Origin: Halanaerobacter jeridensis
GTDB lineage: Bacteria; Bacillota; Halanaerobiia; Halobacteroidales; Halobacteroidaceae
Assembly (NCBI RefSeq): GCF_016908315.1
Contig: NZ_JAFBDQ010000005.1
Location: 1 to 64,000 of the forward strand
DNA: 64,000 bases
Reading direction: 5' to 3'
The notes under the pieces: model-generated
The model's input: only the letters and a program-made list of their open reading frames with translations
What the model was told of the DNA's origin: nothing
Databases searched by the model: none
Made by a program: the position numbers and the translations under genes
In this document: positions 1 to 64,000 of the stretch, piece after piece
Layout of the letters: each line of letters begins with the position of its first letter
Position numbering within the stretch: the first letter of the stretch is position 1

Positions 1-534
1 ACCACTAGAAGTGCTCTTATCCCTCAGCTGATTAATCGCCTTAAACTTATCAATCAACAGATTGAAGAAATCAAAGAACAATTAGCTGAAAAAATTGATG
101 ATAACCCCTATCAATTAACTACTATACCTGGATTAGGTTACACTTTAGCAGCTCAATTCATTGCTGAAATCGGTCATATTGACCGTTTTGATTCTGCTAA
201 TGAATTAGCTAGGTATGCTGGATTAGCACCAGCTGAATACAGCTCAGGCAAATCTCAGCAAAGTTCTAGGAAAAAATACGGCTGTCGTAACCTAAACCGG
301 GCTTTCTATCTACTAGCTTTACAACAAATTGGCACTACTAGAAATAACAGACCTAAAAATCCAGTTGCCTATAAATACTATCAGAAAAAATTAGCTGAGG
401 GTAAATCACGCAAAGCTGCTTTAGTCTGCTTAAAAAGACGCTTAGTTGATATTATTTATGCTATGATGCGAGACAAATCTACCTATGAATTACCTGAAAC
501 TCCTGAGTACGAAGTCTTAAATCAAGCCAGTTAA
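1..534 (+). CDS. IS110-family transposase, C-terminal part (5' end lies outside the window)
   Basis: Frame 1 is open from base 1 to the TAA at 532-534; it is absent from the ORF track because it has no start codon in the window. The translation ...TIPGLGYTLAAQFIAEIGHIDRFDSANELARYAGLAPAEYSSGKS...KAALVCLKRRLVDIIYAMMRD resembles the C-terminal helix-hairpin-helix module of IS110/IS1111-type transposases. Confidence 0.75.
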   Translation, partial: TTRSALIPQLINRLKLINQQIEEIKEQLAEKIDDNPYQLTTIPGLGYTLAAQFIAEIGHIDRFDSANELARYAGLAPAEYSSGKSQQSSRKKYGCRNLNRAFYLLALQQIGTTRNNRPKNPVAYKYYQKKLAEGKSRKAALVCLKRRLVDIIYAMMRDKSTYELPETPEYEVLNQAS

Positions 535-673
535 TTGATAATCTCTGAATTAGCTGCCATTAGTTAAAAAATCTATAATTATTGCTTTGGGGATTGCTAG
601 GTCAAATTAGTTTCCATTTTTTAACTTGTAAAACTTTTACTTGACATAAGACGTCTTATATTTCACTTTAAAT

Positions 674-1255
674 TCAAAATTTATTACACAACTCATCTAA
701 CTTATCTCTTAATTCTTTTACCTTTTCTTTACTAACTTCGAAATTAACCTTTTTACTTTCCCCATCATTACAAGCGATATCTAATTCAATTAAAGCTGTA
801 GTAATATTATGTCCTAATTCTTCTTTTTTTATTACTTGATAATTTAATGACCTTAACTTATCATTTAAACACGAAATATGAAATAATAATTTTTGTTTGA
901 ATTCATCAGTCAAAATAATTTCACGTAATTTTTCAATTAAGTATGAATTTAATTCAATAAAATCTTTATCAAAATTCTTTTCTCCTAAAGATTTTTTCTC
1001 TATAAATGCTTCAATAAGTTCAGTTAAAATATGTAACGTATATTTTAAATAAAATTCATTCAAATCATATTCTTCTATATATTCATTATATGAAGTCTCT
1101 GATACTCCTATTCCGTATGACATATAATTTACATCCAATCCTATAATCCCTTTTTTATTCATTTCATCTAAACAATTTACAATTTCATCACACTTTTCTT
1201 TATCTGTTAATAAATTTTCTATTTCTTCTTGTTTTTCAAAATTAATTTCTGACAT
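674..1255 (-). CDS. hypothetical acidic protein (193 aa)
   Basis: ORF-track ORF in which I recognise no family. It lies between attC-like site 1 and the IS110 fragment, so it may be the remnant of a further cassette whose own attC-like site is missing. Confidence 0.45.
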   Translation of the reverse strand: MSEINFEKQEEIENLLTDKEKCDEIVNCLDEMNKKGIIGLDVNYMSYGIGVSETSYNEYIEEYDLNEFYLKYTLHILTELIEAFIEKKSLGEKNFDKDFIELNSYLIEKLREIILTDEFKQKLLFHISCLNDKLRSLNYQVIKKEELGHNITTALIELDIACNDGESKKVNFEVSKEKVKELRDKLDELCNKF

Positions 1256-1500
1256 ATTATTCCTCCTCGCATAAGTTTATAATTTGAATTTTTTATAAAC
1301 TATACTCATATGTAAGTAATACTATATATAAGTATATTTTCCTGCATATATAGATAACTTTTTTATTTTCTTATTTTTAATAATAACAAAAATATTAATG
1401 AATTTACAGTTAAAATTATATTTTAAAAATAAAATTTTTATTAGAACCATTAATAAAAATATTCAAAACTACATAAAAAACAAAACTTCTAAAATAGGAT

Positions 1501-1636
1501 TTCGGATAACGTCCCTGCGATTCGCGACGTCTCGCTACTGCTCCTATACTTTGCCTATTCTCCTAAATTTCATAAGTCAGTGCTTAACCCTGCACTATCC
1601 TCTAGACCTAGATGTCGCTAATCGCATGTTATATGA
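1501..1636 (-). repeat. attC-like cassette recombination site, copy 1
   Basis: Plus-strand 5' arm TTCGGATAAC-GTCCC-TGCGATT-C-GCGACGTCT; 3' arm AGATGTCGC-T-AATCGCA-T-GTTATATGA. The heptads TGCGATT and AATCGCA are perfectly complementary. About 85 nt of pyrimidine-rich loop lies between the arms. Confidence 0.8.
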
Positions 1637-2522
1637 TGGAGCGACCCGGAACCACAAAGATAAAATTCTGCTTTTGCTATTATCTTAGCTAAAAATCATT
1701 TCTTACGCATCACAAAGCAGTTCTATTCCTAGCCCAAAACTATTTACCTGAGGGAAAGGGGGCGAAACTTCTATCTTCCTAATAAGTGAATCTTTTCTCT
1801 CAATTATGTAATTCTTGCTAATATGTATAAACCCTTCATAAAATAATCCAATTTTCAAAAAGATAAAAATGGGTTTTCAACTTTCACATTCAAAATGAAA
1901 TTAAGGAGTTAGCTAATACAATTTTGCCATGCTATTCCAAGTTTTTTATCGTCTATCACAATGCTCTTTACTAACAAATTAAAAAGCTCTCCATTTAGCC
2001 TAACTCCTGTCCAGCACCGCACTGGTTTTCCTAACGAAAAGACTAGCCTAATAATTCCTAATCAAGGATAAAGAAAGGTTTTCTTCTGCCCCCTTTCCCT
2101 TTTCCAATTTTCTCTGCAAGATAGAAGTTGACTACATCAATCTAGCCATGCTATACCACAGATTATTTAATAACTCTTATGCTCTTTATTCTGCATTGAA
2201 AATTTATAAGTAGTCACACTTCTATCCTAAGAATAATCCAAATAAATAAACTTGCACAATGATAAAGAGGTTAGGAAATGTTATAAAAATATTGCTGAAG
2301 CTTTTTTTGAATTGAATCTTTTACCTGAGGTTTTAATGAAAGATTTTTAACCCTAATTTGTTTTCTTTTTAAATAAGTAACTAAAAAAGCTCTATTATTT
2401 TCCCTAATTTGCTATTAAAAATCTTAAACCTATAAAAAAATCACTATTTCCTAACCTTCCCTCGAAAATAGTGATCTCTTACTGGTTGGATTCTATAACT
2501 GAAAATCAATATCTTAGCTCTT
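1637..2522 (-). other. ORF-poor cassette (886 bp between attC-like sites 1 and 2)
   Basis: No credible ORF of 60 aa or more. It contains two 12-nt complementarities: GGGAAAGGGGGC at 1752-1763 with GCCCCCTTTCCC at 2088-2099, and AACTTCTATCTT at 1766-1777 with AAGATAGAAGTT at 2118-2129. Confidence 0.5.
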
Positions 2523-2657
2523 TCATATAACGTCCCGCAGCTTCGCGACGTCCCATCAATGCTCTATAACCTAATCTAATGCAACCTTAATTTCATAAGT
2601 CAGTCCTAACCTCATTTATACTCTACAATTGGATGTCGCTAAGCTGCTGTTATGCGA
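2523..2657 (-). repeat. attC-like cassette recombination site, copy 2
   Basis: TCATATAAC-GTCCC-GCAGCTT-C-GCGACGTCC ... GGATGTCGC-T-AAGCTGC-T-GTTATGCGA. The heptads are complementary. The terminal pair has covaried (..GTCC/GGAT.. here versus ..GTCT/AGAT.. in the other copies). The 5' flank complements GTTATATGA of copy 1. Confidence 0.8.
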
Positions 2658-2679
2658 AGTGCTAAATCTCAGATAACAA

Positions 2680-4140
2680 CTATATATCACTTGAAAAATA
2701 ATTATCAATGATTTTCCGTAATTTCTTTACTCCCTTCTCTTTGGCTTTATTTCGAATTTCTTCTTTGGAAAAATAATTTATTTGATATTTATTAGTGCTT
2801 TGAGCGCGTTCTTTCAAATAATCTTCTGCTTCTTTTTCAAAACCACCAGTAGACCATAACTCAAAAATGAGCTCTTTATTTCTATGTTCATCTTCTTGAA
2901 AAGTCCAACTTCTTATTTTAGGAATATTATCTGTCACCCATTTTTTAGCAAACCCCTTTCCTATTGGGGCTTTCTTTCCCTTGCATTCAACAATCCTTAA
3001 TCTATCGGGATTATCATAAGCAAGAACATCAATTTCTCTTCTTTCCCCACTATCTTTATCAAGAACTACCTCATTGATTTTAATATATATAGATGATTGA
3101 GAATAATAATATCCTACAGCCAATTCAAAAAGTGCTCCTCTTAAATTAATAGACGCTCCTCTTAAATCAGATAATTTATCAAATAAATCAAAATATTTAT
3201 CAGGATTTTTACTAATAACTGCAGAAGCATTTTCGATTACATTTACTAATGACTTCAATACTTCAGTATATTGGTTATCAAATAATTCATTAACAAATCC
3301 AATAAATATTCCTCGAGATTTAAGCAACTGAAAAGCTTCCTTCTCTAAATCTTCTACTATAATAATAGGGATAAAAGAAGAAACATTATGATTCTGTTTG
3401 ATAATATCAATTTTATTTAAAAAATATTCAACATGCTCTTCTAATACTTCTTTTCCCAGTAAAATATCTGCCACAATAAATCCTGGTGAATCTTCATTTC
3501 TTAAATTAAGAATATAAGATGGAGCTGTAAAACCCCACTGAAATTTATAAAATTCCGCATTATTAGATAACTTTTCTGCATCATTATAAGAAGTGAAATT
3601 TATTTTTTTCGCCCAATCTTCAAAATTAGAAATAGTTAGTTCTTTTGCTAACTCAATTGCTTTAAATCTGGTATGAGTTGAACTAACTTCTATTAATGAA
3701 TTCAACTGATATATATCATCAGTATATTCAACTAAAACATCTAATTGTAGCAAATCATCAATAATAGAGCTAGCCGGTTTATGTCCTTTTAACTTTTTAA
3801 TCGGAGAACAAGTATAACTAGGTAATTGATTCATATCTATAAATCCATCATGAAATAATACTGCTTGTATAAAAAAATGATACGCTTTAGCATGAGTTTC
3901 AAAACTGTTTACTAAATTTTGATAAAAAAGTTGAGTCTTAAAATGATCACTTAAATAAATAAATTGTTGGTTATTATTAAAAGAAATAGTCTTCATTTTT
4001 TTCACAGGAGAATTTGCCCGGGAAATAGCTTTTCTAGCTGCATCATTAGTTATTTCATGTTTTTCTTCTAATTTTTTAGCTAATACTCCGGAAACCATTG
4101 GACCATCATCTTGAAGAATCTTTTCTATACGTGTTGTCAT
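2680..4140 (-). CDS. wHTH-like N-terminus plus Mrr/PD-(D/E)xK-like nuclease C-terminus (486 aa), single-gene cassette
   Basis: The C-terminal pattern GALFELAVGYYY...REIDVLAYD...LRIVECKGKK resembles the Mrr-type restriction endonuclease core. The N-terminus MTTRIEKILQDDGPMVSGVLAKKLEE... looks like a winged helix. It is the only ORF between sites 2 and 3. Confidence 0.55.
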   Translation of the reverse strand: MTTRIEKILQDDGPMVSGVLAKKLEEKHEITNDAARKAISRANSPVKKMKTISFNNNQQFIYLSDHFKTQLFYQNLVNSFETHAKAYHFFIQAVLFHDGFIDMNQLPSYTCSPIKKLKGHKPASSIIDDLLQLDVLVEYTDDIYQLNSLIEVSSTHTRFKAIELAKELTISNFEDWAKKINFTSYNDAEKLSNNAEFYKFQWGFTAPSYILNLRNEDSPGFIVADILLGKEVLEEHVEYFLNKIDIIKQNHNVSSFIPIIIVEDLEKEAFQLLKSRGIFIGFVNELFDNQYTEVLKSLVNVIENASAVISKNPDKYFDLFDKLSDLRGASINLRGALFELAVGYYYSQSSIYIKINEVVLDKDSGERREIDVLAYDNPDRLRIVECKGKKAPIGKGFAKKWVTDNIPKIRSWTFQEDEHRNKELIFELWSTGGFEKEAEDYLKERAQSTNKYQINYFSKEEIRNKAKEKGVKKLRKIIDNYFSSDI

Positions 4141-4316
4141 TTTATGTCACACCTCACTATTTATAAATAAACAATCAATCAAGCGATCAATTAATTTTTT
4201 TAGTTTTTCAATACCGACAATTCAATAGTTCATAGAGCTGGAAAAAAATACAATGTCACACTTTCCTTTTCAAACTAAAAAATTGTCACTAAAATATGTA
4301 ACTAAGATTTAGCATT

Positions 4317-4453
4317 TCGCATAACGTCCCTGGGCTTCGCGACGTCTAGGCACTGCTCCTATACTTTTGCCTATGCTCCTAAATTTCATAAGTCAGTGCT
4401 GCAACCCTGCCATATCCTCTGTGCCTAGATGTCGCTAAGCCCATGTTATCTGA
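4317..4453 (-). repeat. attC-like cassette recombination site, copy 3
   Basis: TCGCATAAC-GTCCC-TGGGCTT-C-GCGACGTCT-AGGCAC ... GTGCCT-AGATGTCGC-T-AAGCCCA-T-GTTATCTGA. An extra 6-bp stem (AGGCAC/GTGCCT) is present. The flank TAGCATTTCGCATAAC complements GTTATGCGAAGTGCTA of copy 2. Confidence 0.8.
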
Positions 4454-4489
4454 CGTAGCCATTGTCGAATAAAAACTACTGTACTTACA

Positions 4490-6280
4490 TCAAAAATTTT
4501 GGTTATAATTAAGATTAGGTAAGGCAATTAAACAACTTGCTTTTTTATGATATCCATAGCGATTAAGCCCCATATTAGCAAATAAAAACACATCCTTCTT
4601 GGCTCTGGTAATCCCAACATAAAAAATGCTAAGCACTTCTTCAAATTCTTCTCTTAAAGAAGACAAAAACTGGAATTTACAACATTTATCAAACTCTTCC
4701 TTCCCTTGTTTAGCACTACACAACTTGCAAAGTCCTTTTGAAGTAGGAAATGAGTATGCTGTAACTCTAGGAATGTATACATAATCCCATTCTAATCCTT
4801 TGGCACCATGTATTGTAGTTATTGTTATCCTTTCATCAATTTCATTCATTAAATGCTTTAAAGATTCATTTTCTAACACAAAAGAAATCTTTTCAAACTT
4901 TTTATTTTTTGATATATTTTCTGCTTTAGTTTTTTGAAACAATTTTTTTAATAACCTTAACAAGGAATTATATATATACATTGTATCATCTTCATATATA
5001 TCTTCAGTAAGCAATTCCTCCATTCTATCAACAACTCTACTTAGTACACGTTTTGCAATAGATTGATTGATACCACTTTCTTCCAAAAACACATCTAAAG
5101 CTTTCTCATGAAAAGCTACATATTCTCTGTCAGTATCATTGAATAATCCATTAAAATAGGAAATAGATTGTTCTTCTAATTTTTCAATTACCTCATTAGT
5201 ACAATAACTAGCTCGACACAAAATAGATACATCATCAGAATCACTAATCTTATCTTTAATATGTTCTACAATAAACTCGGCTTCTTTATGATTGCTCTTA
5301 AAAAATTTAAAATTCATTTCAGCTTCTTTATCAAAAGAATCCATCTCACTATAATTTAAAAAGATACTACGAATATAACTGTCTAATTTTTTCATCTTTT
5401 CATTATCATCAAATCTATGATTTGTTTTGAATCTCATTTCTTCCATATTAAATTCCTCAGCCATATGGTCAAACAAATCAGGAATAGCTCCAATAAAGCC
5501 ATAAATTTTCTGAATTTTATCTCCCATTAAAATAATTTCGTTTTCTCCCATTAATTTTGTAAGCAATCTATATGATAAATAATTAGTATCTTGAAATTCA
5601 TCAACAATAATCATTTTATAATATTGCTGATAAAAATTTCTAATTGATTTCTTATTTAATAAATAATAGGAAAAAAGCAATAATCCATTAAATGTAATAA
5701 CTTCATTAGGGATTAATATTTCGTTTAAAATCTCAAAATAATTGCTTTCTAACTTTTCAACATTATCAATATTTTCTTTTTCAAACCCATTAAAATTTTT
5801 AATACATTTGTCATACTCTGATAAAATGTCCATTTCCGAAGATGATAGATAATCCTTTAGCACTGCTGAATAATCGGATACTATTCTAAAAGAATCCATA
5901 GCCCCCAAATTTTTATTTAATAAATATCCATGTTTTTTTAACAAAATTCTTGCTAAATTATGATAATTTGCTACATCAAGTTTCTTGGATAAATCAACAT
6001 TTTCATCATCTAATAATTCAGGTAATAATTCATTAGTATCTTTTTTAATTTTATTAGCTGCATTTACGCTAAATGTAAGGGCTAATATTTTTTTATGATG
6101 TATTGTCGGATCTGTAACTATTTTGTAAGCAATTTTACTAATCATTGTTTTGGTTTTCCCATATCCAGCTGGAGCAGTTACAATTATTCTTTGTTTTTGA
6201 CTGAAAATAAAATCAAGTTGCTCTTCATCTTTTCCATGAATATCCTCAATTGATTTAGAAATAGCTTTTTTATTCTTCAT
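4490..6280 (-). CDS. gajB: UvrD/PcrA-like SF1 helicase, Gabija GajB-like (596 aa)
   Basis: Walker A VTAPAGYGKTKT, motif II IIVDEFQDTN, TIHGAKGLEWDYVYIP and YVGITRAKKDVFLF. It overlaps the upstream OLD-family gene by 11 nt. Confidence 0.8.
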   Translation of the reverse strand: MKNKKAISKSIEDIHGKDEEQLDFIFSQKQRIIVTAPAGYGKTKTMISKIAYKIVTDPTIHHKKILALTFSVNAANKIKKDTNELLPELLDDENVDLSKKLDVANYHNLARILLKKHGYLLNKNLGAMDSFRIVSDYSAVLKDYLSSSEMDILSEYDKCIKNFNGFEKENIDNVEKLESNYFEILNEILIPNEVITFNGLLLFSYYLLNKKSIRNFYQQYYKMIIVDEFQDTNYLSYRLLTKLMGENEIILMGDKIQKIYGFIGAIPDLFDHMAEEFNMEEMRFKTNHRFDDNEKMKKLDSYIRSIFLNYSEMDSFDKEAEMNFKFFKSNHKEAEFIVEHIKDKISDSDDVSILCRASYCTNEVIEKLEEQSISYFNGLFNDTDREYVAFHEKALDVFLEESGINQSIAKRVLSRVVDRMEELLTEDIYEDDTMYIYNSLLRLLKKLFQKTKAENISKNKKFEKISFVLENESLKHLMNEIDERITITTIHGAKGLEWDYVYIPRVTAYSFPTSKGLCKLCSAKQGKEEFDKCCKFQFLSSLREEFEEVLSIFYVGITRAKKDVFLFANMGLNRYGYHKKASCLIALPNLNYNQNF

Positions 6281-7997
6281 TATCTTCTACTCCATTCATT
6301 AATTCTTCTATAATATCTTTAAAAACTTCAGGCACATTAGTAACATATTTTGCTAAAAGAGAACCATTTAAAGCATTTTTTTTATTCCTTAATTGTTTTA
6401 TTTCTTCTTCTTGATAATTTAGCATAATTCTATTTTTAACTTCCTCAGGAACCTCATATTCTTCAGGAGCTTCTATAAAAAGTCTGGGACTAAATTCTTC
6501 CATCTCCTTTTTTAAATAATTTATAAAAGGAGTAATTTTATCTGCTTCCTTTTGATAAAGCAAATAATCATTAAAATCAAAACTATTATATATTTCTGCT
6601 TCAAAATCTATTTCATTTGTGAAAAATATTCCATCTTCATTTTTATATTTTTCTTCTTGATCTTTATCAATTATAGCTATAGCTCTAATATCATATGCAT
6701 CATAAAGTTTCATACATCTAAGAACACTACCAGCCCCATCAAGTTTTATAATTCCAATACTTTCTTCATCAATATCATATCCTATTCTTTCAATAAGTAC
6801 TGGTAAAGCTCCGAATTCTGTATCACCTTCTACAAGAACTACAGCTTTACTAAACATAGCTTCTTTAATATACATAAAACTTCTTATTAAGTGTTTATGA
6901 GTTTTATCATTAAAATCTATATTTCTACCACACTTTACATTAACTTTATCATTAACCTTATATAATCTAGTAATTTGTTTATAGTTATTTAATAATATAT
7001 TAGGAGAATGTGTAACAACAAACACTTGTCCAATCAAACCATCTATTTCAAATAATTCTTCGAGAAGTTTGATAAAGTCTTCATTCTTATTATCAATAAT
7101 TCTTTTTATACCTTTAATTAATGCTCTTTGTCTATATGGATGTTGGTGTATTTCAGGTTCATCTAAAGCAATTACAATTGGTAAATATCTATTTCCCTCA
7201 TCATCATTAATTAAAATATTATTAAATTTTTCTTCTTTCTTATTAGTTTTTAATTTTATTAACAAATCTAAAATATATAAAAATATATTAAATGAATATT
7301 GTAAGCCATCACCAAGTTCATTTAAACTTTTACCTGTATTGTCTCCTACCTCTAAAATTCGACTAACAATATTCTGCTCATCATCATCCACAAATGCTTC
7401 AATTACTTCTCCTTTTAACCCATTTATTTTATATATTTTTTTATTTAAATCATCAACAATTTCATTAACATCACTAATATTAATTAAATCTAAATTTTCT
7501 ATATCTCTTTCCTCCAAAATGTTTTCAACTAAGTAATTTAAAACTTTTCCAGTTCCAGTGTTTTTTGAAAAATCTATTTCTTTGCTAGGATTCCTTAATG
7601 ACGAATAATAAATAAAATTGATTTTTTTAATAGTTATTGGATTTATATATGTATCTGCCGGAGATGCATGTTTATATTCAATTCGACTATAAATATCTTC
7701 TTGAGTTGCTATAATAGTTAAACTATATTCATCATCAATATCAAAATTATTTTCAAAAAAACCCAATTCATCTTTATTGTAACTTATAGTGAATTTAACA
7801 GATATCTCCTTCTTTGTATCATCAAAATGTTCTTCATAGAATTTACCCTTACGTAATAAACAATTAAGCAACTCCATTACATTAGTTTTACCAACATTAT
7901 TTTCTCCAACTAAAAAATTAATTTCCTCATCAAATTTAAAATTTAGTCCGCTTAAATTCTTGAAATTTTTTACTTCTTTTATTTCACTTACAAACAT
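6270..7997 (-). CDS. gajA: OLD-family ATPase-TOPRIM nuclease, Gabija GajA-like (575 aa)
   Basis: N-terminal ABC-like ATPase (FLVGENNVGKTNVMELL; LDEPEIHQHP) and a C-terminal TOPRIM (AVVLVEGDTEFGALPVL; IAIIDKD). It is immediately followed by the UvrD-like gene, which is the class-2 OLD/Gabija arrangement. Confidence 0.8.
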   Translation of the reverse strand: MFVSEIKEVKNFKNLSGLNFKFDEEINFLVGENNVGKTNVMELLNCLLRKGKFYEEHFDDTKKEISVKFTISYNKDELGFFENNFDIDDEYSLTIIATQEDIYSRIEYKHASPADTYINPITIKKINFIYYSSLRNPSKEIDFSKNTGTGKVLNYLVENILEERDIENLDLINISDVNEIVDDLNKKIYKINGLKGEVIEAFVDDDEQNIVSRILEVGDNTGKSLNELGDGLQYSFNIFLYILDLLIKLKTNKKEEKFNNILINDDEGNRYLPIVIALDEPEIHQHPYRQRALIKGIKRIIDNKNEDFIKLLEELFEIDGLIGQVFVVTHSPNILLNNYKQITRLYKVNDKVNVKCGRNIDFNDKTHKHLIRSFMYIKEAMFSKAVVLVEGDTEFGALPVLIERIGYDIDEESIGIIKLDGAGSVLRCMKLYDAYDIRAIAIIDKDQEEKYKNEDGIFFTNEIDFEAEIYNSFDFNDYLLYQKEADKITPFINYLKKEMEEFSPRLFIEAPEEYEVPEEVKNRIMLNYQEEEIKQLRNKKNALNGSLLAKYVTNVPEVFKDIIEELMNGVEDNEE

Positions 7998-8128
7998 TTT
8001 TTTTGCCCCCGTTTCAATTTAAGTAATTAATCTTCTAATTTAAATAAAATTAGTTCATCGATTAAAATCAAGAAAAATTATATTTGATCTTAATCTCTTT
8101 GGATAACCTCTTTTTCAAAATGGCTATG

Positions 8129-8263
8129 TCAGATAACGTCCCTGGGGTTCGCGACGTCTCGGGACTGCTCCTCTATTCTGCTCATCATCCTAAATTTCAT
8201 AAGTCAGTGCTACAACCCTGCCCTATCCTCTTACCTAGATGTCGCTAAGCTCATGTTATGTGA
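8129..8263 (-). repeat. attC-like cassette recombination site, copy 4
   Basis: TCAGATAAC-GTCCC-TGGGGTT-C-GCGACGTCT ... AGATGTCGC-T-AAGCTCA-T-GTTATGTGA. The heptads pair with one G:T and one mismatch. The flank AATGGCTATGTCAGATAAC complements GTTATCTGACGTAGCCATT of copy 3. Confidence 0.8.
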
Positions 8264-8749
8264 TGTAGTTAGCAAAAGATATTTTCTATATTCTCCAAAA
8301 CCTATGCAAACACTTCTAAACTATGCTAAACCTATTCTACTCACCTTTGCTAATGAGACTTTTCTTTCACAATCCTTCCCAAACAGCTCTAATTAGAGTT
8401 CTCTTACAACTATAATTCTATAACTTTAAAAAAAGAATAAACCGAAAGAGATAGAGTAGATATCCTTCCCTAAAATGGTTTCTAAATGTGTTTTTAACTT
8501 CACTATACTCAAAAATTTGCCTCTAAACCTGAGCATTTTCGCCGAAAAATTATACCAACGCCCAAAATATAGCCTAGGCATCGCTACTGGACTAACTTCA
8601 AACAAATATACTTCCACATAACTTATATAAGCCTTAACTCTATATTTCTTTTCCTTAATATAAAAAAGCATCTACTCTATCTCTTGACCGGTTATAGAAT
8701 TCTGCAGCATTTTCTATTCTAATACAAACAAACCCATTTGCTAACTATG

Positions 8750-8886
8750 TCACATAACGTCCCTGGGCTTCGCGACGTCTCGGGACTGCTCCTATACTTT
8801 TGCTTATCCTCATAAATTTCATAAGTCAGTGCTGCAACCCTGCCCTATCCTCTATACCTAGATGTCGCTAAGCCCATGTTATCCGA
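8750..8886 (-). repeat. attC-like cassette recombination site, copy 5
   Basis: TCACATAAC-GTCCC-TGGGCTT-C-GCGACGTCT ... AGATGTCGC-T-AAGCCCA-T-GTTATCCGA. The flank TTTGCTAACTATGTCACATAAC complements GTTATGTGATGTAGTTAGCAAA of copy 4. Confidence 0.8.
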
Positions 8887-8923
8887 CGCCCGGCTTCTAT
8901 AAAAAATATATCCCTCTTTTAAC

Positions 8924-9781
8924 CTAGTAACTTTTTAATATATCTAAATATTCACTTTTTGTTTCATTATCATATAAACCCTTCGCTTCATTTAGAGTTT
9001 CTATAGCCCAGTCTACATATTTTTGATTTACTTTTTTACTATTTTCTATTTTTTCTATAAATCTTTCTATTTTATTTCTCAATTTATTGTTTACTGATTT
9101 TAATTTTTCTTCCAATTGTTCATTCTCTTCTGCTAGTTCTTCATTCTCTTCTGCTAGTTCTTCATTCTCTTGCTCTAATTGTTCTTCAATTTCTTTTAAC
9201 ATTTCTAATCTTTGTTTTAACCGTTGTGTTTCCTTCTTTTCTTGTTGTGTTTCCTTCTTTTCTTGTTGTGTTTCCTTCTTTTCTTGTTGTGTTTCCTTCT
9301 TTTCTTGTTGTAATTTCTTATCAGACTGCTCAACTGCCTCATCTAATGCACTTAACTCTTCATCACTCCATTCAGTACTTTCCTTACTACTCTCACCTTC
9401 ATTTAATATTTCTTTTATTTTGCTTTTAACCCAACTAGGAGCTTCTATAAAATCTTTTCTCAATCTTTTATTCTCTGATTTCAACAACTCTTTATAAGCT
9501 AAATCTAAATTAGAAAGATTATCTTTAGTCAATATATCTATTTCAATTAAATTTTCTGCGAATTCTCCTGGTTTCATAAATTTATCTTCTAATTTGCTTA
9601 TTTCTTCTAATTCGTCATATAATTTAGTTTTAGCCTTATTAGTACTTAATTCAGCTTGTTTTAGTTTCTCTTCTGTTAAACCATAATCCTCATTTAACTT
9701 AGTAGTTACATCATCTGCTAAAACATTCACTGTCAAAACCAATAGCAATACAATCAATAATAAAACACTTAACTTCTTCAT
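8924..9781 (-). CDS. secreted coiled-coil protein with tandem heptapeptide repeats (285 aa)
   Basis: N-terminal signal-like segment MKKLSVLLLIVLLLVLTVNVLA. It carries a QQEKKET x4 repeat and an ELAEENE repeat, is strongly charged and looks helical. It is the sole ORF of the cassette between sites 5 and 6. Confidence 0.6.
   Translation of the reverse strand: MKKLSVLLLIVLLLVLTVNVLADDVTTKLNEDYGLTEEKLKQAELSTNKAKTKLYDELEEISKLEDKFMKPGEFAENLIEIDILTKDNLSNLDLAYKELLKSENKRLRKDFIEAPSWVKSKIKEILNEGESSKESTEWSDEELSALDEAVEQSDKKLQQEKKETQQEKKETQQEKKETQQEKKETQRLKQRLEMLKEIEEQLEQENEELAEENEELAEENEQLEEKLKSVNNKLRNKIERFIEKIENSKKVNQKYVDWAIETLNEAKGLYDNETKSEYLDILKSY
9224..9307 (-). repeat. 4 x 21-bp perfect tandem repeat inside the coiled-coil gene
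   Basis: The unit ttgtgtttccttcttttcttg is repeated four times on the plus strand and encodes QQEKKET x4. A second 21-bp unit (ttcattctcttctgctagttc) is repeated just over twice at about 9121-9170. Confidence 0.85.
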
Positions 9782-9860
9782 AATCTGCCTCCCCTAAATT
9801 ATGGTTTTTAATGTTTTTAATATGTATTTCTTTCAATAAAAATAGCAGCTAAGCCGGGTT

Positions 9861-9994
9861 TCGGATAACGTCCCTAGGGTTCGCGACGTCTAGCTAAACC
9901 CTCCTATAACTTGTCCATCCTCTAAAACTCAATATTCAATTCCTAACCTTCCCTAACCTCTCAACCTAGATGTCGCTAACCCTATGTTAGACGA
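9861..9994 (-). repeat. attC-like cassette recombination site, copy 6 (divergent loop subfamily)
   Basis: TCGGATAAC-GTCCC-TAGGGTT-C-GCGACGTCT ... AGATGTCGC-T-AACCCTA-T-GTTAGACGA. The heptads are complementary. The loop differs from copies 1-5. The flank AAGCCGGGTTTCGGATAAC complements GTTATCCGACGCCCGGCTT of copy 5. Confidence 0.8.
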
Positions 9995-10014
9995 TGTTTG
10001 CTTGATAAAAATCA

Positions 10015-11046
10015 TTACCTTCTCTCTATTTCTTCAATTATTAATTTTGGGAATTTATATTCAATTACAGCAATAGCTTCTTTTAAAAGCGGATAAGAAA
10101 AATCTCCTTTTGAACTAGTAATCATTGACATCCAATGAGTTGGATAATATCGAACTAACATACCAATCGCATATGAAATAATGTAAATAGTTAATAAAGA
10201 AGAAAAATTTAAATTATCAGCTAAAGGGGCAACAGCAAATATATTATTTTTTCTATCATTTTTTACAAACGGAACTCTATTATAAAACTCTTCATTAGAA
10301 GAATGAATTATTCTAAAAGATATATTTTCTAAATTACCTGCAAAATTATGTTTTTCCTTCTTTCTCGTTTTAATGTCTTTTGGTAAACCAAAGTCATCTC
10401 TAACTAATTCCTTATTAGGTAACCCAATACTAGTTTCTAACACTGCAATATCTGTTTGTTCAGATAAACAAAAAACAATTGCATTATAACATTTAGAATA
10501 ATCATCAAAAGTATTCTCATATATATTTTGTAATTCCGGAATCCTCGCTAATATTTCTTTAATAGTAATTAAATTATTACTATCTTCTTTACCCCCATAT
10601 TGTTTTATTTTAGTTCGATTTGGATATGGAGCTATATATATTGAACTTCTCTCAATATTTTCTGTAACCTCCCATAACTTAGAAAATGTGCCAGAAGTAA
10701 TCTCAACATTCAAATTAGGTACTTCTTCTATTCCATCTGAAAGTTTTTGGGTCCAATTTTTCACTCTTAATCCATGAGATGGTTTAAGGCTAGTTACTCT
10801 TGCAAAAGGATCTAAAAATAAAATTAATCCACGACAAAATGCAACTACTCCGTAATAAAACAATAGAGGAGATACAACATTATCAGCCTGTTTTGCACTG
10901 GAAAAATATTCTCTTCCTTGAGTAATATGAGAAACTATTTCCTCTGCTTTTCCAGCCGAAAGTTCTCTATCATGCTTCTCTTCATAAAATTTTGAAACTA
11001 AATCTTTGCTTTCATACAAAGATATCTTAGACCAAACATTTTTCAT
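10015..11046 (-). CDS. YaaC-like protein (343 aa), second gene of a two-gene cassette
   Basis: The N-terminal region ...EIVSHITQGREYFSSAKQADNVVSPLLFYYGVVAFCRGLILFLDP... resembles my recollection of the B. subtilis YaaC family. The family assignment was not verified by any search. Confidence 0.45.
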   Translation of the reverse strand: MKNVWSKISLYESKDLVSKFYEEKHDRELSAGKAEEIVSHITQGREYFSSAKQADNVVSPLLFYYGVVAFCRGLILFLDPFARVTSLKPSHGLRVKNWTQKLSDGIEEVPNLNVEITSGTFSKLWEVTENIERSSIYIAPYPNRTKIKQYGGKEDSNNLITIKEILARIPELQNIYENTFDDYSKCYNAIVFCLSEQTDIAVLETSIGLPNKELVRDDFGLPKDIKTRKKEKHNFAGNLENISFRIIHSSNEEFYNRVPFVKNDRKNNIFAVAPLADNLNFSSLLTIYIISYAIGMLVRYYPTHWMSMITSSKGDFSYPLLKEAIAVIEYKFPKLIIEEIERR

Positions 11047-11069
11047 TATTTACCTCCCTTTTTCCCTTG

Positions 11070-11528
11070 TCACAAATTTACTTTTTCTAACTGTGTAGGC
11101 CAAGCTCCTTGACCATTTCCTCCTTTAAAATAAACTCTATAATTTTTTCCTATAGAAGAAACAACATGTTTAGTAATATACTTCTTTTCTTCACCATCAA
11201 TTTCAACTTTACTTTTCTTTTTAACTTTGTCTCCAGGCTTTAAATTTAATTCTTCAATTGCTTGCTTATTATTTTCTTTTAATTTATCCTCAATTTTTGC
11301 TGAGGCAACTCTCAACGAATTGTTTTTAAGATCTAAACCCAATTCTTCTCCAAATTCAATTTGTTTTTCAGTAGACTCATTAAATTCCATATTAGGATCA
11401 ATTGCTGGTTCAACTGCATCATAAATCCTTGCACTTGCTACATTACGAGTATCATTAGAAATATCAACTTCTAATTTAATTGCTATATTCTTTTGAAATG
11501 GTGTTGGTTTTTTATGAACATCATTCAC
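11070..11528 (-). CDS. hypothetical protein with an internal duplicated ~32-aa motif (152 aa), first gene of the two-gene cassette
   Basis: The two repeats are TPFQKNIAIKLEVDISNDTRNVASARIYDAV and STEKQIEFGEELGLDLKNNSLRVASAKIEDKL. The lysine-rich C-terminal segment ends in ...YRVYFKGGNGQGAWPTQLEKV. It lies 23 nt upstream of the YaaC-like gene. Confidence 0.5.
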   Translation of the reverse strand: MNDVHKKPTPFQKNIAIKLEVDISNDTRNVASARIYDAVEPAIDPNMEFNESTEKQIEFGEELGLDLKNNSLRVASAKIEDKLKENNKQAIEELNLKPGDKVKKKSKVEIDGEEKKYITKHVVSSIGKNYRVYFKGGNGQGAWPTQLEKVNL

Positions 11529-11573
11529 AAATAAATTTCCTCCTTTAAAAAATATAATATAACAAAAGCAAAT

Positions 11574-11709
11574 GTCGTCTAACGTCCCTGGGGTTCGCGA
11601 CGTCTAGCTCAACCCTCTTATAACTTGTCCTTCCTATAAAACTTTCATATGTAATCTCTACCTTCACCCATCCTCCTAGCCTAGATGTCGCTAACCCCAT
11701 GTTATGTGA
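11574..11709 (-). repeat. attC-like cassette recombination site, copy 7 (divergent loop subfamily)
   Basis: TCGTCTAAC-GTCCC-TGGGGTT-C-GCGACGTCT ... AGATGTCGC-T-AACCCCA-T-GTTATGTGA. Its CTAAC core matches the GTTAG of copy 6 rather than its own GTTAT. Confidence 0.8.
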
Positions 11710-11845
11710 TGCTTCTGATCGGTTAATAAAAAATAATCCCCAATAAAATTAAAACCCTCATTAAAATTTAGCATAATAATAAATACTCATATCAAACAAC
11801 TATAATTCGAATTATTTTATACTAATATTATATTCAACCTTACTT

Positions 11846-12648
11846 TTACTCCTCAATTTGCAACTCAACTCCTGGTATATAAACATTAATCCTTTCTATT
11901 TTAAATCTAATTCTATTTTCTAATTCTTTTTTCACAATATCTTGAATTGTTTGCCCTACTTTATAAACTTTTTTCTAGAATCAACAATTATATTTAAGTT
12001 AACAGTAATTCTTTCACCTTGTCTTTCAATCTCAACACCTTTAGATAAATCTTTTAAACCTAATATATCCTTAAGCGCATTCAAAAAACTACCTCCATTA
12101 GTATCTACTACCCCATCTATCTCTCTAACAACTATTCCCACTAACTCTTCTATCTTGTTATATTTTTCATCTTCAATACTAATTGAATTCAATTCAATAT
12201 TATTTTCATTTCCTAATTTATATTTAGGAAATAATCTATTACTTGGATCATCTGGTTCAGTATAATCAAATTTTTTTATATTAACTTTAACCTTGTTAAC
12301 TTCAATTCCTGTTTTATGTTTCAATCTATATTTTACAGTATCTCTTATTTCTTGGGCTACTATATTACTTTGCATTTCATCTTTTATTATTGCATTAATT
12401 TCAATAATAAATCCGTCATCAATTATTCTATATTCTATTCCCTTAGATAAATTATTTATTCCTAATAATACACGAATATCATCAAAAAAACTTCCCTGCG
12501 TATCAATTACTCCATCTATTTCTCTAACAATAACCCCAATTAAAATTTTTATTACTTCTTTAGAAATCCTAATCTTTCCTTTGTTATTTTTTTGTTCAAT
12601 ATCAATATCCTTAGATTTTTTCATAATTGTTTTGCTCTCCTTTTGCAA
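11846..12648 (-). pseudogene. tandem-domain Asp23/Gls24-like protein, frameshifted in a homopolymer (first cassette next to the attI-like site)
   Basis: There are two Asp23-like halves (VIKILIGVIVREIDGVIDTQG... and IEELVGIVVREIDGVVDTNGG...). The ORF-track ORF stops at 11956, but the second domain continues in another frame (KVYKVGQTIQDIVKKELENRIRFKIERINVYIPGVELQIEE, stop at 11846-11848). The frame change is at the T6 run at 11969-11974. Confidence 0.6.
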
Positions 12649-12675
12649 TATAGATAAAAAGTTTTATAAGAAGTT

Positions 12676-12760
12676 TCACATAACTTATTTTTTAACGACA
12701 CAAAAATCATAATTTATAGTTGTTCCTTATATTTACGATGATTGTGTCGTTAAAATCAGA
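12676..12760 (-). promoter_or_regulatory. attI-like primary recombination site abutting the recombinase stop codon
   Basis: TCACATAAC at 12676-12684 complements GTTATGTGA at the right end of copy 7. An inverted pair of boxes follows: TTAACGACACA at 12692-12702 and TGTGTCGTTAA at 12743-12753. The box TGTCGTTAA matches TGTCGCTAA of the attC-like arms at 8 of 9 positions. Confidence 0.6.
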
Positions 12761-13801
12761 TTAGTTGATTAAATTATCTAACGGACTTTCTATGTTTGCA
12801 ATATCTCTTTTGCTGACATGAGTATATATTTCAGTAGTAGTAGAACTCTTATGTCCTAATAATTTTTGGATGTATCGTAAATCAGTTCCTTGCTCTAATA
12901 AATGTGTTGCAAAAGAATGTCTTAAAGTATGTACAGAAACATCTTTAGTAATATTAGCTTTTCTACAGGCTTTTTTGAATATTCTTTGTACTGATCTTGT
13001 AGTTAAGTGTTCTCCTTCTTTGCCTCCAGGAAACAACCTCTTTTCGGGTTGATATAATTGATGATACATTTTTATCTGTTTCAGACAAGATTCTGATAAG
13101 ATCGTATAGCGATCTTTTCTCCCCTTCCCTTGATTAATTTTAATTAGCATTCTATCACTATTAATATCATCCATTTTTAGTTTAACAACTTCACTAACCC
13201 TTAATCCAGCAGAATAAACTACATACAAAATTGTTTTATGTTTGGGGTTATCTAGACTATCTAAAATCTTCGCTACTTCTTTTTTACTTAATACTTCCGG
13301 TAACTTTTTTTCTTTTTGTGGTCGTGATAAAACAACTGAAATATCTTTATTATCCAATACTTCCCGGGCCAAGAACTTAATAGCACTAATCCCCTGGTTA
13401 ACAAATGAATGTGATAAATCTTGGTCTAATAAATCCAACAAATAATCCTTAATCTCAGCATCAGTCACTCGTGATAACTTCTTATTAATAAATCGTGCAA
13501 ACTGCCTAATATGACTCATATAAACTTTTTCCGTCTTTTCACTATAACCTTCTAAATTTAACTGATTTTTTAGTTCATTAATTACTAGTTCATTTTCTAA
13601 AGCACTGGAAATTATAATTCTTTCATTAACAAATTTCTCTTTTAACTGTTCTAAAATATCATAATCATAAGGTACTAACCATGCTCTAGCTTTAGGGGCC
13701 CATTCCCGCTTATTAATTTCTTTAATTTTTTTAATTTTTCTTTCCGAATAATCAAATTTAACAGCTAGTTGTCCTTCTAACTTTTCAATTCTTAATGTCA
13801 T
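12761..13801 (-). CDS. tyrosine recombinase (Xer/integrase family, 346 aa) with a ~70-aa N-terminal extension; candidate cassette integrase
   Basis: Catalytic motifs are present: AGLRVSEV, HTLRHSFATHLL and LLGHKSSTTTEIYTHV. Only about 55 aa separate GKGRKDRYTIL from HTLRHSF, so the ~100-aa spacing I recall for IntI1 and VchIntIA is absent. The N-terminus is MTLRIEKLEGQLAVKFDYSERKIKKIKEINKREWAPKARAWLVPYDY... Confidence 0.85.
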   Translation of the reverse strand: MTLRIEKLEGQLAVKFDYSERKIKKIKEINKREWAPKARAWLVPYDYDILEQLKEKFVNERIIISSALENELVINELKNQLNLEGYSEKTEKVYMSHIRQFARFINKKLSRVTDAEIKDYLLDLLDQDLSHSFVNQGISAIKFLAREVLDNKDISVVLSRPQKEKKLPEVLSKKEVAKILDSLDNPKHKTILYVVYSAGLRVSEVVKLKMDDINSDRMLIKINQGKGRKDRYTILSESCLKQIKMYHQLYQPEKRLFPGGKEGEHLTTRSVQRIFKKACRKANITKDVSVHTLRHSFATHLLEQGTDLRYIQKLLGHKSSTTTEIYTHVSKRDIANIESPLDNLIN

Positions 13802-14036
13802 AAATTAGCTCCTCTCTCGCACGCATAAAATTAAATCTAACAAAAAATAGATTTTATAACATTATAACCAAATTTAAGAGCTAATATACATTAAAATATA
13901 TTTGCAACTAGCTTTTCTTATTATATTATTGATTATATACATTTATAGCATATTCTAGTTATACTTTTATTTTTCTCCACTAAAAAATATTTTCCTGCAC
14001 ATTCATCGTTAAAATCAATTTATTCTACTTATTTTT

Positions 14037-14073
14037 ACAAAAAAATAAAAGCTATCAAAATAATTTTGATAGC
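14037..14073 (-). terminator. intrinsic terminator after the MCP remnant
   Basis: Stem GCTATCAAAA (14051-14060) with TTTTGATAGC (14064-14073). On the minus strand it is followed by a T-run (A-run at 14037-14050 on plus). Confidence 0.6.
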
Positions 14074-14154
14074 AAATTAAAGTTTATATTCTTTTTTATC
14101 TATAAACTAGGGCCAACAACAAATAAGTTACTCAATCAAAATTAATATTTATTA

Positions 14155-14820
14155 TTAAACATCATTCTTCTGAACTAATTGATTTAAACCTTCAGCTACA
14201 TCTGCTAATTGCTGAGAAGAAGCTGCAATGTCATCAGACATATGAGTTATTTCTTGTGATACATCCAAAACTTCATCACTATTTTCAGCTAAAGTTTGGG
14301 TGGAATTGTTTATAGCTTCTATTGCTGCATTTAAAGCTAATAAATTAGTCTGTTCTGCTATATTATCAATCAATTTAATTATTTTCCCAACTTCTTCAGA
14401 ATTATGATCAAGCTGATTAATCGTTTTTACTGTTTGACTTACAGAATCAGTAATGTCTTCCATACTGTCAATTGCTTTTTGAACTTTTTTGCTACCCAAC
14501 TGAACTCTCTTATTAGTTTTTTGAGCAAATTCTGCTACTTCGTTAATACTATTAGATATACCGTGTATTTTAAGTGCCATTTTTTCAATCAAAGAAGAAC
14601 TAGTTTCAATTGAGGCATTCCCTTCTTCAGCAGCAGCTGATAATTGTTGACTAGTAGCAGTAACTTCTCCAACTTTTTCTTTTATATTATTAATAATGAT
14701 ATTTAAATTCTGACTTAAATCTAAAGCTTCAGCCTGTTTTTCTTCTGCCAAATTTATTAAATGAATTGATTTATTAATTAACAAAATAGCAACAATTCCA
14801 GTGAAAATAAAAATAACCAT
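14155..14820 (-). pseudogene. methyl-accepting chemotaxis protein remnant (221 aa)
   Basis: It aligns by eye to the signalling domain of the 531-aa MCP at 37424-39019 ([17 protein letters not shown]..., [16 protein letters not shown]). It lacks the sensor region and the conserved hairpin tip ([18 protein letters not shown]...). Confidence 0.6.
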
Positions 14821-14991
14821 AATTAAAATCTAAGTAGTAGGGCCAAACATAGCTAATATAGTATCTGTAATTATATAATATTCAACTAATAATTAGTGGA
14901 ATTAAGGTAATTGAGTTTAAAAATAGATATTGTTTTGTTACTAAGGATACTTGATAAGTTTTTAATTTATTCCCTTTAACTACTAAAAATA

Positions 14992-15780
14992 TTATTCTAT
15001 CATATCTTCTAATGATATTTGCTTATTATGATCTCTTTGTTTACCTATACTAACTTCTTGATATTGAATTGCTTCTTCTGGACACCACTGTATACAGGCA
15101 AAACACAATTCACAATCGTCTCCCCAGACTGGACTATCATCAACTAAACTAATATTACCTCTAGGACAAAGTTCTACGCACTTACCGCATAAATTACAAT
15201 CTTCAGTTGACCAAAAATCAGCTGCGGCTTCTTTGAATTGCTTAATTGCACCTTTATGGATCATTCCCCCCAAAAAATTAGCTAATTTTGAGCTAGTTTC
15301 TAATTTGTGCTGCTGCTTATTCTCAACTACCTCAATAATCTCTGATAATCGTTCTGCAAATGGAAGAGGCGGTTCTCCTGCAATATTCCTCATTATTTTC
15401 ATAAAAATATTTTCCTCTAAAAAAGTATAACTAGCCTCTCTTACTGCAAATCCCGCTTTTAAATCTCCTCCACTTTTATTCAACAACTCTTTTAGCTGAA
15501 TCAAAGTATTTCCTGGTGTTCCTCCACAAGTAGCTACAGCAAAAGTATACTCTTCCCCACTTAGTTTAATCTGTTTCACAAAATCTGCAACAATCCTCGG
15601 CAGACCCCAAGCATAAACTGGAAAGACAAAACCTATTCTTTCTGCTTCTAAACTATCACAATTATTCATAGCTTCAGAAATAGCTACTAACTCAACATTA
15701 TCAAGTTTCTCTACTATCTGACGAGCAGCAAATAAAGAATTCCCTGTTCCGGAAAAATAAAATATTTTGTTTAGCATCAT
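14992..15780 (-). CDS. flavodoxin-like plus 2x[4Fe-4S] ferredoxin-domain protein (EFR1-like, 262 aa)
   Basis: N-terminal IFYFSGTGNSLFAARQI and C-terminal cysteine clusters CNLCGKCVELCP and CELCFACIQWCP. Confidence 0.7.
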   Translation of the reverse strand: MMLNKIFYFSGTGNSLFAARQIVEKLDNVELVAISEAMNNCDSLEAERIGFVFPVYAWGLPRIVADFVKQIKLSGEEYTFAVATCGGTPGNTLIQLKELLNKSGGDLKAGFAVREASYTFLEENIFMKIMRNIAGEPPLPFAERLSEIIEVVENKQQHKLETSSKLANFLGGMIHKGAIKQFKEAAADFWSTEDCNLCGKCVELCPRGNISLVDDSPVWGDDCELCFACIQWCPEEAIQYQEVSIGKQRDHNKQISLEDMIE

Positions 15781-15811
15781 TGATCACCTTTATTCAATTA
15801 ATTTTACTACC

Positions 15812-16630
15812 TTATTTACTTTTTTCTCTTCCTTCCTGATCATAAACAATAGCTGTCTTATCAAACTCATACAACAAACCATCACCAGCAAAGGTTCTAT
15901 GTTCTTTTCCACTAATTTCACCAGCTAAAACTCCTTCTATTCCTATTATCAATTCATCAACTATATCTGCTTCTAAAGGGGTCCTTCTGTGCGCTGGTAA
16001 AACCATATCAAATTCATCTATTCTACTTTTTATCTTCTTGAGTCCGGCTAAAAATGTATTTAATGACTTTGAACTTCCTAACTGCAACCAAATGTGCCCC
16101 TCTACTATTGCATCTCCAGTAAATAATGCTTTATCTTCTTTATCAAGCAAACAAATACTACCTGCAGAATGACTAGGCAGGGCAATTACTTCAATATTTT
16201 TATCTCCCAAGTCAAATTGATGACCATCTTTTATGAAAATTAAATTATTATAATCTGCTTCAAGCCATCCCTCTACATCAAATTGTGGGGGATAAGGTCC
16301 CCGTTGTGCTTTCTCTAAAGCCCACTCCCTACTTTCTCGTTCAAAACATCCTTTTAATAATTTTGCATCAGCTTTAGTGATGTGAACATTATCAAATTGA
16401 TAAGCTCCACCTACATGGTCAGGATGACCGTGAGTATTAACTACTACTATTGGCAGTTCTGTCAATTCAGAAATTAATTCTTTTAAATCTCCTATACCCC
16501 AGCCAGTATCAATTAATAAAGCTCGCTTACTACCTCTAACTAAATAAATAGTATTATCACCATTATCATCAATTGCTAAAATATCATCTGTTATTTCTTG
16601 TACTTCAAACCACTGCTCTTTCGTCTTCAT
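15812..16630 (-). CDS. MBL-fold metallo-hydrolase (272 aa)
   Basis: VVNTHGHPDHVGG motif, with downstream His and Asp positions typical of the metallo-beta-lactamase fold. Confidence 0.8.
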   Translation of the reverse strand: MKTKEQWFEVQEITDDILAIDDNGDNTIYLVRGSKRALLIDTGWGIGDLKELISELTELPIVVVNTHGHPDHVGGAYQFDNVHITKADAKLLKGCFERESREWALEKAQRGPYPPQFDVEGWLEADYNNLIFIKDGHQFDLGDKNIEVIALPSHSAGSICLLDKEDKALFTGDAIVEGHIWLQLGSSKSLNTFLAGLKKIKSRIDEFDMVLPAHRRTPLEADIVDELIIGIEGVLAGEISGKEHRTFAGDGLLYEFDKTAIVYDQEGREKSK

Positions 16631-16716
16631 TGAAAAAAACCTCCACTAATTTAATTACTTTTAATCCAAGCAACAATATATTCCACTGAATTAATTTATT
16701 CTCCCTTACTAATATT

Positions 16717-16951
16717 TTATTCTTTGTTCTGGGCCAACAACTTACGAAATCCTCTTTCATCAAAATACGTTACTGCTTCAAAATTAGCCGGATGATTATA
16801 GGCACCTTCCTCAAAATATTCTGTCCTTCCCCTCTTGCTCCACTAAATATTGATTAACTGACCTTGATACAGTAGTCTTTCCTGCACTAGGCAGCCCTTC
16901 TACTAAAATTAAATTTTCTTCCCCTAACACTTCACCTCTCAGTTTTATCAC
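16717..16951 (-). pseudogene. remnant of a P-loop kinase/ATPase-like gene (frameshifted, truncated)
   Basis: The minus-strand translation gives VIKLRGEVLGEENLILVEGLPSAGKTTVSRSVNQYLVEQEGKDRIF, then a stop. It continues in another frame as EYFEEGAYNHPANFEAVTYFDERGFRKLLAQNKE. It is not in the ORF track. Confidence 0.4.
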
Positions 16952-17029
16952 ATAAAACTCTAATTACTATAATATTTCTCTGTAAAACTTAATTCTCATT
17001 CAATTGATTCAACTAAAACTGCACACCAG

Positions 17030-17260
17030 TTAATCAAATTCCGCAAAGTTCTGCGCAAAAACAAAATTTAGTATCGGCTCCCCTTCTTGAAACTCCAACA
17101 TTTCTAATTTTAATTCTTTTCCAGCTAGTTCTTGTCTCGTCTTAATTATTTCTTTTTCTGGGGGAGTATTACTCATTCCTAACAACAAAATAGCTATTAT
17201 TAACATCAATCCTAACAACAATATCTTATTTTTGTTTAACATTTTATTCCCTCCAGTCAT
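17030..17260 (-). CDS. small membrane-anchored protein (76 aa; the start is probably at the internal MLNKNK)
   Basis: One hydrophobic helix (ILLLGLMLIIAILLLG). It overlaps the stop of the TetR gene by 4 nt. Confidence 0.4.
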   Translation of the reverse strand: MTGGNKMLNKNKILLLGLMLIIAILLLGMSNTPPEKEIIKTRQELAGKELKLEMLEFQEGEPILNFVFAQNFAEFD

Positions 17261-17898
17261 TTTCTAATAGACCGCTTAGCAAAATCGAACATAGCTGTTA
17301 TGATCTCTTCTACTTCTCGCTGATGATATCCTTCTAAATAAGCTTTCTTTTTAGCCACCAAACTATTAACTCCCATAATATTGGCCCACAGAATTAATGC
17401 TGTATCAGTAACATCTATATCTTCTCTAATACTTCCATCTGCTATTCCTTCTTTTACCGCAGTAGTTAAAAACTCAAAAGCCTGTTCTCCCTTTTGATAA
17501 TACTCCTGCATCAACTGATCATCACTACTAAAATCTTCTTTTTGGGTTTCATAATTAGCGATTGCCTTAAAGTAATCGGGATATTCTTGATACAACTCTA
17601 AAAAACTACGGCCAATTGTCTCAATCTTGACCCAACCATTTTGTTCAGACATAGCTTCTAAATTCTGTTCTATCAACTTAATAAATTGTTCAAAAGCCCG
17701 AATAATCACTGCTAAATACAACTGCTGTTTACTATTGAAATAAACATAAATAGTTCGTTTACTAAATTATGCTTCTTGGGCTACTTCACTCATGGTAGTA
17801 TCTTCATAACCGTAGGCAAAAAATAATTTTTCTGCCGCATCAACAATCTCTGTTCTATTTATTTCTTTTGCTTTTTCTTTTCTTGATTCAACGCCCAT
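17257..17898 (-). pseudogene. TetR-family regulator with an in-frame TAA
   Basis: The reading frame is continuous from the ATG at 17896-17898 (MGVESRKEKAKEINRTEIVDAAEKLFFAYGYEDTTMSEVAQEA) to the stop at 17257. It is broken only by the TAA at 17767-17769, inside the HTH (..EVAQEA*FSKRTIYVYFNSK..). Confidence 0.75.
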
Positions 17899-17981
17899 AA
17901 TCTATCTCCTTTCATGAAAGTGTAATTAAATAAACTAATAGTTTACTTAATTACATTTTACTCTTTTTTTAATTATTATCA

Positions 17982-18018
17982 AGAAAAAAAGAACATATCT
18001 AATCTCAGACATGTTCTT
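17982..18018 (-). terminator. intrinsic terminator after the 1624-aa gene
   Basis: Stem AAGAACAT (17989-17996) with ATGTTCTT (18011-18018), followed on the minus strand by T7. Confidence 0.65.
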
Positions 18019-18034
18019 AATTACATATTAATTA

Positions 18035-21000
18035 TTAATTTTTTAAACTACTACCAATCAACTTTAAATTTTCTCCAATGTTATTTAATTCATTGACCAC
18101 TTGGATTACTTTTTGCCCGTCTTGATTGGACTTTTTCTTACGGTAGATTTCTTTTATTTCCTGCCATCTTTCTTCTTTCTCTGCTGTCATCCGTCCAGTA
18201 ATTTCATGAAACTTTAACAAACTAGCTTCAGCATGAGTTGCTAAGGTCTGAGCATCATTAATATAACTATTAACTATCAACTTATCCAATTCATCTTCAT
18301 TCATAATCGGGACTACTTTTTCTACAATTTTATTCATATTCCGGTAAGACCCCTGCAGTTTAAATGGTGGTTCTGTTCTATAATCATCATTTTGCGAAGC
18401 AGATTTGATATATTCCATATTAACTCTTAGCACTTCATCTCTAATCTGGAGACAACTTTCTAATACCTTTTGGGCTTCTTCTAACTCTTCTTCAGTATAA
18501 CTACCCTGCAAATTCATTTCTTCTTGCGTCTTAGTTGTAATATCCTCTAATAGTTGATAGATATCTGTTTGATTTTTCATATAAATATTATTTAAATATT
18601 GATTAGACGTGATAGCATTTTCAATATAACTAAGTTTAAAAGCCGATTCATTTTCTCTTAACATATCACCTAAATTATAGACATCAGCCCGATTGGCTAA
18701 CATATCAGGAATCTTAAATTTATCTCCACTTTCAGTATAAGGGTTACCGCCCATTACTACAGCTACCTTTTTACCTCTAAATTGATAAGTTTTACTTTGG
18801 CCTTGATAGACACCATCTATCTTTCTCTGACCGTCGCATAAAGAGATAAACTTCTGTAAAAACTCAGGGTTAGAATGCTGGATATCATCTAAATAAATCA
18901 TCACATTATTACCAATCTCCAGGGCCAAATTCAACTTCGCGAGTTCCTCCCTCGCACTAGCATTTTCAGCTTCCGCCGGATCAAGTGAGGTTACCCCATG
19001 CCCAATTGTCGGACAATTGACTTTAACCAGCATCATACTTAAGCGGTTAGCCACATATTCCACCAAAGTCGTCTTCCCATAACCCGGCGGAGAAATCATC
19101 AACAGCATTCCCATGTTATCAGTCCGCTTATCTTTACCAGCCGTTCCAATCTGTTTAGCTAGATTATCACCAATTAACGGCAGATAAACTTTATCGATTA
19201 ATTTATTGCGGACAAAAGAAGTCAGCACACTCGGCTTTAAATCCTCAAAATTAAACCTACTTTTAAGTTCCGCAATTTTAGCAAACTTTAACTGCTGAAA
19301 CTCCTGATACTGGGGCACAATATTGTTTTTAAAATTATCTAACTTAGCTAAAAAATCCGTTAAGCTAATTTGATACTGCCCATTATCAAGCTGAGGATGA
19401 GTACCTACTAAATTATCAATCTCAATTTGCGATTCTTCATTAATTATACGCCGCTGCTCATAATCATCAACCATTAAAATAGATAATACTTCATCAACAT
19501 AATGATTAAAACTCACTTCTTCTTCATGTAAATAAGACTGCAGCCATTCACTAATTAAAATATACTTTCCTTCCAAATCATCTGCTAATTTTTCCACTGA
19601 ACTATCAAAATCACTTTTAGCACTCTTAGCAATTAGAAAATCAGCAAACTGCTGGTGGATTTCTGCTGCTTCTTTACTAATTGCAAAAGCCTCATTTTGA
19701 CTTATTTCTTTGGCTAAATATTCTGCTGTTTTGTGATACTGACTACATTTAATCCATTCATTATCTGCTGTAAATGATTTGATTTCAGCCGCTAAGATAG
19801 GGATAAAACTAGCCACTAACTCCCGCTGCGAATACTTAGCTATGACATTAACTGTTTTTAATCTCCGCTGCAACTTTTCTTTTTTCTCTGATGCTAAACC
19901 AAACTCCCAAAACAAGTTTGCTACTGCTCTAACTTGAGGACTGTAAGCTGCTAATTCTAATTCACGGTATTTCTCTACTACTGCCTTTAGTATTTTTCGT
20001 CCATCATGATCGTGAACTCCAGTGGTATAATATTCATTAGAATGCTGCTGCATATAATCTTTAATGATTTTAGTTAAAGCCTGCTCATCTTTTTGATAGA
20101 GGTTATCTAATTGATTTTGCTCCTCATATTTTTTAAAGATATTATAGGCTAAAAACTCAGCTCGGTAAACTTCTTTATTTTCAGAAATTACTTCCTGCTC
20201 CCACACCTGCTCGTAAGCACTAAATTCTTCTTGTTCAATCGCTTCCCAAAAGTCAGTACCGGAAATGTGAAAATAAAAGCCGTCATCTTTACGCATTAAA
20301 CTTAACTCAGCTTCTTGATTATTAACTAAGAAATGATGATTGCCGAGCTTAATTGTATTCTCATCTAAAAATAATTCCTGCTTATCTTTTAACTGCTTGA
20401 TACTAGTTTCCCTTAACGATTTAAGTTTGTTTTCAATATCATCTGCTTTGGTGCTCGCTCCAAGGTCAATTAATTCTGCAATAATATCTCTTATCTTATC
20501 AACCATTGGACTAGTAGATAGTAGTTCATTAATCTCTGCTACTTCATCACAAGAATGAACCCGATTCTTTAAACTTTTAAAAATTCTATCCGCCGCATTA
20601 CCTAAAGAATCAATTTTTCGATTCTTCTGTTCCATTAGCTGCTGCTTTTTAGCTTCAAAAGTAGATACTATCTCTTCTCTTTTTTCAGTCAGTAGCACTA
20701 TAAACTCATCAAATTCAGAAAATTTACTCTCTAACTCATCAATTTGGATAATAATTTTAGACATATATGATTCAGTTTTCTCAACAGTAGTTGATAGTTC
20801 TAAATAATTAGCTACAGAATGAGTTAAAAGATTTAACTTAGAATAAAACTCAGCTTCTTTCTCCTGCGCACTTAAATTATCTATTTTGTTTTTGAGCTGT
20901 GACTTGTGCTGATTTAAATTAGAGAATAACGCCGAAATTTTATCAATAATCACTGAAGTTTTAGTCGCATCTTTGATCTTTAGATTATTAACTATATTAA

Positions 21001-22909
21001 TTAACATTTCTAATTCTTCAGAGACTTTTTTTATCTTTTTATTTAATTCTTCACCATCTACTACTTTCTCAATCTCCGGTAATTTATCCTTAATTTCTTG
21101 TACTTCTTCTTGATAGGGTTTTAAACTATTCTCCTGCAGCAGGAAGTTAATACAATCTTGGGCCAAGGTCTCCTGCTTTTCCTTAATCTCTTCCGCTAAT
21201 TCCTCCACCTGCTCTTCTTCCATAAACTGCAGGTCCTTTAGCCCCGCTATTTCGCCTCTCACCTGTCTAATTTGCGTTAGATATTTGACAAAGTCATTAA
21301 TATTCTCAAAACTAGCATAGCTAATTGCTTTTGTAATCTTAGTTACTTTTTCCTTAACTTGCTGATACTGCTGCTCGGTGTTTTCCTTGATTTTGCTGAC
21401 CTTATCAAACTCTTTAATCGCAATTGCTCCTGCTTCTTTAATCTTTAGGAGAGACTCTTTAATCTTAAAAGCTTCCGGTTTATCAAGCCAGAAATAGTTA
21501 TTAATAATATTTTCGGCATCATTAACTATATCTACATACAAACCATAGTAACTGTCATCTTTTTTAGATAAATTATACAGCGAATAACAATCTGCCATGA
21601 CCCTAACTATCTGCTTATTGCCGATATTATATAGAAATTCATCACTTTTCTCTGCAGCATCAGTGCCTACTTCTTTACCAAAAGGCGTTTCCCAAATTTG
21701 GATCGTATGGTTCCGTTTCGCCTCTTGAGCGGCAGTAAAAATTATCATCTCTCCATTATCAAAATGAGTGTAGCCATTACACATAATCGGCGTCTCAATA
21801 TCTTGATGAATAATATTATAATTATGAATTGAATATTCACCAGTTACGCGGTCATAAAAAATATACTGATAGTCTTCTCCATTGAGCGAAGCCTTTTTAT
21901 TTTGAAAAACCATATTGGCATAATTTAACTGAAAACGCTTGAATTCTCCTGACTGCAGAAAAATACCGTCAGGAAAGATCAAGCCTTGGTCTTCTGGTAA
22001 TAAAACCACTGATTTACCAATCGAGTCTATGCGCTCTACTTCTTCTGTCTTTTCATTAAAGACAATATAACGATAATTCTCTTCTTGATAAGGTTTAATC
22101 TTTAGTAAAATAAAGTTACCTACTACAGCGTAAAAGATAGTTGCATCATCAAGCTTTTGGTCTTTCCGTTCTACTTCATCAGAATAAATTCCCTTCCCTG
22201 AATTTGTATTATTCTCTATTTTTAGGGTTACATCGCCATTAATAGTTTCTACAAACAAACGATCGTCAATTGAAATATGGGGATAAAGACCAGCCACCTG
22301 GTCTTCTCTTGTCGTTTCAATCCATTCAATCTCCTGTTGAGGTGGATAAGAGATCTCATGACTAAATCTATTTCCTAAGTATTCTATAGTTTGATTATCT
22401 TTAACTAACCACTTGAAACTTTTAATATCATCTACATTATCCCCGGTTTGAAAGACCATATACAGAAAACCGTTCTTTTCATAAAACTTAGCAAAAAAAC
22501 TTTCTTTATAGTATTGATACAACTCTTTAAAGTCTGCTTTAAAACTCTCATCATCCAGCAGCGTATAATCCGATTTAACAAATCTAGTCCCATTATACTG
22601 ATAAAGAGAAAAGACATCGCTTAATTTAGTTTCAGATTTTAGGCCTAAGTGCACATTATAACCTAAAATAACCTGCTCCCCAACCGAAACTATATCACGC
22701 GGTATACAACTATTTTCTGTTACAATTGCTTCACTATTCTTTAATTTATTCTTTGTTTCTCCATAGATTTCTATTCGCTTTTCTTCTAATTTAGTTAATT
22801 TTTCTTGCAATTCTTCCGCTCGTTCTACTAACCGGTTTCTAATCACATTATAAGAAGCAAAACTATCCTGTTTTTCTTCTGTTGTAGATTCTTTAGCCAC
22901 TTTAACCAC
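18035..22909 (-). CDS. giant AAA+ ATPase-domain protein (1624 aa)
   Basis: The C-terminal third contains Walker A LLMISPPGYGKTTLVEY and Walker B NVMIYLDDIQH. A long central coiled-coil and an N-terminal beta-rich region are also present. The start lies 1 nt after the stop of the flotillin-like gene. Confidence 0.75.
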   Translation of the reverse strand: MVKVAKESTTEEKQDSFASYNVIRNRLVERAEELQEKLTKLEEKRIEIYGETKNKLKNSEAIVTENSCIPRDIVSVGEQVILGYNVHLGLKSETKLSDVFSLYQYNGTRFVKSDYTLLDDESFKADFKELYQYYKESFFAKFYEKNGFLYMVFQTGDNVDDIKSFKWLVKDNQTIEYLGNRFSHEISYPPQQEIEWIETTREDQVAGLYPHISIDDRLFVETINGDVTLKIENNTNSGKGIYSDEVERKDQKLDDATIFYAVVGNFILLKIKPYQEENYRYIVFNEKTEEVERIDSIGKSVVLLPEDQGLIFPDGIFLQSGEFKRFQLNYANMVFQNKKASLNGEDYQYIFYDRVTGEYSIHNYNIIHQDIETPIMCNGYTHFDNGEMIIFTAAQEAKRNHTIQIWETPFGKEVGTDAAEKSDEFLYNIGNKQIVRVMADCYSLYNLSKKDDSYYGLYVDIVNDAENIINNYFWLDKPEAFKIKESLLKIKEAGAIAIKEFDKVSKIKENTEQQYQQVKEKVTKITKAISYASFENINDFVKYLTQIRQVRGEIAGLKDLQFMEEEQVEELAEEIKEKQETLAQDCINFLLQENSLKPYQEEVQEIKDKLPEIEKVVDGEELNKKIKKVSEELEMLINIVNNLKIKDATKTSVIIDKISALFSNLNQHKSQLKNKIDNLSAQEKEAEFYSKLNLLTHSVANYLELSTTVEKTESYMSKIIIQIDELESKFSEFDEFIVLLTEKREEIVSTFEAKKQQLMEQKNRKIDSLGNAADRIFKSLKNRVHSCDEVAEINELLSTSPMVDKIRDIIAELIDLGASTKADDIENKLKSLRETSIKQLKDKQELFLDENTIKLGNHHFLVNNQEAELSLMRKDDGFYFHISGTDFWEAIEQEEFSAYEQVWEQEVISENKEVYRAEFLAYNIFKKYEEQNQLDNLYQKDEQALTKIIKDYMQQHSNEYYTTGVHDHDGRKILKAVVEKYRELELAAYSPQVRAVANLFWEFGLASEKKEKLQRRLKTVNVIAKYSQRELVASFIPILAAEIKSFTADNEWIKCSQYHKTAEYLAKEISQNEAFAISKEAAEIHQQFADFLIAKSAKSDFDSSVEKLADDLEGKYILISEWLQSYLHEEEVSFNHYVDEVLSILMVDDYEQRRIINEESQIEIDNLVGTHPQLDNGQYQISLTDFLAKLDNFKNNIVPQYQEFQQLKFAKIAELKSRFNFEDLKPSVLTSFVRNKLIDKVYLPLIGDNLAKQIGTAGKDKRTDNMGMLLMISPPGYGKTTLVEYVANRLSMMLVKVNCPTIGHGVTSLDPAEAENASAREELAKLNLALEIGNNVMIYLDDIQHSNPEFLQKFISLCDGQRKIDGVYQGQSKTYQFRGKKVAVVMGGNPYTESGDKFKIPDMLANRADVYNLGDMLRENESAFKLSYIENAITSNQYLNNIYMKNQTDIYQLLEDITTKTQEEMNLQGSYTEEELEEAQKVLESCLQIRDEVLRVNMEYIKSASQNDDYRTEPPFKLQGSYRNMNKIVEKVVPIMNEDELDKLIVNSYINDAQTLATHAEASLLKFHEITGRMTAEKEERWQEIKEIYRKKKSNQDGQKVIQVVNELNNIGENLKLIGSSLKN

Positions 22910-22910
22910 C

Positions 22911-24950
22911 TTACTCCATTATCTTTTTAATTGGAGTATTAGCTAGCCCTAGCTCTTTAGCTTTACTTAACACATGATTTAATACAGTTTTCTTAGTACC
23001 AGTGGCGTCATTCATATAATTCATAATTGCACTAGAAATAGTTAAGTTCTTAATTGCTTCTGAATCTAAATTAAAACTATCAATTAAAGATTTAACCTCT
23101 TGTTTAAACTCGTCTCTATCTCCACTGAAAAATGTATCTTTAACATCAGTTAAGACATCAGAATTATCAACTAATCTATCTACCTGTTTTCCTCTCGTAA
23201 TCGAATTAATTAAGTTATCAAAGAACATAGACTCGCCACCGACAATATCCACATTAGCATTCTGTAAGCCGTCTTTCAGGATTTCAGCCTGCGCTTGGGC
23301 AATTTGAGGTTGGATATTGATTTCGGCTAACTCTATTTCTTTATCTTTATTTAATCTCAACTTGAATTCTTCGTGTTCTTTACCAACAGAGTCTAATCGT
23401 TTCATTGCTTCCGCTTTCTTATTAATCCCCTCTGCCTCTGCTACAGCTTTGCCTTTAACTACCTCTGCTTCAGATTCTCCTGTTAACTTGATTGCTTTAG
23501 CTTCTGCTTCAGCCTGCATTTCTTTCACTTTAGCTTGAGTAGCACCTTCTTTTTCAGACGCTTCAGCTTTAGCCTTCATCACTCGAGCATCAGAAATACC
23601 TTCTACAGCAGATTCTTCGGCATTAGCATCAGCCATAATCTTAATCGATTCTGCCTTTTTGCGCGAAGTCTTTAATTCAGTATCAGCCTTAATAACCTCT
23701 TTTTCAGCTAATTCCGATTCACTTTGCTTCTCTGCTTCCGCTAATTTAATCTTTTGCAGTGCCTCTACTTCTGCATCACCTTCTGCAGTAGTAATATTCA
23801 CATCTTTAGCCCGCTTAGCTGCTGCTAATTCTTTAGTATCTTTGATCTTTTCTTCTTCCTCAGCTACCGACTTTTCCACCATCACTCGTTCGCGAATTAC
23901 TTCCTGCATATCTTTCTTTTCTTTCTCTAAGTTCTTATCTTTTTCTATTTGGGCCAAAGAAACTACCTTTTCTCGTTCCGTCTTTTCAATTTCTTGTTCC
24001 TTAGTCACCCGCTCTTCTTCCACAGCTTCAGTCGCCTCTTTAGACTTTTTGGCAACAATTATCTGACGATCCTTATTCTCTTCTGCAATTGCGATTTCTT
24101 CATCAGTTTTAATTCTCGCATTTTCAGACTTTAATCTCTCTTCTTCTTCCACAGTCTTGATTTGCGCACTTTCTCTAGACTTCATATTAGCAATTTCTCG
24201 CTTCTGTTTTTCCTCTGCTTCAGCCTGCTGGCGTTCTAATTCTAAAACTGCCTCTTTAGCACTGACATCCTGTTTGACAATTGTTTTTTCTTTGTTGCGC
24301 TGAATTTCATTTGCTTCCATAGCCTGCGTAGCAGTTAATTCTGTAATCTTTTTAATTCCTTCTGAATCAAGGACATTATTTTCATCTAAGTAATCCAATT
24401 TTGTCTGTTCTAAGTAATCAATCGCTGCATCATCTAAGACATAACCATTTAAATCAGTGCCAATCACCTGTAAAATTTCTTCTTTAAAGGTATCTCGTTC
24501 TGTATATAATTGAGTAAAATCAAACTTCTTTCCTACAGTTTTTAGAGCTTCAGAAAACTTAGCATCAAAAAATCTCATTAACGTATCCGTATCAGAAGCT
24601 TTTTTAGTCCCTAAAGACTTTGCTACCCGCAGCACATCTTCTTCAGTATGGTTAACCCGCACGAAAAAAGCTACTTTAATATCAGCTCGTAAATTATCTT
24701 TACAGACCAACCCATCTTTGCCGTCACGATGAATCTCTACTCTTTTTACTGAAACATCCATTGTCTCCCAGCGGTGCAGGATAGGAACCATCCAAGTTCC
24801 AGTGAAAGAAACTTTCGCTCCCCCAATTCCATTTCTGACAATTGCTGTTCCCTGACCTACTTTCTTGTAAAATAAGAGTAATAATAAAGGAAATCCAATA
24901 AAAACAAGAAATAAAATACCTCCTACTACATACAACACCATCTCTAACAT
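22911..24950 (-). CDS. flotillin-like SPFH/Band-7 protein (679 aa)
   Basis: N-terminal TM helix, then an SPFH-like core (GTAIVRNGIGGAKVSFTGTWMVPILHRWETMDVSVKRVEI...), then a long E/K/A-rich coiled-coil as in YqiK/FloT-type flotillins. Confidence 0.8.
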   Translation of the reverse strand: MLEMVLYVVGGILFLVFIGFPLLLLLFYKKVGQGTAIVRNGIGGAKVSFTGTWMVPILHRWETMDVSVKRVEIHRDGKDGLVCKDNLRADIKVAFFVRVNHTEEDVLRVAKSLGTKKASDTDTLMRFFDAKFSEALKTVGKKFDFTQLYTERDTFKEEILQVIGTDLNGYVLDDAAIDYLEQTKLDYLDENNVLDSEGIKKITELTATQAMEANEIQRNKEKTIVKQDVSAKEAVLELERQQAEAEEKQKREIANMKSRESAQIKTVEEEERLKSENARIKTDEEIAIAEENKDRQIIVAKKSKEATEAVEEERVTKEQEIEKTEREKVVSLAQIEKDKNLEKEKKDMQEVIRERVMVEKSVAEEEEKIKDTKELAAAKRAKDVNITTAEGDAEVEALQKIKLAEAEKQSESELAEKEVIKADTELKTSRKKAESIKIMADANAEESAVEGISDARVMKAKAEASEKEGATQAKVKEMQAEAEAKAIKLTGESEAEVVKGKAVAEAEGINKKAEAMKRLDSVGKEHEEFKLRLNKDKEIELAEINIQPQIAQAQAEILKDGLQNANVDIVGGESMFFDNLINSITRGKQVDRLVDNSDVLTDVKDTFFSGDRDEFKQEVKSLIDSFNLDSEAIKNLTISSAIMNYMNDATGTKKTVLNHVLSKAKELGLANTPIKKIME

Positions 24951-25163
24951 TAAATTTTCCTCCTCATAATAATATAGCTTTTATTTTTTAAGTTGATCCA
25001 ATTTATTTAAGGTTTAAATTTGCTTTAATTATTAAAACATAATTTTGCATATTTTTATATTTTATCCATTTAACATTAAAAAAATAATTAAATTAAATCA
25101 ACTTATTAACAGATATTCAAACTCTAGTTTTATTAAGAATCACCTTAACTCTTGTCCTAGAAT

Positions 25164-25778
25164 TTAATTAAGCAATTTTTCTTTAACTATATATAAATCC
25201 TTTTCTTCCACTTTAGATACTACCACCGCAGCACTACCTTTTAGGATTGTATCTCCTACAGATTTAACATTAATCACAATCGGATAGCCATCAACCATAA
25301 TTTCTGCCTGCCCTATATTTTCTGCATTAATAGTAGATTTCAACACACAATCTTTTCCCACTATCTCTACACTGCTGCTATCTTCCATGGCGGCAAAAAA
25401 TCCTGTTAACGGCTCAGTTAAAGCCTTGGTAAGCAAAACTGCTATAATTATATTTTGCCCAAAAATTAAAAATCCCCCGAACGATTGGGGAGAAATATTA
25501 GTATAATACACTAACATACTTAAGACCCACAATACAAGAAATAAAATAGTCCCATAAATCATAATTGGTACCGCACCAATATTAAGAAACTTAATTATTT
25601 TAACACCGCCGTCAAAATACAGATTCGAAGAACAATCCAGGTCGAAATCAAGATCAAAATCTATCACATTAACTGAAAAGACTCCTAATATCACTGACAG
25701 CCAATAAAAAATAACTATCATTAACAACATCGACGGCAGTATATTTATCCCACTAAACGCAAATGCAATATACTCCAT
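25164..25778 (-). CDS. NfeD/YqiJ-like membrane protein (204 aa)
   Basis: Several N-terminal TM helices and a C-terminal OB-like tail (GQAEIMVDGYPIVINVKSVGDTILKGSAAVVVSKVEEKDLYIV). It lies upstream of the flotillin-like gene, the usual NfeD-SPFH pairing. Confidence 0.7.
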   Translation of the reverse strand: MEYIAFAFSGINILPSMLLMIVIFYWLSVILGVFSVNVIDFDLDFDLDCSSNLYFDGGVKIIKFLNIGAVPIMIYGTILFLVLWVLSMLVYYTNISPQSFGGFLIFGQNIIIAVLLTKALTEPLTGFFAAMEDSSSVEIVGKDCVLKSTINAENIGQAEIMVDGYPIVINVKSVGDTILKGSAAVVVSKVEEKDLYIVKEKLLN

Positions 25779-25960
25779 AAACCTTCATTCTCCTTTTGGC
25801 TTAATGATATTCTCTTGTGTAACTTTCTCGTTACTCATAACTCATCATTGTTATTTTTGTTTTAATTACACTTGGCAGTATTGTAATAAAACCTACAACC
25901 TAGACTTGGCAATGCAAAGTCTCTACAACAGTTAGAATCTCCACAAAACCGGAGTTACTG

Positions 25961-26400
25961 TTTTTGTTTTTTCTGTTTTACTCTTCACTGATTATTATTT
26001 TTCTTGTTACTTTTTACTTGTTACTCTTTTCTTGTCACTGCTTTTTCTTGTTACTGCTTTACTCTTGCACTTGACTTTTATTTTGTGTCTCTTTACTGAT
26101 CACTGTTTTACTGTTTTTATGCTTTATTCTTGAATTTGACTTTTATCTTATCTCTTCACTGATTACTTGTTACTCATCACTGTTTTACTGTTGCACTTGA
26201 CTTTTATTTTGTGTCTCTTTACTGATCACTCATTACTCCTCACTTTTTTTTATCTCTTCACTGATTACTTATTATTGTTTTTCTATTTCACTGTCTTTTG
26301 TGTTTTTTACTGATTATTTGTTACTGATTACTCATCACTATTATTCTGCTTTACTCTTGTATTTGACTTTTATCTCTTCACTAGTCACTCATTACTAATT
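25961..26400 (-). repeat. strand-asymmetric modular degenerate repeat array (purine-rich on the minus strand)
   Basis: GCACTTGACTTTTATTTTGTGTCTCTTTACTGATCACT occurs at about 26067 and about 26192. TTTGACTTTTATCT..TCTCTTCACT(G/A)(A/G)T.AC occurs at about 26134, 26246 and 26362. The region is built from the words TCACT, TTACT and GATTAC. Stop codons are dense in all minus-strand frames. Confidence 0.7.
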
Positions 26401-27192
26401 ACTATTATTACCTTCGTATTTATTCAAACTAGCTGCCATTTTTCTCAAATTGACAATACTTAAATCTAATTCACTATCAGCATGTTGGGAAATTGTTTTT
26501 AACTTTGCTAATTTTATTTTCATATTATCTAAGTCTGTAATTGCTTGTTCATTAATTGAAAGATATTTATTAATTGCCTGCAATTCAGTTAAAATCATCT
26601 CTTTTTTCTCTTTTAATGAGTTAAGTTCATCTCCCATCTCTGCAGTTAACTCATCTTTAGTTTCTAGTAACTCAATTCTTGAATTAATATAATTAAGGTT
26701 AATATCCTCTATCGATTGATAAATATCTTTAACTTGGGCCAAATTATCTAAAATATTATAGTATACTTCTTCTGTGACCCTCATGAATTTTTGATAAGTA
26801 ATTCCGTTTTTATCTAATTTGATATCTAAAATATTCTTAAACTTTTCAAACTTTTCAATCACTCTTAATAATTGATTTAAAGCCAAACGAGCACTTTCCT
26901 GATAATGATTAGTATTTGTCAAATCACTAAATTGAGTCTTTAATTCAGCAATAAAGGAAATTATCTCCTGCTTATAAGAAACATTACCTGTTCGCATTTT
27001 ACTCTCATCTATATCTACTTTTAATTTTTCTTCTTTTTTATATCCATTGCTTAACGACAAATTTAGCACCTCCACTAATAAGGCACCTGCTAAAATCCCC
27101 CATCCAAACTGCTGCAGAGAGTCAACAAACAAAATGATTTCTACGCTCACTACAATTGGAACCAACTTTTGAATAAGCAATTTTTTAATCAA
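26395..27192 (-). CDS. membrane protein with a C-terminal coiled-coil (265 aa)
   Basis: Two N-terminal hydrophobic helices, then a helical region. The architecture reminds me of XpaC/TelA-associated proteins, but I cannot verify this. Confidence 0.45.
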   Translation of the reverse strand: MIKKLLIQKLVPIVVSVEIILFVDSLQQFGWGILAGALLVEVLNLSLSNGYKKEEKLKVDIDESKMRTGNVSYKQEIISFIAELKTQFSDLTNTNHYQESARLALNQLLRVIEKFEKFKNILDIKLDKNGITYQKFMRVTEEVYYNILDNLAQVKDIYQSIEDINLNYINSRIELLETKDELTAEMGDELNSLKEKKEMILTELQAINKYLSINEQAITDLDNMKIKLAKLKTISQHADSELDLSIVNLRKMAASLNKYEGNNSN

Positions 27193-27290
27193 CTTTACTC
27201 CCCTATCTTTTATTACATTATTTTGAAAAATATACTGTTTTTAGAATACCATTTAATATTTTAGATGTCAAGTAATATCTAAGTTACTGC

Positions 27291-27333
27291 AAAAATTCAA
27301 TAACTCCCTGTAATCAATGATTGCAGGGAGTTA
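27291..27333 (-). terminator. intrinsic terminator after the PfkB kinase gene
   Basis: Stem TAACTCCCTG (27301-27310) with CAGGGAGTTA (27324-27333), with a T-rich tail on the minus strand. Confidence 0.6.
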
Positions 27334-27362
27334 CATTAATATTATTATATTGCTGATAAAGG

Positions 27363-28253
27363 CTATTTATAATATTTATTATACTCTTCTTTTAATCTAG
27401 TAGGACTCAATTCTCCAGCAGTCAATTCTTTAGAAGTTACTGCTAATCCAGCAGCAATGGTTCCCAGTTTAGCTCCTTCAGCCCAACTGAAATTATTAAG
27501 ATAACCATATAATAAACCAGCAGTGAAATTATCTCCTGCTCCATTAGTATCTACTACCTCATAATCTAAACTAGATTCTTCTATCCACTCTCCTTTAGCT
27601 GACAAAAGAGTTGAGCCTGCTGCTCCATGAGTGCAGGCGACTAATTCTTTCCCTTCCTCTATCCAACTTTTCATAATTTCTCTATAATTATCAACTTTTT
27701 CAGAACTAAAGATTAATTTATCAGCACACTTGATAAAGGGCTCACAATAATCATCTTGATCATCATAAGAATGTAAATCACACCAAATTTCTGCCTCACA
27801 TTTTTCTATTAACGAAATAAATCTTTTACAATAGGGAGCTATATTTAATAATATGATATCACTATTCTTAATCATTTCTTCTATTCTTGCTTCATCTAAC
27901 TTTATATCGTATGGCGGTGTATGTAAAAAGATTGAAGTTCTTTCGGTATTTTGGTTAGTCATTAAATTAACATGTCGTTCTGTTCCTTCGGGATCAATAT
28001 CATAAATAAAATCAATTCCTTCCTCAATTAAATAATCTTCTACTATTCTTCCGTAACGATCATCTCCAATTACACCATGGAGAGTTAAATCTATTCCTAG
28101 TCTATTTAATGCTAAAGCCTTTCCAGCTCCAGTAGAACCAACTGTTTCATGATAATCTGCTGCTGATAACGAGCTTTGATTAAGAGTTACAGTTTCTCCT
28201 AACTCAACCATAGTATTATAAGAAACTCCACCAAAGACTAATACTTTTTTCAT
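27363..28253 (-). CDS. PfkB-family carbohydrate kinase (296 aa)
   Basis: N-terminal GG motif and the C-terminal signature VVDTNGAGDNFTAGLLYG. Confidence 0.8.
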   Translation of the reverse strand: MKKVLVFGGVSYNTMVELGETVTLNQSSLSAADYHETVGSTGAGKALALNRLGIDLTLHGVIGDDRYGRIVEDYLIEEGIDFIYDIDPEGTERHVNLMTNQNTERTSIFLHTPPYDIKLDEARIEEMIKNSDIILLNIAPYCKRFISLIEKCEAEIWCDLHSYDDQDDYCEPFIKCADKLIFSSEKVDNYREIMKSWIEEGKELVACTHGAAGSTLLSAKGEWIEESSLDYEVVDTNGAGDNFTAGLLYGYLNNFSWAEGAKLGTIAAGLAVTSKELTAGELSPTRLKEEYNKYYK

Positions 28254-28389
28254 TATTATTCTAACTCCTTTCTAAAATAGTTTTCTTACTTATATTATAA
28301 CGAACATTTGTTACTCTAGCGAATAAAATAAGCAATAATTGTTCAAACTATTATTATCCTTACAACTTTATTAAAAAGGAAGTGACCTT

Positions 28390-29434
28390 ATGAACAAAAA
28401 TCAAAAAAATAATTTTAATAAATTTAATTTTACTTTGCGGACTTACTGCTATAATCTTAATTGCTTGTTCTAATCATCAATCACCTAATCATTCTAATAA
28501 AAACAATAATCTCTCTCCTACCCCACAAACACCAGCTAAAATTATTACAGCCCAAAAAGAATATAACTACCAAAAAATGCAGCAGGATATTAAACAACTA
28601 AGCAAACACTACGATTCTCTAGCTCTAAGTTCCTTCGGTAGATCACTAACTAATAAAAAACTATACCTGCTCAAATTAGGTACAGGTCCTAAAAAAATTA
28701 CAGTTGTCGGCGGTGTTCACGGTCGTGAAAGTATCACTTCATTACTGATTCTAAAATTAATTGAAGATCATATCCAAAAAGACAACATTGCTAACTATAA
28801 ATTAGATAATATTTTAAAAGAAATTAGTTTTTATTTTATCCCGATGCTCAATCCCGACGGGATTGAAATAGCTACTCAGGGCCTCACTAATATAAATTTA
28901 AAAAGCAAAGAATTTTATCTGAAAGCTAATGAAGGGAGTAATGACTTTCAACGTTGGAAAGCTAATGGACGAGGTGTTGACCTCAATAAACAATTTCCAG
29001 CTCATTGGGGAGAACTTAAATCAAAAACAGAGCCTCATTTTGCTCATTACAAAGGACCACGCCCTGAAAGCGAGCCGGAAAGTAAAGCTTTAGCAAACCT
29101 CACGCGGCAAGAAGATTTTGCTGCAGTAGTTGCTTTTCACAGTAGTGGGCAGGTCATTTATTGGTACTATAATCAAAGCAAGCAGCAGTACCACCACGAT
29201 TATCAGTTGGCCCAGAAATTAAGCCAAGCTGCCGGTTATAAACTAGTCTCACCACAAGAAAGTGATAAGTACGCAGCTGGATATAAAGACTGGTTTATCA
29301 AAGAATTCAAACGCCCTGGTTTTACTATTGAAATTGGTGAAAAAAATGGGGATAAATCTTTACCCTTTGACAACCTAGAACAATACTGGCACAATACACG
29401 GACTATTTTGCTTACTTTAGCTGCTAATATCTAA
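28390..29434 (+). CDS. M14 zinc carboxypeptidase-family lipoprotein (gamma-D-glutamyl-diamino-acid peptidase-like) with an apparent frameshift in A7 near the start
   Basis: HGRESITS, NPDG and FHSSG zinc and fold motifs lie in the ORF at 28577-29434. The same frame continues upstream through a lipoprotein signal (..ILINLILLCGLTAIILIACSNHQ). The only ATG with a context (28390) is out of frame by one base across the A7 run at 28403-28409. Confidence 0.7.
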
Positions 29435-29732
29435 TAAAAATGTTCGTCTACCCATTTTTATCTTTTTTTAGTTTTTTCTTTTTAAATTTTGAATTTACTC
29501 TTTACTTTTTATTTTTTAATTGTCACTCTTCACTAATTACAACTGGGCACTACCAGTTTCTCATTCTTTAAGAATACTTTGCCCAGGAGCAACTATTTTT
29601 ATTTGACCGCCAGTAGAACACATTAATTTAGAACCTTCCAATAAAGCAGACTGTTGACCAACTTTCACGTTTTCTTTCACCTTAGTCCATGGTGAGGGAA
29701 GACTAGGCGTACAAGAGCTTTCAGTAATTTTG

Positions 29733-29925
29733 CAATGACCTACTTGAAGGGCAAGCCCGTTCAGGTTTCTTCATTCATTGAAACGAGCCTAATCTAAACC
29801 TACCGAAATGGTAAGACAAATCAGGTCTTACAGTTTCTAGACCAGCCAAAAGACTGGTTGAGGCAACTTACAATGCCTCCAGAAGCTTGAATTCCCGTCA
29901 GCCCGACGGTATGTATTATATTTTA
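29733..29925 (-). ncRNA. predicted TnpB omega/right-end RNA scaffold (orphan copy)
   Basis: Near-identity to the segment between the tnpB stop and the right end of the full IS. This is by analogy to the known origin of TnpB guide RNAs in the IS right end. Expression was not assessed. Confidence 0.45.
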
Positions 29926-30087
29926 ACCCTTTTCTAATTTTATAGAGCAGCTTGGTTGTCGCTTACTCTTTATCGTAGGGTTTCATTTTTTTGACTTATA
30001 TTTAGTATATCTTATTTTAGAAATAATATTCAATTATTTCTAAAATGTTGTCATTTAACCCAAAGGCAAGCCCATTAGGGTTTTCTG
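29733..30087 (-). mobile_element. non-autonomous IS200/IS605-derived miniature element (PATE/MITE-like, 355 bp)
   Basis: Bases 29733 to about 29925 are about 95% identical by eye to the right end of the full IS at 44814 to about 45005. The left-end hairpin CCCAAAGGCAAGCCCATTAGGG resembles CCCAAGGGCAAGCCCGTTGGG of the full copy. Both copies are inserted 3' of TTGT on the minus strand. Confidence 0.8.
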
Positions 30088-30906
30088 ACAACTAATGCAA
30101 TAACATTTGCAATTAAATTACCACAGACTTTAGAATTATGTCCTGATACTACTTGTAATTGACTGGGGGTACTTCCAGCGCTACATTTCAGCCTTGCACC
30201 AGAACAGACATACAACTGACCTCCTCCACTAGAACTTCCTTGACTATTACCGCCGCTATTATTTTTGCTCGTCTGACTATAACTTGCTCTATTATTACTG
30301 TTCCTATTAGTTGCTGCACCTTGTTTTCCTTTCTCTTTCTCACTACTGCTACCAACACTAGCAGCAACTTGACCTTGAGCTTTACTTTGTTCTTTGTTTT
30401 GCTGCTTTTTATTTTCTTCTTTTTCTTCCGGAAAGACTATCTTATCGCCTCGGTAAATCCATAAAAAATTATTTTTTATTCGTTTTTCTTCTTTTAAGTA
30501 TTGATTTTCTTTCACTCCTAGTACTGCACCTTTAGTATCTTCTTCTTCCGCACTTTGCTCAAATATCTTTCCTTGCTCTAAATAATAAGGAGCAGGTTTA
30601 TCTAGCCACAAACCATAATCCCCTTCTTTAAAATCATCAATTAAAGCCCAATTTAATTCATTATTCTGATCTAAATATAACATCACTAAGTTACCATCTT
30701 CTTTACGGTATTTATTATCATATTGATCTTTATAATCTATATCTTCTTCCTCTGTTTCTTTAATCCCCGGGCCAATCAAATTGCCATTAATCTTAATTTT
30801 AGTTTTTCTTTTTTCTAAATCAATATTAATTTCACGCTCATCTTTAGCTAGTTTAGTCTTTTGATATTCATTCTTTCCTGTCATTTTACCCCACCCTCAA
30901 ATAATT

Positions 30907-33900
30907 TTAAGCATAACAAATTAGTTTATCCCTTTCTTTACGATTGAATTTAGAATTAGCTCCAGCTATTTCATCAATCCTATTAAGCGGTAATTTAATT
31001 CCATAATCACCGTTCCGAAACTTCTTAATCATTATCTTCCACTGCTGATTCGAACCATATTTAATTACTAAATCATACTTGTCGTCATAACAATTTTGGC
31101 TATACTCACAATATAAAGTGGCCGTTTTATATTTCTTGACTTTAACTTCATAAAAAGTCTTTATTCCATAAGTATTACCATCTGAATTAGCTATTCTTTT
31201 CAGCTTAGGTAACTGCTTAAAATTAAGTTCAGCTAAATTATGCAGTTGTCCAAATAATTTTAGTAGGATCTTGCCGCTGCCGTCTGATTCCATAACGACG
31301 CCGTTAAAACTACTTGTTCCTTCATCTTCTCGTTTGTAAGTTGGAGTTGATTCTCCGTTATAAAATATATATTGGTCTGGTGACTGACCTCGGTTATCTT
31401 GAAACTTGAATTTAGCATGGTTCAGACCGTAGTCTCCATTTTCAAAACCATTAATTAATAAGGCATTGTTATAGTCACCAAAATTAATTACTAAATTGCC
31501 CAGCTCTTTTAGATAAGTAAAAGTGATCTTATCACCATTTAAACAGACATTTTTTTGCGTATCCTTTGCAACTTCAGTCTTACTTAATAAACTAGCTGCA
31601 TCCCTATAGTCCTGCTTTCCAAACTTCAGCAGTATCTTTCCACTGCCGTTACTTTCCTCTTCTACAGTATTATTATGCTGCCAAAAACCGCTGCTGCCTG
31701 CAGTAAATTTATATTCACAGTTACTTCTATCCAGTTGGACTACCAAATTCCGACTGCCGTAGAGGACTGTGGCATAATTAACTACTTCATCTTCAAGATC
31801 GTATCTTCTCCTACTACCGTATAACACATCTTCCGGCACGATAAATTCTAAACCAAAGTCACCATATTGATAGTTATCTATTATGACTTTACCGCCGTAC
31901 TTAGAAAAGTACTGTTTGTTATTGCCAAAACTTGCCCCATAACTATAATTAACTTCTACAGTAGACTCTTCAGGAATATAAGCATAATAAAAGCCGAACT
32001 TATCCGTGAATTCATACTTTAATTTATTCTCTATAAGTTCTACTTCATTTTTAAATTCTAAGTCTTGACCTAATAACTTCTGCTCGCCATTCGGTAGAGC
32101 AATTTTCAATCCATCACCACTAATTTTAGAGTTTTCCTGTTGGCGGTGGGCATAAATCTCATAATACTGCAGTTCTCTGATTCCATCATCAACTATCTCC
32201 GCCTCTAAACTACCTTCTACTCTATGTACACGCGGGAGATAGATGCCATAATCTCCATTCACAAACTCATCTATTCTTGTCCTATTTAACTTTTCTGTCG
32301 TAAATTCAGTCACACCATCTTTAGTTGCGCTTGGCCCGTAATAAGCAATCAGTACGTTTTCTTCTGGTTGACTAAAATTAGGCTGTAAGTGATATTCTAC
32401 TTTAAAATCTTGCTCTGCAAATACTTCTTCATATATTTCAGTGCCATAATACTTATCTTCATCTTCTTTTAGATTATTTAAATACTCCTCTTGAATCTCA
32501 ATTTTCTTTCCTAACTGTACTTCATTAATTATGATATCAGTCTGGGGATCACTGTCTTGATTATAAGTATCTATTTGGCCCATGCCCATCACAAACTCAA
32601 ACGGATCTCTTTGAGACTTACTATTCTCTTCTAGTTTACTGCTGCCAAATAAATTATGCCTATTTGGTGGAGCCGTAATGTTCATTTTTATCTGTTGGGA
32701 AGAATTAGTAATTGGAGTGCTGTGGTAGATTGTTTCTTCCTCCTGCGTTACCCCTGCTGTCCCTAAGAATAACTGCTTGATGTTTCCAGATGATGACCAG
32801 CGCCATAATTTTTTCCTGTCTTGTTCATCTATTTTCTTTAGTTGCGCTAAAATAGCAGTATCTAAGCTATACTCACTATTATTTTCATCAATTACTATTG
32901 TATATTTACATTCATTATAAATAGTTATTAATATTTTTAGCAAAGAAGACTCCTCTATTGTTATCCATTCTTCATTTAAATCCTGGTTAATATTATTTTT
33001 AGTAACTTCATCTAACTTCCGACCTTGCTGTTTAACACTATTAAATAAAGTTGCCTTAGATAATTTAAATAAATTATCTTGAAAAGTTTCTTCAGTCTTC
33101 TTTCTACTAGCTGATTTATATTTTAAATATAACTCTTCTAATTCTTTTAAATCATTACCATCATCAGTTATTTCTAAAATTATATATTTTATTATTGAAC
33201 GCAAATAATCATAACTCAAACTATCTGTTAACTCTCCGATTTCTGCTGTCCCGCCTTTATAATTTTCTGGTTCTCCTATGTTACCTTTCTTTTCTAATAA
33301 TATATAAGGGTAAAATATATTAACACCATGCTGCTTAGCTAATTCTAATTCTTCTCCTCCTATTTCACCTGCCCCATCTTTAAGAGAACCTTCTTCTATT
33401 AAATCCGAATATTTTATTTCGCTATTATCTTTAAATTCTTTATCTACTAAATAGCAGTTACCTACATGCTTAAAAATTGTTCCCGTAATATCATAAGAAT
33501 TAGCATAATTTTGGAGATTTGACTTATCCAATTTTTTATATTTTTCAGCAAAACGTAATTTTCTATTTGCAAGTTCAAATGCTATCTCTTCTAATTCCTC
33601 AGCCTCTTCAATCGGCATAATTAAAGATAAACCAGATTCTTTTATCAAACTATCCTCTATTAATGCTTGTTTATAATCTTTCTGCAGTGCTAATAACTGC
33701 TCAGTAAATTGATCAGTATCACTAATATCTTCAAATTGTTGATAACCCTCACTAAGCAACTCATCTTTTAAGTTGTCAATCTTACCTTGGAGTAAACTTT
33801 TTTTATTTAAATCATTATTCAACTCCATCTGATAAGTAAATTGATTATAATCTCCTGCTTCCATTCTCTCTTCAATTGCTTTGATTTCTTGCTTGAACTT

Positions 33901-35025
33901 TTTTACTTTATCTGCTGCTTCATCAATCATATCTAATCTATGTTTTACTAATTCTCTAATAAATTTAATCCTATCTATTTCCGGAATTCCTGCCTCATTC
34001 TTTTTTACAAATTTAGAATTTATACTAGTTCCTTGAATAATATCTGACTTTTGAATTTCCTGATAGACCCTCTTATCAAGTTCATCTCTTAAGTCTCTTT
34101 CCCCTATTAAAACTTTATTAACTAAAAAGAGCAAAGCATCCTTATAGCCTAAAAACTCATTACCATAGAAATTCTTAAAATGTTTAATTCCAATTCCATT
34201 CCACGTCTTACAATAAACATGATGACCATTCCCTTGAGCCATAACTGCTGCATACTGAGCTAATCCTCCAGCTAAGGAATGTCCAGTGAAAGTGAAAGAG
34301 TAATTCTTATATTCCGAATGATCTTTTAAAATAAGTTTATAAAAATTTTCTGCCTTATCAAATTGCTCACTAGGAATACCAGCAGCAATCAAAGAATTAG
34401 TCATTGTATGATCTCTAGTTTCATTTGTCCCCCGATAAGCAATGATTATTTCTTTATCACCTTCATTTACAAAAGCTGCTGCATAAAATCCATCGCCTGC
34501 ACCTAAATCTCCTTCCAAGAACTTATCTATTTTACTATAAACTAAATCTTCTAATTGATTGACCAACGCCCAATTAGTCAAATTAAAAGAAATTGCCGCT
34601 TTATTTAATTTTGCTAGCACAGGTAACAGAGGTACTTGTTTTATAACTAATGATAATACATCCGGGTCAGTTCCTGCATCGATCATAGGACCTGCTTGAC
34701 CCATTACAAAATTCATAATTACAGATTTTATTTTATAAAATAAATTATTTGGCTCTTCTTTTCTTTCTAAATTATTTTCTCCATCTTTCATTAAAAATTT
34801 CCAATTACTTAATTGATCATAGTTAGTATAATTAACTTCCAATCTATTCTTTCTATATTTGGGATCATCTTTAAATCTATTTTCCGCTGAATTAAAAAAT
34901 ATTTCTTCTATAGTAGAATTTTCATCTCCCCCATCCGCTTTTTTACCATTATAAAAATCTTCATAAACCATATCACTAAAAATCAAACTTAAATAATCAT
35001 TTGCTTTTGGCTTTTTTCCACTCAT
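30907..35025 (-). CDS. large class-3 lipase-domain protein with C-terminal GDYG repeat modules (1372 aa); toxin-like
   Basis: Alpha/beta-hydrolase serine motif FTFTGHSLAGGLAQYAAV, preceded by IIIAYRGTNETRD. No signal peptide. The repeated modules end in FVNGDYGIYL, YQYGDFGLEF, FENGDYGLNH and FRNGDYGIKL. The same module (FKEGDYGLWL) is in the downstream DUF4280 protein. Confidence 0.7.
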   Translation of the reverse strand: MSGKKPKANDYLSLIFSDMVYEDFYNGKKADGGDENSTIEEIFFNSAENRFKDDPKYRKNRLEVNYTNYDQLSNWKFLMKDGENNLERKEEPNNLFYKIKSVIMNFVMGQAGPMIDAGTDPDVLSLVIKQVPLLPVLAKLNKAAISFNLTNWALVNQLEDLVYSKIDKFLEGDLGAGDGFYAAAFVNEGDKEIIIAYRGTNETRDHTMTNSLIAAGIPSEQFDKAENFYKLILKDHSEYKNYSFTFTGHSLAGGLAQYAAVMAQGNGHHVYCKTWNGIGIKHFKNFYGNEFLGYKDALLFLVNKVLIGERDLRDELDKRVYQEIQKSDIIQGTSINSKFVKKNEAGIPEIDRIKFIRELVKHRLDMIDEAADKVKKFKQEIKAIEERMEAGDYNQFTYQMELNNDLNKKSLLQGKIDNLKDELLSEGYQQFEDISDTDQFTEQLLALQKDYKQALIEDSLIKESGLSLIMPIEEAEELEEIAFELANRKLRFAEKYKKLDKSNLQNYANSYDITGTIFKHVGNCYLVDKEFKDNSEIKYSDLIEEGSLKDGAGEIGGEELELAKQHGVNIFYPYILLEKKGNIGEPENYKGGTAEIGELTDSLSYDYLRSIIKYIILEITDDGNDLKELEELYLKYKSASRKKTEETFQDNLFKLSKATLFNSVKQQGRKLDEVTKNNINQDLNEEWITIEESSLLKILITIYNECKYTIVIDENNSEYSLDTAILAQLKKIDEQDRKKLWRWSSSGNIKQLFLGTAGVTQEEETIYHSTPITNSSQQIKMNITAPPNRHNLFGSSKLEENSKSQRDPFEFVMGMGQIDTYNQDSDPQTDIIINEVQLGKKIEIQEEYLNNLKEDEDKYYGTEIYEEVFAEQDFKVEYHLQPNFSQPEENVLIAYYGPSATKDGVTEFTTEKLNRTRIDEFVNGDYGIYLPRVHRVEGSLEAEIVDDGIRELQYYEIYAHRQQENSKISGDGLKIALPNGEQKLLGQDLEFKNEVELIENKLKYEFTDKFGFYYAYIPEESTVEVNYSYGASFGNNKQYFSKYGGKVIIDNYQYGDFGLEFIVPEDVLYGSRRRYDLEDEVVNYATVLYGSRNLVVQLDRSNCEYKFTAGSSGFWQHNNTVEEESNGSGKILLKFGKQDYRDAASLLSKTEVAKDTQKNVCLNGDKITFTYLKELGNLVINFGDYNNALLINGFENGDYGLNHAKFKFQDNRGQSPDQYIFYNGESTPTYKREDEGTSSFNGVVMESDGSGKILLKLFGQLHNLAELNFKQLPKLKRIANSDGNTYGIKTFYEVKVKKYKTATLYCEYSQNCYDDKYDLVIKYGSNQQWKIMIKKFRNGDYGIKLPLNRIDEIAGANSKFNRKERDKLICYA

Positions 35026-35178
35026 TGATCTCCTCCTCTGTAATTAAATAATTATTTCTATAACTATTTTTTATCTCTTCTATTTCTTTTTTATATCCCT
35101 CCCAACCAGTTTTTGAAATGCAATCCTCTTGAATATCACTAACAGAATTGATTTTTTTATAATCTTCACTTCTAATTT

Positions 35179-35934
35179 TTAAGTTATATTTTTTTCTGCC
35201 ATGTATATTCTAGCTCTACTATACTTTGCATGACCATCATAACCATCTTTCATTAAATCTATGTCATTACTAAATACATCTGTCGCATTCAGTAACCAAT
35301 TTACATCTATATCTTTAAATAATTCTCCTCTATATATATAAATATATATGCCTGACCTCTTTAAATCTTGTCCTTCTAGCTTTTCTTTGAGTCGTAAAAC
35401 ACTTCTTAAAAAATTTTCTTTATCTTTTTTTATTACATTTTTAAATATGTGAATATGCGGCAATATATAAGTGTTTTCGTGATCTTCTTCAAATAATTCT
35501 TTTTGGGAAGGAATATGGTCCCAATTTGAATAAGTACCCCCATTAACATAAAAAACTTTTTTTTCATAAGGAAAAAGGTCTTCAATCATATTTTCGTAAT
35601 ATTGATTAATATTGTGCCCTACTCGTCTTCTCCCATATCTATCCCAAACTGAATTACCGTATTTATGACCGCCTGTCCGAGCTTCAAATACAAATTCTTT
35701 ATCATCCACTGGATTACAATAAGCTACATAAACATTTGTCTCACTTATGTATCTCATCTTTTTCATCTCAAATTTTTCATGATAACCACTTTCTAAGTTT
35801 TCTTTTATCCGTTGATATATCTCAGGATAATCTCGCTTAGGATTTCTGGTGACACTTGGTTGAAAACTACAGCCCATAATGCTAATCATTAACAATAATA
35901 AAATCAACATTTTCTTTATTCCATTTACTTTCAC
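35179..35934 (-). CDS. lipoprotein of unknown function (251 aa)
   Basis: Signal peptide with lipobox MKVNGIKKMLILLLLMISIMGC. It lies directly upstream of the lipase-domain gene on the same strand. Confidence 0.6.
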   Translation of the reverse strand: MKVNGIKKMLILLLLMISIMGCSFQPSVTRNPKRDYPEIYQRIKENLESGYHEKFEMKKMRYISETNVYVAYCNPVDDKEFVFEARTGGHKYGNSVWDRYGRRRVGHNINQYYENMIEDLFPYEKKVFYVNGGTYSNWDHIPSQKELFEEDHENTYILPHIHIFKNVIKKDKENFLRSVLRLKEKLEGQDLKRSGIYIYIYRGELFKDIDVNWLLNATDVFSNDIDLMKDGYDGHAKYSRARIYMAEKNIT

Positions 35935-36146
35935 TTTATCACCTCATTACTCCAATTTTTTATCTCCCTTCAATTAACAGCAGACTCTCATTTATTAACG
36001 GATTCCTAAAATTACTGTGAACATGTTTCGCAGTGAATCTAAATTTGCTACCCAAAGAATAGTTCATTAAATTTATTTTACCATTTTATTCTAATCTTTT
36101 CAACTATAGTAAGTCATATATTGAGAGAACTTATGTGAAATAAAAA

Positions 36147-36404
36147 TTATAATTTAATTTTTGTTCCCAACATCTCTAAAAACTTAGCTAACCATTCCGG
36201 ATGAGCCGGCCACGCAGGAGCAGTAACTAAATTATCATCTACATGAGCAGCATCAACATCTTTATCTACCCAACTTCCTTTAGAATTAACAACTTCTGTT
36301 TTTACCGCAGGATAGGCAGTACACTCTTTATTTTCTAATACATTAGCAGCAGCTAATACTTGAATCCCATGACAAATAGCAGCTATCGGTTTATTAGTTT
36401 TCAT
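36147..36404 (-). pseudogene. DJ-1/PfpI-family C-terminal fragment (85 aa)
   Basis: KPIAAICHGIQVLAAANVL contains the nucleophile-elbow Cys-His. The roughly 100 N-terminal residues expected for the family are missing. Confidence 0.6.
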
Positions 36405-36482
36405 AATATGTATTTAAATACCATTCTTTGCATTCCTGCAAAGCTCAATTCTTTATTATTACCTAAATCCTTTGCTTTATAC

Positions 36483-36521
36483 AAAATAAAAATCTCCCGA
36501 GAATAATCTAGGAGATTTTTT
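36483..36521 (-). terminator. hairpin terminator after the Mut7-C gene (T/A runs on both sides)
   Basis: Stem AATCTCC (36491-36497) with GGAGATT (36511-36517). It is flanked by an A-run upstream and a T-run downstream on the plus strand. Confidence 0.55.
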
Positions 36522-36549
36522 AAACTTACTATTTACTTTTTATCTTTTG

Positions 36550-37293
36550 CTATTTCTTTAAACCAGCAATCCCTGCTAACATATTTTGATAATGCGACCC
36601 CTTCCAATATACTTTATTACACTGCTGACATAAATAAAACTCCTGATAATACTGCTTTGTTTTGGGTTCTAATTTATCAATTATTTTTTCTTTCTCTACT
36701 GCTTTTAGAAGCGTATTACATTCAGTACACCGGCCTCGCTGACCAACTTTGCCAAATAAATCATAGCGGCTTAAGACTGAATGCAGCTGCCGGCGCGGAT
36801 CATCTTCACGGACAAAGTAGCCGTAATTTACTCTACTTCTTTTCAATAGTCCATGGTCCCTAGTTAATAAAATCCTATCTTCTTCATCAGAAATTTGAGC
36901 CAATTCTGGATCATCATAATCATTGCGATACCAGCTATCAAAACCAAGCATTCTCATATAACGGGCCAATTTACCTAAATGAGCATCTAATACAAATTGA
37001 TACGGTGGCTCATATAGAGGGCGGAGCCTAATATCAGAAATAAGAGCAAAAGTTCTAAAAGCCGGATAAACACTAATCGAATCTTCAGCTTGGACATGAT
37101 AAGAAAAATCAACCGGTTCTCCATTACTCAAAATCAAACTCACCTCAGGGTGTGGTACACCAATACTCTCAATTCTATCTTTCACTGACTGGATACCTTT
37201 AAATTGATGATGATGCCAAGTTCCGGACTGTCCAGGTGGGAAGAAATCATTCAATTCAGCATAAAATCTAAAATAAGCCGTTTTCATCTTCAA
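36550..37293 (-). CDS. Mut7-C RNase-domain protein with a ubiquitin-like N-terminus (247 aa)
   Basis: FVLDAHLGKLARYMRMLGFD (PIN-like Mut7-C pattern) and a C-terminal zinc ribbon (CTECNTLL...CQQCNKVYWKGSH). Confidence 0.65.
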   Translation of the reverse strand: MKMKTAYFRFYAELNDFFPPGQSGTWHHHQFKGIQSVKDRIESIGVPHPEVSLILSNGEPVDFSYHVQAEDSISVYPAFRTFALISDIRLRPLYEPPYQFVLDAHLGKLARYMRMLGFDSWYRNDYDDPELAQISDEEDRILLTRDHGLLKRSRVNYGYFVREDDPRRQLHSVLSRYDLFGKVGQRGRCTECNTLLKAVEKEKIIDKLEPKTKQYYQEFYLCQQCNKVYWKGSHYQNMLAGIAGLKK

Positions 37294-37371
37294 TACGCCC
37301 TCCTTAATACAATTTACATATTTTCTCTGTATTATTATAACTTCTAGCTAATAATTAATTCTTCCTCTTGC

Positions 37372-37405
37372 AAATAAAAAACTTCTGGAGTTCAACCCCC
37401 AGAAG
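37372..37405 (-). terminator. intrinsic terminator after the MCP gene
   Basis: Stem CTTCTGG (37382-37388) with CCAGAAG (37399-37405), followed on the minus strand by TTTTTTATTT. Confidence 0.65.
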
Positions 37406-37423
37406 TAACTCTGCTTATCTTGA

Positions 37424-39019
37424 TTAAATTTTAAAGTAAGCAACTTCTTCTTGTAATTCTTGCGACATGGTTGCTAATTCTTGTGCTGATTCAGAAACTT
37501 CTTCTGACATAGTATCGATATCTTCAGCAGCATTCATCACTTCATCAGTATCTTTAACTAATGTCTGAGAAGCATGAGCAGTTTCTTCAATTTGAGCAGA
37601 AGTTTCTCCACTAGCATTTTTTATCTCAGCAAAAACTTCTCCTGTATTTTCAGCAATAGTTTGTCCTGTTTGGGCTTTTTCTTCTACTTCTCTAATAGCC
37701 TTAAGGCCAACTTTAGTTTTACTCTGTGTCTTATCAATTAGATTAGCAATCTTATCCGTAGCTTGAGAAGTTTCTTGAGCTAATTCTCTAATTTCATCCG
37801 CTACTACAGCAAATCCCTGTCCGTGTTCTCCGGCTCGAGCAGCTTCAATAGCAGCATTTAAAGCTAATAAATTAGTTTGCTCAGCAATACTATTAATTAA
37901 ATTAATTATATTCTCAATCTCTTCAGAATTATTATCTAAATCATCAATAGCATTTACTGCTTTAGAAACTAACTGATTAATATTATTTACATTAGTAATT
38001 GTGTCTTGAATATTTTTATCTCCTGTTTCTGTTTGGGCATTAGCTTCTTGAGCAAAACCAGCTACTTCTTCTGTACTAGCTGAAATCTGTTGAATACTAG
38101 AAGCCATCTTTTCAATTAAGTGTTTCGTAGTATCAATTGAAGCATTCCCCTCTTCTGCCGCAGCTGATAATTGCTGGCTATAAGCTGATAAATCTTCTGT
38201 CTTATCTAATAAATTAGTAATAATCTTTTTTAACTTATCCTGCATTTGAGTTAAAGCAGTTACTAAATCACTAACTTCATCATTAGATTTAACTTCTATC
38301 GCCTCTATAGTTAAATTACCCGATGCTATTTCATCAGCAAAATTAACAGCTTTATTTATAGGGCCAGAAATTCTTTTATTAATCAATAATGCAATTCCTA
38401 ATCCAATTATAATTGCTATAATAGTACTAATTAATATCACCTTTTGAGCTAAATTAACTTTCGTTTTTGCTATATTAAGGTTTCTTTCTTGCTCAGTAGT
38501 TAAATAATTTTGATATTGATTAAAATTGCTTTGTACTTTCTTTAAACTTTCATGCGTTTGATTATTATAAATTTCTAAGGCTAATTGATAGCCTTGCCCA
38601 TTTTGTATCCCTTGATTTTCTTTAATCTCAATAATTTTTTTAGCTGACTGATGAAGTTCTTTATGAGGCTGTTCAATATCTTTTAAAGTTTTCTGTATTT
38701 CAGACGGCATTTTCTTAAATTCTTCTGTATCCAATAATTGATAATATGTTTTCCCGAAAGCACATTGAGTATGGTCTAATTCTCCCGAAAAATCTTCTTG
38801 ATGTAAAATTACATCTGCTAAAGAATTCACCCATTCTAAATGATCAATCTCTCTTTCTAAAACATTTATTTTTTCAGCAGTTGAATTTTCCGCTTTTGAA
38901 TTAAAATTTTCAATTTCACCTATAAAATAAAAAGAAACTCCTCCCATAATTACCATCAATAACAAAACAATACCAAAACCACCTAAAATCTTTTGTTTAA
39001 TAGTTAATCTCATTATCAA
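37424..39019 (-). CDS. methyl-accepting chemotaxis protein (531 aa)
   Basis: Two TM segments, a HAMP-like region and a conserved signalling hairpin ([36 protein letters not shown]). The sensor region contains a [12 protein letters not shown] motif. Confidence 0.85.
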
Positions 39020-39228
39020 CCCTCCAACACTTCCAATTTATTTAATAATTTTATTGGCCTTAACAAAAATAATAATCATTATCATAATTATATCATAAAT
39101 TACATAAAATTTCAGCAATTATTTTTTAAATTTAAGTTAAATTATAATAATTAACAGGAATTTTTGTTATCTATAACGAAATTAAGATAATGAACTCTTA
39201 AACCAAATCATTTATGGAGGTGGCAATT

Positions 39229-40907
39229 TTGAAGAAAAAACACTTTTATTGTCCTTAGTCCTTTGTTTATTAGTATCTTTTTCTGTGACTGCAGCAGCAG
39301 ACGACTTACAGCTGAAAATTTTCCACACAAATGATACTCATGCCCGAGTGGAAGCAGGCAAATATGCTGGTATGGGATTTGCCAAAATTTCTAGTCTAGT
39401 CAAAGAAGCTCGCAATGAATCCGATAATGTTTTCGTTATTGATGCGGGAGATGCTTTTCACGGTCAAATCATTGCTAATCTAGTCGAAGGAAAAAGTATT
39501 GCTCAAATTTATAATGCTATTGGCTATGATGTGATGACACCTGGTAATCATGATTTCAACTATGGTGTTAAACGATTAAAAGAATTAAATGAAATGACTG
39601 ATTTTCCAGTTATCGCTGCTAATATTACTAACAAAGATGACACTCAAGACTATCCCTTCCCTCCAGGAGAAATTAAAACAATTGATGGAGTTAAAATTGC
39701 CTTTATTGGTTTAGCTACTCCAGAAACTGCTTATAAAACTCATCCAAAAAATGTACAAGGTATTACTTTCCAAGATCCAATTCAATCAGCTCAAAAGATG
39801 GTAGATAGACTACAAAAACAAGAAAATCCCGATATTATTATTGCTGTCAGCCATTTAGGTTTAAGTGAAGGTAGTAAATATACTAGTGCTGATGTAGCTA
39901 AAAAAGTAGATGCCATTGATTTAATTGTTGATGGTCACAGCCATCATGAATTAAAAGAAGGACGAGTCATCAATGATACCCCAATTGTTATGGCAGGAGA
40001 ACATACTAAGAACTTAGGTGTTGTTAACTTAACTATTGAGAATAAAAAATTAGTTAATAGCGAAGCCAATCTAATTACTAAAAAAGAAGCTGCAGATGTT
40101 AAGCCTGATCCAGAAATTACAAAGCTAGTCCAAGAAATCAAACAAGAACAGGACAAAATCACTTCTGAAGTGATTGGTAAAACTGCCGTAGAACTAAATG
40201 GAGCCCGGGCAAATATTCGGACTGGTGAAACTAACTTAGGTAATTTAGTTGCCGATGCAATGTTAAGTGCAGCTGATGCTGACGTGGCACTTACTAACAG
40301 TGGAGGTATTAGAGATTCTATTGCTCAAGGTGAAATAACTAAAGGTGATATCATCCGCGTCTTACCACTTGGTAACTATGTAGTTGTTAAGAAAATGAAA
40401 GGTAAAACTCTAATGGAAGCAGTTGAACACGGTTTAACACAATATCCAGCTCACGAAGGATTATTCCCACAAGTTGGCAATATGTCTATTATCTTTAACC
40501 GTTCTAAGCCAGCGGGAGATAGAGGGATGTTTCTTCACGTAAATGGAGAGTTTGTTAAACCTAATAAATACTACCGCGTAGCTACCAATGACTTTATGGC
40601 TGCTGGTGGGGATGGATATGATATGCTTAAAGACACAGAAACAGTGCAAGAAGCAGACGGTTTAGCAGAAATAGTAATTGATTATATTAAAGACAAAGGT
40701 ACTATAGCCCCTACTCAAAATGGAAGAATTCTATCTGTAGCTAAAGATAATAACCACTATATTTACAAAGTTGAAGCAGGAGATACATTATCAGAAATTT
40801 CTAACTGGTTTGGTGTTGAAATGTCTAAGATCATTAAATTAAATAATATTGAAAATCCAAATTTAGTTTATCCAGATACTAAAATAAAATTACCTCCAGC
40901 ACAATAA
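39229..40907 (+). CDS. secreted 5'-nucleotidase/metallophosphoesterase with a C-terminal LysM; apparent frameshift in A6 near the start
   Basis: NDTHAR, GDAFHG and GNHDFN motifs and a C-terminal LysM (YKVEAGDTLSEISNWFGVEMSKIIKLNNI). A TTG at 39229 is well spaced from GGAGGTG. It would give MKKKTLLLSLVLCLLVSFSVTAAAD only if the A6 run at 39235-39240 had one more A. The ORF-track start is the TTG at 39249. Confidence 0.75.
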
Positions 40908-40918
40908 ATACTAATCTC

Positions 40919-40950
40919 GGGATAAGTCTTTACGGCTTATCCCTTTTTTT
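40919..40950 (+). terminator. intrinsic terminator after the 5'-nucleotidase gene
   Basis: Stem GGGATAAG (40919-40926) with CTTATCCC (40936-40943), followed by T7. Confidence 0.7.
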
Positions 40951-41950
40951 AACAAAGACGCGGTAATAATTGCTTTTGCAATGGCCTTAAAATTCTCGTC
41001 CCTCCTAAATTAGTTGTCAAGCAGACTCTTGATTTATCTCCTGTAACTTCTCCAATTACTGCAGTGCCTGTTCCTATAGGGCTATCTTTCATAGCATTAA
41101 CTACTGCTTCCGCTTCTTCTGCAGCAGCAACACATAACACCCGCCCTTCACTTGCTAAATAAAGTGGATCGATTCCTAAGATTCCTCCTAAGCCTTGGAC
41201 CTCTTTTTTTATCGGTAGTATTTCTTCTTCTAAATTAATCGTAACCTGCTTTTGCTGAGCTATTTCATGTAGTGCAGTAGCTAATCCACCTCGTGTTGGA
41301 TCAGTTAAAAATTTAATTCCACCACTAGAGCTTAAAATTTGAGCAGTTAAATTATTTAATAAAGCACAGTCACTCGTTAATGCACTACTCACTTCAAATT
41401 CTTCTCGGCTAGCTAAAATAGCTGCTCCATGATCACCTATAGAACCACTAATTATTATTTTATCCCCTGTTTCTATTTTAGCATCTTGTAAATTGATATC
41501 CGGGCCAACTACTCCTAATCCAGTAGTATTAATATAAATCCCTCCTCCTTTACCCTGCGGCACTACCTTAGTATCTCCTGCTGCTATCTTAACCCCTGCC
41601 TTCCGTGCAGTTTCAGCTACTGACTTAATAATACGTTTTAATTTATCTATCTCCAACCCTTCTTCCAAAATCAATCCCAAAGTTAAATATAACGGGTGCG
41701 CTCCATTCACAGCCAAATCATTAACAGTACCGCAGACAGCTAATTTACCAATATCCCCCCCAGGAAAAAAGATGGGATCAACGACAAAAGAATCTGTAGT
41801 AGTTACTAATTCCCCTTCTACTTCAGGCAAATAAGCAGCATCATCCTGCTGCAATAAGATATCATTACCGCAATAATAATAAATAATATCTTTAATTAAC
41901 TCCTGCATTAACTCCCCACCATTACCGTGGGCCAAAGTTATCGTTTTCAC
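40949..41950 (-). CDS. hypE: hydrogenase maturation protein HypE
   Basis: ITLAHGNGGELM near the N-terminus and a C-terminal ...LLPRLC. The likely start is the GTG at 41950, after AGGAAAGGAG; the ORF-track start at 41989 is probably too far upstream. Confidence 0.85.
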   Translation of the reverse strand: MKTITLAHGNGGELMQELIKDIIYYYCGNDILLQQDDAAYLPEVEGELVTTTDSFVVDPIFFPGGDIGKLAVCGTVNDLAVNGAHPLYLTLGLILEEGLEIDKLKRIIKSVAETARKAGVKIAAGDTKVVPQGKGGGIYINTTGLGVVGPDINLQDAKIETGDKIIISGSIGDHGAAILASREEFEVSSALTSDCALLNNLTAQILSSSGGIKFLTDPTRGGLATALHEIAQQKQVTINLEEEILPIKKEVQGLGGILGIDPLYLASEGRVLCVAAAEEAEAVVNAMKDSPIGTGTAVIGEVTGDKSRVCLTTNLGGTRILRPLQKQLLPRLC

Positions 41951-42008
41951 TTTGCTCACTCCTTTCCTAAATTCTATATAAATCTTCACTTTTTAGTGAA
42001 GATTTATA

Positions 42009-42150
42009 GTAATTAGTAACAAGTAAAGAGTGATGAGTAGAAAATCAAAAACAAAGTCAAAACCAAGTTCAAAAACTATAATCTTAGTGGTTGTGTCTTT
42101 TTTAAGATTTTGATTTTATGGTTTTGACTCATTACTGATTACTCTTTACT
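42009..42150. repeat. imperfect inverted copy pair of the AGTRA-word repeat family in the hypD-hypE spacer
   Basis: The left arm AGTAATTAGTAACAAGTAAAGAGTGATGAGTAGAAAATCAAAAACAAAGTCAAAACC and the right arm GATTTTGATTTTATGGTTTTGACTCATTACTGATTACTCTTTACT share their vocabulary (AGTGATGAGTA, GTAATCAGTAA, AAAGTCAA) with 25961-26400. Confidence 0.6.
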
Positions 42151-43263
42151 ATAAAGTTTCATTTTCACTGAAACTTTATATAGGTACGCCGCGCAACTCC
42201 CCTCCTGCGAGACCATACATGGGCCCAGAGGATGTGATGGAGTACATTTTGTCCCAAATAACTCACAATCAGTTGGCTTTTTTATTCCCATCAACACCTC
42301 TCCACAACTACACCCCGACTGTTTTGCTACTTTACCAGTTGCAGAAGCAAAATCAAATTTATTCTCAGCAGCAAATTCTTGATATTCCGGCCTTAATTCT
42401 AACCCTGAATTAGTTATCTTTCCCAAACCACGCCACCGACTTACAGTAGAGGTGAAAACTTGCTCCATAATCTTTAAAGCCTTTGGATTTCCTTTCTGTT
42501 CGACAACTCTAGGATAGGCATTGACTACTTTAGCTTCCTGTCTTACAATCATCTCCATAATTTGCTCTAAAGCAAAGAGAATATCACCTACTTCAAAACC
42601 AGCTACAACAGCAGGTAAATCATATTCTTTAGCCAAAAACTGAAAAGGTTCTACTCCAATGATACTAGCTACATGCCCCGGACACAAAAAGCCATCTATA
42701 TCTAAGTACTGATTTAAAACTAACTCTTCCATCACCGGCGGCATTGTTTTGAGAGCTTGTAACAAAGAATAGTTAGTCAGATTCTTTTTTTGCGCGTCTA
42801 AAATACTTAACGCAATCACAGGCGCAGTAGTTTCAAAACCAACAGCTAAAAATACAACTTCTTGTTCAGGATTATTTTCAGCAATCTTGACAGCATCTAG
42901 CGGTGAATATACTGTTTTAACATTTGGCCCCTGGGCTTGTTCTAATTCCAAAGTACTGTTACTACCCGGCACTTTTAAAAAATCAGCAAAAGTTGCTACC
43001 ATTACTCCTTCTTGCTGAGCCAAACTAATAGCAGTATCTATATAACTAAACGGCGTTACACAAATTGGGCAGCCTGGACCTGTCAATAATTCTACATTAG
43101 ACGGCAGTAGTTCCCGCAGCCCAATCTTCGAGATAGCCTGCGTATGAGTACCGCAAACTTCCATTATTTTAATCTTTCCTTTAACTACTGTGAATTCTTG
43201 CTGCAATTTTTCTAAGAGTTTACTGTTTATCTTTGCAGCCCTAAATTGTTCTAAGTAATTCAT
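42139..43263 (-). CDS. hypD: hydrogenase maturation protein HypD
   Basis: 374 aa with the CGTHT-type motif (EVCGTHTQAI), GPGCPICVTP and FLCPGHVASIIG. Confidence 0.85.
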   Translation of the reverse strand: MNYLEQFRAAKINSKLLEKLQQEFTVVKGKIKIMEVCGTHTQAISKIGLRELLPSNVELLTGPGCPICVTPFSYIDTAISLAQQEGVMVATFADFLKVPGSNSTLELEQAQGPNVKTVYSPLDAVKIAENNPEQEVVFLAVGFETTAPVIALSILDAQKKNLTNYSLLQALKTMPPVMEELVLNQYLDIDGFLCPGHVASIIGVEPFQFLAKEYDLPAVVAGFEVGDILFALEQIMEMIVRQEAKVVNAYPRVVEQKGNPKALKIMEQVFTSTVSRWRGLGKITNSGLELRPEYQEFAAENKFDFASATGKVAKQSGCSCGEVLMGIKKPTDCELFGTKCTPSHPLGPCMVSQEGSCAAYLYKVSVKMKLYSKE

Positions 43264-43493
43264 CTTTCTTCCCCCGCATCTTGGGCCAAATCTCTAAAAG
43301 CAGCTAAAGTTTCCTGGGCTGCAGATTGATTTAACTTTTGAATCGCACATCCCGAATGAAGCAGCACATAGTCTCCTACCTCTACTTCCGAAATCAAAGT
43401 AATATTGACTGTCTTTCTAACTCCTTTTACTGCTCCTACAGCCTCTGTATCATTAACAATTTCTATAACTTTAACCGGCACAGCAATACACAT
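43260..43493 (-). CDS. hypC: hydrogenase maturation protein HypC
   Basis: 77 aa beginning MCIAVPVKV. It overlaps hypD by 4 nt. Confidence 0.85.
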   Translation of the reverse strand: MCIAVPVKVIEIVNDTEAVGAVKGVRKTVNITLISEVEVGDYVLLHSGCAIQKLNQSAAQETLAAFRDLAQDAGEER

Positions 43494-44813
43494 TACAAAT
43501 GACCCCTCTCTTGATAATTAGCTACTGCTAATTGTCCTACTGCTAAGCCCTCATCAGTACAAGGAATCTTATGAGGTAGATGAACTTTAAATCCCCCAGC
43601 TGTTAACTTGCGATAAACCTCAATCAATAAGATCTGATTCTGCCATACCCCTCCACTTAATACTACATGATCTAATTTGAATTGTAGTCGCAATATCTCA
43701 CATAACCTAACACTAAAATTAATCACTGTATTATGAAATTTACGAGCAATCATACCTGCATCTACTCCCGCTCTTAAATCAGCAGCAATTTCTTTTATCA
43801 AAGTGGTAATCAAAATCTGATACTGACCTGCTCTCTTGCTGATTTGATAATTATAACTATCATTATTATTAACAGTTTGAGCTGCAGTTTCTAACTTAAG
43901 AGCAGCCTGCCCTTGATAACTCCTTTTTAAACACAATCCTAATAGAGCTGCTACTGCCGCAAATAATCGTCCAAGACTAGAAGTAAGAGGACAATTAATA
44001 TCTTGTTCTAACATTTGCTCTACTGCAGCTAATTTATCAGGCTTTATTTGAGACATATTTTGAGTAAAGATTTCAGTTACTTCTATTCCCGCCTGGTGGA
44101 GATAACTAACTGCCATCCGCCATGGTTCCTTAACTGCTTGATCTCCGCCGGGTTGAGCTACATACTGCAAATGACCTACACGCATAAAATCACTATAATC
44201 ACAAATAAAAAACTCCCCCCCACAAGTGACCATCAGTTCCTAAACCTACTCCATCAAAAGCAATTCCAATCACCGGTTGTTGGAGTTGATGTTCAACCAT
44301 AGAACTGACTAAATGGGCATGATGATGCTGCACTGCTATCTTCTCACCTGGTAATTGCTGAGCATAATGAGTAGAATAATAACCCTCATGTAAATCATGA
44401 ACAATTAACTCCGGTTCTATATCATACAACTGCTCTAAATGTTCAATATTATCTTGATAACGTTGGTAAGTCTCTAAGTTACTTAGACTGCCTGTGTACT
44501 GACTTACAAAAGCAAATTCTCCTTTGCTGAGACAGAATGTATTCTTTAAATCTCCTCCACAGGCCAAAGTAGCTACCTCTGAGCTTACTTTAATCACTTG
44601 TGGTGCAAAACCACGGCCGTGTCTAATTACTCGTTCATGACCAAGGGCTACATTGGTTACTGCATCATCTACCGGCACCTCTATCTTGCGATTATGTAAT
44701 AAACAGTAGTCAGCTACTGCAGTTAATTCTTCTCCTGCTCTTTGATTAGTATATTCTAACGGTAGTCCACTTAAATTTCCACTTGTCGCTACTAATACAT
44801 CAAGTCCATGGGC
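43493..44813 (-). pseudogene. hypF: hypF, C-terminal (Kae1-like) part, itself frameshifted
   Basis: ..AHGLDVLVATSGNLSGLPLEYTNQRAGEELTAVADYCLLHNRKIEVPVDDAVT.. then ..GLGTDGHLWGG, with a frame change in the C7 run at 44215-44221 (G7 on minus), then EFFICDYSDFMRVGHLQYVAQPGGDQAVKEPWRMAVSYL... The first codons of the ORF-track ORF 44199-44855 derive from the IS right end. Confidence 0.8.
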
Positions 44814-45047
44814 CAATGACCTACCTGAAGGGCAAGCCCGTTCAGGTTTCTTCATTCATTGAAACGAGCCTAATCTGAACCTACCGTAAATGGCAAGACA
44901 AATCAGGTCTTACAGTTTCTAGACCAGCCAAAAGACTGGTTGAGGCAACTTACAACGCCTCCAGAAGCTTGATTTCCCGTCAGCCCGACGGTAAATATGT
45001 TTTTTATGAGCTTCACGAAAAGTCCGTTAGGACTTGTAGGATGTGGA
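44814..45047 (-). ncRNA. predicted TnpB omega/right-end RNA region
   Basis: A structured, comparatively GC-rich 234 bp lies between the tnpB stop and the IS right terminus, and is conserved in the orphan copy. By analogy to characterised TnpB systems the guide would be read from the flank beginning at 44813. The boundaries are not determined. Confidence 0.45.
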
Positions 45048-46181
45048 CTAACCTGCTAACAGTTTCTTTCCTTCTTGGAGGATATTCAAACTTGCGTTAA
45101 GGTCACGATCATGTTCAGCACCACATTCACAGGTCCAGTTTCTTACAGATAGATCTTTAACATTTGGATTTTTAGTTCCACATTCGTTGCAAGTTTGAGA
45201 ACTTGCGAAAAATCTATCTACCTTTTGAATGATACAATTATACCAGTCACCTTTATATTCTAGCATATCTGTAAATTTGCCCCAAGATACATCTGTTATA
45301 TGTTTGCCAAGTTTGCTGTTTTTGACCATACCTTCAATGTTTAAGTTTTCAAGACAGATAAATTGATTTTCTTTAACTAGTCTTGTACTTAATTTATGGA
45401 GGAAATCAGTTCGTACATTTTTGATCTTTTCATGTACTTTAGCAATCTTATGTTTGAGCTTTTGCCAGTTATTAGAACCTTCTTTTTTACGAGCTAATTG
45501 TTTTTGTAATCTGGCTAGTTTATTTTCATATTTAGAAAGATGTTTAGGATTTTCTATCTTTTCGCCCTCTGATGTAATAGCAAAATCTTTGAGACCTAGA
45601 TCAATTCCTATCTGACCATCATTGGAATAATTAACTTCTACAACTTTAATTTTTTCAACATTGATAGAGATATAATACTTTCCTGTTCTTGATTTAGAGA
45701 CTGTAACATTATTTAATTTACCTCCAATATTTTCTTCACTATAATTAGAAAATTTGATCCAAGAAACTTTAGGAAGTTTGATTTTATTTCCTTTGATTTC
45801 TATACTTTCAGTTCCGCTAGATCGTTTAAAATATTCGGTACGATATGATAGTCGAGAACCTTTCTTGCTTTTGAAATTAGGGAATCCTTTATCACCGTTA
45901 AAGAAATCTTGGAAAGCTTTATCTAGATCTCTAATTGATTGCTGCAAAGCTATAGAATCAGCATTTTTAAGCCATGAAGTTTCTTCCTGATTTTTAAGTT
46001 TAGGAAGATCTTTAATATATTGAGTTTTATTTGCATAGCCATTTTGTTTAGCTTTGTCTAAAAAATAATTATATACCCATCGGCTAGACCCTATAGTTTG
46101 GTTGATTATATCTTTTTGCTTTTGATTTGGATATATCCGACATTTATATCCCCGTTCGATAGGAACAAATCGCTTAATCAT
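45048..46181 (-). CDS. tnpB: TnpB (RuvC-like RNA-guided nuclease family, 377 aa)
   Basis: RuvC motifs IGIDLGLKDFA, ICLENLNIEGM and DRDLNASLNI, and the zinc ribbon CNECGTKN...CECGAEHDRD. Confidence 0.9.
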   Translation of the reverse strand: MIKRFVPIERGYKCRIYPNQKQKDIINQTIGSSRWVYNYFLDKAKQNGYANKTQYIKDLPKLKNQEETSWLKNADSIALQQSIRDLDKAFQDFFNGDKGFPNFKSKKGSRLSYRTEYFKRSSGTESIEIKGNKIKLPKVSWIKFSNYSEENIGGKLNNVTVSKSRTGKYYISINVEKIKVVEVNYSNDGQIGIDLGLKDFAITSEGEKIENPKHLSKYENKLARLQKQLARKKEGSNNWQKLKHKIAKVHEKIKNVRTDFLHKLSTRLVKENQFICLENLNIEGMVKNSKLGKHITDVSWGKFTDMLEYKGDWYNCIIQKVDRFFASSQTCNECGTKNPNVKDLSVRNWTCECGAEHDRDLNASLNILQEGKKLLAG

Positions 46182-46197
46182 AATTTGACCTCATTCC

Positions 46198-46602
46198 CTA
46201 TTTAAGGTTTTGATTTTTTATATAATTTCTAATAGTTTCAATATTAGCATTACCTACTGTATCTACAAAATATCCTTTGCTCCACAAAGAACCACAACGA
46301 TCATAAAAAATCTTTAATTTAGGATGTTCCTTGAAAAGTTTAATTGCTGATATGCTTTTAATAGTTCTTACTATATCAGTAGGAGCAACTGTGGGTCTAG
46401 CAGATACAAAAATATGAATGTGATCTGGCATTACTTCTAACTCTAATATTTTATAGTTATATCTGTTACAAATATTAATGATAATATCTTTTAAAGATAA
46501 AGCTATATCGCCATTTAAAACTTCAAATCTGAATTTAGGACACCAAACTAAATGATATTTGATGGAATATTTACAATGGTTAGTAGAATTATATTCATTC
46601 AT
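46198..46602 (-). CDS. tnpA: IS200-type Y1 (HUH) transposase TnpA (134 aa)
   Basis: HUH motif PDHIHIFVS and a C-terminal catalytic-Tyr region (ETIRNYIKNQ). Confidence 0.9.
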   Translation of the reverse strand: MNEYNSTNHCKYSIKYHLVWCPKFRFEVLNGDIALSLKDIIINICNRYNYKILELEVMPDHIHIFVSARPTVAPTDIVRTIKSISAIKLFKEHPKLKIFYDRCGSLWSKGYFVDTVGNANIETIRNYIKNQNLK

Positions 46603-46756
46603 TTAAATCATACTTTTCTTTGATACTTCTACGCATTAAATCTAAATAGCTTAGTGTAGTCTCTTCTTCAACTGAATAAATACTAGCTAAATTTTCTAAT
46701 TCCCGATCAAAAGGAATTGCAATATTAATTTTAGTATTATCTTTACTTGAAGACAT
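46595..46756 (-). CDS. small ORF inside the IS left end, possible ribbon-helix-helix protein (53 aa)
   Basis: MSSSKDNTKINIAIPFDRELENLASIYSVEEETTLSYLDLMRRSIKEKYDLNE. It overlaps the tnpA start by 8 nt. A beta-strand-like INIAIPFD is followed by helical segments. It is below the ORF-track size cut-off. Confidence 0.35.
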   Translation of the reverse strand: MSSSKDNTKINIAIPFDRELENLASIYSVEEETTLSYLDLMRRSIKEKYDLNE

Positions 46757-46854
46757 TTTATTTGCTCCTTTAACACATATTATCCCACAATAGATTATAT
46801 ATTATGTGAATAGTTGTGTTCTTGACCCAAGGGCAAGCCCGTTGGGTTTTTTAC

Positions 46855-47434
46855 ACAAAAACAATAACTGTGGCCCACAATCAGGGCAGGCATTTGGCTG
46901 AGCATGAAAGCGCCTGCTAGTCGGATCTTGATATTCACTAAGGCAATCTTCACACATACTAAAATCAGACATAGTAGTTGACTCCCTGTCATATGGTATA
47001 CTCTCAATAATTGAAAAGCGTGGGCCGCAGTTCGTGCAATTAATAAACGGATATCTATATCTTCTATCATCTCCATCTAATAATTCCTCTTGGCATTGTG
47101 AACATAAAGCTGCATCTGGAGTCACAAAGGTTAACTGTTCATTATCATCTGTACTATCTTTGATTTTAAAATGTTGATAATTCGTAGATTGCAGCTGGTT
47201 GATTATTATCTCTTCTATTTGGGCCAAGGTTGGCGGATTAGATTTAATTTGATTAATCAAATTAGTTACTCCCCGCAGCGAGCCCTGCACATCAATTTCT
47301 ACCCCCTGCTGAGTATTATTAACTTCTCCTTGTACATCATAATGCTGAGCTAAATTATAAACAAAGGGTCTAAAGCCAACTCCTTGTACTATGCCCTTTA
47401 CTATCACAAACTTACGAATTACTTGCTCATTCAT
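46855..47434 (-). pseudogene. hypF: hypF, N-terminal part (acylphosphatase plus zinc fingers)
   Basis: VIVKGIVQGVGFRPFVYNLA (acylphosphatase-like), then CSQC...CTNCGPRFSII...CEDC...CPDCGPQLLF, where the IS begins. The tail of ORF 46802-47434 is IS-derived. Confidence 0.8.
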
Positions 47435-48080
47435 TTTGCTTAATCCTTTCTTTTAAATAACTGCAAAATTCTTTTAATCCCTGCTGATTACTACAAGAAA
47501 CAGGAAACACTCTTAACTCCGGCTGCAGAGATCTCAAATCAGATTCAACTTCGGAAAGAGAAAAATTGCTCTGCTCTAATAAATCCAACTTGTTGATGAC
47601 TACTGCATCAGATTGCTGGAATAAAGCAGGATACTTAAGCGGTTTATCATTACCTTCTGGAACGCTAAGTACAGTAATTGTCATTGCCGTACCTAGAGCA
47701 AATGAAGCAGGGCAGACTAAGTTACCTACGTTTTCAATAATTAAACAATCTAACTGCTATAAATCCAATTTTTTTAATACCTGTTGAATTGATAATGCTT
47801 CTAAATGACACGCCCCCTGCGTATTAATTTGAATTACTTGACTACCATAACCCTCTAGTCGCTCGGCATCTCTTCTCGTATATAAATCCCCTTCAATTAC
47901 TGCTAGATTAATCTCTTGACCTAATTCACTTAATAAATATTCTAATAAAGTCGTCTTACCACAGCCAGGAGAACCAACTATATCAAAAGCAAAAACATCT
48001 GCTTGCTCTAAAATGCTTTTATTTTCTTGTGCCCTTTGCTCATTTTTAGCTAATAAATTTTTCTCTACTTCTACTTTCAT
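47427..48080 (-). pseudogene. hypB: hypB with a single in-frame TAG
   Basis: GSPGCGKTTLLEY P-loop upstream; ..QQVLKKLDL-TAG-QLDCLIIENVGNLVCPASFALG.. downstream. The TAG at 47757-47759 is in frame with both ORF-track fragments (47757-48080 and 47427-47684). Confidence 0.8.
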
Positions 48081-48424
48081 GCTGATTCCCCCTCAATGGT
48101 ACTTAAATATAATTCATCCCCCGATAACAATTGTTGACAAAAACTATTACAATTAGGGCAATATTTATTTCGCTTCTTCACTTTAAACTGAGTCCCACAA
48201 TTTTTACACTTAGCTTGAGCCGTGACCCACTCTATCTTCAATTCAGCCTCCTCCATTCCAGTACTAGCAGCAAAAGCAGAAAAGGCAAATCTTAATGCAC
48301 TTTCTTCTATACAAGTTAGTTGGCCTATTTTTAATTCTACACTATTAATTTTTTCTAACTGCTGCTCAACTTTAGTCGCAGTTATAATTTCAAATACCCG
48401 AGCCATAATTGACATTTCATGCAT
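48077..48424 (-). CDS. hypA: hydrogenase nickel-insertion protein HypA
   Basis: MHEMSIM start and the zinc motif CKNCG...CPNC. It overlaps hypB by 4 nt. Confidence 0.85.
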   Translation of the reverse strand: MHEMSIMARVFEIITATKVEQQLEKINSVELKIGQLTCIEESALRFAFSAFAASTGMEEAELKIEWVTAQAKCKNCGTQFKVKKRNKYCPNCNSFCQQLLSGDELYLSTIEGESA

Positions 48425-48502
48425 CTTAATCACCCTTTATTTCCTATTAACATTTCAAACAATAATTTTTTCTATTCTCCATTATTAATTTTCAATTATC
48501 AA

Positions 48503-49894
48503 TCAAAACGTAACCTTTTCTTCTATCTCTCCTTCAACATTAAGCACATGAGTAGCACAGGAAATACAAGGATCAAAAGAGCGAATAATCCGTCCTAAAA
48601 TCGTAGTTAATAAATTAGCATTAGGAATTTTAGTTCCGACTAAAGCATTTTCTACTGGTTCCCGCCGGCCCAATTTATCTTTAGGAGAAAAATTCCAAAC
48701 GGTAGGCGTTATAATTTGATAACTTGATACTTCTTCTCCTTCAATTTCTGCCTGATGCAATAGCGCTCCCCGCATCGCATCAGTAGTAGCTGTGACCTTA
48801 GTCTTAACTGGCTTTTCACTTTGACTAATTGGAGGTGGACCAGGTTCTAATTGAGCCAACCATTTCTCCATTAATTCTGCAATCTGCAGTGTTTCTCGTG
48901 AGCGGGCTACAATACGATCCATAGTTGAAGTCTTTAACGGATAGTCACCTCTGATAATTGCCCGCGCTAAAGGACCAGTTTCAAAAAAATCTCCGTCATA
49001 CTACACAGATTTAGTCCAACTATAAGCTCCTGGTTTATCTGGAGCCGGCTCTAACTGACCATCTTCTTCTTCAAACCAAGAATTAGCTACTGTTTCTTCA
49101 ATTTTATCCACATCAGGCTGGGCAAACTGCCGCCCGTTAATTACTCCCCTAGGCCAAAAATCATCTTGATTCTGTTCACCAAACTTAAATAAGCCACAAG
49201 AAATTAACCGCTTAGGAGTAACCCCAATCTTAAAATAATCATTATAAACTTGGGCCAACAATTCTGTATCTGGAATCAGTTTTTCTCTAATAAATTGCAA
49301 AATATTAGCTAATAATGCTTGAGCTCGATTAATCTTATCAGCAGTAGGAGCTACTGCTACACCACCTTGCACAAAACTATGTTGATGCGGTGCTTTCCCG
49401 CCAAATAAAGCTAATATCTCATGCGCTTCCTGCGCAACCTTGACAGCATCAAAGTAATGACCTACTAAGCGCTGATTATCTTTAGGCTTCAAACGCCCAT
49501 CAACAAGATTTTGATTTTGCCACGGAGGCCGATTAGGAAACTCAACAAAATCAGGCAAGCTAAAAAAATAAAAATGGCGGATATGATTTTGTAAGAAATC
49601 AGCAACCAGCATAATATTTCTTAAATACTGAGCCCGCTGAGATAAAGTACTACCATATAACTCATCTAATAAATAACTACCCACTGCTCCATGGGCCAAA
49701 GAACAAATCCCACATACCCGCTGCGTCAGATATACAGCATCAGTTACTTTCCGGCCCTGCATAATTTTTTCATAACCTCTAAACATCGTACCTTTAGCAT
49801 TAGCCTCTTTGATCCAACCATCATCTATAACTACCTTGACTGATAGTAATCCACTTAATCGCGTAACAGGACTAAAATTAATCGTCTGACTCAT
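48503..49894 (-). pseudogene. [NiFe]-hydrogenase large subunit with a single in-frame TAG
   Basis: N-terminal RVCGICSLAHG and C-terminal DPCISCATH. The two ORF-track fragments are joined in frame by ..YSWTKSV-TAG-YDGDFFETGPLARAIIRG.. (TAG at 49001-49003). Total length is 464 codons. Confidence 0.8.
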
Positions 49895-49978
49895 ATTCTC
49901 TAACCCCCTTCTTTAATATAATAAAGATTGAGTTTAAGTCTAAGAATTAGGCTTTATCTTCTCTTTTGTCTTGACTGT

Positions 49979-50899
49979 TTATTCATTACTGTTTTCAGAT
50001 AGCGGAGTAAAAAATGGCGTCGAACCATCGGGAAAATCGGGATTAGTACAGCCGATACAAGGAGTATTAGCTTCGACTGGCCAATTAACATTAATCCACT
50101 TCCGATAAGGGCAATCTGCTCTAGTTTTAGGCCCTACACATCCTTGACTGAACATACATTCAATCTCACCTAAATTTTCAGCAAAGTTACCATTATCAAA
50201 ATAAGAGCGACGCTGACAATGGCGGTGAATAGTATAACCATAAAATAAAGTTGGTCGATTGCGGTTATCAAGTTCTGGCCGTCCATACATTAATAAATGC
50301 GCTAAAGTTCCAACAAACCAATCAGCATTCACCGGGCAACCACTGACATTAATAACTTCCCGGTCTAATACCTCACTGACTGCTACACTTTGACTGAGAT
50401 TAGGTCGAGCTGCACTAGGGCCACCGAAACTAGCACAAGTTCCTAGTGCTACTACATATTTAGCCAAGCCACCTAACCACTTTACTGCTTCTAAAGCACT
50501 AACTTCTCCTTGGGAAGTAATGAAGACAACATTGTACTCTTCTTGTAAAGGAATTGCTCCTTCTACTACTAAAGTAAATTGACCGGCTTTTTTATTAGCA
50601 GCAGCTTTGAGATTATTAACCGCATCTTGGCCCTGGGCAGCCATAAAAGTATTACTGTATAACAAATCAATTGTTTCCTCCAAAAATCGGTCTAAATAGG
50701 GATATGTTGTATTCATGATTGAAATATTATTATCACAACTACAATTTGTTTCTAACCAAATTACAGGTAATTTTTCAGTTTGAGAATCATGATAACTACT
50801 TACTTCTGCTAAGATTTTATGAGTTAAAGAACTATGCCCTTTATTACCTTGGTAAGGAGAATAATTCTGACAAAGATTGATAAACTCATTTCGCTTCAC
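49979..50899 (-). CDS. [NiFe]-hydrogenase small subunit (306 aa, no obvious Tat signal)
   Basis: Cysteine pattern for the proximal, medial and distal FeS clusters (..NCSCDNNIS.., GTCASFGG, ..CPYRKW..CIGCTNPDFPD). It lies directly upstream of the large subunit. Confidence 0.8.
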   Translation of the reverse strand: MKRNEFINLCQNYSPYQGNKGHSSLTHKILAEVSSYHDSQTEKLPVIWLETNCSCDNNISIMNTTYPYLDRFLEETIDLLYSNTFMAAQGQDAVNNLKAAANKKAGQFTLVVEGAIPLQEEYNVVFITSQGEVSALEAVKWLGGLAKYVVALGTCASFGGPSAARPNLSQSVAVSEVLDREVINVSGCPVNADWFVGTLAHLLMYGRPELDNRNRPTLFYGYTIHRHCQRRSYFDNGNFAENLGEIECMFSQGCVGPKTRADCPYRKWINVNWPVEANTPCIGCTNPDFPDGSTPFFTPLSENSNE

Positions 50900-51270
50900 A
50901 AATATACCTCCCCTTTTTATGTCTCTAATAATATTATGTTTTCAAATTATCTATTATTAAAATTATTTATACTCTATTTTAGTAACGAAAGAACATTTAT
51001 CTAATATGCTGTATTAAAAAGCTTATGGGGGGAGTCTAACTTGAAAAGTATAAAAACAATATTCAAAAATATGAAGACAAATATAATACATATAGCAATT
51101 CTACAATTAACTCTGACTGCTTAATCAATTGTTTATCACTATTAATTGATTATAGTCTTAAAAAACGAAAATTTTCCAAGCAAAAATAAAAGAGACAAAA
51201 AATATTAACTTTATTTATTAATTGACGCTAGCAATGTATAATTAATTCAACTTATTAATAAATATTAACT

Positions 51271-51747
51271 ATGGAAAAAATCAATTATAAAGTTACAATT
51301 ATAGGACTTGGTAATATCTTAATGTCAGATGATGGTTTAGGAGCAACTGTAATTAAACAATTAAAGCAAGAAACCTGGAGTAGAGAAATTTTAATTGTAG
51401 ACTGCGGTACTTGTCCCCTAGTTTATCTTGAACAATTGAGTACATCGCAGCACGTAATTGTAATTGATGCTATTAAAAAAGGTAAACCGGCTGGGACCAT
51501 TTATCACTTTAATTTAGCAAAACACAGATCAAAAAATAGACTTAAAAGAACCACTCATAATTATTCTTTACCTCAAGTTATTGCCTTAGCTCGCGAAATT
51601 AACAATTTACCTCACACAGTAATCTATTATGGCATTGAACCTGCTAATCTAAATTTAGGAACAGAACTTTCTCATCCACTAAGACAGTCTATCCCCAAAT
51701 TAATTAGACTGATTAAAAAACAAATCAATCAGTTAAGCAAAAAATAA
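51271..51747 (+). CDS. hydrogenase maturation endopeptidase (HyaD/HybD family, 158 aa)
   Basis: VTIIGLGNILMSDDGLG N-terminal motif and DAI..G..G pattern. It is divergent from the hydrogenase operon. Confidence 0.8.
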   Translation: MEKINYKVTIIGLGNILMSDDGLGATVIKQLKQETWSREILIVDCGTCPLVYLEQLSTSQHVIVIDAIKKGKPAGTIYHFNLAKHRSKNRLKRTTHNYSLPQVIALAREINNLPHTVIYYGIEPANLNLGTELSHPLRQSIPKLIRLIKKQINQLSKK

Positions 51748-51807
51748 TCCAGGAGCAGCTCAAGGCTACTCCTGGATTATGCTAGTTATTATGAACTTTT
51801 AAAATTA

Positions 51808-51848
51808 CAAAAAATTAAAAAAGCTCTGGGGAAATTCCCCAGAGCTTT
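51808..51848 (-). terminator. intrinsic terminator after the cold-shock gene
   Basis: Stem AAAGCTCTGGGG (51820-51831) with CCCCAGAGCTTT (51837-51848), with a T-rich tail on the minus strand. A second hairpin, TAATCCAGGAG/CTCCTGGATTA at 51745-51779, follows the plus-strand peptidase gene. Confidence 0.65.
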
Positions 51849-51881
51849 GTAAGGTCGCAATTTATGTTAGTTAGAGCTTAT

Positions 51882-52085
51882 TTACAGCTTAACAACATCT
51901 TCAGCTTGCAATCCACGATCGCCTTCTACTACTTCAAATTCTACCTCTTGATCTTCTTCTAAAGTTTTGTAACCTTCTTCTTCAATTGCAGAAAAGTGAA
52001 CGAATACGTCATCTCCTGCTTCTCTTTCGATAAATCCATAACCTTTTTTCCCGTCAAACCATTTTACATTACCTTGTTCTTTCAT
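51882..52085 (-). CDS. cold-shock protein (CspA family, 67 aa)
   Basis: [34 protein letters not shown] contains the RNP1/RNP2-like motifs. The ORF-track start at 52139 is probably upstream of the real ATG at 52085. Confidence 0.9.
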
Positions 52086-52228
52086 TATAAAATTCCTCCT
52101 AAGTTTTTTAAAACAGTTGATAAGAAGTTTTTTTATCAACCTAAATAAATAATAGCACAGGATTAGCTATTTGTCAAAGGATTTATTCATTAATTATAAA
52201 TTATTACAACTGCTATAATAATAATTAC

Positions 52229-53416
52229 TTAATTTTCACCATCAGCCAACCATCTCTCTCCTGTTAACTTAATACCTAATGCTCCTAGAGGTGAAGTTAC
52301 TACAATCGATAAGACTGCTAATGCTAAAATTAATTCCCCCGACTCAACTCCTGCAGCTAACGGTACTGCCCCTACAGCAGCCTGTACTGTTGCTTTAGGT
52401 AGATAAGCGATCACACAAAATAATCTCTCTTTCCACTCTAAATTAGTATTAATTAATGAAATTAAAACCCCAATCGATCTAGCTAAAAGACCAACCGCAA
52501 TAATTACTAGCCCGACTAAGCCTGATTGTAAAGCCACCTCAATATTAACCTCAGCACCAATTAACACAAATAATAATAATTCAGCAAACACCCAGATTTT
52601 ATTAAACTTAGCCGCTAACCTCTGCCCTACTTCCTTATATTTTTCCATAATTACAAAACCAATTGTCATTACTCCCAATAAACTAGCAATTGATATAATT
52701 CCTTCGAGCGCTTCTTTAGATACATCCAGAAATATAGCCACACTTAAAATCAACAATACCTTTTTAGTATCACGCATATGATACTTTTTAAACAAATAAA
52801 TCAAGAATAAAGCTACCACAACTCCAATTGCTACTCCTAGGATAATTGAAATCGGAATATTTAAAAGTTTCCAAGTTAAATTAACACTCTGTCCCCCATA
52901 AAATCCTAGAAAAGTAGAAAATAGAGTAATTGCGACTATATCATCGATTGATGCTCCCGCTAAAACTAAAGTTGGAATCCCCTTAGCTGCTCCTTTACCC
53001 CGATCAATCAAATTTAACATTTGAGGAACTATTACAGCAGGAGATACAGCAGCAATAATAAAAGCTAAAATTCCTGCTTCAATTAACGAGATATCTAATA
53101 AATAATTAGCCACAAACAAAATCGTAAAACCTTCCATTAGCCCCGGAATAAAACTCATCTTAACTGCAGGAACTCCTATTTTCTTTAGCGTTTCTTTCTT
53201 TAAGCCTAGTCCGGCTCGAATTAAAATAATAATCAAGGCTATTTTTCTTAAATCCGGCGAAACCTGCAGTAATTCTTGACTCATTACATCAAAACCATAC
53301 GGACCAATTGCTACTCCCAAAATCAACATTCCTAATAACCCTGGTAAACTAACATGGTCAAAAGCCTTATTAAGTATTAGACCAAACAAAATTATAATTG
53401 CTAAACTTAACGCCAT
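52229..53416 (-). CDS. cation:proton antiporter (Na+/H+ exchanger family, 395 aa)
   Basis: A polytopic membrane protein (about 10-12 predicted helices by eye) with the glycine-rich and charged loop patterns typical of CPA-type antiporters. Confidence 0.7.
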   Translation of the reverse strand: MALSLAIIILFGLILNKAFDHVSLPGLLGMLILGVAIGPYGFDVMSQELLQVSPDLRKIALIIILIRAGLGLKKETLKKIGVPAVKMSFIPGLMEGFTILFVANYLLDISLIEAGILAFIIAAVSPAVIVPQMLNLIDRGKGAAKGIPTLVLAGASIDDIVAITLFSTFLGFYGGQSVNLTWKLLNIPISIILGVAIGVVVALFLIYLFKKYHMRDTKKVLLILSVAIFLDVSKEALEGIISIASLLGVMTIGFVIMEKYKEVGQRLAAKFNKIWVFAELLLFVLIGAEVNIEVALQSGLVGLVIIAVGLLARSIGVLISLINTNLEWKERLFCVIAYLPKATVQAAVGAVPLAAGVESGELILALAVLSIVVTSPLGALGIKLTGERWLADGEN

Positions 53417-53662
53417 TTTTTATCCCACTCCCTTTTCTATATAAGTAAGACAGTTAAAGTTAAAAGAATCTTTGCTAAAGATATTTTCTTTTAAAAGAGA
53501 ATATCTCTATAAGACCATTCCTGCCCCACACTATTAAAGTAAGATTACCTTAGATGTAGATGAAATTTTTTCGCAGCGACTTTAAATCTAGTTTGCAATA
53601 AGTCTTAACGCAGAATAATAAAAAATCATTTTATCTACATCTGGAAAGCTACACTTTATATA

Positions 53663-53714
53663 AAAAAGACCCCTACTCGCTGAGAAGATAAAGTAATCCC
53701 CAAGCAAGTAGGAG
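53663..53714 (-). terminator. intrinsic terminator after LysM paralogue 1
   Basis: On the minus strand, CCTACTTGCTTGGGGATTACTTTATCTTCTCAGCGAGTAGGGG is followed by TCTTTTTT. Confidence 0.6.
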
Positions 53715-53835
53715 CCATCAATTGCTATATTTAGCAATAGTTAAAGGCGAGCTCCATCGCCTACCATTTAATTTTAGCAGATTAATTATAAGATTGCAAT
53801 CAAAATTTGTAGACTAATTATTTTACTGCCTTTTT

Positions 53836-54990
53836 TCACCTTTTACATTTCCCCAACATACCATCTAACAAAGGATTAGTTCGTACCCCAGTATCTCTAG
53901 AATACGGCATGACAGATATTCTAGTTCCCGGCACAGCAAATGGATCTTCAGGAATAACTTTTGTTCCACTCCAGGTTGATTGCTCCCCAGAAAAAGTTGA
54001 TTCTTCTAAAATAATAGAATAACTCCGCCCTTCGCCAGTACCAATGCCAATTCCCACTCCAGCTACATAAGAATCAAACTGCCCATCAAATATTGATTCT
54101 GGAGCCGGCAAACCAGTAGCACCAACAGTCAGAGCATAGCTGTTTTCTGCTAATTTCTGCACTAAAACAACACCACCTCGTCGAGCAGGCACAGGTCTCA
54201 AATATTCAGGTGCAGTCAGTATCACAACACATTTTTCCGGTACGATTGCTTCTGTAGGTATACATATCTTTTCTCCCACAGAAATTTGGTTAGGATTTTC
54301 TATTTGAGGATTAGCAGCAATTAAATTATCTACCGTAATTCCATATCTTTGGGCTATTTCATATAAAGTATCTCCTGCTTGGACAGTATAAGTTTTCCCT
54401 ACACAATCAGTTGTTTGATCGGCTGAATACTGATTTTCTACTAACACAAAAGAGCCCGGCACAAAAGCAACTGAATCATAAGGCACAATTCCTACTATTT
54501 TTGTATTAGACAAATTTATTCCACCTAAAGCCAAACTCCAGGTTGGTTCTTGATTTCCCACAGCAGTCTGCTTTAATTCAGAGTAAAAAGTTCCTCCGCG
54601 TTCTCGACTAAAAAATCTAGTCATGACTGCATAGGAATCAAAATCAAGCTGAGATTCTAGCAATTCTGGTTCCGGCAGCCCAGCAGCAAAAACAGTCACA
54701 TCATAACTATCTTCTGTTAGCTGCTGTAGTAAAATCACTCCTCCAGCTCGGTTTGAAACTGAAGGATATTCAGTATTTTGAGGTCGAGTTAGTACTGTTG
54801 ACCATTTTTCACTTCCCTCAATTTCTTCAATTGGAATACAGATTACCTGACCAACAAAAATAAAATTAGGATTTTCTATCTGCGGGTTAGCAGCCAGTAA
54901 ATCATCTACTGCAACTTCATATTTCTGAGCTATCTTGTTTAAAGTATCGCCCGGCTGCACAGTATATCTAGTCCCTGGACAATCATTCAT
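53836..54990 (-). CDS. double [LysM + ~130-150-aa unknown domain] protein, paralogue 1
   Basis: The LysM repeats are YTVQPGDTLNKIAQKYEVAVDDLLAANPQIENPNFIFVGQVICIP and YTVQAGDTLYEIAQRYGITVDNLIAANPQIENPNQISVGEKICIP. The likely start is the ATG at 54990 (MNDCPG) after AGCAGGA; the ORF-track start is 55044. Confidence 0.75.
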   Translation of the reverse strand: MNDCPGTRYTVQPGDTLNKIAQKYEVAVDDLLAANPQIENPNFIFVGQVICIPIEEIEGSEKWSTVLTRPQNTEYPSVSNRAGGVILLQQLTEDSYDVTVFAAGLPEPELLESQLDFDSYAVMTRFFSRERGGTFYSELKQTAVGNQEPTWSLALGGINLSNTKIVGIVPYDSVAFVPGSFVLVENQYSADQTTDCVGKTYTVQAGDTLYEIAQRYGITVDNLIAANPQIENPNQISVGEKICIPTEAIVPEKCVVILTAPEYLRPVPARRGGVVLVQKLAENSYALTVGATGLPAPESIFDGQFDSYVAGVGIGIGTGEGRSYSIILEESTFSGEQSTWSGTKVIPEDPFAVPGTRISVMPYSRDTGVRTNPLLDGMLGKCKR

Positions 54991-55179
54991 ATAATTCCTG
55001 CTTATAATATAAAATCCTATGCATAATGCATAGACCACAATCATACAAGATTAGATTGTGTTAGCTATAATCCTATGCACAGTTTTTCTTATAAGCAGGA
55101 TTTTCACCACCTTTCTTTTTGTTTGAATTAAAATTTTTACTAAAAGTCAATTTATCTAACCTTTAATCAGGTCATAATC

Positions 55180-56367
55180 CTAAAATTCCTCCGCTATCTT
55201 GCCAGATAATAAAATTTCTGCTCCTGATATCTCATCCGGTTGATAATATGGTCTAATATTGACCTCCGCTCCCTGCACACTATATGGCAATTCCGGAGGT
55301 AAAATTACTGTTCCTGCCCAGATTGAACCCTGGACTGGAGTAACAACTCGTTCTAAAACAGCATAATAAGAAAGCTGCTGTTCAAACCCAAGTTGAATAT
55401 TGATCGTAGCTAAATAGCTATCATACTCTAACTCATCACCTATAACCTCAGGCACAGGCGGTATCCCCACTGCACCAAATGTTACAACATATCCTCTGTC
55501 AGGTGTATATTGAGCTAAAACTACTCCCCCAGTCCAAGGTGGAACAGGCTTAAAATAATCTGAAGCAGTCATTACTGCCGTATATTTTCTCGGTATAGAA
55601 GCTTCCGGCGGCAGCACAATCGTTTGACCTACAAAAATTTGGCTTGGATCTCCTATATCAGGATTTACAGCTAGTAATTGGTCCAAAGTCAAATTATATT
55701 TTTCTGCTACTTTACTTAAAGTATCTCCGGCTTGAATTCGATAAGTTGTTCCATATTCAGAATAATCTTCCTCAATTAAAATATTTCCTTCTGATGTTCG
55801 ACCAGTGGTCTGATGTAAAGCAAAAACCCTGATCAAATATTCCTCCGGATCTATCGTACCTAAAGTTCCTGACCAAACTGGTTGCAGAGAACCACCAGCT
55901 GTTCGGGTAGTTTTTTTCAAAACTTTAGTATATCTATAGTTTCCAATTTCCGGAGGAGAATCATATTCATTCATCCTAGTTACTAAAGTCACATAAGAAT
56001 CAAAATTTCCTAACTCTTCTAAACTAGGCAGCCCTGTAGCAAATATGACTGCCTCATAAGCATCATCATCTATCTGCTGTAACAACATTGTTCCGCCTAA
56101 ATCATAGGGGATAGGAAGATTATTTTCTTCAAGAGTAGGCAACATTGGCGGCAGCAGTAATACCGCTTCTTTTATAAACTCATCACCCCCATTGGCAGTA
56201 GGAATACAGAGTTTCTGCCCTACATCAATCTGACTAGAACCTCCCAACTGTGGATTAGCTGCATACAAACTTTCTAGGGTAATTCCATATCTTTGAGCAA
56301 TTTTATATAATGTATCTCCTGCTCTCACAAGTATAACTTCTCCTTTACACTTTCTGCCGTCACTCAT
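55180..56367 (-). CDS. double [LysM + unknown domain] protein, paralogue 2
   Basis: Same architecture as paralogue 1 and the shared motifs GG.(L/V)L.Q, A.G(L/I)P, (F/Y)DSY and W(S/A)GT. The likely start is the ATG at 56367, after AGAGGTGA. Confidence 0.75.
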   Translation of the reverse strand: MSDGRKCKGEVILVRAGDTLYKIAQRYGITLESLYAANPQLGGSSQIDVGQKLCIPTANGGDEFIKEAVLLLPPMLPTLEENNLPIPYDLGGTMLLQQIDDDAYEAVIFATGLPSLEELGNFDSYVTLVTRMNEYDSPPEIGNYRYTKVLKKTTRTAGGSLQPVWSGTLGTIDPEEYLIRVFALHQTTGRTSEGNILIEEDYSEYGTTYRIQAGDTLSKVAEKYNLTLDQLLAVNPDIGDPSQIFVGQTIVLPPEASIPRKYTAVMTASDYFKPVPPWTGGVVLAQYTPDRGYVVTFGAVGIPPVPEVIGDELEYDSYLATINIQLGFEQQLSYYAVLERVVTPVQGSIWAGTVILPPELPYSVQGAEVNIRPYYQPDEISGAEILLSGKIAEEF

Positions 56368-56552
56368 TTCAATCACCTCTAACTAGTAGTTTATATTATT
56401 ATATGCCTGATAAAATATTTTGGTTATTGCATTGATAGGCAGAAACTGCTAATAGGCTCCCCACTGAGCTGAATAACAACAGTTTAGAAACAATTTGATA
56501 TTATTTCTAAACTGTGATGAAAGTAAAAACTACTTATTTATCATTTTTAAAT

Positions 56553-57755
56553 TTATAAATTTCGGATGATCTTCTGCCTATCAGCAGTTCCACTTAAGAT
56601 AACATCACCTCTAGATTTAGTTATCTTATTAACCGGAAACACGTTTAATCTACTATTTTGAGGCTCCACAGACTGATTATTGGAAATCACAACTACTCCC
56701 GCCCAAGTTGGTTCTTGGTTGCTGGAAGTAGTCTTTTTCAGAATACTAGTATATTCTTCCCCAGCAATTTCGACTACAGCTAAATAATCATTAAACTCAG
56801 CAGTTTCCAATTCTTCCGGAGCAGGCACTCCAGTAACAACAAAGGTTGCAGCATAATTATTCTCCTCTAATTTATCCAGCAAAGCTACTCCACCAGCTAA
56901 AGAAGACAATTCTCTACCTGCAGGAGGAGCTAATACTACAGCCCATTTGCTCAGCGGAACAACTCCTTCTGGAATACAAAGCGGCTGCCCAATATAAAGT
57001 TGACTAGGGTCTTCTAACTGTGGATTAGCTGTAAGTAACATTTCAACTGAAATATTAAGTTTCTGAGCTATCTGATAAAGCGTATCTTCTGGTTGAATAA
57101 CATAACTTATTCCTTCACAGCTATGCTTTAGTTCATCTTTAATTACTCTACCTACTAATAAAGAATCAGACATTACCCTTTCAACTTGATTATAGAGCTT
57201 AATGGCTATTTTGCTTTTAAATACAGCAAACGGATTATCCGGAATGACTATTGTTCCCACTAAAATCGGCTTCTCAATAGTAATTGTTCCGCTCTGAATA
57301 AAATAACTAAATTCTTCTATCACAATCTCTAAATTAGCAAAATAACGTTCATCAGCAATATTTATCTCGCCTAAATAAGAATCAAACGCATCTCCTTTTA
57401 ATTCTTGGGGAGCAGGTAACCTGGCACCAAAAAAAGTCACAACCGCTTTCCCATTTTCTAACTCCTGCACTAAAACCAATCCTTCAACTGTGCGAGCAAT
57501 AAATTGAGAAATAGATGCTAAATATTCAGTATAAGTCATTAAAATTATATTTTTTTTAGGTACTACAGCTACACTTGGAATACAAATTATCTGACCAACA
57601 AAAATAAGATTAGGATTTTCTATTTGCGGATTAACAGCTAATAATTCCTCTAAAGTTACCCTATATTTTTGCGCTATCTGATTTAAAGTATAGCCCGCTT
57701 GAACAGTATAAGTTTCTCCTTTACAATTAACTTCTTGCTCACTCAAACCAACCAC
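56553..57755 (-). CDS. double [LysM + unknown domain] protein, paralogue 3
   Basis: Same architecture as paralogues 1 and 2. The start is ambiguous: the GTG at 57755 lies inside the Shine-Dalgarno-like GAGGTGG, and a TTG follows at 57746. Confidence 0.7.
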   Translation of the reverse strand: MVGLSEQEVNCKGETYTVQAGYTLNQIAQKYRVTLEELLAVNPQIENPNLIFVGQIICIPSVAVVPKKNIILMTYTEYLASISQFIARTVEGLVLVQELENGKAVVTFFGARLPAPQELKGDAFDSYLGEINIADERYFANLEIVIEEFSYFIQSGTITIEKPILVGTIVIPDNPFAVFKSKIAIKLYNQVERVMSDSLLVGRVIKDELKHSCEGISYVIQPEDTLYQIAQKLNISVEMLLTANPQLEDPSQLYIGQPLCIPEGVVPLSKWAVVLAPPAGRELSSLAGGVALLDKLEENNYAATFVVTGVPAPEELETAEFNDYLAVVEIAGEEYTSILKKTTSSNQEPTWAGVVVISNNQSVEPQNSRLNVFPVNKITKSRGDVILSGTADRQKIIRNL

Positions 57756-58448
57756 CTCAATTAATATGATATAGTACTCTCGGCTAAATTAGTTGCTTAA
57801 TTCATAGTCTTGAGCCCAACTACTAACATTTTAAATATGAAAATTATTATAAATTTAGCCGAGAATCCTTATGATTTATTATATAATATATGTGCTTGAG
57901 ATGATTATAGTAGAGAAAAGTGGTTTATTACCCGTTATAAATCTATTGGACCAAATAATTTTCTGCATAGTTTAGTTGTTTAAATGAAAATTATGTTGCT
58001 CATATCTTCTCTGTGACCAGAATAATTAATAGCTATTTTAAAAATTAATATTCTTTCTTCCACTAGAGAATAATATTCAAGTTCTATTTTAAACGCTCAA
58101 GAAATAATTAATACTACTTCACTAACCCTAGTTTTATATTATTTATCCGCTACACTGTATGGCATGATTGCCGCTTATATTTTAAATTTAATCTACCAAA
58201 AATGCGGTCCAGTGAATTAAATCTTAGTTTAACCTACACTTTATTTTTAATAAATTGCAGGTTTTTCACTGCTTATCAGCAATTTATTAGTTACAAGGAC
58301 ATTAATCTTTGTTTTTTATTTCGAATATAATTTTCGGTTAAAAGCAAAATATTATAGTTGCTATCTGTAATCATTTCATTTTTTGCTTTTAATGGTCTTG
58401 AATTTAATTATCTATTATCCATTATTACTTAAACCTGGAGGTGAAATT

Positions 58449-59504
58449 TTGCTTTACACACAAAAAGATTATATGAAATTTGCTTTAATTGTGAGCGATT
58501 ATGAACAGAAAAAATATCCGCAGTCAAAATTAAGTTTGCACCTTTTAACTACTATCTTTCAGCATTCACTCAGGCAAGAAATAAATATTTTTTCCTGTAG
58601 CAAACAGCAGCGTGAAAATATAATCACCACTGCTTTTGATCATAATCAATACTATGAAAGCCGCGTTAAAAAGGCTAAGCAGGTGTTTTTAAATCAAGAA
58701 TATCTCAACAAATTAACATCTCAAGTAGAAACCGAATTAGAACTTTGTCAAAAAAATAATATCAATTTTTTAGAATATGAAAGCAAAGATTATCCGGCAC
58801 CACTGCAAGAAATTGCTACGCCACCTGTAGTCTTATTTTACCAGGGCCAACTCCCATCTGATGCCGCCCTGCAGCAATCCTTAGCCGTAGTAGGCTCGCG
58901 CGACTGTGAACAGTACGGTCAGAATATTGCCCATTCAGCCGGCAGAATCTTAAGTGAACACGGTTGGTGGAATATCAGCGGTTTAGCCGCTGGGTGTGAC
59001 ACGAATGGTCACTGGGGGTCACTAGAAGCCAACGGTTTAACCGGGGCAGTCTTGGCCCACGGCTTGGCAGCAGATATTTATCCCCCGGAAAATAAAGATT
59101 TAGCTGCAGAAATTATAAGTAGCGGCGGTTTTTTATTGTCCGAAGTTGCTCCTTCAACCTCCACAGCCCCCCACTTTTTCAAATGGCGGGATAGACTGCA
59201 GAGTGGGTTAACTAAAGGTATCTTTGTTGTAGAAACTGGCCGAACTGGAGGTACACTACACACAACTAACTATGCACTGCGGCAGGGAAAGCAAGTTTAT
59301 GTCTGGGAACCGACTACGCCAAGTATTTTACCTGAAGAAAAAATTGAAGGTAATTTGATGTTAGTCGGCCTTAAAGAACCAAATGACAATTTTAAGATTA
59401 AATCACAACAGCGCTTAGATAAAATTAACTCCCTTTCTTGTCCTCGGGAGTTAATAGACGAGTTTGAAAGATTACAGCAAGAAGAATTAACGTTTCAGTT
59501 TTAG
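58449..59504 (+). CDS. DprA/Smf-like Rossmann-fold DNA-processing protein
   Basis: LAVVGSRDCEQYGQNIAHSAG, ISGLAAGCDTNGHWGSL, YPPENKDLAAEI and FFKWRDRLQSGL match the DprA core pattern. The likely start is the TTG at 58449, 5 nt after GGAGGTG; the ORF-track start is 58383. Confidence 0.65.
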   Translation: MLYTQKDYMKFALIVSDYEQKKYPQSKLSLHLLTTIFQHSLRQEINIFSCSKQQRENIITTAFDHNQYYESRVKKAKQVFLNQEYLNKLTSQVETELELCQKNNINFLEYESKDYPAPLQEIATPPVVLFYQGQLPSDAALQQSLAVVGSRDCEQYGQNIAHSAGRILSEHGWWNISGLAAGCDTNGHWGSLEANGLTGAVLAHGLAADIYPPENKDLAAEIISSGGFLLSEVAPSTSTAPHFFKWRDRLQSGLTKGIFVVETGRTGGTLHTTNYALRQGKQVYVWEPTTPSILPEEKIEGNLMLVGLKEPNDNFKIKSQQRLDKINSLSCPRELIDEFERLQQEELTFQF

Positions 59505-59685
59505 AATCTGTCAGCGTTCAGTTGTCAACCTTCAACGGTTAGACGAAGACTCTATGAGCTCTGAGCAGTGAGGCAGGAGTTGAAATATTACTAGTTGAAA
59601 GCTCTTAGTTGTCAGCTCTCAGCACTTAGAAGAAAAGATAGGATATTGAAGTTAAGAACATAAAGGCAAACTCTTTTTAAGACAA

Positions 59686-59718
59686 AGAAGCCATGCCCTT
59701 TCGGGCATGGCTTCTTTT
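59686..59718 (+). terminator. intrinsic terminator between the convergent DprA-like and ATPase genes
   Basis: Stem AGAAGCCATGCCC (59686-59698) with GGGCATGGCTTCT (59703-59715), followed by TTT. Confidence 0.65.
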
Positions 59719-59779
59719 AGCTAGTTCTTTTTTAGCTTTTAGCTGACTACTACTGATAGTTGACAGCTAATTACAGCTA

Positions 59780-62485
59780 TTAAGTGCTGCTTTGTCTAAT
59801 CTTCAGTACCTGAATTATTACATTCGGAATAATAAATCCTAGTGAAATAGCCGGCCACATTCCTAACGGAATAGCCGTAGTCTTTAAAACTGTCTGTAAA
59901 AACGGATTATAAATAGCTAGTATCTGTAATAGAAAACTAACTACAATCGACAAGATCAAATATGGATTTTCTAATACTGACTTGTCATATCCAGTTCCCT
60001 TTTGCCGTCGAACATTAAAGGCATGCAGCAACTGGGTAAAGGAGAACACAGCAAAACTAATGGTGCGACTTAACTCCACACTATATCCGCTGTTTAAGAC
60101 TATTAAATAAGTAACCAAGGCTCCAGCAGCAATCAAACTACTGTGCAGCAAAATTTCTTTCTTAAAATCATCATGTAAAATCGGCTTATCAGGGTCACGC
60201 GGTGACCTGCTCATGACATTAGGTTCTGCTACTTCCCATCCTAAAGATAAAGCTGGGAAGACATCAATTACTAGGTTTAACCATAAAATCTGTAACGCTA
60301 ACATTGGAACAGGCACTTGTAGTACTATACCTAAGAAAATAAGAATAATTTTACTTAAGTTACTTGAAAAGAGATAGTACATAAACTTCTTAATATTATC
60401 AAAAATAATTCGCCCTTGCTTAATAGCACTAACAATTGTACTAAAGCTGTCATCAAGCAGGACTATATCTGCCGTATTCTTAGCTACAGAAGTACCGCGT
60501 TGGCCCATAGCTACTCCAATATCAGCTTTTTTCAAAGCTGGAGCATCATTAACGCCGTCACCAGTCATAGCCGTAATCTCATTATTTTGATTTAAAGCAT
60601 CAATAATTTCTAATTTATTTTCCGGCGACACTCTCGTAAATACCGAATGAGTCTTAATTGCACTACTACGCTCTGCTGTCGTCATAGCATCAAATTCTTG
60701 CCCTGATAAATCAGAGTTGCTATCTTTGCTAATCCCAACTTTTTCAGCAATAGAAACAGCAGTATCGCGTTGATCACCAGTAATCATTTTAGTTTCAATT
60801 CCTGCTGCTTGCGCTTCTTGAATTGCATTAGCTGCTTCTTGCCGCGGGGGATCCATAATACCAGCTAATCCTGCAAAAACCAAACTAGATTCAATTGCTT
60901 CCTCAATTTCAGCTTCAGTTTCCGCCCTCACATCGGCTCGATAAGCAACAGCTAAGACACGCAGGCCATTTTGGGCCAAGGCTTGATTGCGCTCGGTTAG
61001 CTCATCAATCCTCTGTTCGGTTAGTTCTTTCTTTCCGTCAGTAGTTAATTCCTGATCACACATTTCTAAAACTACATCCGGCGCACCTTTAACAAAAATA
61101 TAATCGCCGTCGGGAATCTCATAAGAGACAGCCATATATTTCAATTCCGAGCTAAAAGGAATCTCTTCTAAACGTTGATAATCATTATCTTCCATTTTTT
61201 CTTTATCATAACCAGCCTTGTGGGCAGCAGTTACTAATGCCCCTTCAGTTGGATCGCCTACTACTTTCCAAGCTCCTGTTTCATCTTGATTAATCGCAGC
61301 ATTGCTGCATAAAGCTCCTGACTGTAAAAAGAGATCTAAATTCTTTTTCTCAGTTGCAGTTAACTGACTACCGTCTGCATCTTCAAACTCACCCTGCGGC
61401 TCATAGCCCGTGCCCGTTACATTTATCTCAGCATCAGGCAGTATAATCTGGCGTAAAGTCATTTGATTTTCAGTAATTGTACCTGTTTTATCAGTACAAA
61501 TAGTAGTCGTTGAACCCAGTGTTTCTACTGCCGACAAACGCCTAACTAAGGCATTTTTATCTACCATTTTGTTCATGCCAATTGCTAAAGTGATAGTTGC
61601 TACAATTGGTAATCCCTCAGGCACAGAAGCAATTGCTAAGGCAATACCTGTTTTAATCATTTCTTTGATTGGCTGTCCGACCAAAATTCCAATCCCTGTC
61701 ACAATCACTGCCACTACCAAAGTGATTTTAACTAAGGCTTTACCCATTGTATCCAATCTTTCTTCGAGCGGAGTTTCTTCTTGTTCAGTCTCTTGCAGCA
61801 TGTCACTAATTTGGCCCATTTCAGTGTCAGTACCGGTTCCAGTTACCAGTACTTCCGCATTACCTCTGGTCACTGAAGTTCCCATATAGACCATATTCTC
61901 TCTTTCAGCTAAAGCTATCTCTTCATCAACCGTGAAATTATGGTCTTTCGCTACCGTCTCCGATTCTCCTGTTAAAAGTGATTCGTTAATCTGCAGTTTA
62001 TCCGCATCAAGCAGTCGACCATCAGCCGCAACCCGGTCCCCTTCTTCAATTACTAAGATATCACCAGGGACTACTTCAGTTGCTTCAATTTCAATCGTTT
62101 TTCCGCCGCGGATTACTTTTGCAGTTGGTGAAATCACCTCTTTTAAAGCGGCAAGAGATTTTTCAGCTTTATACTCAGTAATAAATCCAAAGGCTCCATT
62201 AAATATAATAACTGCTAACACAGCCGCCCCTTCTATTACATCACCAATCGCAAAAGCAGCAATTGCAGCAACTAACAAAATTAATACAATTATATCTTTA
62301 AACTGCTCTAATAGTACTTCCCAAATTGAGACTTCACTTTTTTCTTCTAACTTATTTGGCCCATATTCTTTTAATTTTTGTTGAGCTTCACTACTGCTCA
62401 GACCAGTTTCTGTATCAACTGCGAAGTTCTCTATTAATTGCTCTAAATCCTGTTGATAATAATCTTCAGTAGATTTAGATATAAT
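59780..62485 (-). CDS. P-type cation-transporting ATPase (Ca2+/type II-like, about 901 aa), apparent non-ATG start
   Basis: ICTDKTGTITENQM, MITGDQRDTA and TGDGVNDAPALKKADIGVAMG. The frame stays open upstream of the ORF-track start (..STEDYYQQDLEQLIENFAVDTETGLSSSEAQQKLKEYGPNKLEE..) back to ATT/ATA codons at 62485/62482, 4-7 nt after AAGGAGGG. There is no in-frame ATG, GTG or TTG there. Confidence 0.8.
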   Translation of the reverse strand: MISKSTEDYYQQDLEQLIENFAVDTETGLSSSEAQQKLKEYGPNKLEEKSEVSIWEVLLEQFKDIIVLILLVAAIAAFAIGDVIEGAAVLAVIIFNGAFGFITEYKAEKSLAALKEVISPTAKVIRGGKTIEIEATEVVPGDILVIEEGDRVAADGRLLDADKLQINESLLTGESETVAKDHNFTVDEEIALAERENMVYMGTSVTRGNAEVLVTGTGTDTEMGQISDMLQETEQEETPLEERLDTMGKALVKITLVVAVIVTGIGILVGQPIKEMIKTGIALAIASVPEGLPIVATITLAIGMNKMVDKNALVRRLSAVETLGSTTTICTDKTGTITENQMTLRQIILPDAEINVTGTGYEPQGEFEDADGSQLTATEKKNLDLFLQSGALCSNAAINQDETGAWKVVGDPTEGALVTAAHKAGYDKEKMEDNDYQRLEEIPFSSELKYMAVSYEIPDGDYIFVKGAPDVVLEMCDQELTTDGKKELTEQRIDELTERNQALAQNGLRVLAVAYRADVRAETEAEIEEAIESSLVFAGLAGIMDPPRQEAANAIQEAQAAGIETKMITGDQRDTAVSIAEKVGISKDSNSDLSGQEFDAMTTAERSSAIKTHSVFTRVSPENKLEIIDALNQNNEITAMTGDGVNDAPALKKADIGVAMGQRGTSVAKNTADIVLLDDSFSTIVSAIKQGRIIFDNIKKFMYYLFSSNLSKIILIFLGIVLQVPVPMLALQILWLNLVIDVFPALSLGWEVAEPNVMSRSPRDPDKPILHDDFKKEILLHSSLIAAGALVTYLIVLNSGYSVELSRTISFAVFSFTQLLHAFNVRRQKGTGYDKSVLENPYLILSIVVSFLLQILAIYNPFLQTVLKTTAIPLGMWPAISLGFIIPNVIIQVLKIRQSST

Positions 62486-62567
62486 TAATCCCTCCTTAGT
62501 AATTAGTAATTAAACATTATTAAGGAAATATATCTTTTTATTATTTTCTCTATCTGACAGAAATACT

Positions 62568-64000
62568 TTAATTCAAACTTTCTTCTATCCTTCGTTTGAG
62601 CTGCCTTTTGCACTGTTCAGCATTAAGGTAAAAACTAGCCCCCTGCAGGTTATAAATATCCCAGCCAACTCTAATTAACTGCCGCTGTTTTCTCTTATCC
62701 TCCCACCATTGTTCAGGCGAATAAAATTGATCACCAGCACACTCAATCGCCATTCGATTTTGTTCTCCTTTAACTACTAGGTCAAGCACATGATTGCCGA
62801 TTTGTTCCTTAACCGTTACATTGTATCCTTCAGCTTTTAACCACTGATAAACATCCTTTTCTAACTGTGTTTCACACTTAACGCTTCTGTTTTTCTGCTC
62901 TAAGTACTGATGATTTTTAATATAATCTAATAATTTATAGCGCATATCATCTTCATTATCTAATTCCTGCTCTAATTTAACCGAATGCACTAAAATCACT
63001 TGATCTCTAGCTCGACTAACTGCTACATTAAAACGCTGCCGGGCACTACTTCGCGTTAAAGCTCTAAAGCGCCGATTACTAGCAACCACCATTGATAATA
63101 GCATTACATCTCTTTCGTCTCCCTGGAATGTATAAGCATCACCAGCTAAAAATTTATGCTCTTCTTGCTCTTGGGGAGTTAGATAATCATCAATTTTAGC
63201 AGCAATATATTCCGCCTGCTTCTTTCCTTTAAGAGAGACAACCCCAAAAGTTTTATCCTGATACATTGGATCTTGGCTTAATTCCTTCACTTTCTCACAA
63301 ATAACTTCTGCTTCTCGTTTATTTACTTTACCCTTACTATCAATTTCTCCCTCTTTGAGGTAAATATTTTCTAAAGTTGGCTTTAATCTTTGCTCTTCGC
63401 GTACATTACGCAGCGGTAATATCTTTCCTTCATAGAAATTTTGATTGCTAAATTCAATAATTTCAGGCAGTGAGCGGAAATGTTCTTTTAACATTAAATT
63501 ATAGCGTCCGTCAAAGGTAGCTTTAGCAATATCATAAAGACTCGTCTTTAAATCCATCATATTTTTATTAGCTAAATCTTTTAAATGCTGTTCAATAAAG
63601 ACCTCAATCTTATCCCGAGAAATTCCTACTACGCTAGGGCTAATCTGTTTTTCATCTCCCACAACAATCACCTTTTTAGCCCGGGCCAAAGCCAATAATG
63701 CTGTGATATTCGACTGGCTAGCTTCATCAATGATTAGCACATCAAAAGAATTCATCTCCCGCGTAATCGTCTCCGACACACGATAAAGCGGCATAATCCA
63801 CGTGGGAACAGCATTTTTAGCCTTTTTCATATACTTTTGCGCTTCTTTACTCCATTTAGCAGCATTCTTCCCCGTACCTTTACCAATTCTATTAACTGCA
63901 TGTTTCCATTTCTTCAAGGCATTAATATCAGCCTGTGAAGTATTTTCTTTTAATTTCAATTTCACTTTAGCTAAAACTAATTTACGCTTTAAATTAGTTA
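62568..64000 (-). CDS. SF1 (Upf1/DNA2-like) helicase C-terminal half fused to a Vsr/DUF559-like endonuclease domain (5' end outside the window)
   Basis: VLIIDEASQSNI, VVGDEKQISP and RFNVAVSRARDQVILV helicase motifs. The C-terminal EKDVYQWLKAEGYNVTVKEQIGNHVLDLVVKGEQNRMAIECAGDQFY has a PD-(D/E)xK-like pattern. The frame is open to base 64000. Confidence 0.7.
   Translation of the reverse strand, partial: TNLKRKLVLAKVKLKLKENTSQADINALKKWKHAVNRIGKGTGKNAAKWSKEAQKYMKKAKNAVPTWIMPLYRVSETITREMNSFDVLIIDEASQSNITALLALARAKKVIVVGDEKQISPSVVGISRDKIEVFIEQHLKDLANKNMMDLKTSLYDIAKATFDGRYNLMLKEHFRSLPEIIEFSNQNFYEGKILPLRNVREEQRLKPTLENIYLKEGEIDSKGKVNKREAEVICEKVKELSQDPMYQDKTFGVVSLKGKKQAEYIAAKIDDYLTPQEQEEHKFLAGDAYTFQGDERDVMLLSMVVASNRRFRALTRSSARQRFNVAVSRARDQVILVHSVKLEQELDNEDDMRYKLLDYIKNHQYLEQKNRSVKCETQLEKDVYQWLKAEGYNVTVKEQIGNHVLDLVVKGEQNRMAIECAGDQFYSPEQWWEDKRKQRQLIRVGWDIYNLQGASFYLNAEQCKRQLKRRIEESLN

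Follow-up and report, generated by a model that had tools for sequence, protein, structure and literature searches.

A 64,000-nt window of the genome of Halanaerobacter jeridensis (Bacillota; NZ_JAFBDQ010000005.1, positions 1-64,000; GCF_016908315.1), the whole stretch of DNA analysed here, carries what is, with a probability that we place near 80%, a chromosomal gene-cassette capture platform, integron-like in its working and run by a different recombinase. On the minus strand come the recombinase gene, an attI-like site and at least eight cassettes, in that order; seven of the cassettes have their ends inside the window and are each closed by an imperfect hairpin site of ~125 nt (Table 1); the far end of the array lies outside the window, and the array may continue beyond its edge. 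Every array ORF of at least 150 aa lies on the recombinase strand, as had been claimed for the cassette ORFs in general, and GC content is lower in the array than around it (28.7% versus 34.2%). The original prediction, an integron-like array in which a co-oriented tyrosine recombinase accompanies attC-like sites and an attI-like site, is supported, because hairpin covariation and a chimeric-end rule seen in four independent arrays are joined by a recurrent pairing of recombinase, attI-like site and array, and by differing cassettes at a syntenic locus.

Table 1. Features of the H. jeridensis array. Sites are delimited by TAAC...GTTA; a cassette runs from the TT of G|TT to the G closing its own site.
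Feature	Positions	Strand	Description	Basis
Tyrosine recombinase	12761-13801	-	346 aa; HARP-like N-terminal domain, SAM_4 and catalytic domain	
attI-like site	12684-12760	-		sequence; same layout after stop codon of homologues
Cassette 1	11583-12683	-	1101 bp; tandem Asp23-domain protein (ORF 11956-12648)	Pfam PF03780; end rule
Cassette 2	9869-11582	-	1714 bp; 152-aa protein (11070-11528) and YaaC-like protein (10015-11046)	Pfam PF14175
Cassette 3	8758-9868	-	1111 bp; 285-aa protein (8924-9781), signal-peptide-like N-terminus and coiled-coil repeats	
Cassette 4	8137-8757	-	621 bp; non-coding 'A' cassette	81-aa ORF not kept in homologous copies
Cassette 5	4325-8136	-	3812 bp; Gabija, GajA (6270-7997) and GajB (4490-6280)	PADLOC, Pfam
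Cassette 6	2531-4324	-	1794 bp; 486-aa protein (2680-4140)	
Cassette 7	1510-2530	-	1021 bp; non-coding 'B' cassette, ~900 bp without conserved ORF	
Cassette 8 (start)	1-1509	-	193-aa protein with COMM-like C-terminus (674-1255)	own site outside window
attC-like site 1 (cassette 7)	1507-1631	-	128.6 bits	end motifs, covariation, covariance model
attC-like site 2 (cassette 6)	2528-2652	-	120.9 bits	end motifs, covariation, covariance model
attC-like site 3 (cassette 5)	4322-4448	-	122.9 bits	end motifs, covariation, covariance model
attC-like site 4 (cassette 4)	8134-8258	-	113.5 bits	end motifs, covariation, covariance model
attC-like site 5 (cassette 3)	8755-8881	-	126.5 bits	end motifs, covariation, covariance model
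attC-like site 6 (cassette 2)	9866-9989	-	108.1 bits	end motifs, covariation, covariance model
attC-like site 7 (cassette 1)	11580-11704	-	116.1 bits	end motifs, covariation, covariance model

Hairpin sites and chimeric cassette ends

The seven sites share a single polarity and separate minus-strand gene blocks between 1.5 and 11.7 kb. When the 64-kb window was searched with the conserved left and right end motifs, each gave exactly seven matches (shuffled sequence gave none for the left motif and at most three, with a mean of 0.58, for the right), and a covariance model recovered only the same seven sites, at 108-129 bits on the minus strand, with no score above 20 bits on the reverse strand; the predicted run of same-polarity sites between gene blocks is thereby borne out. 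Neither the motifs nor the model detected an attC-like site in the remaining 50 kb, so that the scattering of the repeat through non-cassette contexts, against which the original prediction had asked to be checked, does not occur in the window. These repeats are GC-rich, palindromic and intergenic, as would be REP/BIME- or MITE-like palindromes spreading alone without cassette logic; yet the lack of any copy in 50 kb of flanking chromosome, the uniform polarity, and the chimeric ends, attI-like site and recombinase linkage described below, all foreign to such elements, leave that explanation a negligible probability.

Covariation was assessed on 30 sites from five loci (the H. jeridensis window, L009/L012, L016, L017 and L020). 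Paired cells made up 96.3% of the alignment; 61 double-change cells were observed against 21.4 in shuffles, none of 500 shuffles reaching 61, and the covariation score was 0.262, compared with no more than 0.049 in slid controls. In the hairpin, a central region accompanies two arms: R (TTATGTGACAT), which is 11 bp long and resembles a Xer/dif arm, and L (TTAGCGACAT), in which two mismatches are conserved. A 5-nt bulge (GGGAC on the sense strand) stands on one side, the loop being asymmetric by eye, 5 nt versus 1 nt. Across relatives the site ranges from ~70 to 183 nt with its end architecture unchanged; as in integrons, these are imperfect palindromes bounded by ...AAC and GTT..., in which structure is kept more than sequence. 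Because covariation without sequence conservation is seen in a variable stem segment of 5 bp and in pairs further inward, selection appears to act on pairing.

To compare cassette ends, the 22 nt running from the GTT of one site, or of the attI-like core, were set against the 22 nt ending at the AAC of the next. Adjacent ends in the H. jeridensis array were complementary at 17.4 of 22 positions on average, compared with 10.1 for the two ends of the same site and 10.7 for non-adjacent pairs; in four arrays, adjacent ends reached 15.5-17.4 against 10-12 in controls, a chimeric pattern shared with integrons, and attI and the first site obey the same rule (16-20 of 22). The complementary stems reach ~20 bp across cassette ends, and the pairs are imperfect, with positions 10-11 mostly mismatched; the claim that the sequence leading outward from GTT is the reverse complement of the next site's lead-in therefore stands as a rule, but not as a perfect match. 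As proposed, the GTTAG/CTAAC variant travels with the neighbouring site. In GTTNN, positions 4 and 5 change together with the next site, site-specific bases immediately 5' of CGTT remain with the site body, and at L009 the homology between attI-cassette and site-cassette junctions starts exactly at GTTATGTGACAT; the crossover is therefore bounded to the four bases C-G-T-T, in agreement with its predicted position at or next to GTT. The end rule is symmetric under reverse complement and so does not by itself fix polarity.

The recombinase and its attI-like site

Three domains make up the recombinase: HARP-like at the N-terminus (~aa 1-64; window 13610-13801), core-binding of the SAM_4 type (aa 75-151) and catalytic (aa 170-331; PF00589, E = 6.6e-41). 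Among 33 homologues R201, K226, H291, H317 and Y326 are invariant and R294 is nearly so; the tyrosine recombinase fold and catalytic residues are thus those expected of an integron enzyme. IntI is defined by a ~35-residue insertion near patch III (intI_Cterm; Cury et al. 2016, PMC4889954), which is absent from the recombinase and from all 33 aligned family members; VchIntIA residues 179-239 align to just 19 recombinase residues, and the TIGR02249 match is split in two, skipping profile positions from 179 onward. Both IntI cut-offs are missed (TIGR02249, 218 versus 265; NF011946, 144.7 versus 435), whereas the best NCBIfam match is the Xer family NF040815 (227.8, cut-off 220), and the alignment to archaeal XerA (4A8E) is contiguous and free of insertions.

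The N-terminal domain of ~65 residues has a HARP/UvsW-type fold, a five-stranded sheet with two helices; the assignment is structural, the Pfam E-value of 0.014 falling below cut-off. Its counterpart was sought in the VchIntIA structure with no match, and to our knowledge no IntI carries a HARP-like domain at its N-terminus. Known HARP or UvsW N-terminal domains reside on SF2 motor proteins, whereas here the domain is on a tyrosine recombinase, a fusion for which we found no report in the literature. HARP itself, whose topology is exactly this one, is described as a fold that binds DNA junctions specifically (PMC4666394). The recombinase is not an IntI, since the IntI-specific insertion is missing and its N-terminal domain is HARP-like. 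The array might still be read as a canonical integron of the inverted-intI type, whose recombinase belongs to the IntI clade and has lost or shortened the extra domain: the C-terminal SPLD motif is shared with IntI, identity to VchIntIA and IntI1 is 30-32% (IntI1, 32%), TIGR02249 ranks second among NCBIfam matches, and Smyshlyaev et al. describe the insertion as 'not fully conserved' in an integron-like subgroup. We consider this very unlikely, given the family-wide lack of the insertion, the missed cut-offs and the unmatched N-terminal domain; moreover, archaeal XerA matches the recombinase as well as VchIntIA does in both sequence and fold, and metagenome proteins with neither insertion nor N-terminal domain are nearer to it (38-46% identity) than IntI1 is.

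The attI-like site adjoins the recombinase stop codon. Its inverted repeat, TTTTAACGACACAA...TTGTGTCGTTAA, is imperfect, and 8 bp of spacer separate it from the core GTTATGTGA. The core occupies 12676-12684 (TCACATAAC); its first base, G, is position 12684, and the remaining bases, 12676-12683, already belong to cassette 1, which thus starts at the attI core as in integrons. A distinct but related site next to a tyrosine recombinase gene had been predicted here, and was confirmed. Homologues at L009, L014, L016, L017, L018, L019, L103 and L104 have a site of this architecture after their stop codon, and in several taxa the L-arm box of attI is similar to the L' arm found in local sites. With its spacer of 6-8 bp, the attI-like site has the appearance of an ordinary duplex core site.

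We propose that a recombinase with a HARP-like domain and a Xer-type core would act on this duplex attI-like core site and on the cassettes that follow on the same strand. Cassette circles would be excised by recombination between two sites and inserted beside the recombinase gene by recombination between attI and a site; in the circle, the two ends would pair as one long hairpin. Recombination would probably proceed on a folded single strand, with the strand assigned by geometry: the monomer on the R arm would cut at AA|C in the antisense (bottom) strand, as an integron integrase does. Recognition of folded or mismatched DNA, the role played in integrons by the IntI-specific insertion, would fall to the HARP-like domain. 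That insertion contacts extrahelical bases in the VchIntIA structure. It has been reported as essential for integron function (PMC8138268), which counts against the proposed platform.

The same architecture could instead operate on duplex dif-like core sites, as Xer does at dif and in pdif modules, the palindromy reflecting two inverted binding arms. The resemblance of the R and L arms to 11-bp Xer/dif arms would fit such sites, as would the duplex-like attI core, the missing IntI insertion, and folding energies that, with DNA parameters, prefer neither strand consistently. We regard this alternative as unlikely, since covariation in stem segments of unconserved sequence indicates selection for pairing and not for a sequence read by protein; as duplex, moreover, the arms lie 7 nt apart at one site end and 11 nt at the other, and attain a single core-site geometry only in the folded form. 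The ~20-bp stems across cassette ends, and the affinity of HARP-like folds for junctions and structured DNA, likewise argue for the folded site of the proposed platform.

Related arrays and cassette contents

Recombinase homologues in Orenia, Natroniella, Tindallia, Caldalkalibacillus and metagenomes lie directly upstream of their own attI-like site and array. At 14 loci, a homologue of 42-87% identity precedes an attI-like site and an array co-oriented with it (L009, with nine sites; L017 and L018, with seven each; L019, with at least six; and L014, L016, L020, L034, L035, L036, L040, L103, L104 and L105); the adjacency is found at no fewer than 14 loci in several orders, without any change of orientation. 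Chains in unrelated loci and in the remainder of the window reached at most two sites, and no array was present in the 2.5-10 kb of downstream sequence of three family members (L021, L039 and L048). In the relative with 87% identity the locus is syntenic upstream and the cassettes differ; cassette families A and B are common to both species, but their positions and copy numbers differ, and their boundaries fall at the sites. The change in cassettes among relatives that the original prediction called for is thus seen as gain or loss between species only; in metagenome samples of the related species, cassette order is identical where overlapping. At L009 a 100% identical tandem cassette duplicate adjoins attI, which suggests, from sequence, recent activity. 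A circular cassette form was sought, and the sole short-read contig covering a cassette was colinear with the genome.

These loci bear on whether the array is a fossil, CALIN-like relic beside an unrelated recombinase, such as a chromosome-dimer resolvase or island integrase. CALINs, which have no intI, are common, with reports from Firmicutes and hypersaline metagenomes, and no recombination was observed for the H. jeridensis array; but the repeated adjacency in constant orientation, the resemblance of the attI L-arm box to local sites and the L009 duplicate beside attI make such a relic barely plausible.

Cassette content had been described as mainly defence-like. This was overstated: one cassette alone matches a known defence system, a full Gabija system (PADLOC; GajA, E = 6e-158; GajB, E = 9.7e-179). 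The 486-aa protein of cassette 6 found no match in Pfam, NCBIfam, PADLOC or PDB, nor did the 'B' cassette in Rfam. The 'A' cassette occurs at L009 as two identical tandem copies and one paralogue; the 'B' cassette has at least four copies there, and is 90-91% identical to one of them, compared with 83.5% for the recombinase gene. Toxin-antitoxin pairs were noted among the L019 cassettes.

Significance and comparison with known systems

Bacillota are reported to be nearly devoid of integrons, a near-absence from Firmicutes that has been called puzzling (PMC4889954, PMC9024848); one complete integron has been reported (PMC9024848), and a 2024 preprint still places Bacillota among the clades without them. 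Recombinases near attC sites that lack the IntI extra domain have been judged not to be integron integrases (PMC4889954, PMC9024848). We found no description in the literature of a system of the H. jeridensis type, and lean towards the view that recombinases combining a HARP-like domain with a Xer-type core and lacking the IntI insertion run a second integron-type gene-capture lineage, spread across Bacillota (Halanaerobiales, Clostridia and Bacilli) and present in other MAGs and at least one Bacteroidota plasmid. If so, it would explain the apparent absence of integrons from Gram-positive bacteria, account for some arrays classed as CALIN, and widen the definition of an integron-type system by an array-linked recombinase family without the IntI domain. 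Such a lineage would be either an intermediate between Xer/dif and IntI/attC, with a bearing on the origin of the latter from the former, or an independent reinvention of cassette capture; it would offer a tractable test of folded-site recognition by a HARP-like junction-binding domain in place of the IntI insertion. A large pool of cassettes still to be explored would become accessible (among them Gabija, Shedu-like and toxin-antitoxin genes and conserved non-coding cassettes), and a new recombinase profile and site model would be called for in detection tools.

The closest likeness is to inverted-intI sedentary chromosomal integrons of the Treponema type, in which the recombinase gene likewise precedes attI and co-oriented cassettes, each with an imperfect palindrome bounded by AAC...GTT. 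Also shared are chimeric junctions, a crossover at or beside G|TT, site structure kept more than sequence, a syntenic chromosomal platform with variable cassettes, and contents that include defence systems, toxin-antitoxin pairs (here at L019) and non-coding cassettes. The H. jeridensis recombinase differs from that of integrons in lacking the ~35-residue insertion and carrying the HARP-like domain. Whereas attC has single extrahelical bases and a roughly symmetric unpaired spacer, the H. jeridensis sites have two mismatches, both conserved, and a bulge of 5 nt beside the crossover, and their R-arm complementarity extends ~20 bp.

Xer/dif systems and archaeal XerA share with the array the best NCBIfam match, the top sequence and fold match (alongside VchIntIA) with its contiguous alignment, the 11-bp arms (compare R arm TTATGTGACAT with TTATGTTAAAT, which we take to be the XerD arm of E. 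coli dif) and the 6-8 bp attI spacer typical of core sites. Bacterial Xer systems usually employ a XerC/XerD pair. Xer acts at a single 28-bp dif site, without arrays, hairpin sites or a HARP-like domain, whereas here, and likewise in homologues, hairpin sites (seven in H. jeridensis) and attI lie directly downstream of the recombinase gene. The pdif modules of Acinetobacter plasmids are also discrete accessory-gene modules bounded by Xer-type sites; pdif sites, however, are 28-bp duplexes of alternating orientation, thought to be served by host XerC/XerD, in contrast to ~125-nt covarying hairpins of one polarity with a dedicated adjoining recombinase and attI. Provided that its attC model picks up the sites in the first place, IntegronFinder would probably report such arrays as CALIN; CALINs have been reported in Firmicutes and hypersaline metagenomes (PMC9024848, PMC7923331). 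Unlike a CALIN, the H. jeridensis array possesses an attI-like site and a conserved partner recombinase, which the IntI filter excludes.

Hairpin structure of the repeated sites

The original prediction described seven repeats of a single polarity lying between the genes of the minus strand. Both conserved end motifs were recovered exactly seven times each, and in one orientation, across the 64-kb window; in shuffled sequences the left motif never occurred and the right motif occurred at most three times. A covariance model matched only the seven array sites in the window, with minus-strand scores of 108-129 bits, against no more than 20 bits on the opposite strand. The G+C content of the sites is 42-50%, that of the array 28.7% and that of the remaining window 34.2%. 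The site motif had no exact match among viral contigs.

Read in the sense of the ORFs (minus strand of the window), a site takes the form TAAC-A, five variable nucleotides, TTAGCGACATC, a variable centre, GACGTCGCGAA, the complement of the five nucleotides, GGGAC and GTTA. The resulting hairpin was defined by hand and scored on 30 sites from five loci: the window, L009/L012 (L009 carries an 87%-identical recombinase), L016 (Natroniella), and L017 and L020, two further loci with recombinase homologues. Pairing was found in 96.3% of cells, compared with 86% in shuffles; 61 cells exhibited double-sided changes, compared with 21.4 in shuffles, and none of 500 shuffles reached 61. The covariation score was 0.262, versus at most 0.049 when partners were slid. 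The variable pentamer alternates among complementary pairs, for example TGGGC/GCCCA, GCAGC/GCTGC and TAGGG/CCCTA; it is therefore the pairing, not the sequence, that is conserved. Two positions of the conserved stem are mismatched in every case, and five extra bases on one side, GGGAC on the sense strand, immediately adjoin GTT. Outward from the centre, the arms of the site are TTATGTGACAT and TTAGCGACAT, which are similar to the arms, 11 bp in length, of Xer/dif sites.

RNAalifold returned only a local GACGTC/GACGTT hairpin, without covariation, which was dropped in favour of the long covarying hairpin. Folding energy did not select a strand: by DNA-parameter MFE the bottom strand had the lower energy in 16 of the 29 sites, with a mean strand difference of -0.3 kcal/mol and no consistent direction, and a strand preference suggested by G.T versus A.C positions was thus not supported by it.

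Cassette boundaries, crossover and the attI-like site

The ends of neighbouring sites had been proposed to be complementary from GTT outward. When the 22 nt from the GTT of one site were compared with the 22 nt ending at the next AAC, this held in four arrays, with mean values of 17.4 of 22 in the window, 16.9 in L009, and 15.5 and 17.3 in the homologue loci L017 and L018; controls (the two ends of one site, or non-adjacent pairs) gave 10-12. The step from the attI-like core to the first site obeyed the same rule, at 16-20 of 22. A generic detector of chained complementary ends found chains of no more than two, whether in unrelated loci or in the window outside the array.

Being symmetric under reverse complement, this rule gives no polarity; the polarity of the array follows instead from the position of attI, the spacing between ORFs and sites, and the orientation of the covariance model. 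The recombinase-proximal site differs structurally from the others, and cassette 1 begins at its GTT without a hairpin body. Five of the seven sites are preceded by a stop codon at a distance of 16-38 nt (approximately 155 and 250 nt for the remaining two), and start codons follow the preceding site at 36-250 nt. By the covariance model, the recombinase strand carries every site in every locus, and the predicted co-orientation was borne out, all ORFs of at least 150 aa between 674 and 13801 lying on the minus strand. Site bodies were also considered as markers of their own cassettes; at 65-97% identity they were too similar to give a clear answer.

Three observations locate the exchange. Non-coding cassette A is joined to attI in L009 and, as a second, identical copy, to a site; the identity between these two junctions begins exactly at GTTATGTGACAT. 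Positions 4-5 of GTTNN vary, always agreeing with the next site rather than with their own (GTTAG/CTAAC in the window, GTTAC/GTAAC in Orenia, and GTTG/CAAC in L104, a further homologue locus, and L105, a Chryseobacterium plasmid). In a Natroniella cassette carrying an IS91-family gene, ATATC replaces GGGAC just 5' of CGTT, and this variant remains with the site body. The exchange therefore falls within C-G-T-T, which agrees with the earlier placement at or next to GTT and with G|TT.

The recombinase stop codon and the attI core are separated by a segment with the inverted repeat TTAACGAC / GTCGTTAA, whose right-hand box stands 8 bp from TTATGTGA, so that attI resembles an ordinary duplex core site. 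All homologues examined showed this layout 3' of the recombinase stop codon. The attI box and the L' arm of the local sites are alike in several taxa: GTCGTTAA versus GTCGCGAA in the window, GCGGGTAA versus GCGGGAA in L104, and GCGGGAAT versus GTCGGGAAT in the homologue locus L103.

Cassette content and related arrays

A complete Gabija system makes up one window cassette. Among the products of the others are an Asp23-domain protein, a YaaC-like protein accompanied by a small partner, a repeat-rich protein whose N-terminus is signal-peptide-like, and two proteins of unknown family. The 21-nt tandem repeats in the ORF for the repeat-rich protein are in frame and encode EENEELA and QQEKKET; the protein is coiled-coil-like. 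No database record was found for the 193-aa product at the left edge of the window. A 486-aa product was found only on a 1.86-kb contig which is colinear with the genome, and hence gives no evidence of a cassette circle.

Two window cassettes, A and B, are non-coding. Cassette B has no conserved ORF and is 90-91% identical between species, versus 83.5% for the recombinase gene. It contains long-range complementarity (GGGAAAGGGGG / CCCCCTTTCCC), and its RNA-fold z-score is -2.9 on the plus strand and -1.2 on the minus strand; no Rfam family matched the array, cassette B included, at E values up to 1. We regard it as a candidate large non-coding RNA or other cis element. Cassette A is 87% identical between species; conservation does not extend to the 81-aa ORF that its window copy contains. 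At gathering thresholds, Rfam matched only a fluoride riboswitch in the whole window.

The 87%-identical recombinase, from metagenomes (L009), occupies the same chromosomal neighbourhood, with genes for a DUF3686 giant protein and an MBL-fold protein upstream, and is followed by attI and nine sites. Most cassettes of this syntenic locus (including a Shedu-like gene) are unlike those of the window. Families A and B recur in it, but they occupy different positions and differ in copy number, family A being present as two 100%-identical tandem copies beside attI plus one paralogue. Homologues of 49-73% identity, from Orenia metallireducens, Natroniella, Caldalkalibacillus salinus, Tindallia californiensis, a Gracilibacter-type contig, an 'Ignavibacteriales' MAG and a Bacillota MAG, each have an attI-like site and a co-oriented array, as do five metagenome loci (L020, L034, L035, L036 and L040). 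The sites of these relatives are lineage-specific in sequence and 70-183 nt long, and all keep the ends TAAC-A...RRRAC-GTTA. No array was seen in the 2.5-10 kb of downstream sequence of three other members of the recombinase family (L021, L039 and L048). Plasmid NZ_CP041688.1 of the Bacteroidota strain Chryseobacterium sp. SNU WT5 encodes a 42%-identical homologue that includes the N-terminal domain. It is accompanied by an attI-like core and two or more cassettes, and the single site seen lacks the 5-nt bulge. This system is possibly a mobile version.

Further genes were observed in the related arrays. One type of cassette consists of an IS91-family Y2 transposase gene and a variant site of its own, ATATC-GTTA; it is present in Natroniella as four identical copies of 1627 bp, and in L104 the first cassette pairs an IS91-family gene with a second small tyrosine recombinase. 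Two arrays contain or adjoin group II intron reverse transcriptase genes, which recall the group IIC-attC introns of integrons. Among the genes listed in the table, the toxin-antitoxin pair is reversed. Assemblies made from short reads of related organisms are interrupted exactly at attI or the first site (L010, L011, L101, L102 and L100); such arrays are therefore likely under-represented in MAGs.

Coordinates of features in the window and in loci of recombinase homologues (L009, 87%-identical relative; L016, Natroniella; L105, Chryseobacterium plasmid; L017, L019 and L104, other homologue loci)
Feature	Sequence	Position	Strand	Remark
Recombinase gene	window	12761-13801	minus	
attI-like site	window	12684-12760		
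Cassette A	window	8259-8754		~500 bp
Cassette A copies	L009	11120-12365 and 15436-15955		
Cassette B	window	1632-2527		~900 bp
Cassette B copies	L009	12369-15312 and 19708-20366		at least four copies
Repeat-rich ORF	window	8924-9781		
21-nt tandem repeats	window	9107-9184 and 9202-9327		inside repeat-rich ORF
Fluoride riboswitch	window	53702-53770	minus	48.7 bits; gathering score 34
346-aa ORF	window	40949-41989		
Shedu-like (SduA_C), PDDEXK_2, nSTAND NTPase and ParE toxin-antitoxin cassette genes	L009; L017; L019	17144-18247 (L009); 14531-15646, 16506-18636, 18970-21044 (L017); 16136-16619 (L019)		
IS91-family cassettes	L016; L104	12572-20948 (L016); 11399-13403 (L104)		
Group II intron reverse transcriptase genes	L104; L105	17304-18569 (L104); 15729-17045 (L105)		
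Plasmid-borne system	L105	8965-13300		

The recombinase, a proposed mechanism and the relation to integrons

The recombinase is 100% identical to a Halanaerobacter jeridensis protein (Halanaerobiales, Bacillota), and has the Pfam domains SAM_4 and Phage_integrase. Its top NCBIfam model was NF040815 (XerA / 'integron integrase'; 227.8 against a cut-off of 220); integron-integrase models scored under their cut-offs (218 against 265, and 145 against 435), and the TIGR02249 match was split in two pieces. Foldseek ranked XerA and VchIntIA nearly equally, and identity to IntI1 was 31.9%. Alignment with archaeal XerA was contiguous; in the structure alignment with VchIntIA, residues 179-239 were skipped, corresponding to only 19 residues of the recombinase. 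The catalytic residues were conserved in the 33-sequence family alignment, and an insertion at the IntI position was absent from all 33.

The recombinase carries an extra conserved N-terminal region of about 64 residues, in which W34 and W41 are invariant. Modelled alone, it formed a five-stranded sheet with two helices (pLDDT 86), and its sole Pfam match, sub-threshold, was HARP. The HARP fold is described as a five-stranded sheet against two helices; it serves as a DNA-binding module specific for junctions, and UvsW carries it N-terminally (PMC4666394). A phmmer search with a 70-aa query of this domain returned only 127 weak matches and is too insensitive for sizing the family. HARP-like domains also occurred in tandem, in 2-6 copies, in other proteins (P0121, P0122 and P0126), among them a 356-aa protein with three preceding a SAM_4 domain. 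The 346-aa ORF, considered as a relative of the recombinase, proved unrelated, and a contig search with the single recombinase protein returned remote Xer-like genes only. No LexA (Cheo) box was found upstream of the recombinase gene, and a promoter and terminator scan gave counts equal to shuffles, hence uninformative.

Tyrosine recombinases cut the strand whose arm is 5' of the central region. With a crossover at G|TT on the sense strand, the R-arm monomer would cleave the antisense strand at ...CACATAA|C. The two ends of a circular cassette would close into one hairpin, with an R stem of about 20 bp. Excision may proceed by recombination between two sites and insertion by recombination of attI with a site whose bottom strand is folded, the junction being resolved through replication in an integron-like manner. 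The HARP-like domain may take over the part of the IntI insertion by recognising the bulge, the mismatches or features of the junction.

GC skew on the plus strand is very strongly negative across window positions 1-64000 (-0.17 to -0.33), and the minus strand carries about 90% of genes. These two features indicate that the minus (sense) strand is leading-strand sequence, and the window falls entirely within one replichore; the bottom strand would accordingly be on the leading-strand template, as is described for the large chromosomal integrons of Vibrio.

Cury et al. (2016) defined IntI by its insertion near patch III and reported no complete integron in Firmicutes (PMC4889954); IntegronFinder 2.0 listed one complete Firmicutes integron and few CALINs (attC clusters without an integrase; PMC9024848), and a 2024 preprint still listed Bacillota among integron-free clades. 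Smyshlyaev et al. (2021) described the insertion as 'not fully conserved' in the integron-like subgroup, yet essential for function (PMC8138268). In a hypersaline metagenome study, CALINs predominated over full integrons (PMC7923331). Open-access papers and bioRxiv, searched for integrons in Halanaerobiales and for integron-like elements in Firmicutes or Clostridia, held no description of this system, nor did we find one there of a HARP domain combined with a tyrosine recombinase.

Together these data confirm the array observed in the original prediction and support its integron-like interpretation: judged from its sequence, the element appears to work like an integron, and by the field's defining criterion, the IntI insertion, it stands outside integrons. 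The likeness would extend to cleavage, since the antisense cut proposed at ...CACATAA|C matches the bottom-strand cleavage of integrons. The difference lies in the enzyme: the IntI insertion belongs to integrons, whereas the recombinase described here is without it and has a HARP-like N-terminal domain.

Follow-up and report, generated by a model that had tools for sequence, protein, structure and literature searches.

A mobile protein with two predicted nuclease folds, encoded in an integron cassette beside Gabija, is a candidate single-gene defence module

X is a 486-amino-acid (aa) protein encoded on a 64,000-nucleotide (nt) stretch of DNA from Halanaerobacter jeridensis (contig NZ_JAFBDQ010000005.1; the whole analysed stretch is hereafter called the window). 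Our analysis suggests that X is a nuclease that targets DNA, is self-contained and spreads horizontally, and that it probably serves as a single-gene defence module against incoming phage or plasmid DNA. Its genomic context makes it a good candidate for a new bacterial immunity gene. X is 100% identical to a hypothetical protein of H. jeridensis at NCBI, and its relatives currently carry no annotation beyond ‘hypothetical’ or ‘NERD domain-containing’. In PADLOC 2.0, NCBIfam and Pfam the window protein has no significant family assignment; it matches none of the PADLOC 2.0 HMMs for Shedu and other single-gene nuclease defences, and gave no match in a sequence search of the PDB; a literature search on the accessions of its Escherichia coli homologues and on its architecture found no paper. 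A word-indexed search retrieved 131 full-length homologues, and an exhaustive search placed 652 clusters at 50% identity in the family (E ≤ 1e-3), 268 of them with E ≤ 1e-30.

X forms a single-gene integron cassette, an open reading frame (ORF) followed by an attC site, in an array that is headed by a tyrosine recombinase:

2680..4140, minus strand: coding sequence of X (486 aa; winged helix, winged helix, pseudo-nuclease, nuclease), from the ORF list, ATG start
4141..4324, minus strand: 5′ untranslated region of the X cassette, from alignment with the Dehalobacter, Clostridiaceae MAG and Desulfosporosinus cassettes
2525..2669, minus strand: attC-like site 2, belonging to the X cassette (R″ GCATAAC at 2649-2655; R′ GTTATAT at 2525-2531)
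4319..4452, minus strand: attC-like site 3, belonging to the upstream Gabija cassette (R′ core G↓TTATGC)
12761..13801, minus strand: tyrosine recombinase (IntI/Xer-like) at the head of the attC array (Pfam Phage_integrase, Phage_int_SAM_4)

Seven sites of about 125-145 nt match both repeat arms, compared with 0-0.1 expected by chance, and share an attC architecture of ATAAC ... GTTAT outer boxes and imperfect inner boxes that is invariant in their alignment. A 5-bp stem segment covaries between the sites, and single-strand folding gives z-scores of -2.8 to -5.9, the latter for site 3, which is 92% identical to site 5. In the match to both repeat arms, sites 2 and 3 span 2529-2652 and 4323-4448, one on either side of the X gene. 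The X cassette begins, at its 5′ end, at the crossover point in the R′ core of site 3 (between 4325 and 4324), and its first 20 nt (4305-4324) are a near-perfect reverse complement of 2649-2669. Assuming a G↓TT crossover, the cassette spans 2531-4324 on the minus strand; the interval 2658-4316 given by the initial annotation is the stretch between sites rather than the cassette itself. As that annotation had it, no other ORF lies between sites 2 and 3 (minimum length considered here, 60 aa). The X gene is preceded by a GAGGTG Shine-Dalgarno sequence at 4150-4155, and its 5′ untranslated region carries two conserved GTGTGACA boxes (4254-4261 and 4145-4152) and a TATAAATAGTGAGGTG box, which are candidates for promoter and ribosome-binding site. 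A generic scan of the cassette for promoters and terminators found no more than chance, and Rfam gave no match in the cassette region.

The array-head recombinase is co-oriented with the cassettes. It scores 227.8 against NCBIfam NF040815 (cut-off 220) and 218 against the integron integrase model TIGR02249 (cut-off 265); the latter match falls in two separate stretches and, in a check for the IntI-specific extra domain, shows about 16 aa in place of about 70 model positions. Integrons are reportedly seldom described in these Firmicutes groups. Homologous X cassettes lie in attC arrays of Dehalobacter, a Clostridiaceae MAG and Desulfosporosinus, all without Gabija. The first two share the ends of the X cassette, GTTATGCGAAAGACC ... 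GGTCCTTCGCATAAC, and the Desulfosporosinus cassette ends in a close variant, GTTATGCGAAAGACT ... GGTCCTTCGACAAC. Integron cassettes are known to encode phage defence (10.1101/2024.07.02.601719); X resembles those defence cassettes in its single-cassette packaging and is unrelated to the ones described there.

The AF2 model covers all of X (pLDDT 92.5, pTM 0.88) and confidently predicts two winged helices, a non-canonical middle nuclease fold and a C-terminal PD-(D/E)xK nuclease:

3952..4140, minus strand: winged-helix domain 1, aa 1-63, with the recognition helix at aa 32-41
3703..3933, minus strand: winged-helix-like domain 2, aa 70-146, from the model and conserved G99, P113 and H120
3271..3603, minus strand: middle restriction-endonuclease-fold domain, aa ~180-290, without the canonical D...(D/E)xK motif
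2770..3153, minus strand: PD-(D/E)xK nuclease domain, aa 330-457, with E339, D371, E385-C386-K387 and W401

The C-terminal domain has the alpha-beta-beta-beta-alpha-beta core of the PD-(D/E)xK superfamily and the full catalytic E/D...D...(D/E)xK motif. E339, D371 and E385-C-K387 are invariant among 49 sequences; in a wider alignment (23-48% identity) D371 remains invariant and E339, E385 and K387 are each kept in at least 90%. In winged-helix domain 1, R36 and R41 of the recognition helix are invariant, and domain 2 is modelled with the elements H70-83, H85-96, E100-102, H123-132, E136-140 and E143-146. These results bear out the initial annotation of a wHTH-like N terminus joined to a PD-(D/E)xK-like nuclease, together with its motifs GALFELAVGYYY, REIDVLAYD and IVECKGKK, all present in the translation. 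The roughly 300 residues that it had matched to nothing actually comprise the second winged helix and the middle restriction-endonuclease fold.

When aa 150-330 were modelled separately, the matches were to nuclease domains and not to CARF, which rules out the CARF-like sensor that matches to Can2 and Card1 had brought into consideration for the middle domain. P207 and Y209 of this domain are nearly invariant; D225 and K243 are fully so, and with them the ‘pseudo-nuclease’ may not be inert. An HHalign comparison of the middle and C-terminal domains (E 0.007, probability 5.5%) is weakly suggestive of an internal duplication. One variant, P0150, combines an X-type N-terminal 330 aa with a different 300-aa C terminus that has no Pfam match; the fusion may be an assembly artefact.

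The X nuclease is closest to NERD and AF1548 and is no clean member of the Mrr group. The ‘Mrr-type’ core proposed earlier has to be revised: Mrr_cat and Mrr_N have no match in the window protein at E ≤ 1, and Mrr_cat is touched by only 6 of 49 homologues (best E 0.0018). NERD (Pfam PF08378) scores 16.6 bits in the window protein (E 0.012), below its gathering cut-off of 22.1, and 26.0 bits in the E. coli plasmid homologue, with weak matches in 23 of the 49 homologues. By these profile scores, the X family is related to NERD but has diverged from it. NERD proteins have not been described with two winged helices and a second, degenerate nuclease-fold domain, both of which X has, and neither NERD nor archaeal AF1548 (PDB 1Y88) has an established function.

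X shares with Mrr-type type IV enzymes an N-terminal DNA reader and a C-terminal PD-(D/E)xK cutter (both roles predicted for X) and the lack of a methyltransferase partner, but it has one more winged helix and one more nuclease-fold domain than Mrr (Mrr_N plus Mrr_cat). Winged-helix fusion endonucleases without a methyltransferase, namely DpnI, HhiV4I and their relatives, are 6mA-dependent type IV systems (PMC11037411); X is similar to this group in fusing a winged helix to a nuclease, in standing alone and in rarely having a methyltransferase as neighbour. In Foldseek, the type IIS enzymes N.BspD6I and FokI align collinearly over the whole chain, at about 10% sequence identity and a low TM-score (~0.25). 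FokI dimerizes and BspD6I recruits a small subunit, whereas X has a second nuclease-fold domain built in. Unlike these enzymes, X also has no cognate methyltransferase alongside and so does not qualify as type II or IIS: the window cassette has none, and no methyltransferase family ranks in the top 25 Pfam families encoded by 149 neighbours (within 2 genes). At one locus (L004), a D12 methyltransferase lies 5 genes from the X homologue, beside thymidylate synthase and phage tail and baseplate genes. Can2 and Card1, which are CRISPR-ancillary, resemble X in the nuclease domain only; X has no CARF, its middle domain is nuclease-fold rather than Rossmann-like, and it shows no CRISPR association.

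The family is patchily spread across phyla and is widespread on plasmids and other mobile DNA. X homologues occur in 356 plasmid records of PLSDB, 191 of them conjugative; on plasmids of 3.3-3.6 kb the homologue is the only cargo, in E. coli 96 of 100 places are plasmid-borne, and the IncF copies are located close to the region for replication, partition and CcdAB. WP_072652832.1 is a homologue from a 3.6-kb plasmid, and WP_109138272.1 is an IncF homologue. A search of 50,697 phage genomes found no homologue, and a pattern scan of IMG/VR found no match. In genomes, scanned with an alignment of 17 closer sequences, the neighbours of X homologues include LmuB, HamB, SoFic, AbiEii, PDC candidates, integrases and transposases; individual examples are found within a PICI-like element next to an AbiE/Fic cluster, alongside a prophage, and in IncF plasmid blocks that also carry a HEPN nuclease. 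These surroundings of integron-type arrays, plasmids, defence genes and integrase- or prophage-flanked islands, without conserved housekeeping synteny, agree with the defence role proposed in the initial annotation, as does the nuclease fold obtained by structure prediction.

A frequent association is with Gabija, which directly adjoins X in the window in the order GajA-GajB-X:

4490..6280, minus strand: GajB (UvrD-like helicase) of the neighbouring Gabija cassette (PADLOC PDLC00107, 594 bits; Pfam UvrD-helicase, UvrD_C)
6270..7997, minus strand: GajA (OLD-family ATPase-TOPRIM nuclease) of the neighbouring Gabija cassette (PADLOC PDLC00085, 525 bits; Pfam AAA_15, OLD-like_TOPRIM)

That X sits beside Gabija had already been noted. 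The new finding is how often this recurs: in 23-27% of X lineages, bona fide GajA and GajB lie directly next to X. The counts are 21 of about 78 loci and, by the identity threshold of the clusters, 13 of 57 (90%), 8 of 35 (70%) and 4 of 15 (50%). The gap between X and Gabija is 18-89 nt in 15 loci; the GajA-GajB-X operon of Aequorivita capsosiphonis (L044), for instance, has a gap of 50 nt. At least four PADLOC subfamilies are represented among the adjoining systems, whose arrangement relative to X is collinear, convergent or downstream, and the Gabija-linked members of X occupy at least seven positions of the family tree. The window GajA and GajB have almost no BLAST similarity to the Gabija at other X loci. 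Within a seven-site array such as this one, Gabija would neighbour X by chance about once in six.

This recurrence invites the alternative that X is an optional third component of Gabija, a winged-helix sensor-nuclease that fits very different GajA/GajB pairs and cooperates with them physically or sequentially, which we consider unlikely. Such a component might exploit the GajB helicase or nicks made by GajA, for instance by converting those nicks, or DNA unwound by GajB, into lethal breaks as a second nuclease; or it might be a back-up that guards against phage anti-Gabija proteins and fires when these inhibitors block Gabija. In the window, integron recombination would have joined X and Gabija from two separate cassettes, and lone copies of X would use a Gabija encoded elsewhere, or work poorly. 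The short gaps, the diversity of the adjoining subfamilies, the three gene orders and the independent tree positions all count in its favour, as does the frequent fusion or pairing of NERD-type nucleases with a UvrD-like helicase, of which Nhi is an example. On the other side, about three quarters of X lineages have no Gabija within 3 genes, and X is absent from all 80 sampled metagenomic Gabija loci (of the same broad subfamily, about 45 of them extending 1.8 kb or more downstream). With none of these loci carrying X, the link is one-sided; co-occurrence is not obligate, and X as a core Gabija gene is rejected. X also travels alone on the small plasmids and as a separate attC cassette, both here and in the three Gabija-free arrays. 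The earlier description of X as ‘stand-alone’ has to be tempered, with Gabija directly adjacent in about a quarter of lineages.

X itself has no PADLOC match and is neither GajA nor GajB. Nor is it the published ‘GajC’, an unrelated MazF-like protein that replaces GajA in ‘type II Gabija’ (PMC13069673). A closer parallel is tmn, which co-localizes and synergizes with Gabija (10.1101/2022.08.21.504612): like X, it is an independent gene found repeatedly beside Gabija, although the two are unrelated and tmn is a membrane NTPase.

It is more doubtful still that X is a competition or maintenance factor of plasmids and other mobile elements rather than an anti-phage gene. It could then be an exclusion nuclease directed at rival plasmids, or a winged-helix regulator whose nuclease folds mainly bind. 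The plasmid bias, the IncF placement and the absence from phages are in keeping with this alternative, and the conserved GTGTGACA box repeated upstream of the Firmicutes cassettes could be a putative autoregulatory operator. However, the catalytic E, D and ExK show the same degree of conservation as in active nucleases, and this speaks against X being purely a regulator; repeated placement beside Gabija, Lamassu, Hachiman and AbiE genes fits anti-phage islands; and anti-plasmid and anti-phage roles can coexist. We give almost no credence to a housekeeping DNA-repair or recombination nuclease (NucS/EndoMS-like or resolvase-like) lying in variable regions by accident: some homologues border BacA, proline biosynthesis, AdoHcyase or CPSase genes, but the spread is patchy, carriage is by cassette and plasmid, no conserved synteny with repair or other housekeeping genes was found, and the likeness to NucS is limited to the generic nuclease fold.

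As a single-gene defence nuclease, X would read DNA with its two N-terminal winged-helix domains. The target is probably generic, a base modification or DNA structure rather than a variable sequence, because the recognition helix is invariant across phyla. A long helix and helical linker would join the winged helices to the two restriction-endonuclease-fold domains, of which the C-terminal one is predicted to cut through its complete, metal-dependent E...D...ExK active site. The middle domain, having lost the canonical motif, is probably a pseudo-nuclease partner that may provide dimer-like packing, regulation or a second DNA- or ligand-binding site. A single active site paired with a pseudo-nuclease would be expected to nick DNA, unless X dimerizes. 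Since the gene comes without a methyltransferase, the host would have to be spared through modification- or structure-dependence, or through activation on infection. The E. coli hosts of plasmid homologues are typically Dam+ Dcm+, so that Dam and Dcm marks cannot be the target if X is modification-dependent. X would work as its own unit, as a separate integron cassette or the sole cargo of small plasmids, and be preferentially recruited beside Gabija, presumably for an additive or synergistic effect of the two.

The X family is large, spans many phyla and is common on clinically relevant plasmids of Klebsiella, E. coli and Salmonella; its plasmid-borne E. coli members make it experimentally tractable. 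Four Firmicutes-type genomes have the same cassette in attC arrays, which shows that X moves as an integron-style cassette, and its recurrent, one-sided adjacency to divergent Gabija offers a testable case of defence modules recruiting one another. If X did prove to be a third Gabija module, it would add a level, so far unrecognized, to a defence system that is among the commonest in bacteria. Should X be a defence nuclease, it would be a new single-gene immunity family with an unusual combination of an active and a degenerate nuclease fold in one protein, and a likely barrier to phage therapy or plasmid transfer.

The initial annotation placed a single gene between the repeated sites that it numbered 2 and 3, and this stretch has a single ORF of 60 aa or longer. 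A GAGGTG ribosome-binding site stands 9 bases 5′ of its start codon, and its 486-aa product, X, matches an NCBI 'hypothetical protein' from Halanaerobacter jeridensis at 100% identity.

Positions of X, its cassette and the recombinase in the window
2680–4140, minus strand: X coding sequence (486 aa, ATG start, from the ORF listing)
2531–4324, minus strand: X cassette, limits set by the G|TT crossover point
12761–13801, minus strand: tyrosine recombinase heading the array, co-oriented with the cassettes

A first search returned 131 full-length relatives of X, and HMMER, run exhaustively over 1.84 billion representatives, gave 652 clusters at E ≤ 1e-3, 268 of them at E ≤ 1e-30, nearly all members being 470–530 aa long with end-to-end matches. 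Judged from sequence, X thus represents a real, conserved and unnamed gene family. The family has no description in PADLOC 2.0 (2023), Pfam, NCBIfam or the papers searched; the published 'GajC' was ruled out as an unrelated protein.

AlphaFold, with 49 sequences as input, modelled X confidently (pLDDT 92.5, pTM 0.88) as a series of domains.

Domains of X in the AlphaFold model
aa 1–63: winged helix 1
aa 70–146: winged-helix-like domain 2
aa 156–179: long helix
aa ~180–290: alpha/beta middle domain
aa 289–325: helical linker
aa 330–457: alpha/beta C-terminal domain
after aa 457: two final helices

In the C-terminal domain, E339, D371 and E385-C386-K387 are invariant among the 49 sequences and invariant or at least 90% kept in a wider set at 23–48% identity that includes plasmid homologues. 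A search with the family profile matched Can2 (E 0.0098) and AF1548 (E 0.073) over precisely this set of motifs. The nearest Pfam family is NERD, for which X scores 16.6 bits, under the cut-off of 22.1, and an E. coli small-plasmid homologue 26.0 bits; Mrr_cat is touched by just 6 of the 49 members. The predicted C-terminal PD-(D/E)xK nuclease recognized in the initial annotation is therefore confirmed by motif conservation and profile matches, and its 'Mrr-type' label is not, because NERD is nearest and Mrr_cat rare.

The model further indicates a tandem pair of restriction-endonuclease folds in X. The middle domain is devoid of a D...(D/E)xK motif and has invariant D225 and K243 with nearly invariant P207 and Y209. 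Its profile–profile comparison with the C-terminal domain is weakly suggestive (E 0.007), the alignment following the fold-predicted order from helix alpha2 onward. The whole X chain is collinear with the type IIS enzymes N.BspD6I and FokI in a Foldseek alignment of low TM-score. R36 and R41, which lie on the recognition helix of the first winged helix, are invariant across phyla, suggesting a common target feature, whereas type II enzymes read DNA sequences that vary.

To survey genomic context, 80 X loci were fetched from species-representative genomes and their neighbours clustered (L-numbers below designate individual loci and plasmids). The only recurrent partners, at 21 of ~78 non-redundant loci, are proteins resembling GajA and GajB of the Gabija anti-phage system, whose cassette adjoins that of X in the window. 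The order GajA-GajB-X on one strand occurs with gaps of 20–89 nt at 12 loci and with ~180-nt gaps at 4 alphaproteobacterial loci; X and GajB are convergent at 3 (gaps 18–77 nt), X-GajA-GajB occurs at 1, and at 1 a gene intervenes between X and Gabija. PADLOC identifies the X-linked proteins as true Gabija of different subfamilies.

PADLOC models matched by X-linked Gabija proteins
Bacteroidota (L013, L016 and L044 scanned): GajA PDLC00099/80, GajB PDLC00146
L043: GajA PDLC00069, GajB PDLC00119
Alphaproteobacteria: GajA PDLC04168, GajB PDLC04173
Window: GajA PDLC00085, GajB PDLC00107

The GajA and GajB of the window are barely detectable by BLAST against the other X-linked Gabija proteins. Gabija-linked X members fall at no fewer than seven (≥7) separate places on a neighbour-joining tree. 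With redundancy collapsed at 90, 70 and 50% identity, they make up 13 of 57, 8 of 35 and 4 of 15 clusters, respectively. Recruitment of X beside Gabija far exceeds chance. The link is one-sided: X is absent from all 80 metagenomic Gabija loci of the same broad subfamily, ~45 of which extend 1.8 kb or more downstream. X thus lies outside the core gene set of Gabija.

Other neighbours of X include Lamassu LmuB (3), Hachiman HamB, SoFic (2), AbiEii and several PADLOC candidate systems, as well as integrases (4), transposases, KilA-N proteins and some housekeeping genes; no methyltransferase recurs among the clustered neighbours. At L007 a PICI-like element encoding an integrase and a D5 primase adjoins an AbiE/Fic cluster, L004 has its homologue between a transposase and a prophage, and at L005 a serine recombinase is encoded nearby, as is a KilA-N protein. 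Full-length homologues occur in 356 PLSDB records (Klebsiella 185, Escherichia 85, Salmonella 26), and in E. coli X is found in ~90 of 5,426 complete genomes, with 96 of 100 places plasmid-borne. ColE1-like mobilizable plasmids of 3.3–3.6 kb from E. coli, Salmonella and Klebsiella have no cargo gene besides the X homologue (for example L091, E. coli NZ_CP148459.1, 3589 bp, and ~20 similar). IncF plasmids of E. coli and Klebsiella share a conserved block (L090 6518–11042, L092 6503–11041) of a HEPN (pEK499_p136) nuclease, a 252-aa hypothetical protein, the X homologue, DUF4238 and a 96-aa hypothetical protein, a possible multi-gene island for defence or maintenance; the first four proteins, when scanned, gave no PADLOC matches. 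X is absent from phage genomes in INPHARED, and a pattern scan of IMG/VR found none.

Seven sites, spanning window positions 1508–11704, match both arms of a ~125–145-nt element (chance expectation 0–0.1). In the coding-strand alignment the outer boxes ATAAC ... GTTAT and inner boxes TTAGCGACATC ... GACGTCGCGAA are invariant, the 5-bp inter-box segment covaries between sites (GCGAT/ATCGC, GCAGC/GCTGC, GGGCT/AGCCC, AGGGT/ACCCT), and single-strand folding is far better than that of shuffled controls (site 3, z = −5.9). This is attC architecture, and the first 20 nt of the X cassette are a near-perfect reverse complement of its own attC start. The recombinase heading the array passes NCBIfam NF040815 ('tyrosine recombinase/integron integrase') and scores 218 against the TIGR02249 integron integrase, under its cut-off of 265. 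It has ~16 aa where the TIGR02249 model holds ~70 positions, so that the IntI-specific insertion seems to be absent; for these two reasons we term the array integron-type, not a proven integron.

The X cassette recurs, amid arrays of attC-like sites, in Dehalobacter (L002), a Clostridiaceae MAG (L010, with at least five further ~140-nt repeats) and Desulfosporosinus (L011), groups in which integrons are rarely reported. The homologues are 47–48% identical to X, and none of the three loci has an adjoining Gabija. Cassette ends GTTATGCGAAAGACC ... GGTCCTTCGCATAAC are common to the window, L002 and L010, with the close variant GTTATGCGAAAGACT ... GGTCCTTCGACAAC in L011. The 5′ untranslated region is also kept at the three loci, with two GTGTGACA boxes ~107–109 nt apart (window 4145–4152 and 4254–4261, minus strand; L002 2460–2476 and 2567–2583) and a TATAAATAGTGAGGTG box ahead of the start codon. 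These boxes persist across four Firmicutes despite protein identities of only ~48%, and could serve as promoter and ribosome-binding site or else as an operator bound by X's own winged helix.

Several further features were observed in the window. Between sites 1 and 2 (1632–2528) the longest ORF is at most 51 aa, apparently an empty or decayed cassette. Sites 6 and 7 bound a cassette (10015–11528, minus strand) that pairs a gene for a YaaC-like protein (Pfam PF14175, E 5.7e-39) with one for a 152-aa protein lacking annotation; the two may form a module with no assigned function. Another cassette (8924–9781, minus strand) encodes a protein of 285 aa that has coiled-coil character and an N terminus resembling a signal peptide; its tandem repeats of 21 nt (7 aa, QEKKETQ), five to six in number, lie at 9202–9327. 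Just past the last site, a 193-aa protein (674–1255, minus strand) matches the Pfam COMM domain (28.1 bits, cut-off 22.4, E 2.2e-6), best known from eukaryotic Commander-complex proteins. Beyond the array lie a fluoride riboswitch (53702–53770, minus strand; Rfam RF01734, 48.7 bits) upstream of the gene at 52229–53416; three tandem paralogous ORFs of ~400 aa (53836–57755, minus strand) with diverged internal repeats of 126–221 nt (families D1 and D2); and a ~190-nt repeat at 29733–29923 and 44814–45005, 93–96% identical, 15 kb apart and with no Rfam or tRNA match.

The best-supported reading is that X is an autonomous DNA-targeting nuclease module, as predicted from its domains. Its winged helices would read DNA and its C-terminal domain would cut, with the degenerate middle domain serving as a pseudo-nuclease partner or second binding site. 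Because there is no methyltransferase, the host genome would have to be spared through modification-dependence, structure-dependence or activation on infection. Dam and Dcm marks are unlikely targets, since plasmid homologues of X are found in E. coli, a species that typically bears both (Dam+ Dcm+). Fusions of a winged helix to a nuclease that lack an accompanying methyltransferase belong to type IV (PMC11037411), a precedent for modification- or structure-dependence, and integron cassettes can package defence genes (10.1101/2024.07.02.601719). An independent system, tmn, is likewise known to co-localize and synergize with Gabija (10.1101/2022.08.21.504612). The main rival, that X is a true Gabija accessory, draws on the adjacency data and is opposed by lone X cassettes, by plasmids with X as sole cargo and by the 0 of 80 Gabija loci that carry it. 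Less likely are an anti-plasmid or maintenance factor and a housekeeping repair nuclease.

The components of the autonomous module that we favour are of known kinds, unlike their combination. What is new is the joining of two winged helices with a degenerate and a predicted active nuclease fold, together with a recurrent, one-sided link to Gabija.

What the first reader, a model, noticed from the sequence alone, without database searches (positions are those of the whole stretch)
4454..8128. A complete Gabija-type pair (OLD-family ATPase-TOPRIM plus UvrD-like helicase) packaged as one 3.7-kb cassette
gajA-like (6270-7997) and gajB-like (4490-6280) overlap by 11 nt and fill the segment between attC-like sites 3 and 4. 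Nothing else is there except short spacers. A two-gene defence system carried as a single mobile cassette is unusually large for a cassette. It fits the idea that this array is a reservoir of phage-defence genes.
Basis: partly seen in the sequence, partly recalled or inferred. Interest (0 to 1): 0.55.

Follow-up and report, generated by a model that had tools for sequence, protein, structure and literature searches.

The report
Gabija defence pair as one integron-like cassette
A complete two-gene Gabija-type phage-defence module sits as one 3.8-kb mobile cassette in a gene-cassette array of the salt-loving bacterium Halanaerobacter jeridensis, and the array is run by an integron-like recombinase that lacks the domain thought to define integron integrases.

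Summary
ORFs 6270-7997 and 4490-6280 (minus strand, 11-nt overlap) match PADLOC GajA (E=6e-158) and GajB (E=1e-178) over their full length and are intact. They are the only genes between two copies of a ~127-bp structured repeat.

That repeat occurs 7 times in the window, all in one orientation. It behaves as a cassette recombination site:
- 30 distinct copies from six sources are 95% base-paired with strong covariation.
- Cassette order and copy number differ in a sister array, with breakpoints at G|TTAT.
- An attI-like junction lies 77 bp after the stop of an adjacent tyrosine recombinase.

Defined by crossover points, the Gabija cassette is 4325-8136 (3,812 bp). It is the second largest of about 54 cassettes measured in this family, and its GC is 26% against 34% for the neighbouring chromosome. 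Sister arrays carry Shedu and SoFic.

Three caveats apply. The pair is a distant Gabija subfamily (about 15% identity to B. cereus GajA, recognisable only by profile or fold). The recombinase lacks the IntI-specific I2 insertion. The conserved bulge of the sites lies on the opposite arm from canonical attC. The host is a Bacillota member, a phylum reported to lack integrons. Expression, excision and anti-phage activity are all untested.

The parts
4325..8136 (-). Gabija cassette as defined by crossover points. On the minus strand it begins TTATCTGAC... just after the G of site 4 and ends with the G of the R' box of site 3. Length 3,812 bp.
   Evidence: The crossover position was deduced from the attI/attC junction comparison with L002. 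The cassette start TTATCTGA is the exact complement of the R'' box TCAGATAA of site 3. GC is 26.3% against 34.2% for 13802-64000.
6270..7997 (-). gajA-like gene: OLD-family ABC ATPase plus TOPRIM nuclease, 575 aa.
   Evidence: PADLOC GajA PDLC00085 at E=6e-158, full length; Pfam AAA_15, AAA_21 and OLD-like_TOPRIM. Residues invariant in 25 homologues include G31, G36, K37, D279, E280, H330, E379, E390, E394, D444 and D446. AF2 model has pLDDT 82. Best PDB fold match is B. cereus GajA 8U7I_A.
4490..6280 (-). gajB-like gene: UvrD/PcrA-type SF1 helicase, 596 aa. Its start overlaps the end of gajA by 11 nt.
   Evidence: PADLOC GajB PDLC00107 at E=9.7e-179; Pfam UvrD-helicase and UvrD_C. The alignment to E. 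coli UvrD shows intact GxGKT, DEFQD and VGxTRA motifs. An overlapping gajA-gajB arrangement is also seen in homologues L009, L012 and L096.
4321..4449 (+). attC-like site 3, the Gabija cassette's own recombination site. The plus strand is the better-folding 'bottom' strand.
   Evidence: R1 covariance model score 156.6 bits. ssDNA fold -25.7 kcal/mol, z=-6.4.
8133..8259 (+). attC-like site 4. It belongs to the upstream 81-aa-ORF cassette, and its ATAA|C end marks the start of the Gabija cassette.
   Evidence: R1 score 150 bits. The stem is weaker, with 2 mismatches: -11.3 kcal/mol, z=-0.6.
7998..8136 (-). 139-bp leader of the cassette. It has a perfect TATAAT at 8082-8077 with a poor -35, and a GGGGG Shine-Dalgarno sequence before the ATG.
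   Evidence: Sequence reading. The consensus promoter scan reported no minus-strand site in this leader.
1506..1632 (+). attC-like site 1.
2527..2655 (+). attC-like site 2.
8754..8882 (+). attC-like site 5.
9865..9990 (+). attC-like site 6.
11579..11705 (+). attC-like site 7, which closes the first (Asp23) cassette.
12684..12760 (-). attI-like site between the recombinase stop codon and the first crossover, G(12684)|TT. It contains an inverted repeat, 12742-12755 with 12690-12703.
   Evidence: Homology with L002 and L006 runs up to ...AATAAGTTATGTGA and then switches to different cassettes.
12761..13801 (-). IntI-related tyrosine recombinase, 346 aa, transcribed toward the cassettes.
   Evidence: Pfam Phage_integrase and SAM_4. 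NCBIfam NF040815 scores 227.8 (cut-off 220); TIGR02249 integron integrase scores 218, below its cut-off of 265. It aligns to VchIntIA 2A3V in two pieces that skip about 42 residues. It lacks the ~41-aa insertion present in the insertion-bearing recombinases of L084-L087. Orthologues sit next to the same repeat arrays in 8 other loci.

Best explanation
Window 4325-8136 is a single gene cassette of a sedentary, chromosomal, integron-like array in Halanaerobacter jeridensis (Halanaerobiales, Bacillota). Its cargo is an intact two-gene Gabija-type (class 2 OLD nuclease plus UvrD-like helicase) anti-phage module.

Shown:
- The gene pair, its family assignment and its intactness.
- The structured repeat family, and the recombinase with an attI-like site at the head of the array.
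- Cassette boundaries at G|TTAT.
- Cassettes reshuffled and duplicated between related arrays.
- The low-GC, accessory character of the cassette.

Inferred:
- The adjacent IntI-related recombinase excises the cassette as a 3,812-bp circle by recombining sites 4 and 3, probably as folded bottom-strand (window plus strand) hairpins. It can re-insert the circle at the attI-like site 77 bp after its own stop codon.
- In its present fifth position the pair is expressed either by read-through or from a weak promoter of its own (TATAAT at 8082-8077).
- The two proteins, made by translational coupling, form a GajA-GajB-type complex. By analogy with B. cereus Gabija, the TOPRIM nuclease is held in check by nucleotides, is unleashed on phage infection and aborts it.

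The gajA-gajB pair was captured as a unit, not created by fusion of two cassettes. The same overlapping gene pair exists outside such arrays in Bacillus and in MAGs and metagenome contigs.
For: Gene pair:
- Full-length PADLOC GajA and GajB matches and Pfam OLD-TOPRIM/UvrD domains.
- Catalytic-type residues invariant across 25 homologues; helicase motifs intact.
- Foldseek top hit is B. cereus GajA 8U7I_A, E=1.8e-17.
- Homologues at 58-63% identity (to 59-63% for the three cited) keep an overlapping gajA-gajB pair of about 575 and 593-600 aa in non-array contexts: L009 and L012 are intact, L096 is cut at the contig start. In L011 and L095 the pair appears disrupted.

Array:
- 7 same-orientation sites, none elsewhere in the window.
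- 30 distinct sites are 95.2% paired; 10 pairs show double changes; 0 of 500 shuffles reach the observed values.
- 79 G.T cells against 8 A.C cells, so only one strand folds well: 95.2% against 85.7% paired.
- In all 7 junctions the right flank of site k is the reverse complement of the left flank of site k+1.
- The L002 array has the 8124-8758 cassette first and duplicated, and the 1506-2660 cassette in at least 4 copies. The attI junction is at GTTATGTGA.
- Recombinase orthologues (52-87% identity) with the same geometry sit next to the same repeat family in L002, L006, L008, L093, L094, L097, L098 and L115.

Accessory nature:
- GC 26.3% against 34.2%; gajA GC3 is 0.11.
- The 9.3 kb of sister array seen in L002 has no Gabija.

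Defence context:
- Shedu in L002 and L094, SoFic in L102 and L103, PtuB-like HNH in L093.
- Published work shows that integron cassettes encode defence systems (bioRxiv 10.1101/2024.07.02.601686 and 10.1101/2024.07.02.601719).
Against: - No experimental evidence for expression, excision or anti-phage activity.
- The promoter scan found no minus-strand promoter in the leader at its threshold.
- The pair is remote from the only characterised Gabija. Neither phmmer nor a family profile detects B. cereus GajA at E<=0.01. The Foldseek score for GajA is barely better than for class 1 OLD 6P74. The GajB-like protein is 596 aa; from memory, B. cereus GajB is about 494 aa.
- The recombinase lacks the I2-containing insertion reported to be required for attC hairpin recombination (eLife PMC7790495). 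The ssDNA mechanism is therefore an inference.
- Site 4 folds poorly (z=-0.6), which may make excision of this particular cassette inefficient.
- The closest GajA homologues (62-63% identity) are not flanked by such sites. No second copy of this cassette was found that would prove its mobility directly.
Confidence: 0.8

Rival explanations
1. The repeats are canonical attC sites of an ordinary integron whose true IntI lies outside the window. Alternatively they form a CALIN (a cluster of attC sites without an integrase). In either case the adjacent recombinase is an unrelated Xer-type bystander.
For: The recombinase lacks the IntI insertion and scores below the TIGR02249 cut-off. The array runs off the left edge of the window, so its far end is unseen. 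Cury et al. [quoted passage not shown]
Against: - In 9 loci from at least 4 named genera plus metagenomes, the recombinase orthologue sits at the head of the array in the same orientation.
- The conserved-to-variable junction (attI) lies 77 bp after its stop codon.
- The crossover polarity places the array origin at the recombinase end, not at the far end.
- No other tyrosine recombinase is present in the 64 kb.
- The bulge lies on the arm opposite to that of canonical attC.
Confidence: 0.08
2. The OLD-UvrD pair is not an immune system. It is a DNA repair, replication-restart or plasmid/phage-maintenance module that happens to match the broad PADLOC 'Gabija' profiles.
For: About 15% identity to B. 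cereus GajA and no sequence-level hit to it. PADLOC holds dozens of loosely defined GajA and GajB models. Class 2 OLD nucleases paired with UvrD-like helicases have been characterised mainly biochemically (PDB 6NJV and 6NK8).
Against: - The pair is accessory, low in GC and cassette-borne.
- The Bacillus sp. CMF12 homologue lies next to cytosine methylase, Vsr and MutH-like genes and a second UvrD-like helicase gene, a neighbourhood that looks like a defence island.
- Sister arrays are rich in Shedu and SoFic.
- The best fold match is GajA in the GajAB complex.
Confidence: 0.1
3. The repeats are REP/MITE-like or terminator-like intergenic palindromes. They have spread between genes of an ordinary genomic island, and the cassette-like appearance is coincidental.
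For: The repeats are GC-rich hairpins in AT-rich intergenic DNA, placed about 25-165 bp after stop codons, and within 45 bp in four of five cases.
Against: - They occur only downstream of the recombinase, all in one orientation.
- Flank complementarity links neighbouring sites.
- Whole cassettes are permuted and duplicated between arrays, with breakpoints inside the GTTAT core.
- No T-tract terminators were found in 4200-8400.
Confidence: 0.02

Closest known systems
Gabija of Bacillus cereus VD045 (GajA/GajB; PDB 8SM3, 8U7I, 8J4T, 8X5I)
   Same: It is a two-gene operon with an OLD-family ABC-ATPase plus TOPRIM nuclease followed by a UvrD-like SF1 helicase. GajA size is similar: 575 aa here, about 578 aa there (from memory). 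GajA is the best PDB fold match. Both proteins match PADLOC Gabija profiles over their full length.
   Different: Identity is only about 15%, and there is no sequence-level hit by phmmer or by family profile. The helicase is about 100 aa longer. The context here is a recombination cassette rather than a defence island. Activity is untested.
Defence cassettes of Vibrio sedentary chromosomal integrons (Darracq et al., bioRxiv 10.1101/2024.07.02.601686) and of mobile integrons (Kieffer et al., bioRxiv 10.1101/2024.07.02.601719)
   Same: In both, a defence system is carried as one cassette in a unidirectional array bounded by structured recombination sites. Shedu is common in both.
   Different: The published systems are 'streamlined', never exceed 2 components and are shorter than their non-integron relatives. 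Here the pair is full size (575 and 596 aa, as in non-array homologues) in a 3.8-kb cassette. Gabija does not occur in the main text of that preprint. The host phylum (Bacillota) was reported to lack integrons.
Canonical integron platform (IntI, attI, attC), in particular the 'inverted integrase' group such as Treponema denticola (from memory: Coleman 2004, Boucher 2007)
   Same: - A tyrosine recombinase related to IntI: about 30% identity to VchIntIA and a shared C-terminal SPLD tail.
- An attI-like site with a G|TT crossover.
- attC-like imperfect palindromes with AAC/GTT R boxes, a long variable loop and covarying stems.
- The recombinase is transcribed toward the cassettes, as in the inverted group.
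- The folding strand is the template of the G-rich strand that carries the genes, which is the orientation described for chromosomal integrons (plus inference).
   Different: - The recombinase lacks the roughly 41-aa I2-containing insertion.
- It carries an extra conserved ~60-aa N-terminal domain.
- The only conserved bulge (TCCC, 4 nt) lies on the cleaved, R'-proximal arm of the bottom strand, not on the R''-L'' arm. In place of a bulged L-box base there is a C/T mismatch.
Archaeal XerA / bacterial XerCD recombinases
   Same: The recombinase is collinear with P. abyssi XerA without gaps (34% identity). It reaches the NCBIfam XerA_Arch cut-off.
   Different: Xer proteins act on a single short dif site with a 6-8-bp spacer (established knowledge). 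This protein heads arrays of ~127-bp hairpin sites separating mobile cassettes.
Class 2 OLD nucleases (Schiltz et al. 2019; PDB 6NJV, 6NK8)
   Same: The OLD gene is in tandem with a UvrD/PcrA/Rep-like helicase gene. The TOPRIM region matches the family profile.
   Different: Those proteins were studied biochemically and structurally, without a mobile-cassette context.

Membership tests
Gabija (GajA/GajB) | GajA is an OLD-family protein with an N-terminal ABC-type ATPase and a C-terminal TOPRIM nuclease. | tested here: met
   Pfam AAA_15, AAA_21 and OLD-like_TOPRIM. Walker A-type G31/G36/K37, D279-E280, H330 and the TOPRIM-region acidic residues E379, E390, E394, D444 and D446 are invariant in 25 homologues.
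Gabija (GajA/GajB) | An adjacent, co-oriented GajB, a UvrD-like SF1 helicase. | tested here: met
   Pfam UvrD-helicase and UvrD_C. The overlap with gajA is 11 nt. Helicase motifs align with E. coli UvrD.
Gabija (GajA/GajB) | Both proteins match curated Gabija profile HMMs. | tested here: met
   PADLOC PDLC00085 at E=6e-158 and PDLC00107 at E=9.7e-179, both near full length. DefenseFinder models were not available.
Gabija (GajA/GajB) | Recognisable homology to the experimentally validated B. cereus VD045 proteins. | tested here: inconclusive
   At sequence level there is no hit (phmmer and a 25-sequence profile against the PDB). At structure level B. cereus GajA is the top Foldseek hit (E=1.8e-17, TM about 0.5, 15% identity), only marginally ahead of class 1 OLD. 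The fold of GajB was not tested.
Gabija (GajA/GajB) | Confers phage resistance. | not testable with these tools
   Requires a phage-challenge experiment.
Integron (IntI/attI/attC platform) | The integrase carries the IntI-specific additional domain (I2 helix) near patch III. | tested here: not met
   Query residues 244-264 stand opposite VchIntIA residues 178-240. The ~41-aa 'ALERKYP...W.WQYVFP...DPRSG..RRHH' block present in L084-L087 is absent. TIGR02249 scores 218, below its cut-off of 265.
Integron (IntI/attI/attC platform) | attC sites are imperfect palindromes with R''(..AAC)/R'(GTT..) boxes, conserved in structure more than in sequence, 57-141 bp long. | tested here: met
   The sites are ~127 bp with ATAAC...GTTAT ends. 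95.2% of cells are paired, 10 pairs show compensatory changes, and 0 of 500 shuffles reach the observed values.
Integron (IntI/attI/attC platform) | Extrahelical bases on the R''-L'' arm (the 3' arm of the bottom strand), which dictate strand choice. | tested here: not met
   The conserved 4-nt bulge (TCCC in 26 of 31 sites) lies on the 5', cleavage-site arm of the better-folding strand. The stem has a C/T 1x1 mismatch instead of a bulged base. The canonical polarity is taken from established knowledge (MacDonald 2006, Bouvier 2009).
Integron (IntI/attI/attC platform) | An attI site next to the integrase gene, with crossover at G|TT. | tested here: met
   The recombinase flank is conserved up to ...AATAAG|TTATGTGA in the window, L002 and L006, followed by different cassettes. 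Recombination itself was not observed.
Integron (IntI/attI/attC platform) | A unidirectional cassette array whose content varies between relatives; each cassette is ORF(s) followed by its own attC. | tested here: met
   All cassette ORFs are on the minus strand, 25-42 bp upstream of a site in four of five cassettes and about 165 bp in the fifth. Cassettes are permuted and duplicated in L002. Flank complementarity holds in 7 of 7 junctions.
Integron (IntI/attI/attC platform) | A Pc promoter driving the cassettes. | not tested
   No promoter analysis of 12684-12900 was done. The recombinase gene is co-directional with the cassettes, so read-through is possible.
Class 2 OLD nuclease | An OLD gene in tandem with a UvrD/PcrA/Rep-like helicase gene. 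| tested here: met

The most novel reading that the evidence does not exclude
The Gabija cassette is the visible tip of an undescribed branch of integron-like systems in Halanaerobiales (diderm Bacillota) and related hypersaline or soda-lake metagenome populations. In this branch an IntI-related recombinase without the I2 helix, but with an extra N-terminal domain, shuffles cassettes through folded single-stranded sites. The bulge polarity of those sites is mirrored relative to attC. The system tolerates full-size multigene defence systems of about 3.8 kb. If true, hairpin-site cassette recombination does not require the I2 innovation, and integron-type gene capture exists in a phylum believed to lack it.
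Probability: 0.4. Interest if true: 0.85.

Novelty: new variant of a known kind. Interest (0 to 1): 0.66.

Why it matters
Defence systems in integron cassettes have been described very recently and almost only in Vibrio. There they are reported to be miniaturised and limited by cassette size. Here a full-length two-gene Gabija-type system is carried intact as one cassette, so the size constraint is not universal.

The carrier platform may matter more. It has every organisational hallmark of an integron: a recombinase, an attI-like site, structured attC-like sites and shuffled cassettes. Yet its recombinase lacks the I2 domain that current models treat as the innovation enabling single-stranded attC recombination. 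It also sits in Bacillota, a phylum reported to have no integrons.

This offers a natural test of how hairpin-site recombination and strand choice can work without I2. It also opens a new, defence-rich cassette pool (Gabija, Shedu, SoFic) from hypersaline anaerobes for system discovery.

Tried and rejected
The best locus was only 46% identical, and none of these loci carried the repeat. It did supply the insertion-bearing recombinases used as comparators.
- Sequence searches of GajA against the PDB, by phmmer and by a 25-sequence profile, failed to reach B. cereus GajA. Only the fold search did.
- The contexts of the closest GajA homologues (L009-L012, L095, L096) were checked for the repeat. 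None was found, so mobility of this particular cassette could not be shown directly.
- Rfam has no family matching the repeats. Its only hit in the window is a fluoride riboswitch.
- The consensus promoter/terminator scan of 4200-8400 was no better than shuffles and found no minus-strand promoter in the leader.
- I first read the bulge positions as implying that the plus strand is the 'top' strand, which would make all ORFs antisense. I rejected this after the attI junction comparison fixed the crossover at the minus-strand G|TTAT.
- Flank complementarity alone was considered as a way to fix the crossover side. I rejected it because it is compatible with either side.
- Fusion of two cassettes was considered as the origin of the two-gene cassette. 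I rejected it because the overlapping pair is conserved outside arrays.
- Literature searches for integrons in Halanaerobiales or for I2-less integron integrases found nothing relevant. The library is incomplete, so this is weak evidence of novelty.

Full report
**1. The observation**

The segment contains exactly two long ORFs, both on the minus strand: 6270-7997 (575 aa) and 4490-6280 (596 aa). They overlap by 11 nt.
- The upstream protein matches PADLOC GajA model PDLC00085 end to end (E=6e-158). It also matches Pfam AAA_15, AAA_21 and OLD-like TOPRIM.
- The downstream protein matches PADLOC GajB model PDLC00107 end to end (E=9.7e-179). It also matches the Pfam UvrD N- and C-terminal domains.
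- In an alignment of 25 homologues, the Walker-A-type residues, D279-E280, H330 and the TOPRIM-region acidic residues (E379, E390, E394, D444, D446) are invariant and present in the window protein.
- The helicase aligns with E. coli UvrD through its GxGKT, DEFQD and VGxTRA motifs.
- Both proteins have the same length as their homologues (574-576 aa and 593-600 aa), so neither is decayed.
- Only 139 bp of leader and 35-40 bp of trailer accompany them.

The organism is Halanaerobacter jeridensis. The recombinase and GajA are 100% identical to NCBI proteins of that species.

**2. The flanking repeats are recombination sites of a cassette array**

A repeat of about 127 bp occurs seven times in 1-11705. 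All copies are in one orientation and none lies elsewhere in the 64 kb.

As single-stranded DNA each copy folds as follows:
- a 5-6-bp terminal box (ATAACG/TGTTAT);
- a 4-nt bulge;
- a 7-bp variable stem;
- a C/T mismatch;
- a 9-bp-or-longer stem;
- a loop of about 77 nt.

I built a covariance model from the seven copies. It recovered the same family immediately downstream of recombinase orthologues in five other loci:
- a metagenomic sister locus (L002, recombinase 87% identical, 10 sites);
- a Bacillota MAG (L006);
- Natroniella sp. (L008);
- Orenia metallireducens (L094, 7 sites);
- Halonatronum saccharophilum (L093).

A metagenome pattern scan found the family in 27 further contigs. Three of these also carry the recombinase in the same geometry.

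Across 30 distinct sites, 95.2% of cells pair and 10 of 25 pairs show compensatory double changes. No shuffle out of 500 reaches the observed values. There are 79 G.T cells against 8 A.C cells. The window plus strand therefore pairs at 95.2% and its complement at only 85.7%. That asymmetry is expected if one specific strand folds.

**3. Cassette boundaries and mobility**

Comparison with L002 is decisive.
- Homology downstream of the recombinase gene runs to ...AATAAGTTATGTGA in both loci. It then continues into the Asp23 cassette in the window, but into the window's 8124-8758 cassette in L002.
- The same GTTATGTGA follows site 5 in the window.
- The crossover is therefore in the G|TTAT core on the minus strand. 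The minus strand is the integron-sense 'top' strand, and an attI-like site lies between 12760 and 12684.
- L002 has that cassette twice in tandem and the window's 1506-2660 cassette at least four times.
- In all seven junctions of the window, the right flank of site k is the reverse complement of the left flank of site k+1 (9-10 nt), and not of its own left flank. Circularising any cassette would thus restore a perfectly paired 9-bp terminal box.

By these rules the Gabija cassette is 4325-8136 (3,812 bp). Its start TTATCTGA is complementary to TCAGATAA at site 3.

**4. Size, composition and company**

The other cassettes of this family have these sizes:

| Source | Number | Size range |
|---|---|---|
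| Genomic arrays, including six in the window | 25 | 566-1,869 bp |
| Metagenome contigs | about 28 | 659-3,980 bp |

Only one interval is larger than the Gabija cassette (3,980 bp in L112). The next largest (3,537 bp in L103) is inflated by an IS3 insertion.

The cassette has 26.3% GC, against 34.2% for the chromosome right of the recombinase. GC3 of gajA is 0.11. The repeats themselves are 42-49% GC.

Sister arrays carry Shedu (L002, L094), SoFic (L102, L103), a PIN-domain protein (L100) and a PtuB-like HNH (L093). The other window cassettes (COMM-domain, 486-aa, 285-aa coiled-coil, YaaC-like plus 152-aa, Asp23) match no PADLOC model. The 'defence reservoir' idea is therefore supported qualitatively, not quantitatively.

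**5. How Gabija-like is the pair?**

The closest GajA homologues are only 57-63% identical. They come from Bacillus spp., MAGs and metagenome contigs. Where the pair is intact (L009, L012, and L096, which is cut at the contig start) they keep an overlapping GajB gene. In L011 and L095 the pair appears disrupted. One homologue lies among cytosine methylase, Vsr and MutH-like genes and a second UvrD-like helicase gene, a neighbourhood that looks like a defence island. None is flanked by the repeat. The pair was therefore captured as a unit from an ordinary Firmicutes gene pool.

Neither phmmer nor the family profile reaches B. cereus GajA in the PDB. The best profile hits are class 1 and class 2 OLD nucleases. 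An AlphaFold model (pLDDT 82) does find B. cereus GajA as its top structural match (8U7I_A, E=1.8e-17, TM about 0.5, 15% identity). Thermus OLD and the retron Eco8 effector follow closely.

I therefore file the pair as a remote Gabija/class 2 OLD-UvrD subfamily. The mechanism is borrowed from B. cereus work and not shown here: a nucleotide-gated TOPRIM nicking enzyme in a GajA-GajB complex, giving abortive infection.

**6. The platform is integron-like but not a canonical integron**

The recombinase (12761-13801, minus strand, transcribed toward the cassettes) has a complete catalytic set (R201, K226, H291, R294, H317, Y326). It also has the C-terminal SPLD tail shared with the IntI-type recombinases of L084-L087.

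It departs from IntI in these ways:
- It aligns with VchIntIA in two blocks that skip about 42 residues.
- It is collinear with archaeal XerA.
- Aligned with recombinases of L084-L087 that carry an insertion I recognise as the IntI additional domain (ALERKYP...YVFP...DPRSG..RRHH), it and its relatives lack that block of about 41 aa. This is the I2-helix domain, which the literature treats as the innovation that docks attC extrahelical bases and permits single-strand recombination (PMC7790495; PMC4889954).
- It carries a conserved extra N-terminal domain of about 60 aa.
- The conserved bulge of the sites (TCCC) lies on the arm that carries the cleavage site. By established knowledge that is the opposite arm from canonical attC extrahelical bases.

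Bacillota were reported to have no complete integrons. I found no paper on integrons in Halanaerobiales. The paper library is incomplete, so prior description cannot be excluded.

**7. Mechanism, with status of each step**

Shown:
- gene content and intactness;
- structured sites;
- crossover position;
- cassette permutation between arrays;
- recombinase adjacency in 9 loci.

Inferred:
- The recombinase excises and re-inserts cassettes.
- The folded plus ('bottom') strand is the substrate. This rests on covariation, G.T asymmetry and the conserved bulge. The folding strand is also the template of the G-rich, gene-carrying strand, as in Vibrio chromosomal integrons (plus established knowledge).
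- The Gabija pair is expressed from read-through or from a weak promoter of its own (TATAAT 8082-8077). The consensus scan did not support that promoter.
- The pair provides abortive-infection-type immunity.

Site 4 is a poor hairpin, which may make this cassette relatively immobile.

**8. Verdict**

- As 'a defence system in an integron cassette' it is a new member of a recently established kind.
- The full-size two-gene cargo and, above all, the I2-less recombinase with mirrored sites in a Bacillota host make it a new variant worth experimental follow-up.

Noticed in passing
window 12761-13801 (-); alignments A3: The recombinase heading the array is IntI-related (SPLD tail, about 30% identity to VchIntIA). 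It lacks the roughly 41-aa I2 insertion and has a conserved extra N-terminal ~60-aa domain (W34, W41 invariant). Homologues at 50-60% identity are widespread in Halanaerobiales and Clostridia.
   Followed up: partly
window 12684-12760 (-): The attI-like region contains its own 14-17-bp inverted repeat (12742-12755 with 12690-12703) separated by about 38 nt. The arms co-vary in L006 (CGACATAAATGTCAT / ATGACATTTATGTCG). The attI may therefore also fold, or it may double as the terminator of the recombinase gene.
   Followed up: partly
window 1633-2526: The cassette between sites 1 and 2 has no ORF longer than 51 aa, yet it occurs in at least 4 copies (85-90% identity) in the sister array L002. 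It may be a non-coding or small-peptide cassette.
   Followed up: partly
L008 12432-20955 (Natroniella sp. ANB-PHB2, CP175562): An IS91-family (Y2 transposase) gene is repeated four times, each copy bounded by attC-like sites of a divergent subtype (ATAACGATATTAAGAGTT...). It looks as if a transposase gene had become an amplified cassette.
   Followed up: no
L093 18215-19471 (Halonatronum saccharophilum): A group II intron reverse transcriptase (RVT_1 + GIIM) lies about 7 kb downstream of the recombinase. Only one site of the model family was detected in this locus. The site family may have diverged there.
   Followed up: no
L045 229-4733 and 5060-5959 (Firmicutes bacterium HGW-Firmicutes-8): A different attC-like repeat family (CCTAACGCCTATTGGCTAAACG ... 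CGTTTAGCCTGTTGTTAGG) recurs every ~1 kb. It lies next to another I2-less recombinase, here in divergent orientation. I2-less recombinase plus array associations may therefore be broader than Halanaerobiales.
   Followed up: partly
window 53702-53770 (-): A fluoride riboswitch (Rfam RF01734, 48.7 bits) lies upstream of the 395-aa gene 52229-53416. Immediately beyond it are three tandem paralogous ~400-aa genes (53836-57755).
   Followed up: no
window 29733-29923 and 44814-45005: A ~190-bp segment is duplicated 15 kb apart at 93-96% identity. Its nature is unknown.
   Followed up: no
window 18035-24950 (-): A giant DUF3686/DUF7902/AAA protein (1,624 aa) with a 679-aa upstream partner that has no Pfam match. 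The giant protein is conserved near the recombinase in L002. It is possibly another conflict or repair system.
   Followed up: no
window 8924-9781 (-) and 25999-26406: There are 21-nt tandem repeats inside the 285-aa cassette ORF (a coiled-coil-like protein with a weak TrlF-like hit). A separate cluster of TTACT-rich 37-61-nt repeats lies upstream of the gene at 26395-27192.
   Followed up: no

Follow-up and report, generated by a model that had tools for sequence, protein, structure and literature searches.

Gene organization of the cassette

The minus strand of the window, a 64,000-nt stretch of Halanaerobacter jeridensis DNA, carries two open reading frames, the first encoding a small protein and the second a larger YaaC-like protein (Table 1). 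The pair is preceded by a 54-nt leader, and 22 nt separate the end of the second gene from the attC-like site that belongs to the cassette itself. The gene calls match the existing annotation, since Halanaerobacter jeridensis records exist for both proteins (P0001 and P0121) with 100% identity and coverage. The two frames, originally predicted to lie 23 nt apart in one cassette, can both be read in the sequence and form a closely spaced operon within a single mobile unit. A promoter scan of the region returned 17 candidates against 17.7 expected, none above chance within the cassette; terminators were likewise found at chance level, and an Rfam search of the array region matched zero families.

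Table 1. Coordinates of the two-gene cassette and of the attC-like sites that flank it.
Feature	Position	Strand	Details
Upstream attC-like imperfect palindrome	11577..11707	minus	R''-like ACATAAC, stem GGGGTTAGCGACATCTAGG / CTAGACGTCGCGAACCCC, R'-like GTTAGAC
Cassette 5' end	inferred crossover between G and TT, 11583/11582	minus	R'-like box of upstream site
Small-protein ORF	11528..11070	minus	152 aa, GTG start, AGGAGG upstream
Intergenic spacer	11047..11069	minus	23 nt, holds RBS GGGAGG of the YaaC-like gene; operon layout
YaaC-like ORF	11046..10015	minus	343 aa, ATG start, GGGAGG 6 nt upstream
Downstream attC-like imperfect palindrome, cassette 3' end	9863..9992	minus	R''-like GTCTAAC, R'-like GTTATCC
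Whole cassette	9869..11582	minus	1,714 bp

An integron-like array with a Xer-type recombinase

Near-identical imperfect palindromes of ~130 bp bracket the gene pair, and five further copies lie downstream, giving seven in all in a single orientation. Motif searches found 10 matches where chance would give 0.26 and 0.01, which justifies speaking of a cassette and an array, as the original prediction had done. Against the standard for attC sites, namely an imperfect palindrome with inverse core RYYYAAC and core GTTRRRY boxes in uniform orientation, the seven copies display boxes such as GTCTAAC ... GTTAGAC/GTTATCC and a long-range stem; some boxes depart from the consensus, and no extrahelical bases are evident in the folds. 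Folded as single-stranded DNA, the upstream site forms a long-range stem with z scores of -3.3 on the minus and -4.7 on the plus strand. Cassette boundaries were placed by means of the GTT found in the R'-like boxes and of the repeat alignment, the crossover point within these boxes being assumed by analogy with integrons.

The recombinase adjoining the array (12761-13801) is Xer-like and shares its coding strand with the cassettes. It scores 218 bits against the integron integrase profile TIGR02249, below the cut-off of 265, and the match is split, with residues 73-248 covering profile positions 1-178 and the alignment resuming from about position 250; the IntI-specific segment is therefore absent. 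The same protein passes the broader model NF040815, ‘tyrosine recombinase/integron integrase’ (227.8 against 220). The literature searched contains no integron report for the H. jeridensis lineage.

Another cassette of the integron-like array holds a complete Gabija system (GajA/GajB at 7997..4490; PADLOC E values of 6e-158 and 9.7e-179). The pair described here is separated from Gabija by two further cassettes and three attC-like sites and does not belong to the GajA/GajB unit. Phage-defense genes in integron cassettes are documented (bioRxiv 10.1101/2024.07.02.601719; 10.64898/2026.03.17.712381), and the present cassette is likewise a compact defense-type unit between attC-like sites in an array with Gabija. 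It differs from those examples in its cassette-strand, Xer-like recombinase lacking the integron-integrase-specific insertion, in its host, a Halanaerobiales bacterium, and in that its own role in defense is putative.

The small protein combines duplicated helical hairpins with an SH3-like barrel

The small protein comprises two tandem acidic helical-hairpin repeats (residues ~8-43 and ~52-94) followed by a basic SH3/Tudor-like beta-barrel (residues ~96-150) with the conserved motif FKGGNGQGAWPTQL. The internal duplication, first proposed from the letters, is real: 11 of 32 positions are identical by eye between residues ~8-40 and ~52-84, and the family profiles of the two repeats align with a probability of 98.4% (E 6.3e-15, 35 columns). 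The duplication is visible with profiles only, as BLASTP between the two single repeat segments finds no match; profile-profile comparison of the repeat with the C-terminus of the family yields no signal.

In a PDB fold search only the ~50-residue SH3-like barrel was matched, and a comparison with viral structures returned nothing at E <= 0.001. Sequence searches of the PDB with both family profiles and three partner proteins gave no match. The small protein belongs to no Pfam, NCBIfam, PADLOC or PHROGs family, a relaxed Pfam scan of 36 members produced no consistent match, and weak TraE, TasA and phrog_29689 matches were dropped as chance or uninformative. Neither enzyme-like features nor a recognized antitoxin DNA-binding fold nor a nucleotidyltransferase match was found, and no relationship to DUF4065 was detected by sequence or fold.

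The YaaC-like protein adopts a HEPN-type fold

The proposed similarity to YaaC survives a profile search: PF14175, whose cut-off is 27 bits, matches the larger protein over its full length with 134.8 bits (E 5.7e-39), from profile position 7 to 307 of 307, and all YaaC relatives found bear the same family. The window protein also has the residues conserved in the family, which includes B. subtilis YaaC, namely Q43, Y65-G66, H91-G92, G119, F121, R168, R299, W305 and D315. As the original prediction held, the pairing is without a described function; PADLOC, NCBIfam and PHROGs matched neither protein, and Pfam recognized YaaC on the larger one only. In PADLOC-DB v2.0 at E <= 0.1 neither protein matched a single family, whereas GajA and GajB matched strongly in the identical search. 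The literature searched describes no function for any YaaC member.

The fold is a HEPN-type four-helix up-and-down bundle (helices 31-53, 59-78, 283-300 and 318-342). HEPN toxins and effectors, among them HEPN-MNT pairs such as SO_3166/SO_3165 and Abi-type HEPN proteins, differ from this arrangement in that the core of the YaaC-like protein is split by an alpha/beta insertion of ~190 residues (~90-275). An Rx4H motif is present as R299-x4-H304 (RYYPTH). Among 44 YaaC relatives, however, the Arg is kept in all 41 that have a residue there and the His in only 11 of 41; H304 is replaced elsewhere by I, Q, L or R, the Q occurring even in relatives that are 43-46% identical. The residue following the Arg is Tyr, in contrast to the usual polar residue. 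Since the His is not conserved and a Tyr follows the Arg, classical HEPN RNase chemistry is doubtful for YaaC, and the family may instead bind ligands.

These features bear on another reading, in which the pair would be a type II toxin-antitoxin addiction module of the classical kind that mainly stabilizes the array rather than fending off phages, with YaaC-HEPN as the toxin and the small protein as a labile antitoxin that binds DNA. Toxin-antitoxin cassettes are common in chromosomal integrons, and a small upstream gene, a larger downstream gene, a short spacer and a HEPN fold all fit such an architecture. In contrast to HEPN-MNT pairs, however, an MNT nucleotidyltransferase is lacking here: the partner consists of helical repeats and an SH3-like barrel and has no recognized antitoxin-type DNA-binding fold. 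Given also the poorly conserved catalytic His and the promoter count at chance level, we judge an addiction module to be improbable.

Genomic contexts of YaaC relatives

The Bacillus-type yaaC is a core gene beside guaB, a context that a Priestia copy displays. Instead of being a conflict system at all, the cassette could carry the housekeeping YaaC function of the Bacilli, spread horizontally and joined by an accessory small protein. The naming of the family after that core gene and the absence of any defense model matching either protein are compatible with such a copy. Against it, the window protein is only ~22% identical to the Bacillus-type protein, its gene sits in a cassette array beside Gabija, and both this copy and its near relatives are mobile genes in defense-type neighborhoods. 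A transplanted housekeeping gene thus appears very unlikely.

In Halanaerobium the YaaC gene follows SLATT and a ThsB-type TIR gene beside a type I RM system, and on an Eleftheria plasmid it follows DUF4231/SLATT_1 and GTP cyclohydrolase II. Other mobile-clade YaaC genes come after small membrane proteins, one on a viral contig comes after P2-type tail genes, and some YaaC relatives stand alone, for example after an IS110 or adjoining an unrelated ParE/Phd pair. The position behind SLATT-type membrane proteins and nucleotide-processing enzymes fits a regulator as well as an effector.

The roles of the two proteins could accordingly be reversed or otherwise changed, with YaaC as a non-catalytic HEPN derivative that binds a nucleotide or ligand and serves as sensor or regulator, and the small protein as an adaptor that passes the output on to a target encoded elsewhere or as itself acting through nucleic-acid binding. 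Consistent with this, conservation within Rx4H is confined to the Arg, yet Q43, H91, R168 and D315 are invariant or nearly so across the relatives; YaaC recurs after SLATT/DUF4231 membrane proteins with the enzyme exchanged (TIR or GTP cyclohydrolase II); and its structural neighbors include HEPN domains that are not catalytic, sacsin's among them. The cassette, however, encodes neither a membrane nor an enzymatic effector, the small protein has nothing enzyme-like about it, and its module holds the regulatory and not the effector position in a Shedu fusion (described below). We accordingly regard such an exchange of roles as highly improbable.

The small module is reused before unrelated genes and fused to a Shedu nuclease

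The small protein is a member of an unannotated family of ~150-aa proteins with 408 cluster representatives; no homologues were found in the plasmid, phage and IMG/VR collections. Downstream of the gene for its closest relative (68% identical) comes BrxL, and at a spacing of 49 nt a family member is followed by an OLD-like AAA_15 ATPase. Further downstream partners are MauJ, DUF4145, DUF5677, DUF3800 and HNH_5, and upstream partners include a PLD-SNF2 helicase with an MmeI-type methylase, a DEAD helicase and GIY-YIG and HNH proteins. All-against-all BLAST revealed no conserved neighbor, only near-identical syntenic loci clustering together. The small gene usually lies 5-100 nt from same-strand neighbors, which suggests joint work with whichever gene adjoins it. 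A shared descent of downstream partners (MauJ, DUF5677 and proteins of 373 and 379 aa) as distant YaaC or HEPN relatives is at most a possibility: hhalign comparison with the YaaC profile yielded no signal, and by eye only, Rx4H-like motifs are present in two of them.

At one locus, L026, the whole small-protein module (residues 18-155; hhalign 98.5%, E 2.1e-15) constitutes the N-terminal domain of a Shedu nuclease, whose nuclease part is recognized as SduA_C (PF14082, E 6.6e-14). The SduA_C (DUF4263) domain is found only in this relative and is absent from the two window proteins. In B. cereus Shedu the nuclease is activated by deleting the N-terminal domain, and Shedu homologues bear diverse N-terminal domains, catalogued into 79 families, which the authors read as regulatory or sensory; the terms ‘SH3’ and ‘Tudor’ are absent from the text of that paper (bioRxiv 10.1101/2023.08.10.552793). 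The complete module thus occupies the position of Shedu N-terminal regulatory domains in L026. In the window, by contrast, it is free-standing, and its neighbor gene encodes YaaC rather than a PD-(D/E)xK nuclease.

The two families do not co-occur elsewhere

Co-occurrence was assessed by HMM search in all six frames of 56 small-family loci and 20 YaaC loci. Room for a partner was available as at least 1.1 kb downstream in 39 of the 56 small-family loci and at least 780 bp upstream in 19 of the 20 YaaC loci. Apart from the present one, none of these loci holds both families (overlap 0). The original prediction had counted a lack of such co-occurrence as a refutation, and a conserved two-family system is accordingly not supported. 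The closest relatives of both proteins instead have other, varied and mostly defense-type partners, lying among RM, BREX, TIR/SLATT, OLD-like and Shedu genes. The zero overlap thus points to a one-off combination of two modular components, and evolution gives no support for a joint function of the small protein and YaaC. No attC-like sites were found in the relatives' loci by a crude box-plus-stem scan or a core-motif search, a weak negative because the crude scan missed one of the seven window sites and called two others in the opposite orientation only.

These results raise the question of whether the two genes are independent and share a cassette by chance, for example because two cassettes fused and the attC site between them was lost. 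Such independence would agree with a pairing confined to this locus, with a neighbor of the small gene that differs in almost every locus, and with YaaC relatives that occur solo. On the other hand, the genes here are spaced by 23 nt, the second has a dedicated ribosome-binding site, and no attC remnant is present in the sequence between them; the small gene is usually embedded close to same-strand neighbors, and its module is fused to a nuclease in L026. We therefore consider chance cohabitation unlikely.

A candidate regulator and effector in a mobile defense cassette

Our preferred reading, offered tentatively and as a possibility short of probable, is that a promiscuous antitoxin-like regulatory module is joined here to a HEPN-fold effector in a mobile defense or abortive-infection cassette. 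The mobile-clade YaaC protein, a HEPN bundle with a large inserted domain, would be the effector, perhaps RNA-targeting or otherwise growth-arresting by analogy with other HEPN proteins. The small protein, with its acidic hairpins and basic SH3-like barrel, would be the control subunit, an antitoxin-like regulator or a sensor that would silence the effector and release it upon a phage-derived cue, which might be a protein of the phage or a nucleic acid. Reuse of the module before many unrelated effector-type genes, and its fusion to a Shedu nuclease at the place of a nuclease-restraining domain, would be in keeping with such a role. What the analysis establishes is the gene structure, the cassette limits as read from the repeats, the folds and family memberships, the modular contexts, the Shedu fusion and the absence of a conserved pairing; we infer that the two proteins interact, which of them acts as effector and in which direction regulation works, as well as any RNase activity and a part in defense against phages. 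The earlier view of the pair as a toxin-antitoxin or sensor-effector unit is now better backed, through the HEPN fold and the Shedu fusion, as an inference, and that of a defense module is plausible.

Two kinds of known system offer tentative likenesses. Panacea/DUF4065 domains are hyper-promiscuous antitoxin domains, and HEPN+TM systems are two-gene systems. The small module resembles the former in pairing with many unrelated effector or toxin types, and mobile YaaC-HEPN proteins recall the latter in often adjoining membrane proteins; FS_HEPN_TM returned nothing in the literature searched.

A bolder proposal, which we regard as rather unlikely, is that the ~150-aa protein represents a new hyper-promiscuous control module of prokaryotic immunity, a transferable sensor or antitoxin-like domain placed, free or fused, ahead of unrelated effectors, and mobile YaaC a previously unrecognized HEPN-derived defense component. 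The effectors of such a module may comprise YaaC-HEPN, the BrxL Lon protease, an OLD-type ATPase, HNH/GIY-YIG proteins and the Shedu nuclease, and both components would be carried here by an integron-like array whose recombinase is of the Xer type.

If the regulator-effector reading is wrong, the locus amounts to two hypothetical genes in a variable region. If it is true, it would provide the first functional handle on YaaC, a Pfam family of HEPN-type fold that has no known role and travels with defense genes. Bacterial immunity would gain an unannotated small-protein family among its reusable regulatory modules, with the natural Shedu fusion offering a direct test of the module as a regulator, and the notion of cassette arrays as stores of defense genes would reach a genome of the Halanaerobiales whose recombinase is non-canonical.

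A two-gene cassette in an integron-like array

The open reading frames for the small (152-aa) and large (343-aa) proteins form an operon and are separated by a spacer of 23 nt, with GGGAGG located 6 nt 5' of the downstream ATG, and both calls match an existing annotation, since identical proteins are already recorded for Halanaerobacter jeridensis. Because attC-like palindromes surround the pair and a same-strand recombinase gene lies upstream, both genes fill one cassette of an integron-like array. The ORF coordinates, the spacer and the flanking palindromes thus bear out the original prediction of a single two-gene cassette.

Each attC-like copy comprises an inverse-core-like box (e.g. GTCTAAC), a stem and a core-like box (GTTAGAC or GTTATCC), the stem arms being GGGGTTAGCGACATCTAGG ... 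CTAGACGTCGCGAACCCC with a variable loop of ~70 nt between them. A motif search recovered 10 occurrences of the core motifs where chance alone predicts 0.26 and 0.01, and the long-range stem is recovered in single-stranded DNA folds (z-scores -2.2 to -4.7). The recombinase is Xer-like (NF040815, 227.8 bits); unlike an integron integrase, it scores under the TIGR02249 cut-off (218 versus 265 bits) and the IntI-specific segment is missing. A literature search found no paper on integrons in Halanaerobiales.

Other cargo includes a complete Gabija system, which occupies its own cassette and is not part of the one studied here. The 486-aa ORF matched nothing in NCBIfam and Pfam, and its PD-(D/E)xK-like motif suggests another candidate nuclease-type defence gene. 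Family searches with the 285-aa ORF returned no match. A further ORF carries a COMM domain, which is known mainly from eukaryotic COMMD proteins.

Features of the array and of related loci (L-numbers denote loci of relatives)
Feature	Coordinates	Strand	Basis or remark
Integron-like array	1504-13801		at least seven cassettes, Halanaerobiales genome; left window end may cut array
Tyrosine recombinase gene	13801..12761	minus, as cassettes	upstream of pair
230-aa protein	11956-12648	minus	two Asp23 domains; between recombinase and first attC-like site, the spot expected for attI site and first cassette
attC-like palindrome, upstream of pair	11707-11577	minus	~130 bp, nearly identical to downstream copy
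Cassette with both genes, 1,714 bp	11582..9869	minus	boundaries predicted from attC-like sites on each side
Small ORF, 152 aa	11528..11070	minus	GTG start, AGGAGG upstream
Large ORF, 343 aa	11046..10015	minus	ATG start
attC-like palindrome, downstream of pair	9992-9863	minus	~130 bp, nearly identical to upstream copy
285-aa cassette ORF	8924-9781	minus	sequence features: signal peptide, coiled coil with exact tandem repeats (QQEKKET x4, ENEELAE x3)
Further attC-like copies (5)	~8884-8752, 8261-8131, 4451-4319, 2655-2525, 1634-1504	one orientation for all	repeat similarity
Complete Gabija, one ~3.8-kb cassette	4490-7997	minus	PADLOC; between attC-like sites; GajA 575 aa (E 6e-158), GajB 596 aa (E 9.7e-179), overlapping 11 nt
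486-aa cassette ORF	2680-4140	minus	PD-(D/E)xK-like motif seen by eye (IDVLAY...RIVECKGK), close to C-terminus
193-aa cassette ORF	674-1255	minus	COMM domain, PF07258, 28.1 bits (cut-off 22.4), E 2.2e-6
Small module-Shedu fusion	L026, 159-1340		Desulfobacteraceae MAG
SLATT + ThsB-type TIR + YaaC	L034-L037, 3357-6029		Halanaerobium
DUF4231/SLATT_1 + GTP cyclohydrolase II + YaaC	L068, 4610-7029		Eleftheria terrae plasmid
YaaC-like gene directly 3' of P2-type gpU/gpD tail genes	L073, 2976-6077		IMG/VR viral contig

The large protein is a YaaC with a predicted HEPN fold

The suspected YaaC resemblance survives a real search: the large protein is a genuine family member, matching PF14175 over its full length (E 5.7e-39). 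An AlphaFold2 model computed from 20 relatives is confident (pLDDT 93.9, pTM 0.92) and predicts a HEPN fold, in which long helices (31-53, 59-78, 283-300 and 318-342) form a bundle interrupted by an inserted α/β domain at ~90-275. Where α3 and α4 meet there is an Rx4H motif (R299-YYPT-H304). Of 44 aligned relatives, 41 have a residue there; the Arg is kept in 41/41 and the His in 11/41, the latter being Q even among relatives at 43-46% identity; (near-)invariant residues are Q43, Y65-G66, H91-G92, G119, F121, R168, W305 and D315. Although the predicted fold is HEPN, classical HEPN RNase chemistry is therefore uncertain for the family. A literature search found no paper that gives YaaC a function or ties it to HEPN or defence.

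The small protein belongs to a widespread family, with one member fused to a Shedu nuclease

A word-indexed search gave 126 matches to the small protein, and 408 cluster representatives out of 1.84 billion fall at E <= 1e-3, 67 of them at <= 1e-30. The family is well conserved, its members almost all ~150 aa and free-standing, in Proteobacteria, NC10, Nitrospirota, Planctomycetota, Cyanobacteria, Actinomycetota and others; Pfam, NCBIfam and PADLOC models gave no match, nor did relaxed scans of 36 members. In a confident AlphaFold2 model (pLDDT 94.1), two helical hairpins (10-43, 54-94) precede a small β-barrel (101-149). The motif duplication noticed at the outset is real, repeat 1 matching repeat 2 in profile-profile comparison (98.4% probability, E 6.3e-15), with consensus [PA]T..Q...A..LG.D[IV]..DS..VA[AS]A[RK]I.

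In the Desulfobacteraceae MAG locus the whole module, both repeats and the SH3-like barrel (residues 18-155; hhalign 98.5%, E 2.1e-15), forms the N-terminal domain of a Shedu nuclease (SduA_C PF14082, E 6.6e-14, residues 219-373). Gu et al. describe 79 families of N-terminal regulatory domains across Shedu homologues, and activation of the B. cereus Shedu nuclease when its N-terminal domain is missing (bioRxiv 10.1101/2023.08.10.552793). The fusion makes it simplest to read the small protein, where it stands alone, as a putative regulatory or sensor module for an adjoining effector.

The two families do not form a conserved pair

We collected small-family loci (26 genome, 21 metagenome, plus contigs of closest relatives) and 20 loci of YaaC relatives. 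A six-frame HMM search of these 76 loci found the small family in 56, YaaC in 20 and both in 0, with sequence reaching at least 1.1 kb downstream in 39/56 small-family loci and at least 780 bp upstream in 19/20 YaaC loci. Downstream of the closest small protein (68% identical) lies a BrxL Lon-like gene, and the Halanaerobium YaaC (56% identical) is preceded by SLATT and ThsB-type TIR genes, with a type I restriction system adjoining. The original prediction named a lack of co-occurrence elsewhere as its refutation, and in the loci searched the families never co-occur and their closest relatives are partnered otherwise; the pairing is not a conserved system. The two genes may be independent neighbours that share one cassette, a reading we consider unlikely, if far from negligible.

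No conserved neighbour family accompanies the small family, whose neighbours change in almost every locus. Same-strand genes typically lie 5-100 nt away, many of them of defence or effector type: a PLD-SNF2 helicase and MmeI-type methylase upstream, with a MauJ-family protein and then a RES-domain protein downstream; a 1,096-aa DEAD helicase; a type IIG-like RM enzyme; an OLD-like AAA_15 ATPase (49 nt downstream); and GIY-YIG, HNH, DUF2971, DUF5677, DUF4145 and DUF3800 proteins. Other contexts are seemingly non-defence (RsgA/M48 peptidase, MFS transporter, PhoX), and a Bacillus-type YaaC (22% identity) is a core gene adjoining guaB. A non-conflict function for the pair seems improbable to us.

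YaaC partners likewise vary, and solo copies occur. Besides those in the tabulated loci, the partners include a zinc-ribbon protein whose hydrophobic segment looks transmembrane by eye, a 186-aa protein in which two transmembrane segments are apparent, again by eye, and a 367-aa protein with a HEIGH motif. In P2-like prophages, the position after the gpU/gpD tail genes is a known hotspot of defence cargo. Two distant lineages share the order SLATT/DUF4231 membrane protein, nucleotide enzyme, YaaC; Halanaerobium has a ThsB-type TIR as the enzyme, and the Eleftheria terrae plasmid has GTP cyclohydrolase II. This shared order suggests that YaaC is a component of a SLATT-type conflict system.

Discussion

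We tentatively favor, at somewhat less than even odds, a conflict module that is mobile and has two components. In it, the YaaC-like protein with its HEPN fold would be the effector, possibly an RNase, and the small protein an antitoxin-like regulator or sensor that interacts with it and holds it in check; an infection cue would engage the module and lift this restraint, conferring an anti-phage role. Candidate cues are nucleic acid, via the basic barrel of the small protein, and a phage protein, via its acidic repeats. The negative sign of control is proposed by analogy with the inhibitory N-terminal domain of B. cereus Shedu.

Three observations weaken this model: the pairing has no co-evolutionary support, the catalytic His of YaaC is poorly conserved, and YaaC recurs beside membrane proteins and nucleotide enzymes. 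A regulatory YaaC suits that last setting equally well. Reversed roles, with YaaC binding a ligand, strike us as a slim prospect. HEPN-based two-gene toxin-antitoxin and abortive-infection modules are the closest in likely working, and the cassette can be likened to defence cassettes described in integrons. That the pair is a toxin-antitoxin system stabilizing the array is rather doubtful.

The cassette belongs to no defined system among those tested. PADLOC models match neither protein, the small protein is not the MNT partner of HEPN-MNT pairs, and the Shedu nuclease is absent from the window. It brings together two modular families, both uncharacterised, in a defence-type cassette, a combination seen just this once. 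Three features each merit pursuit: the predicted HEPN fold of YaaC, the small module, which is promiscuous and occurs fused to Shedu, and the non-canonical cassette array.
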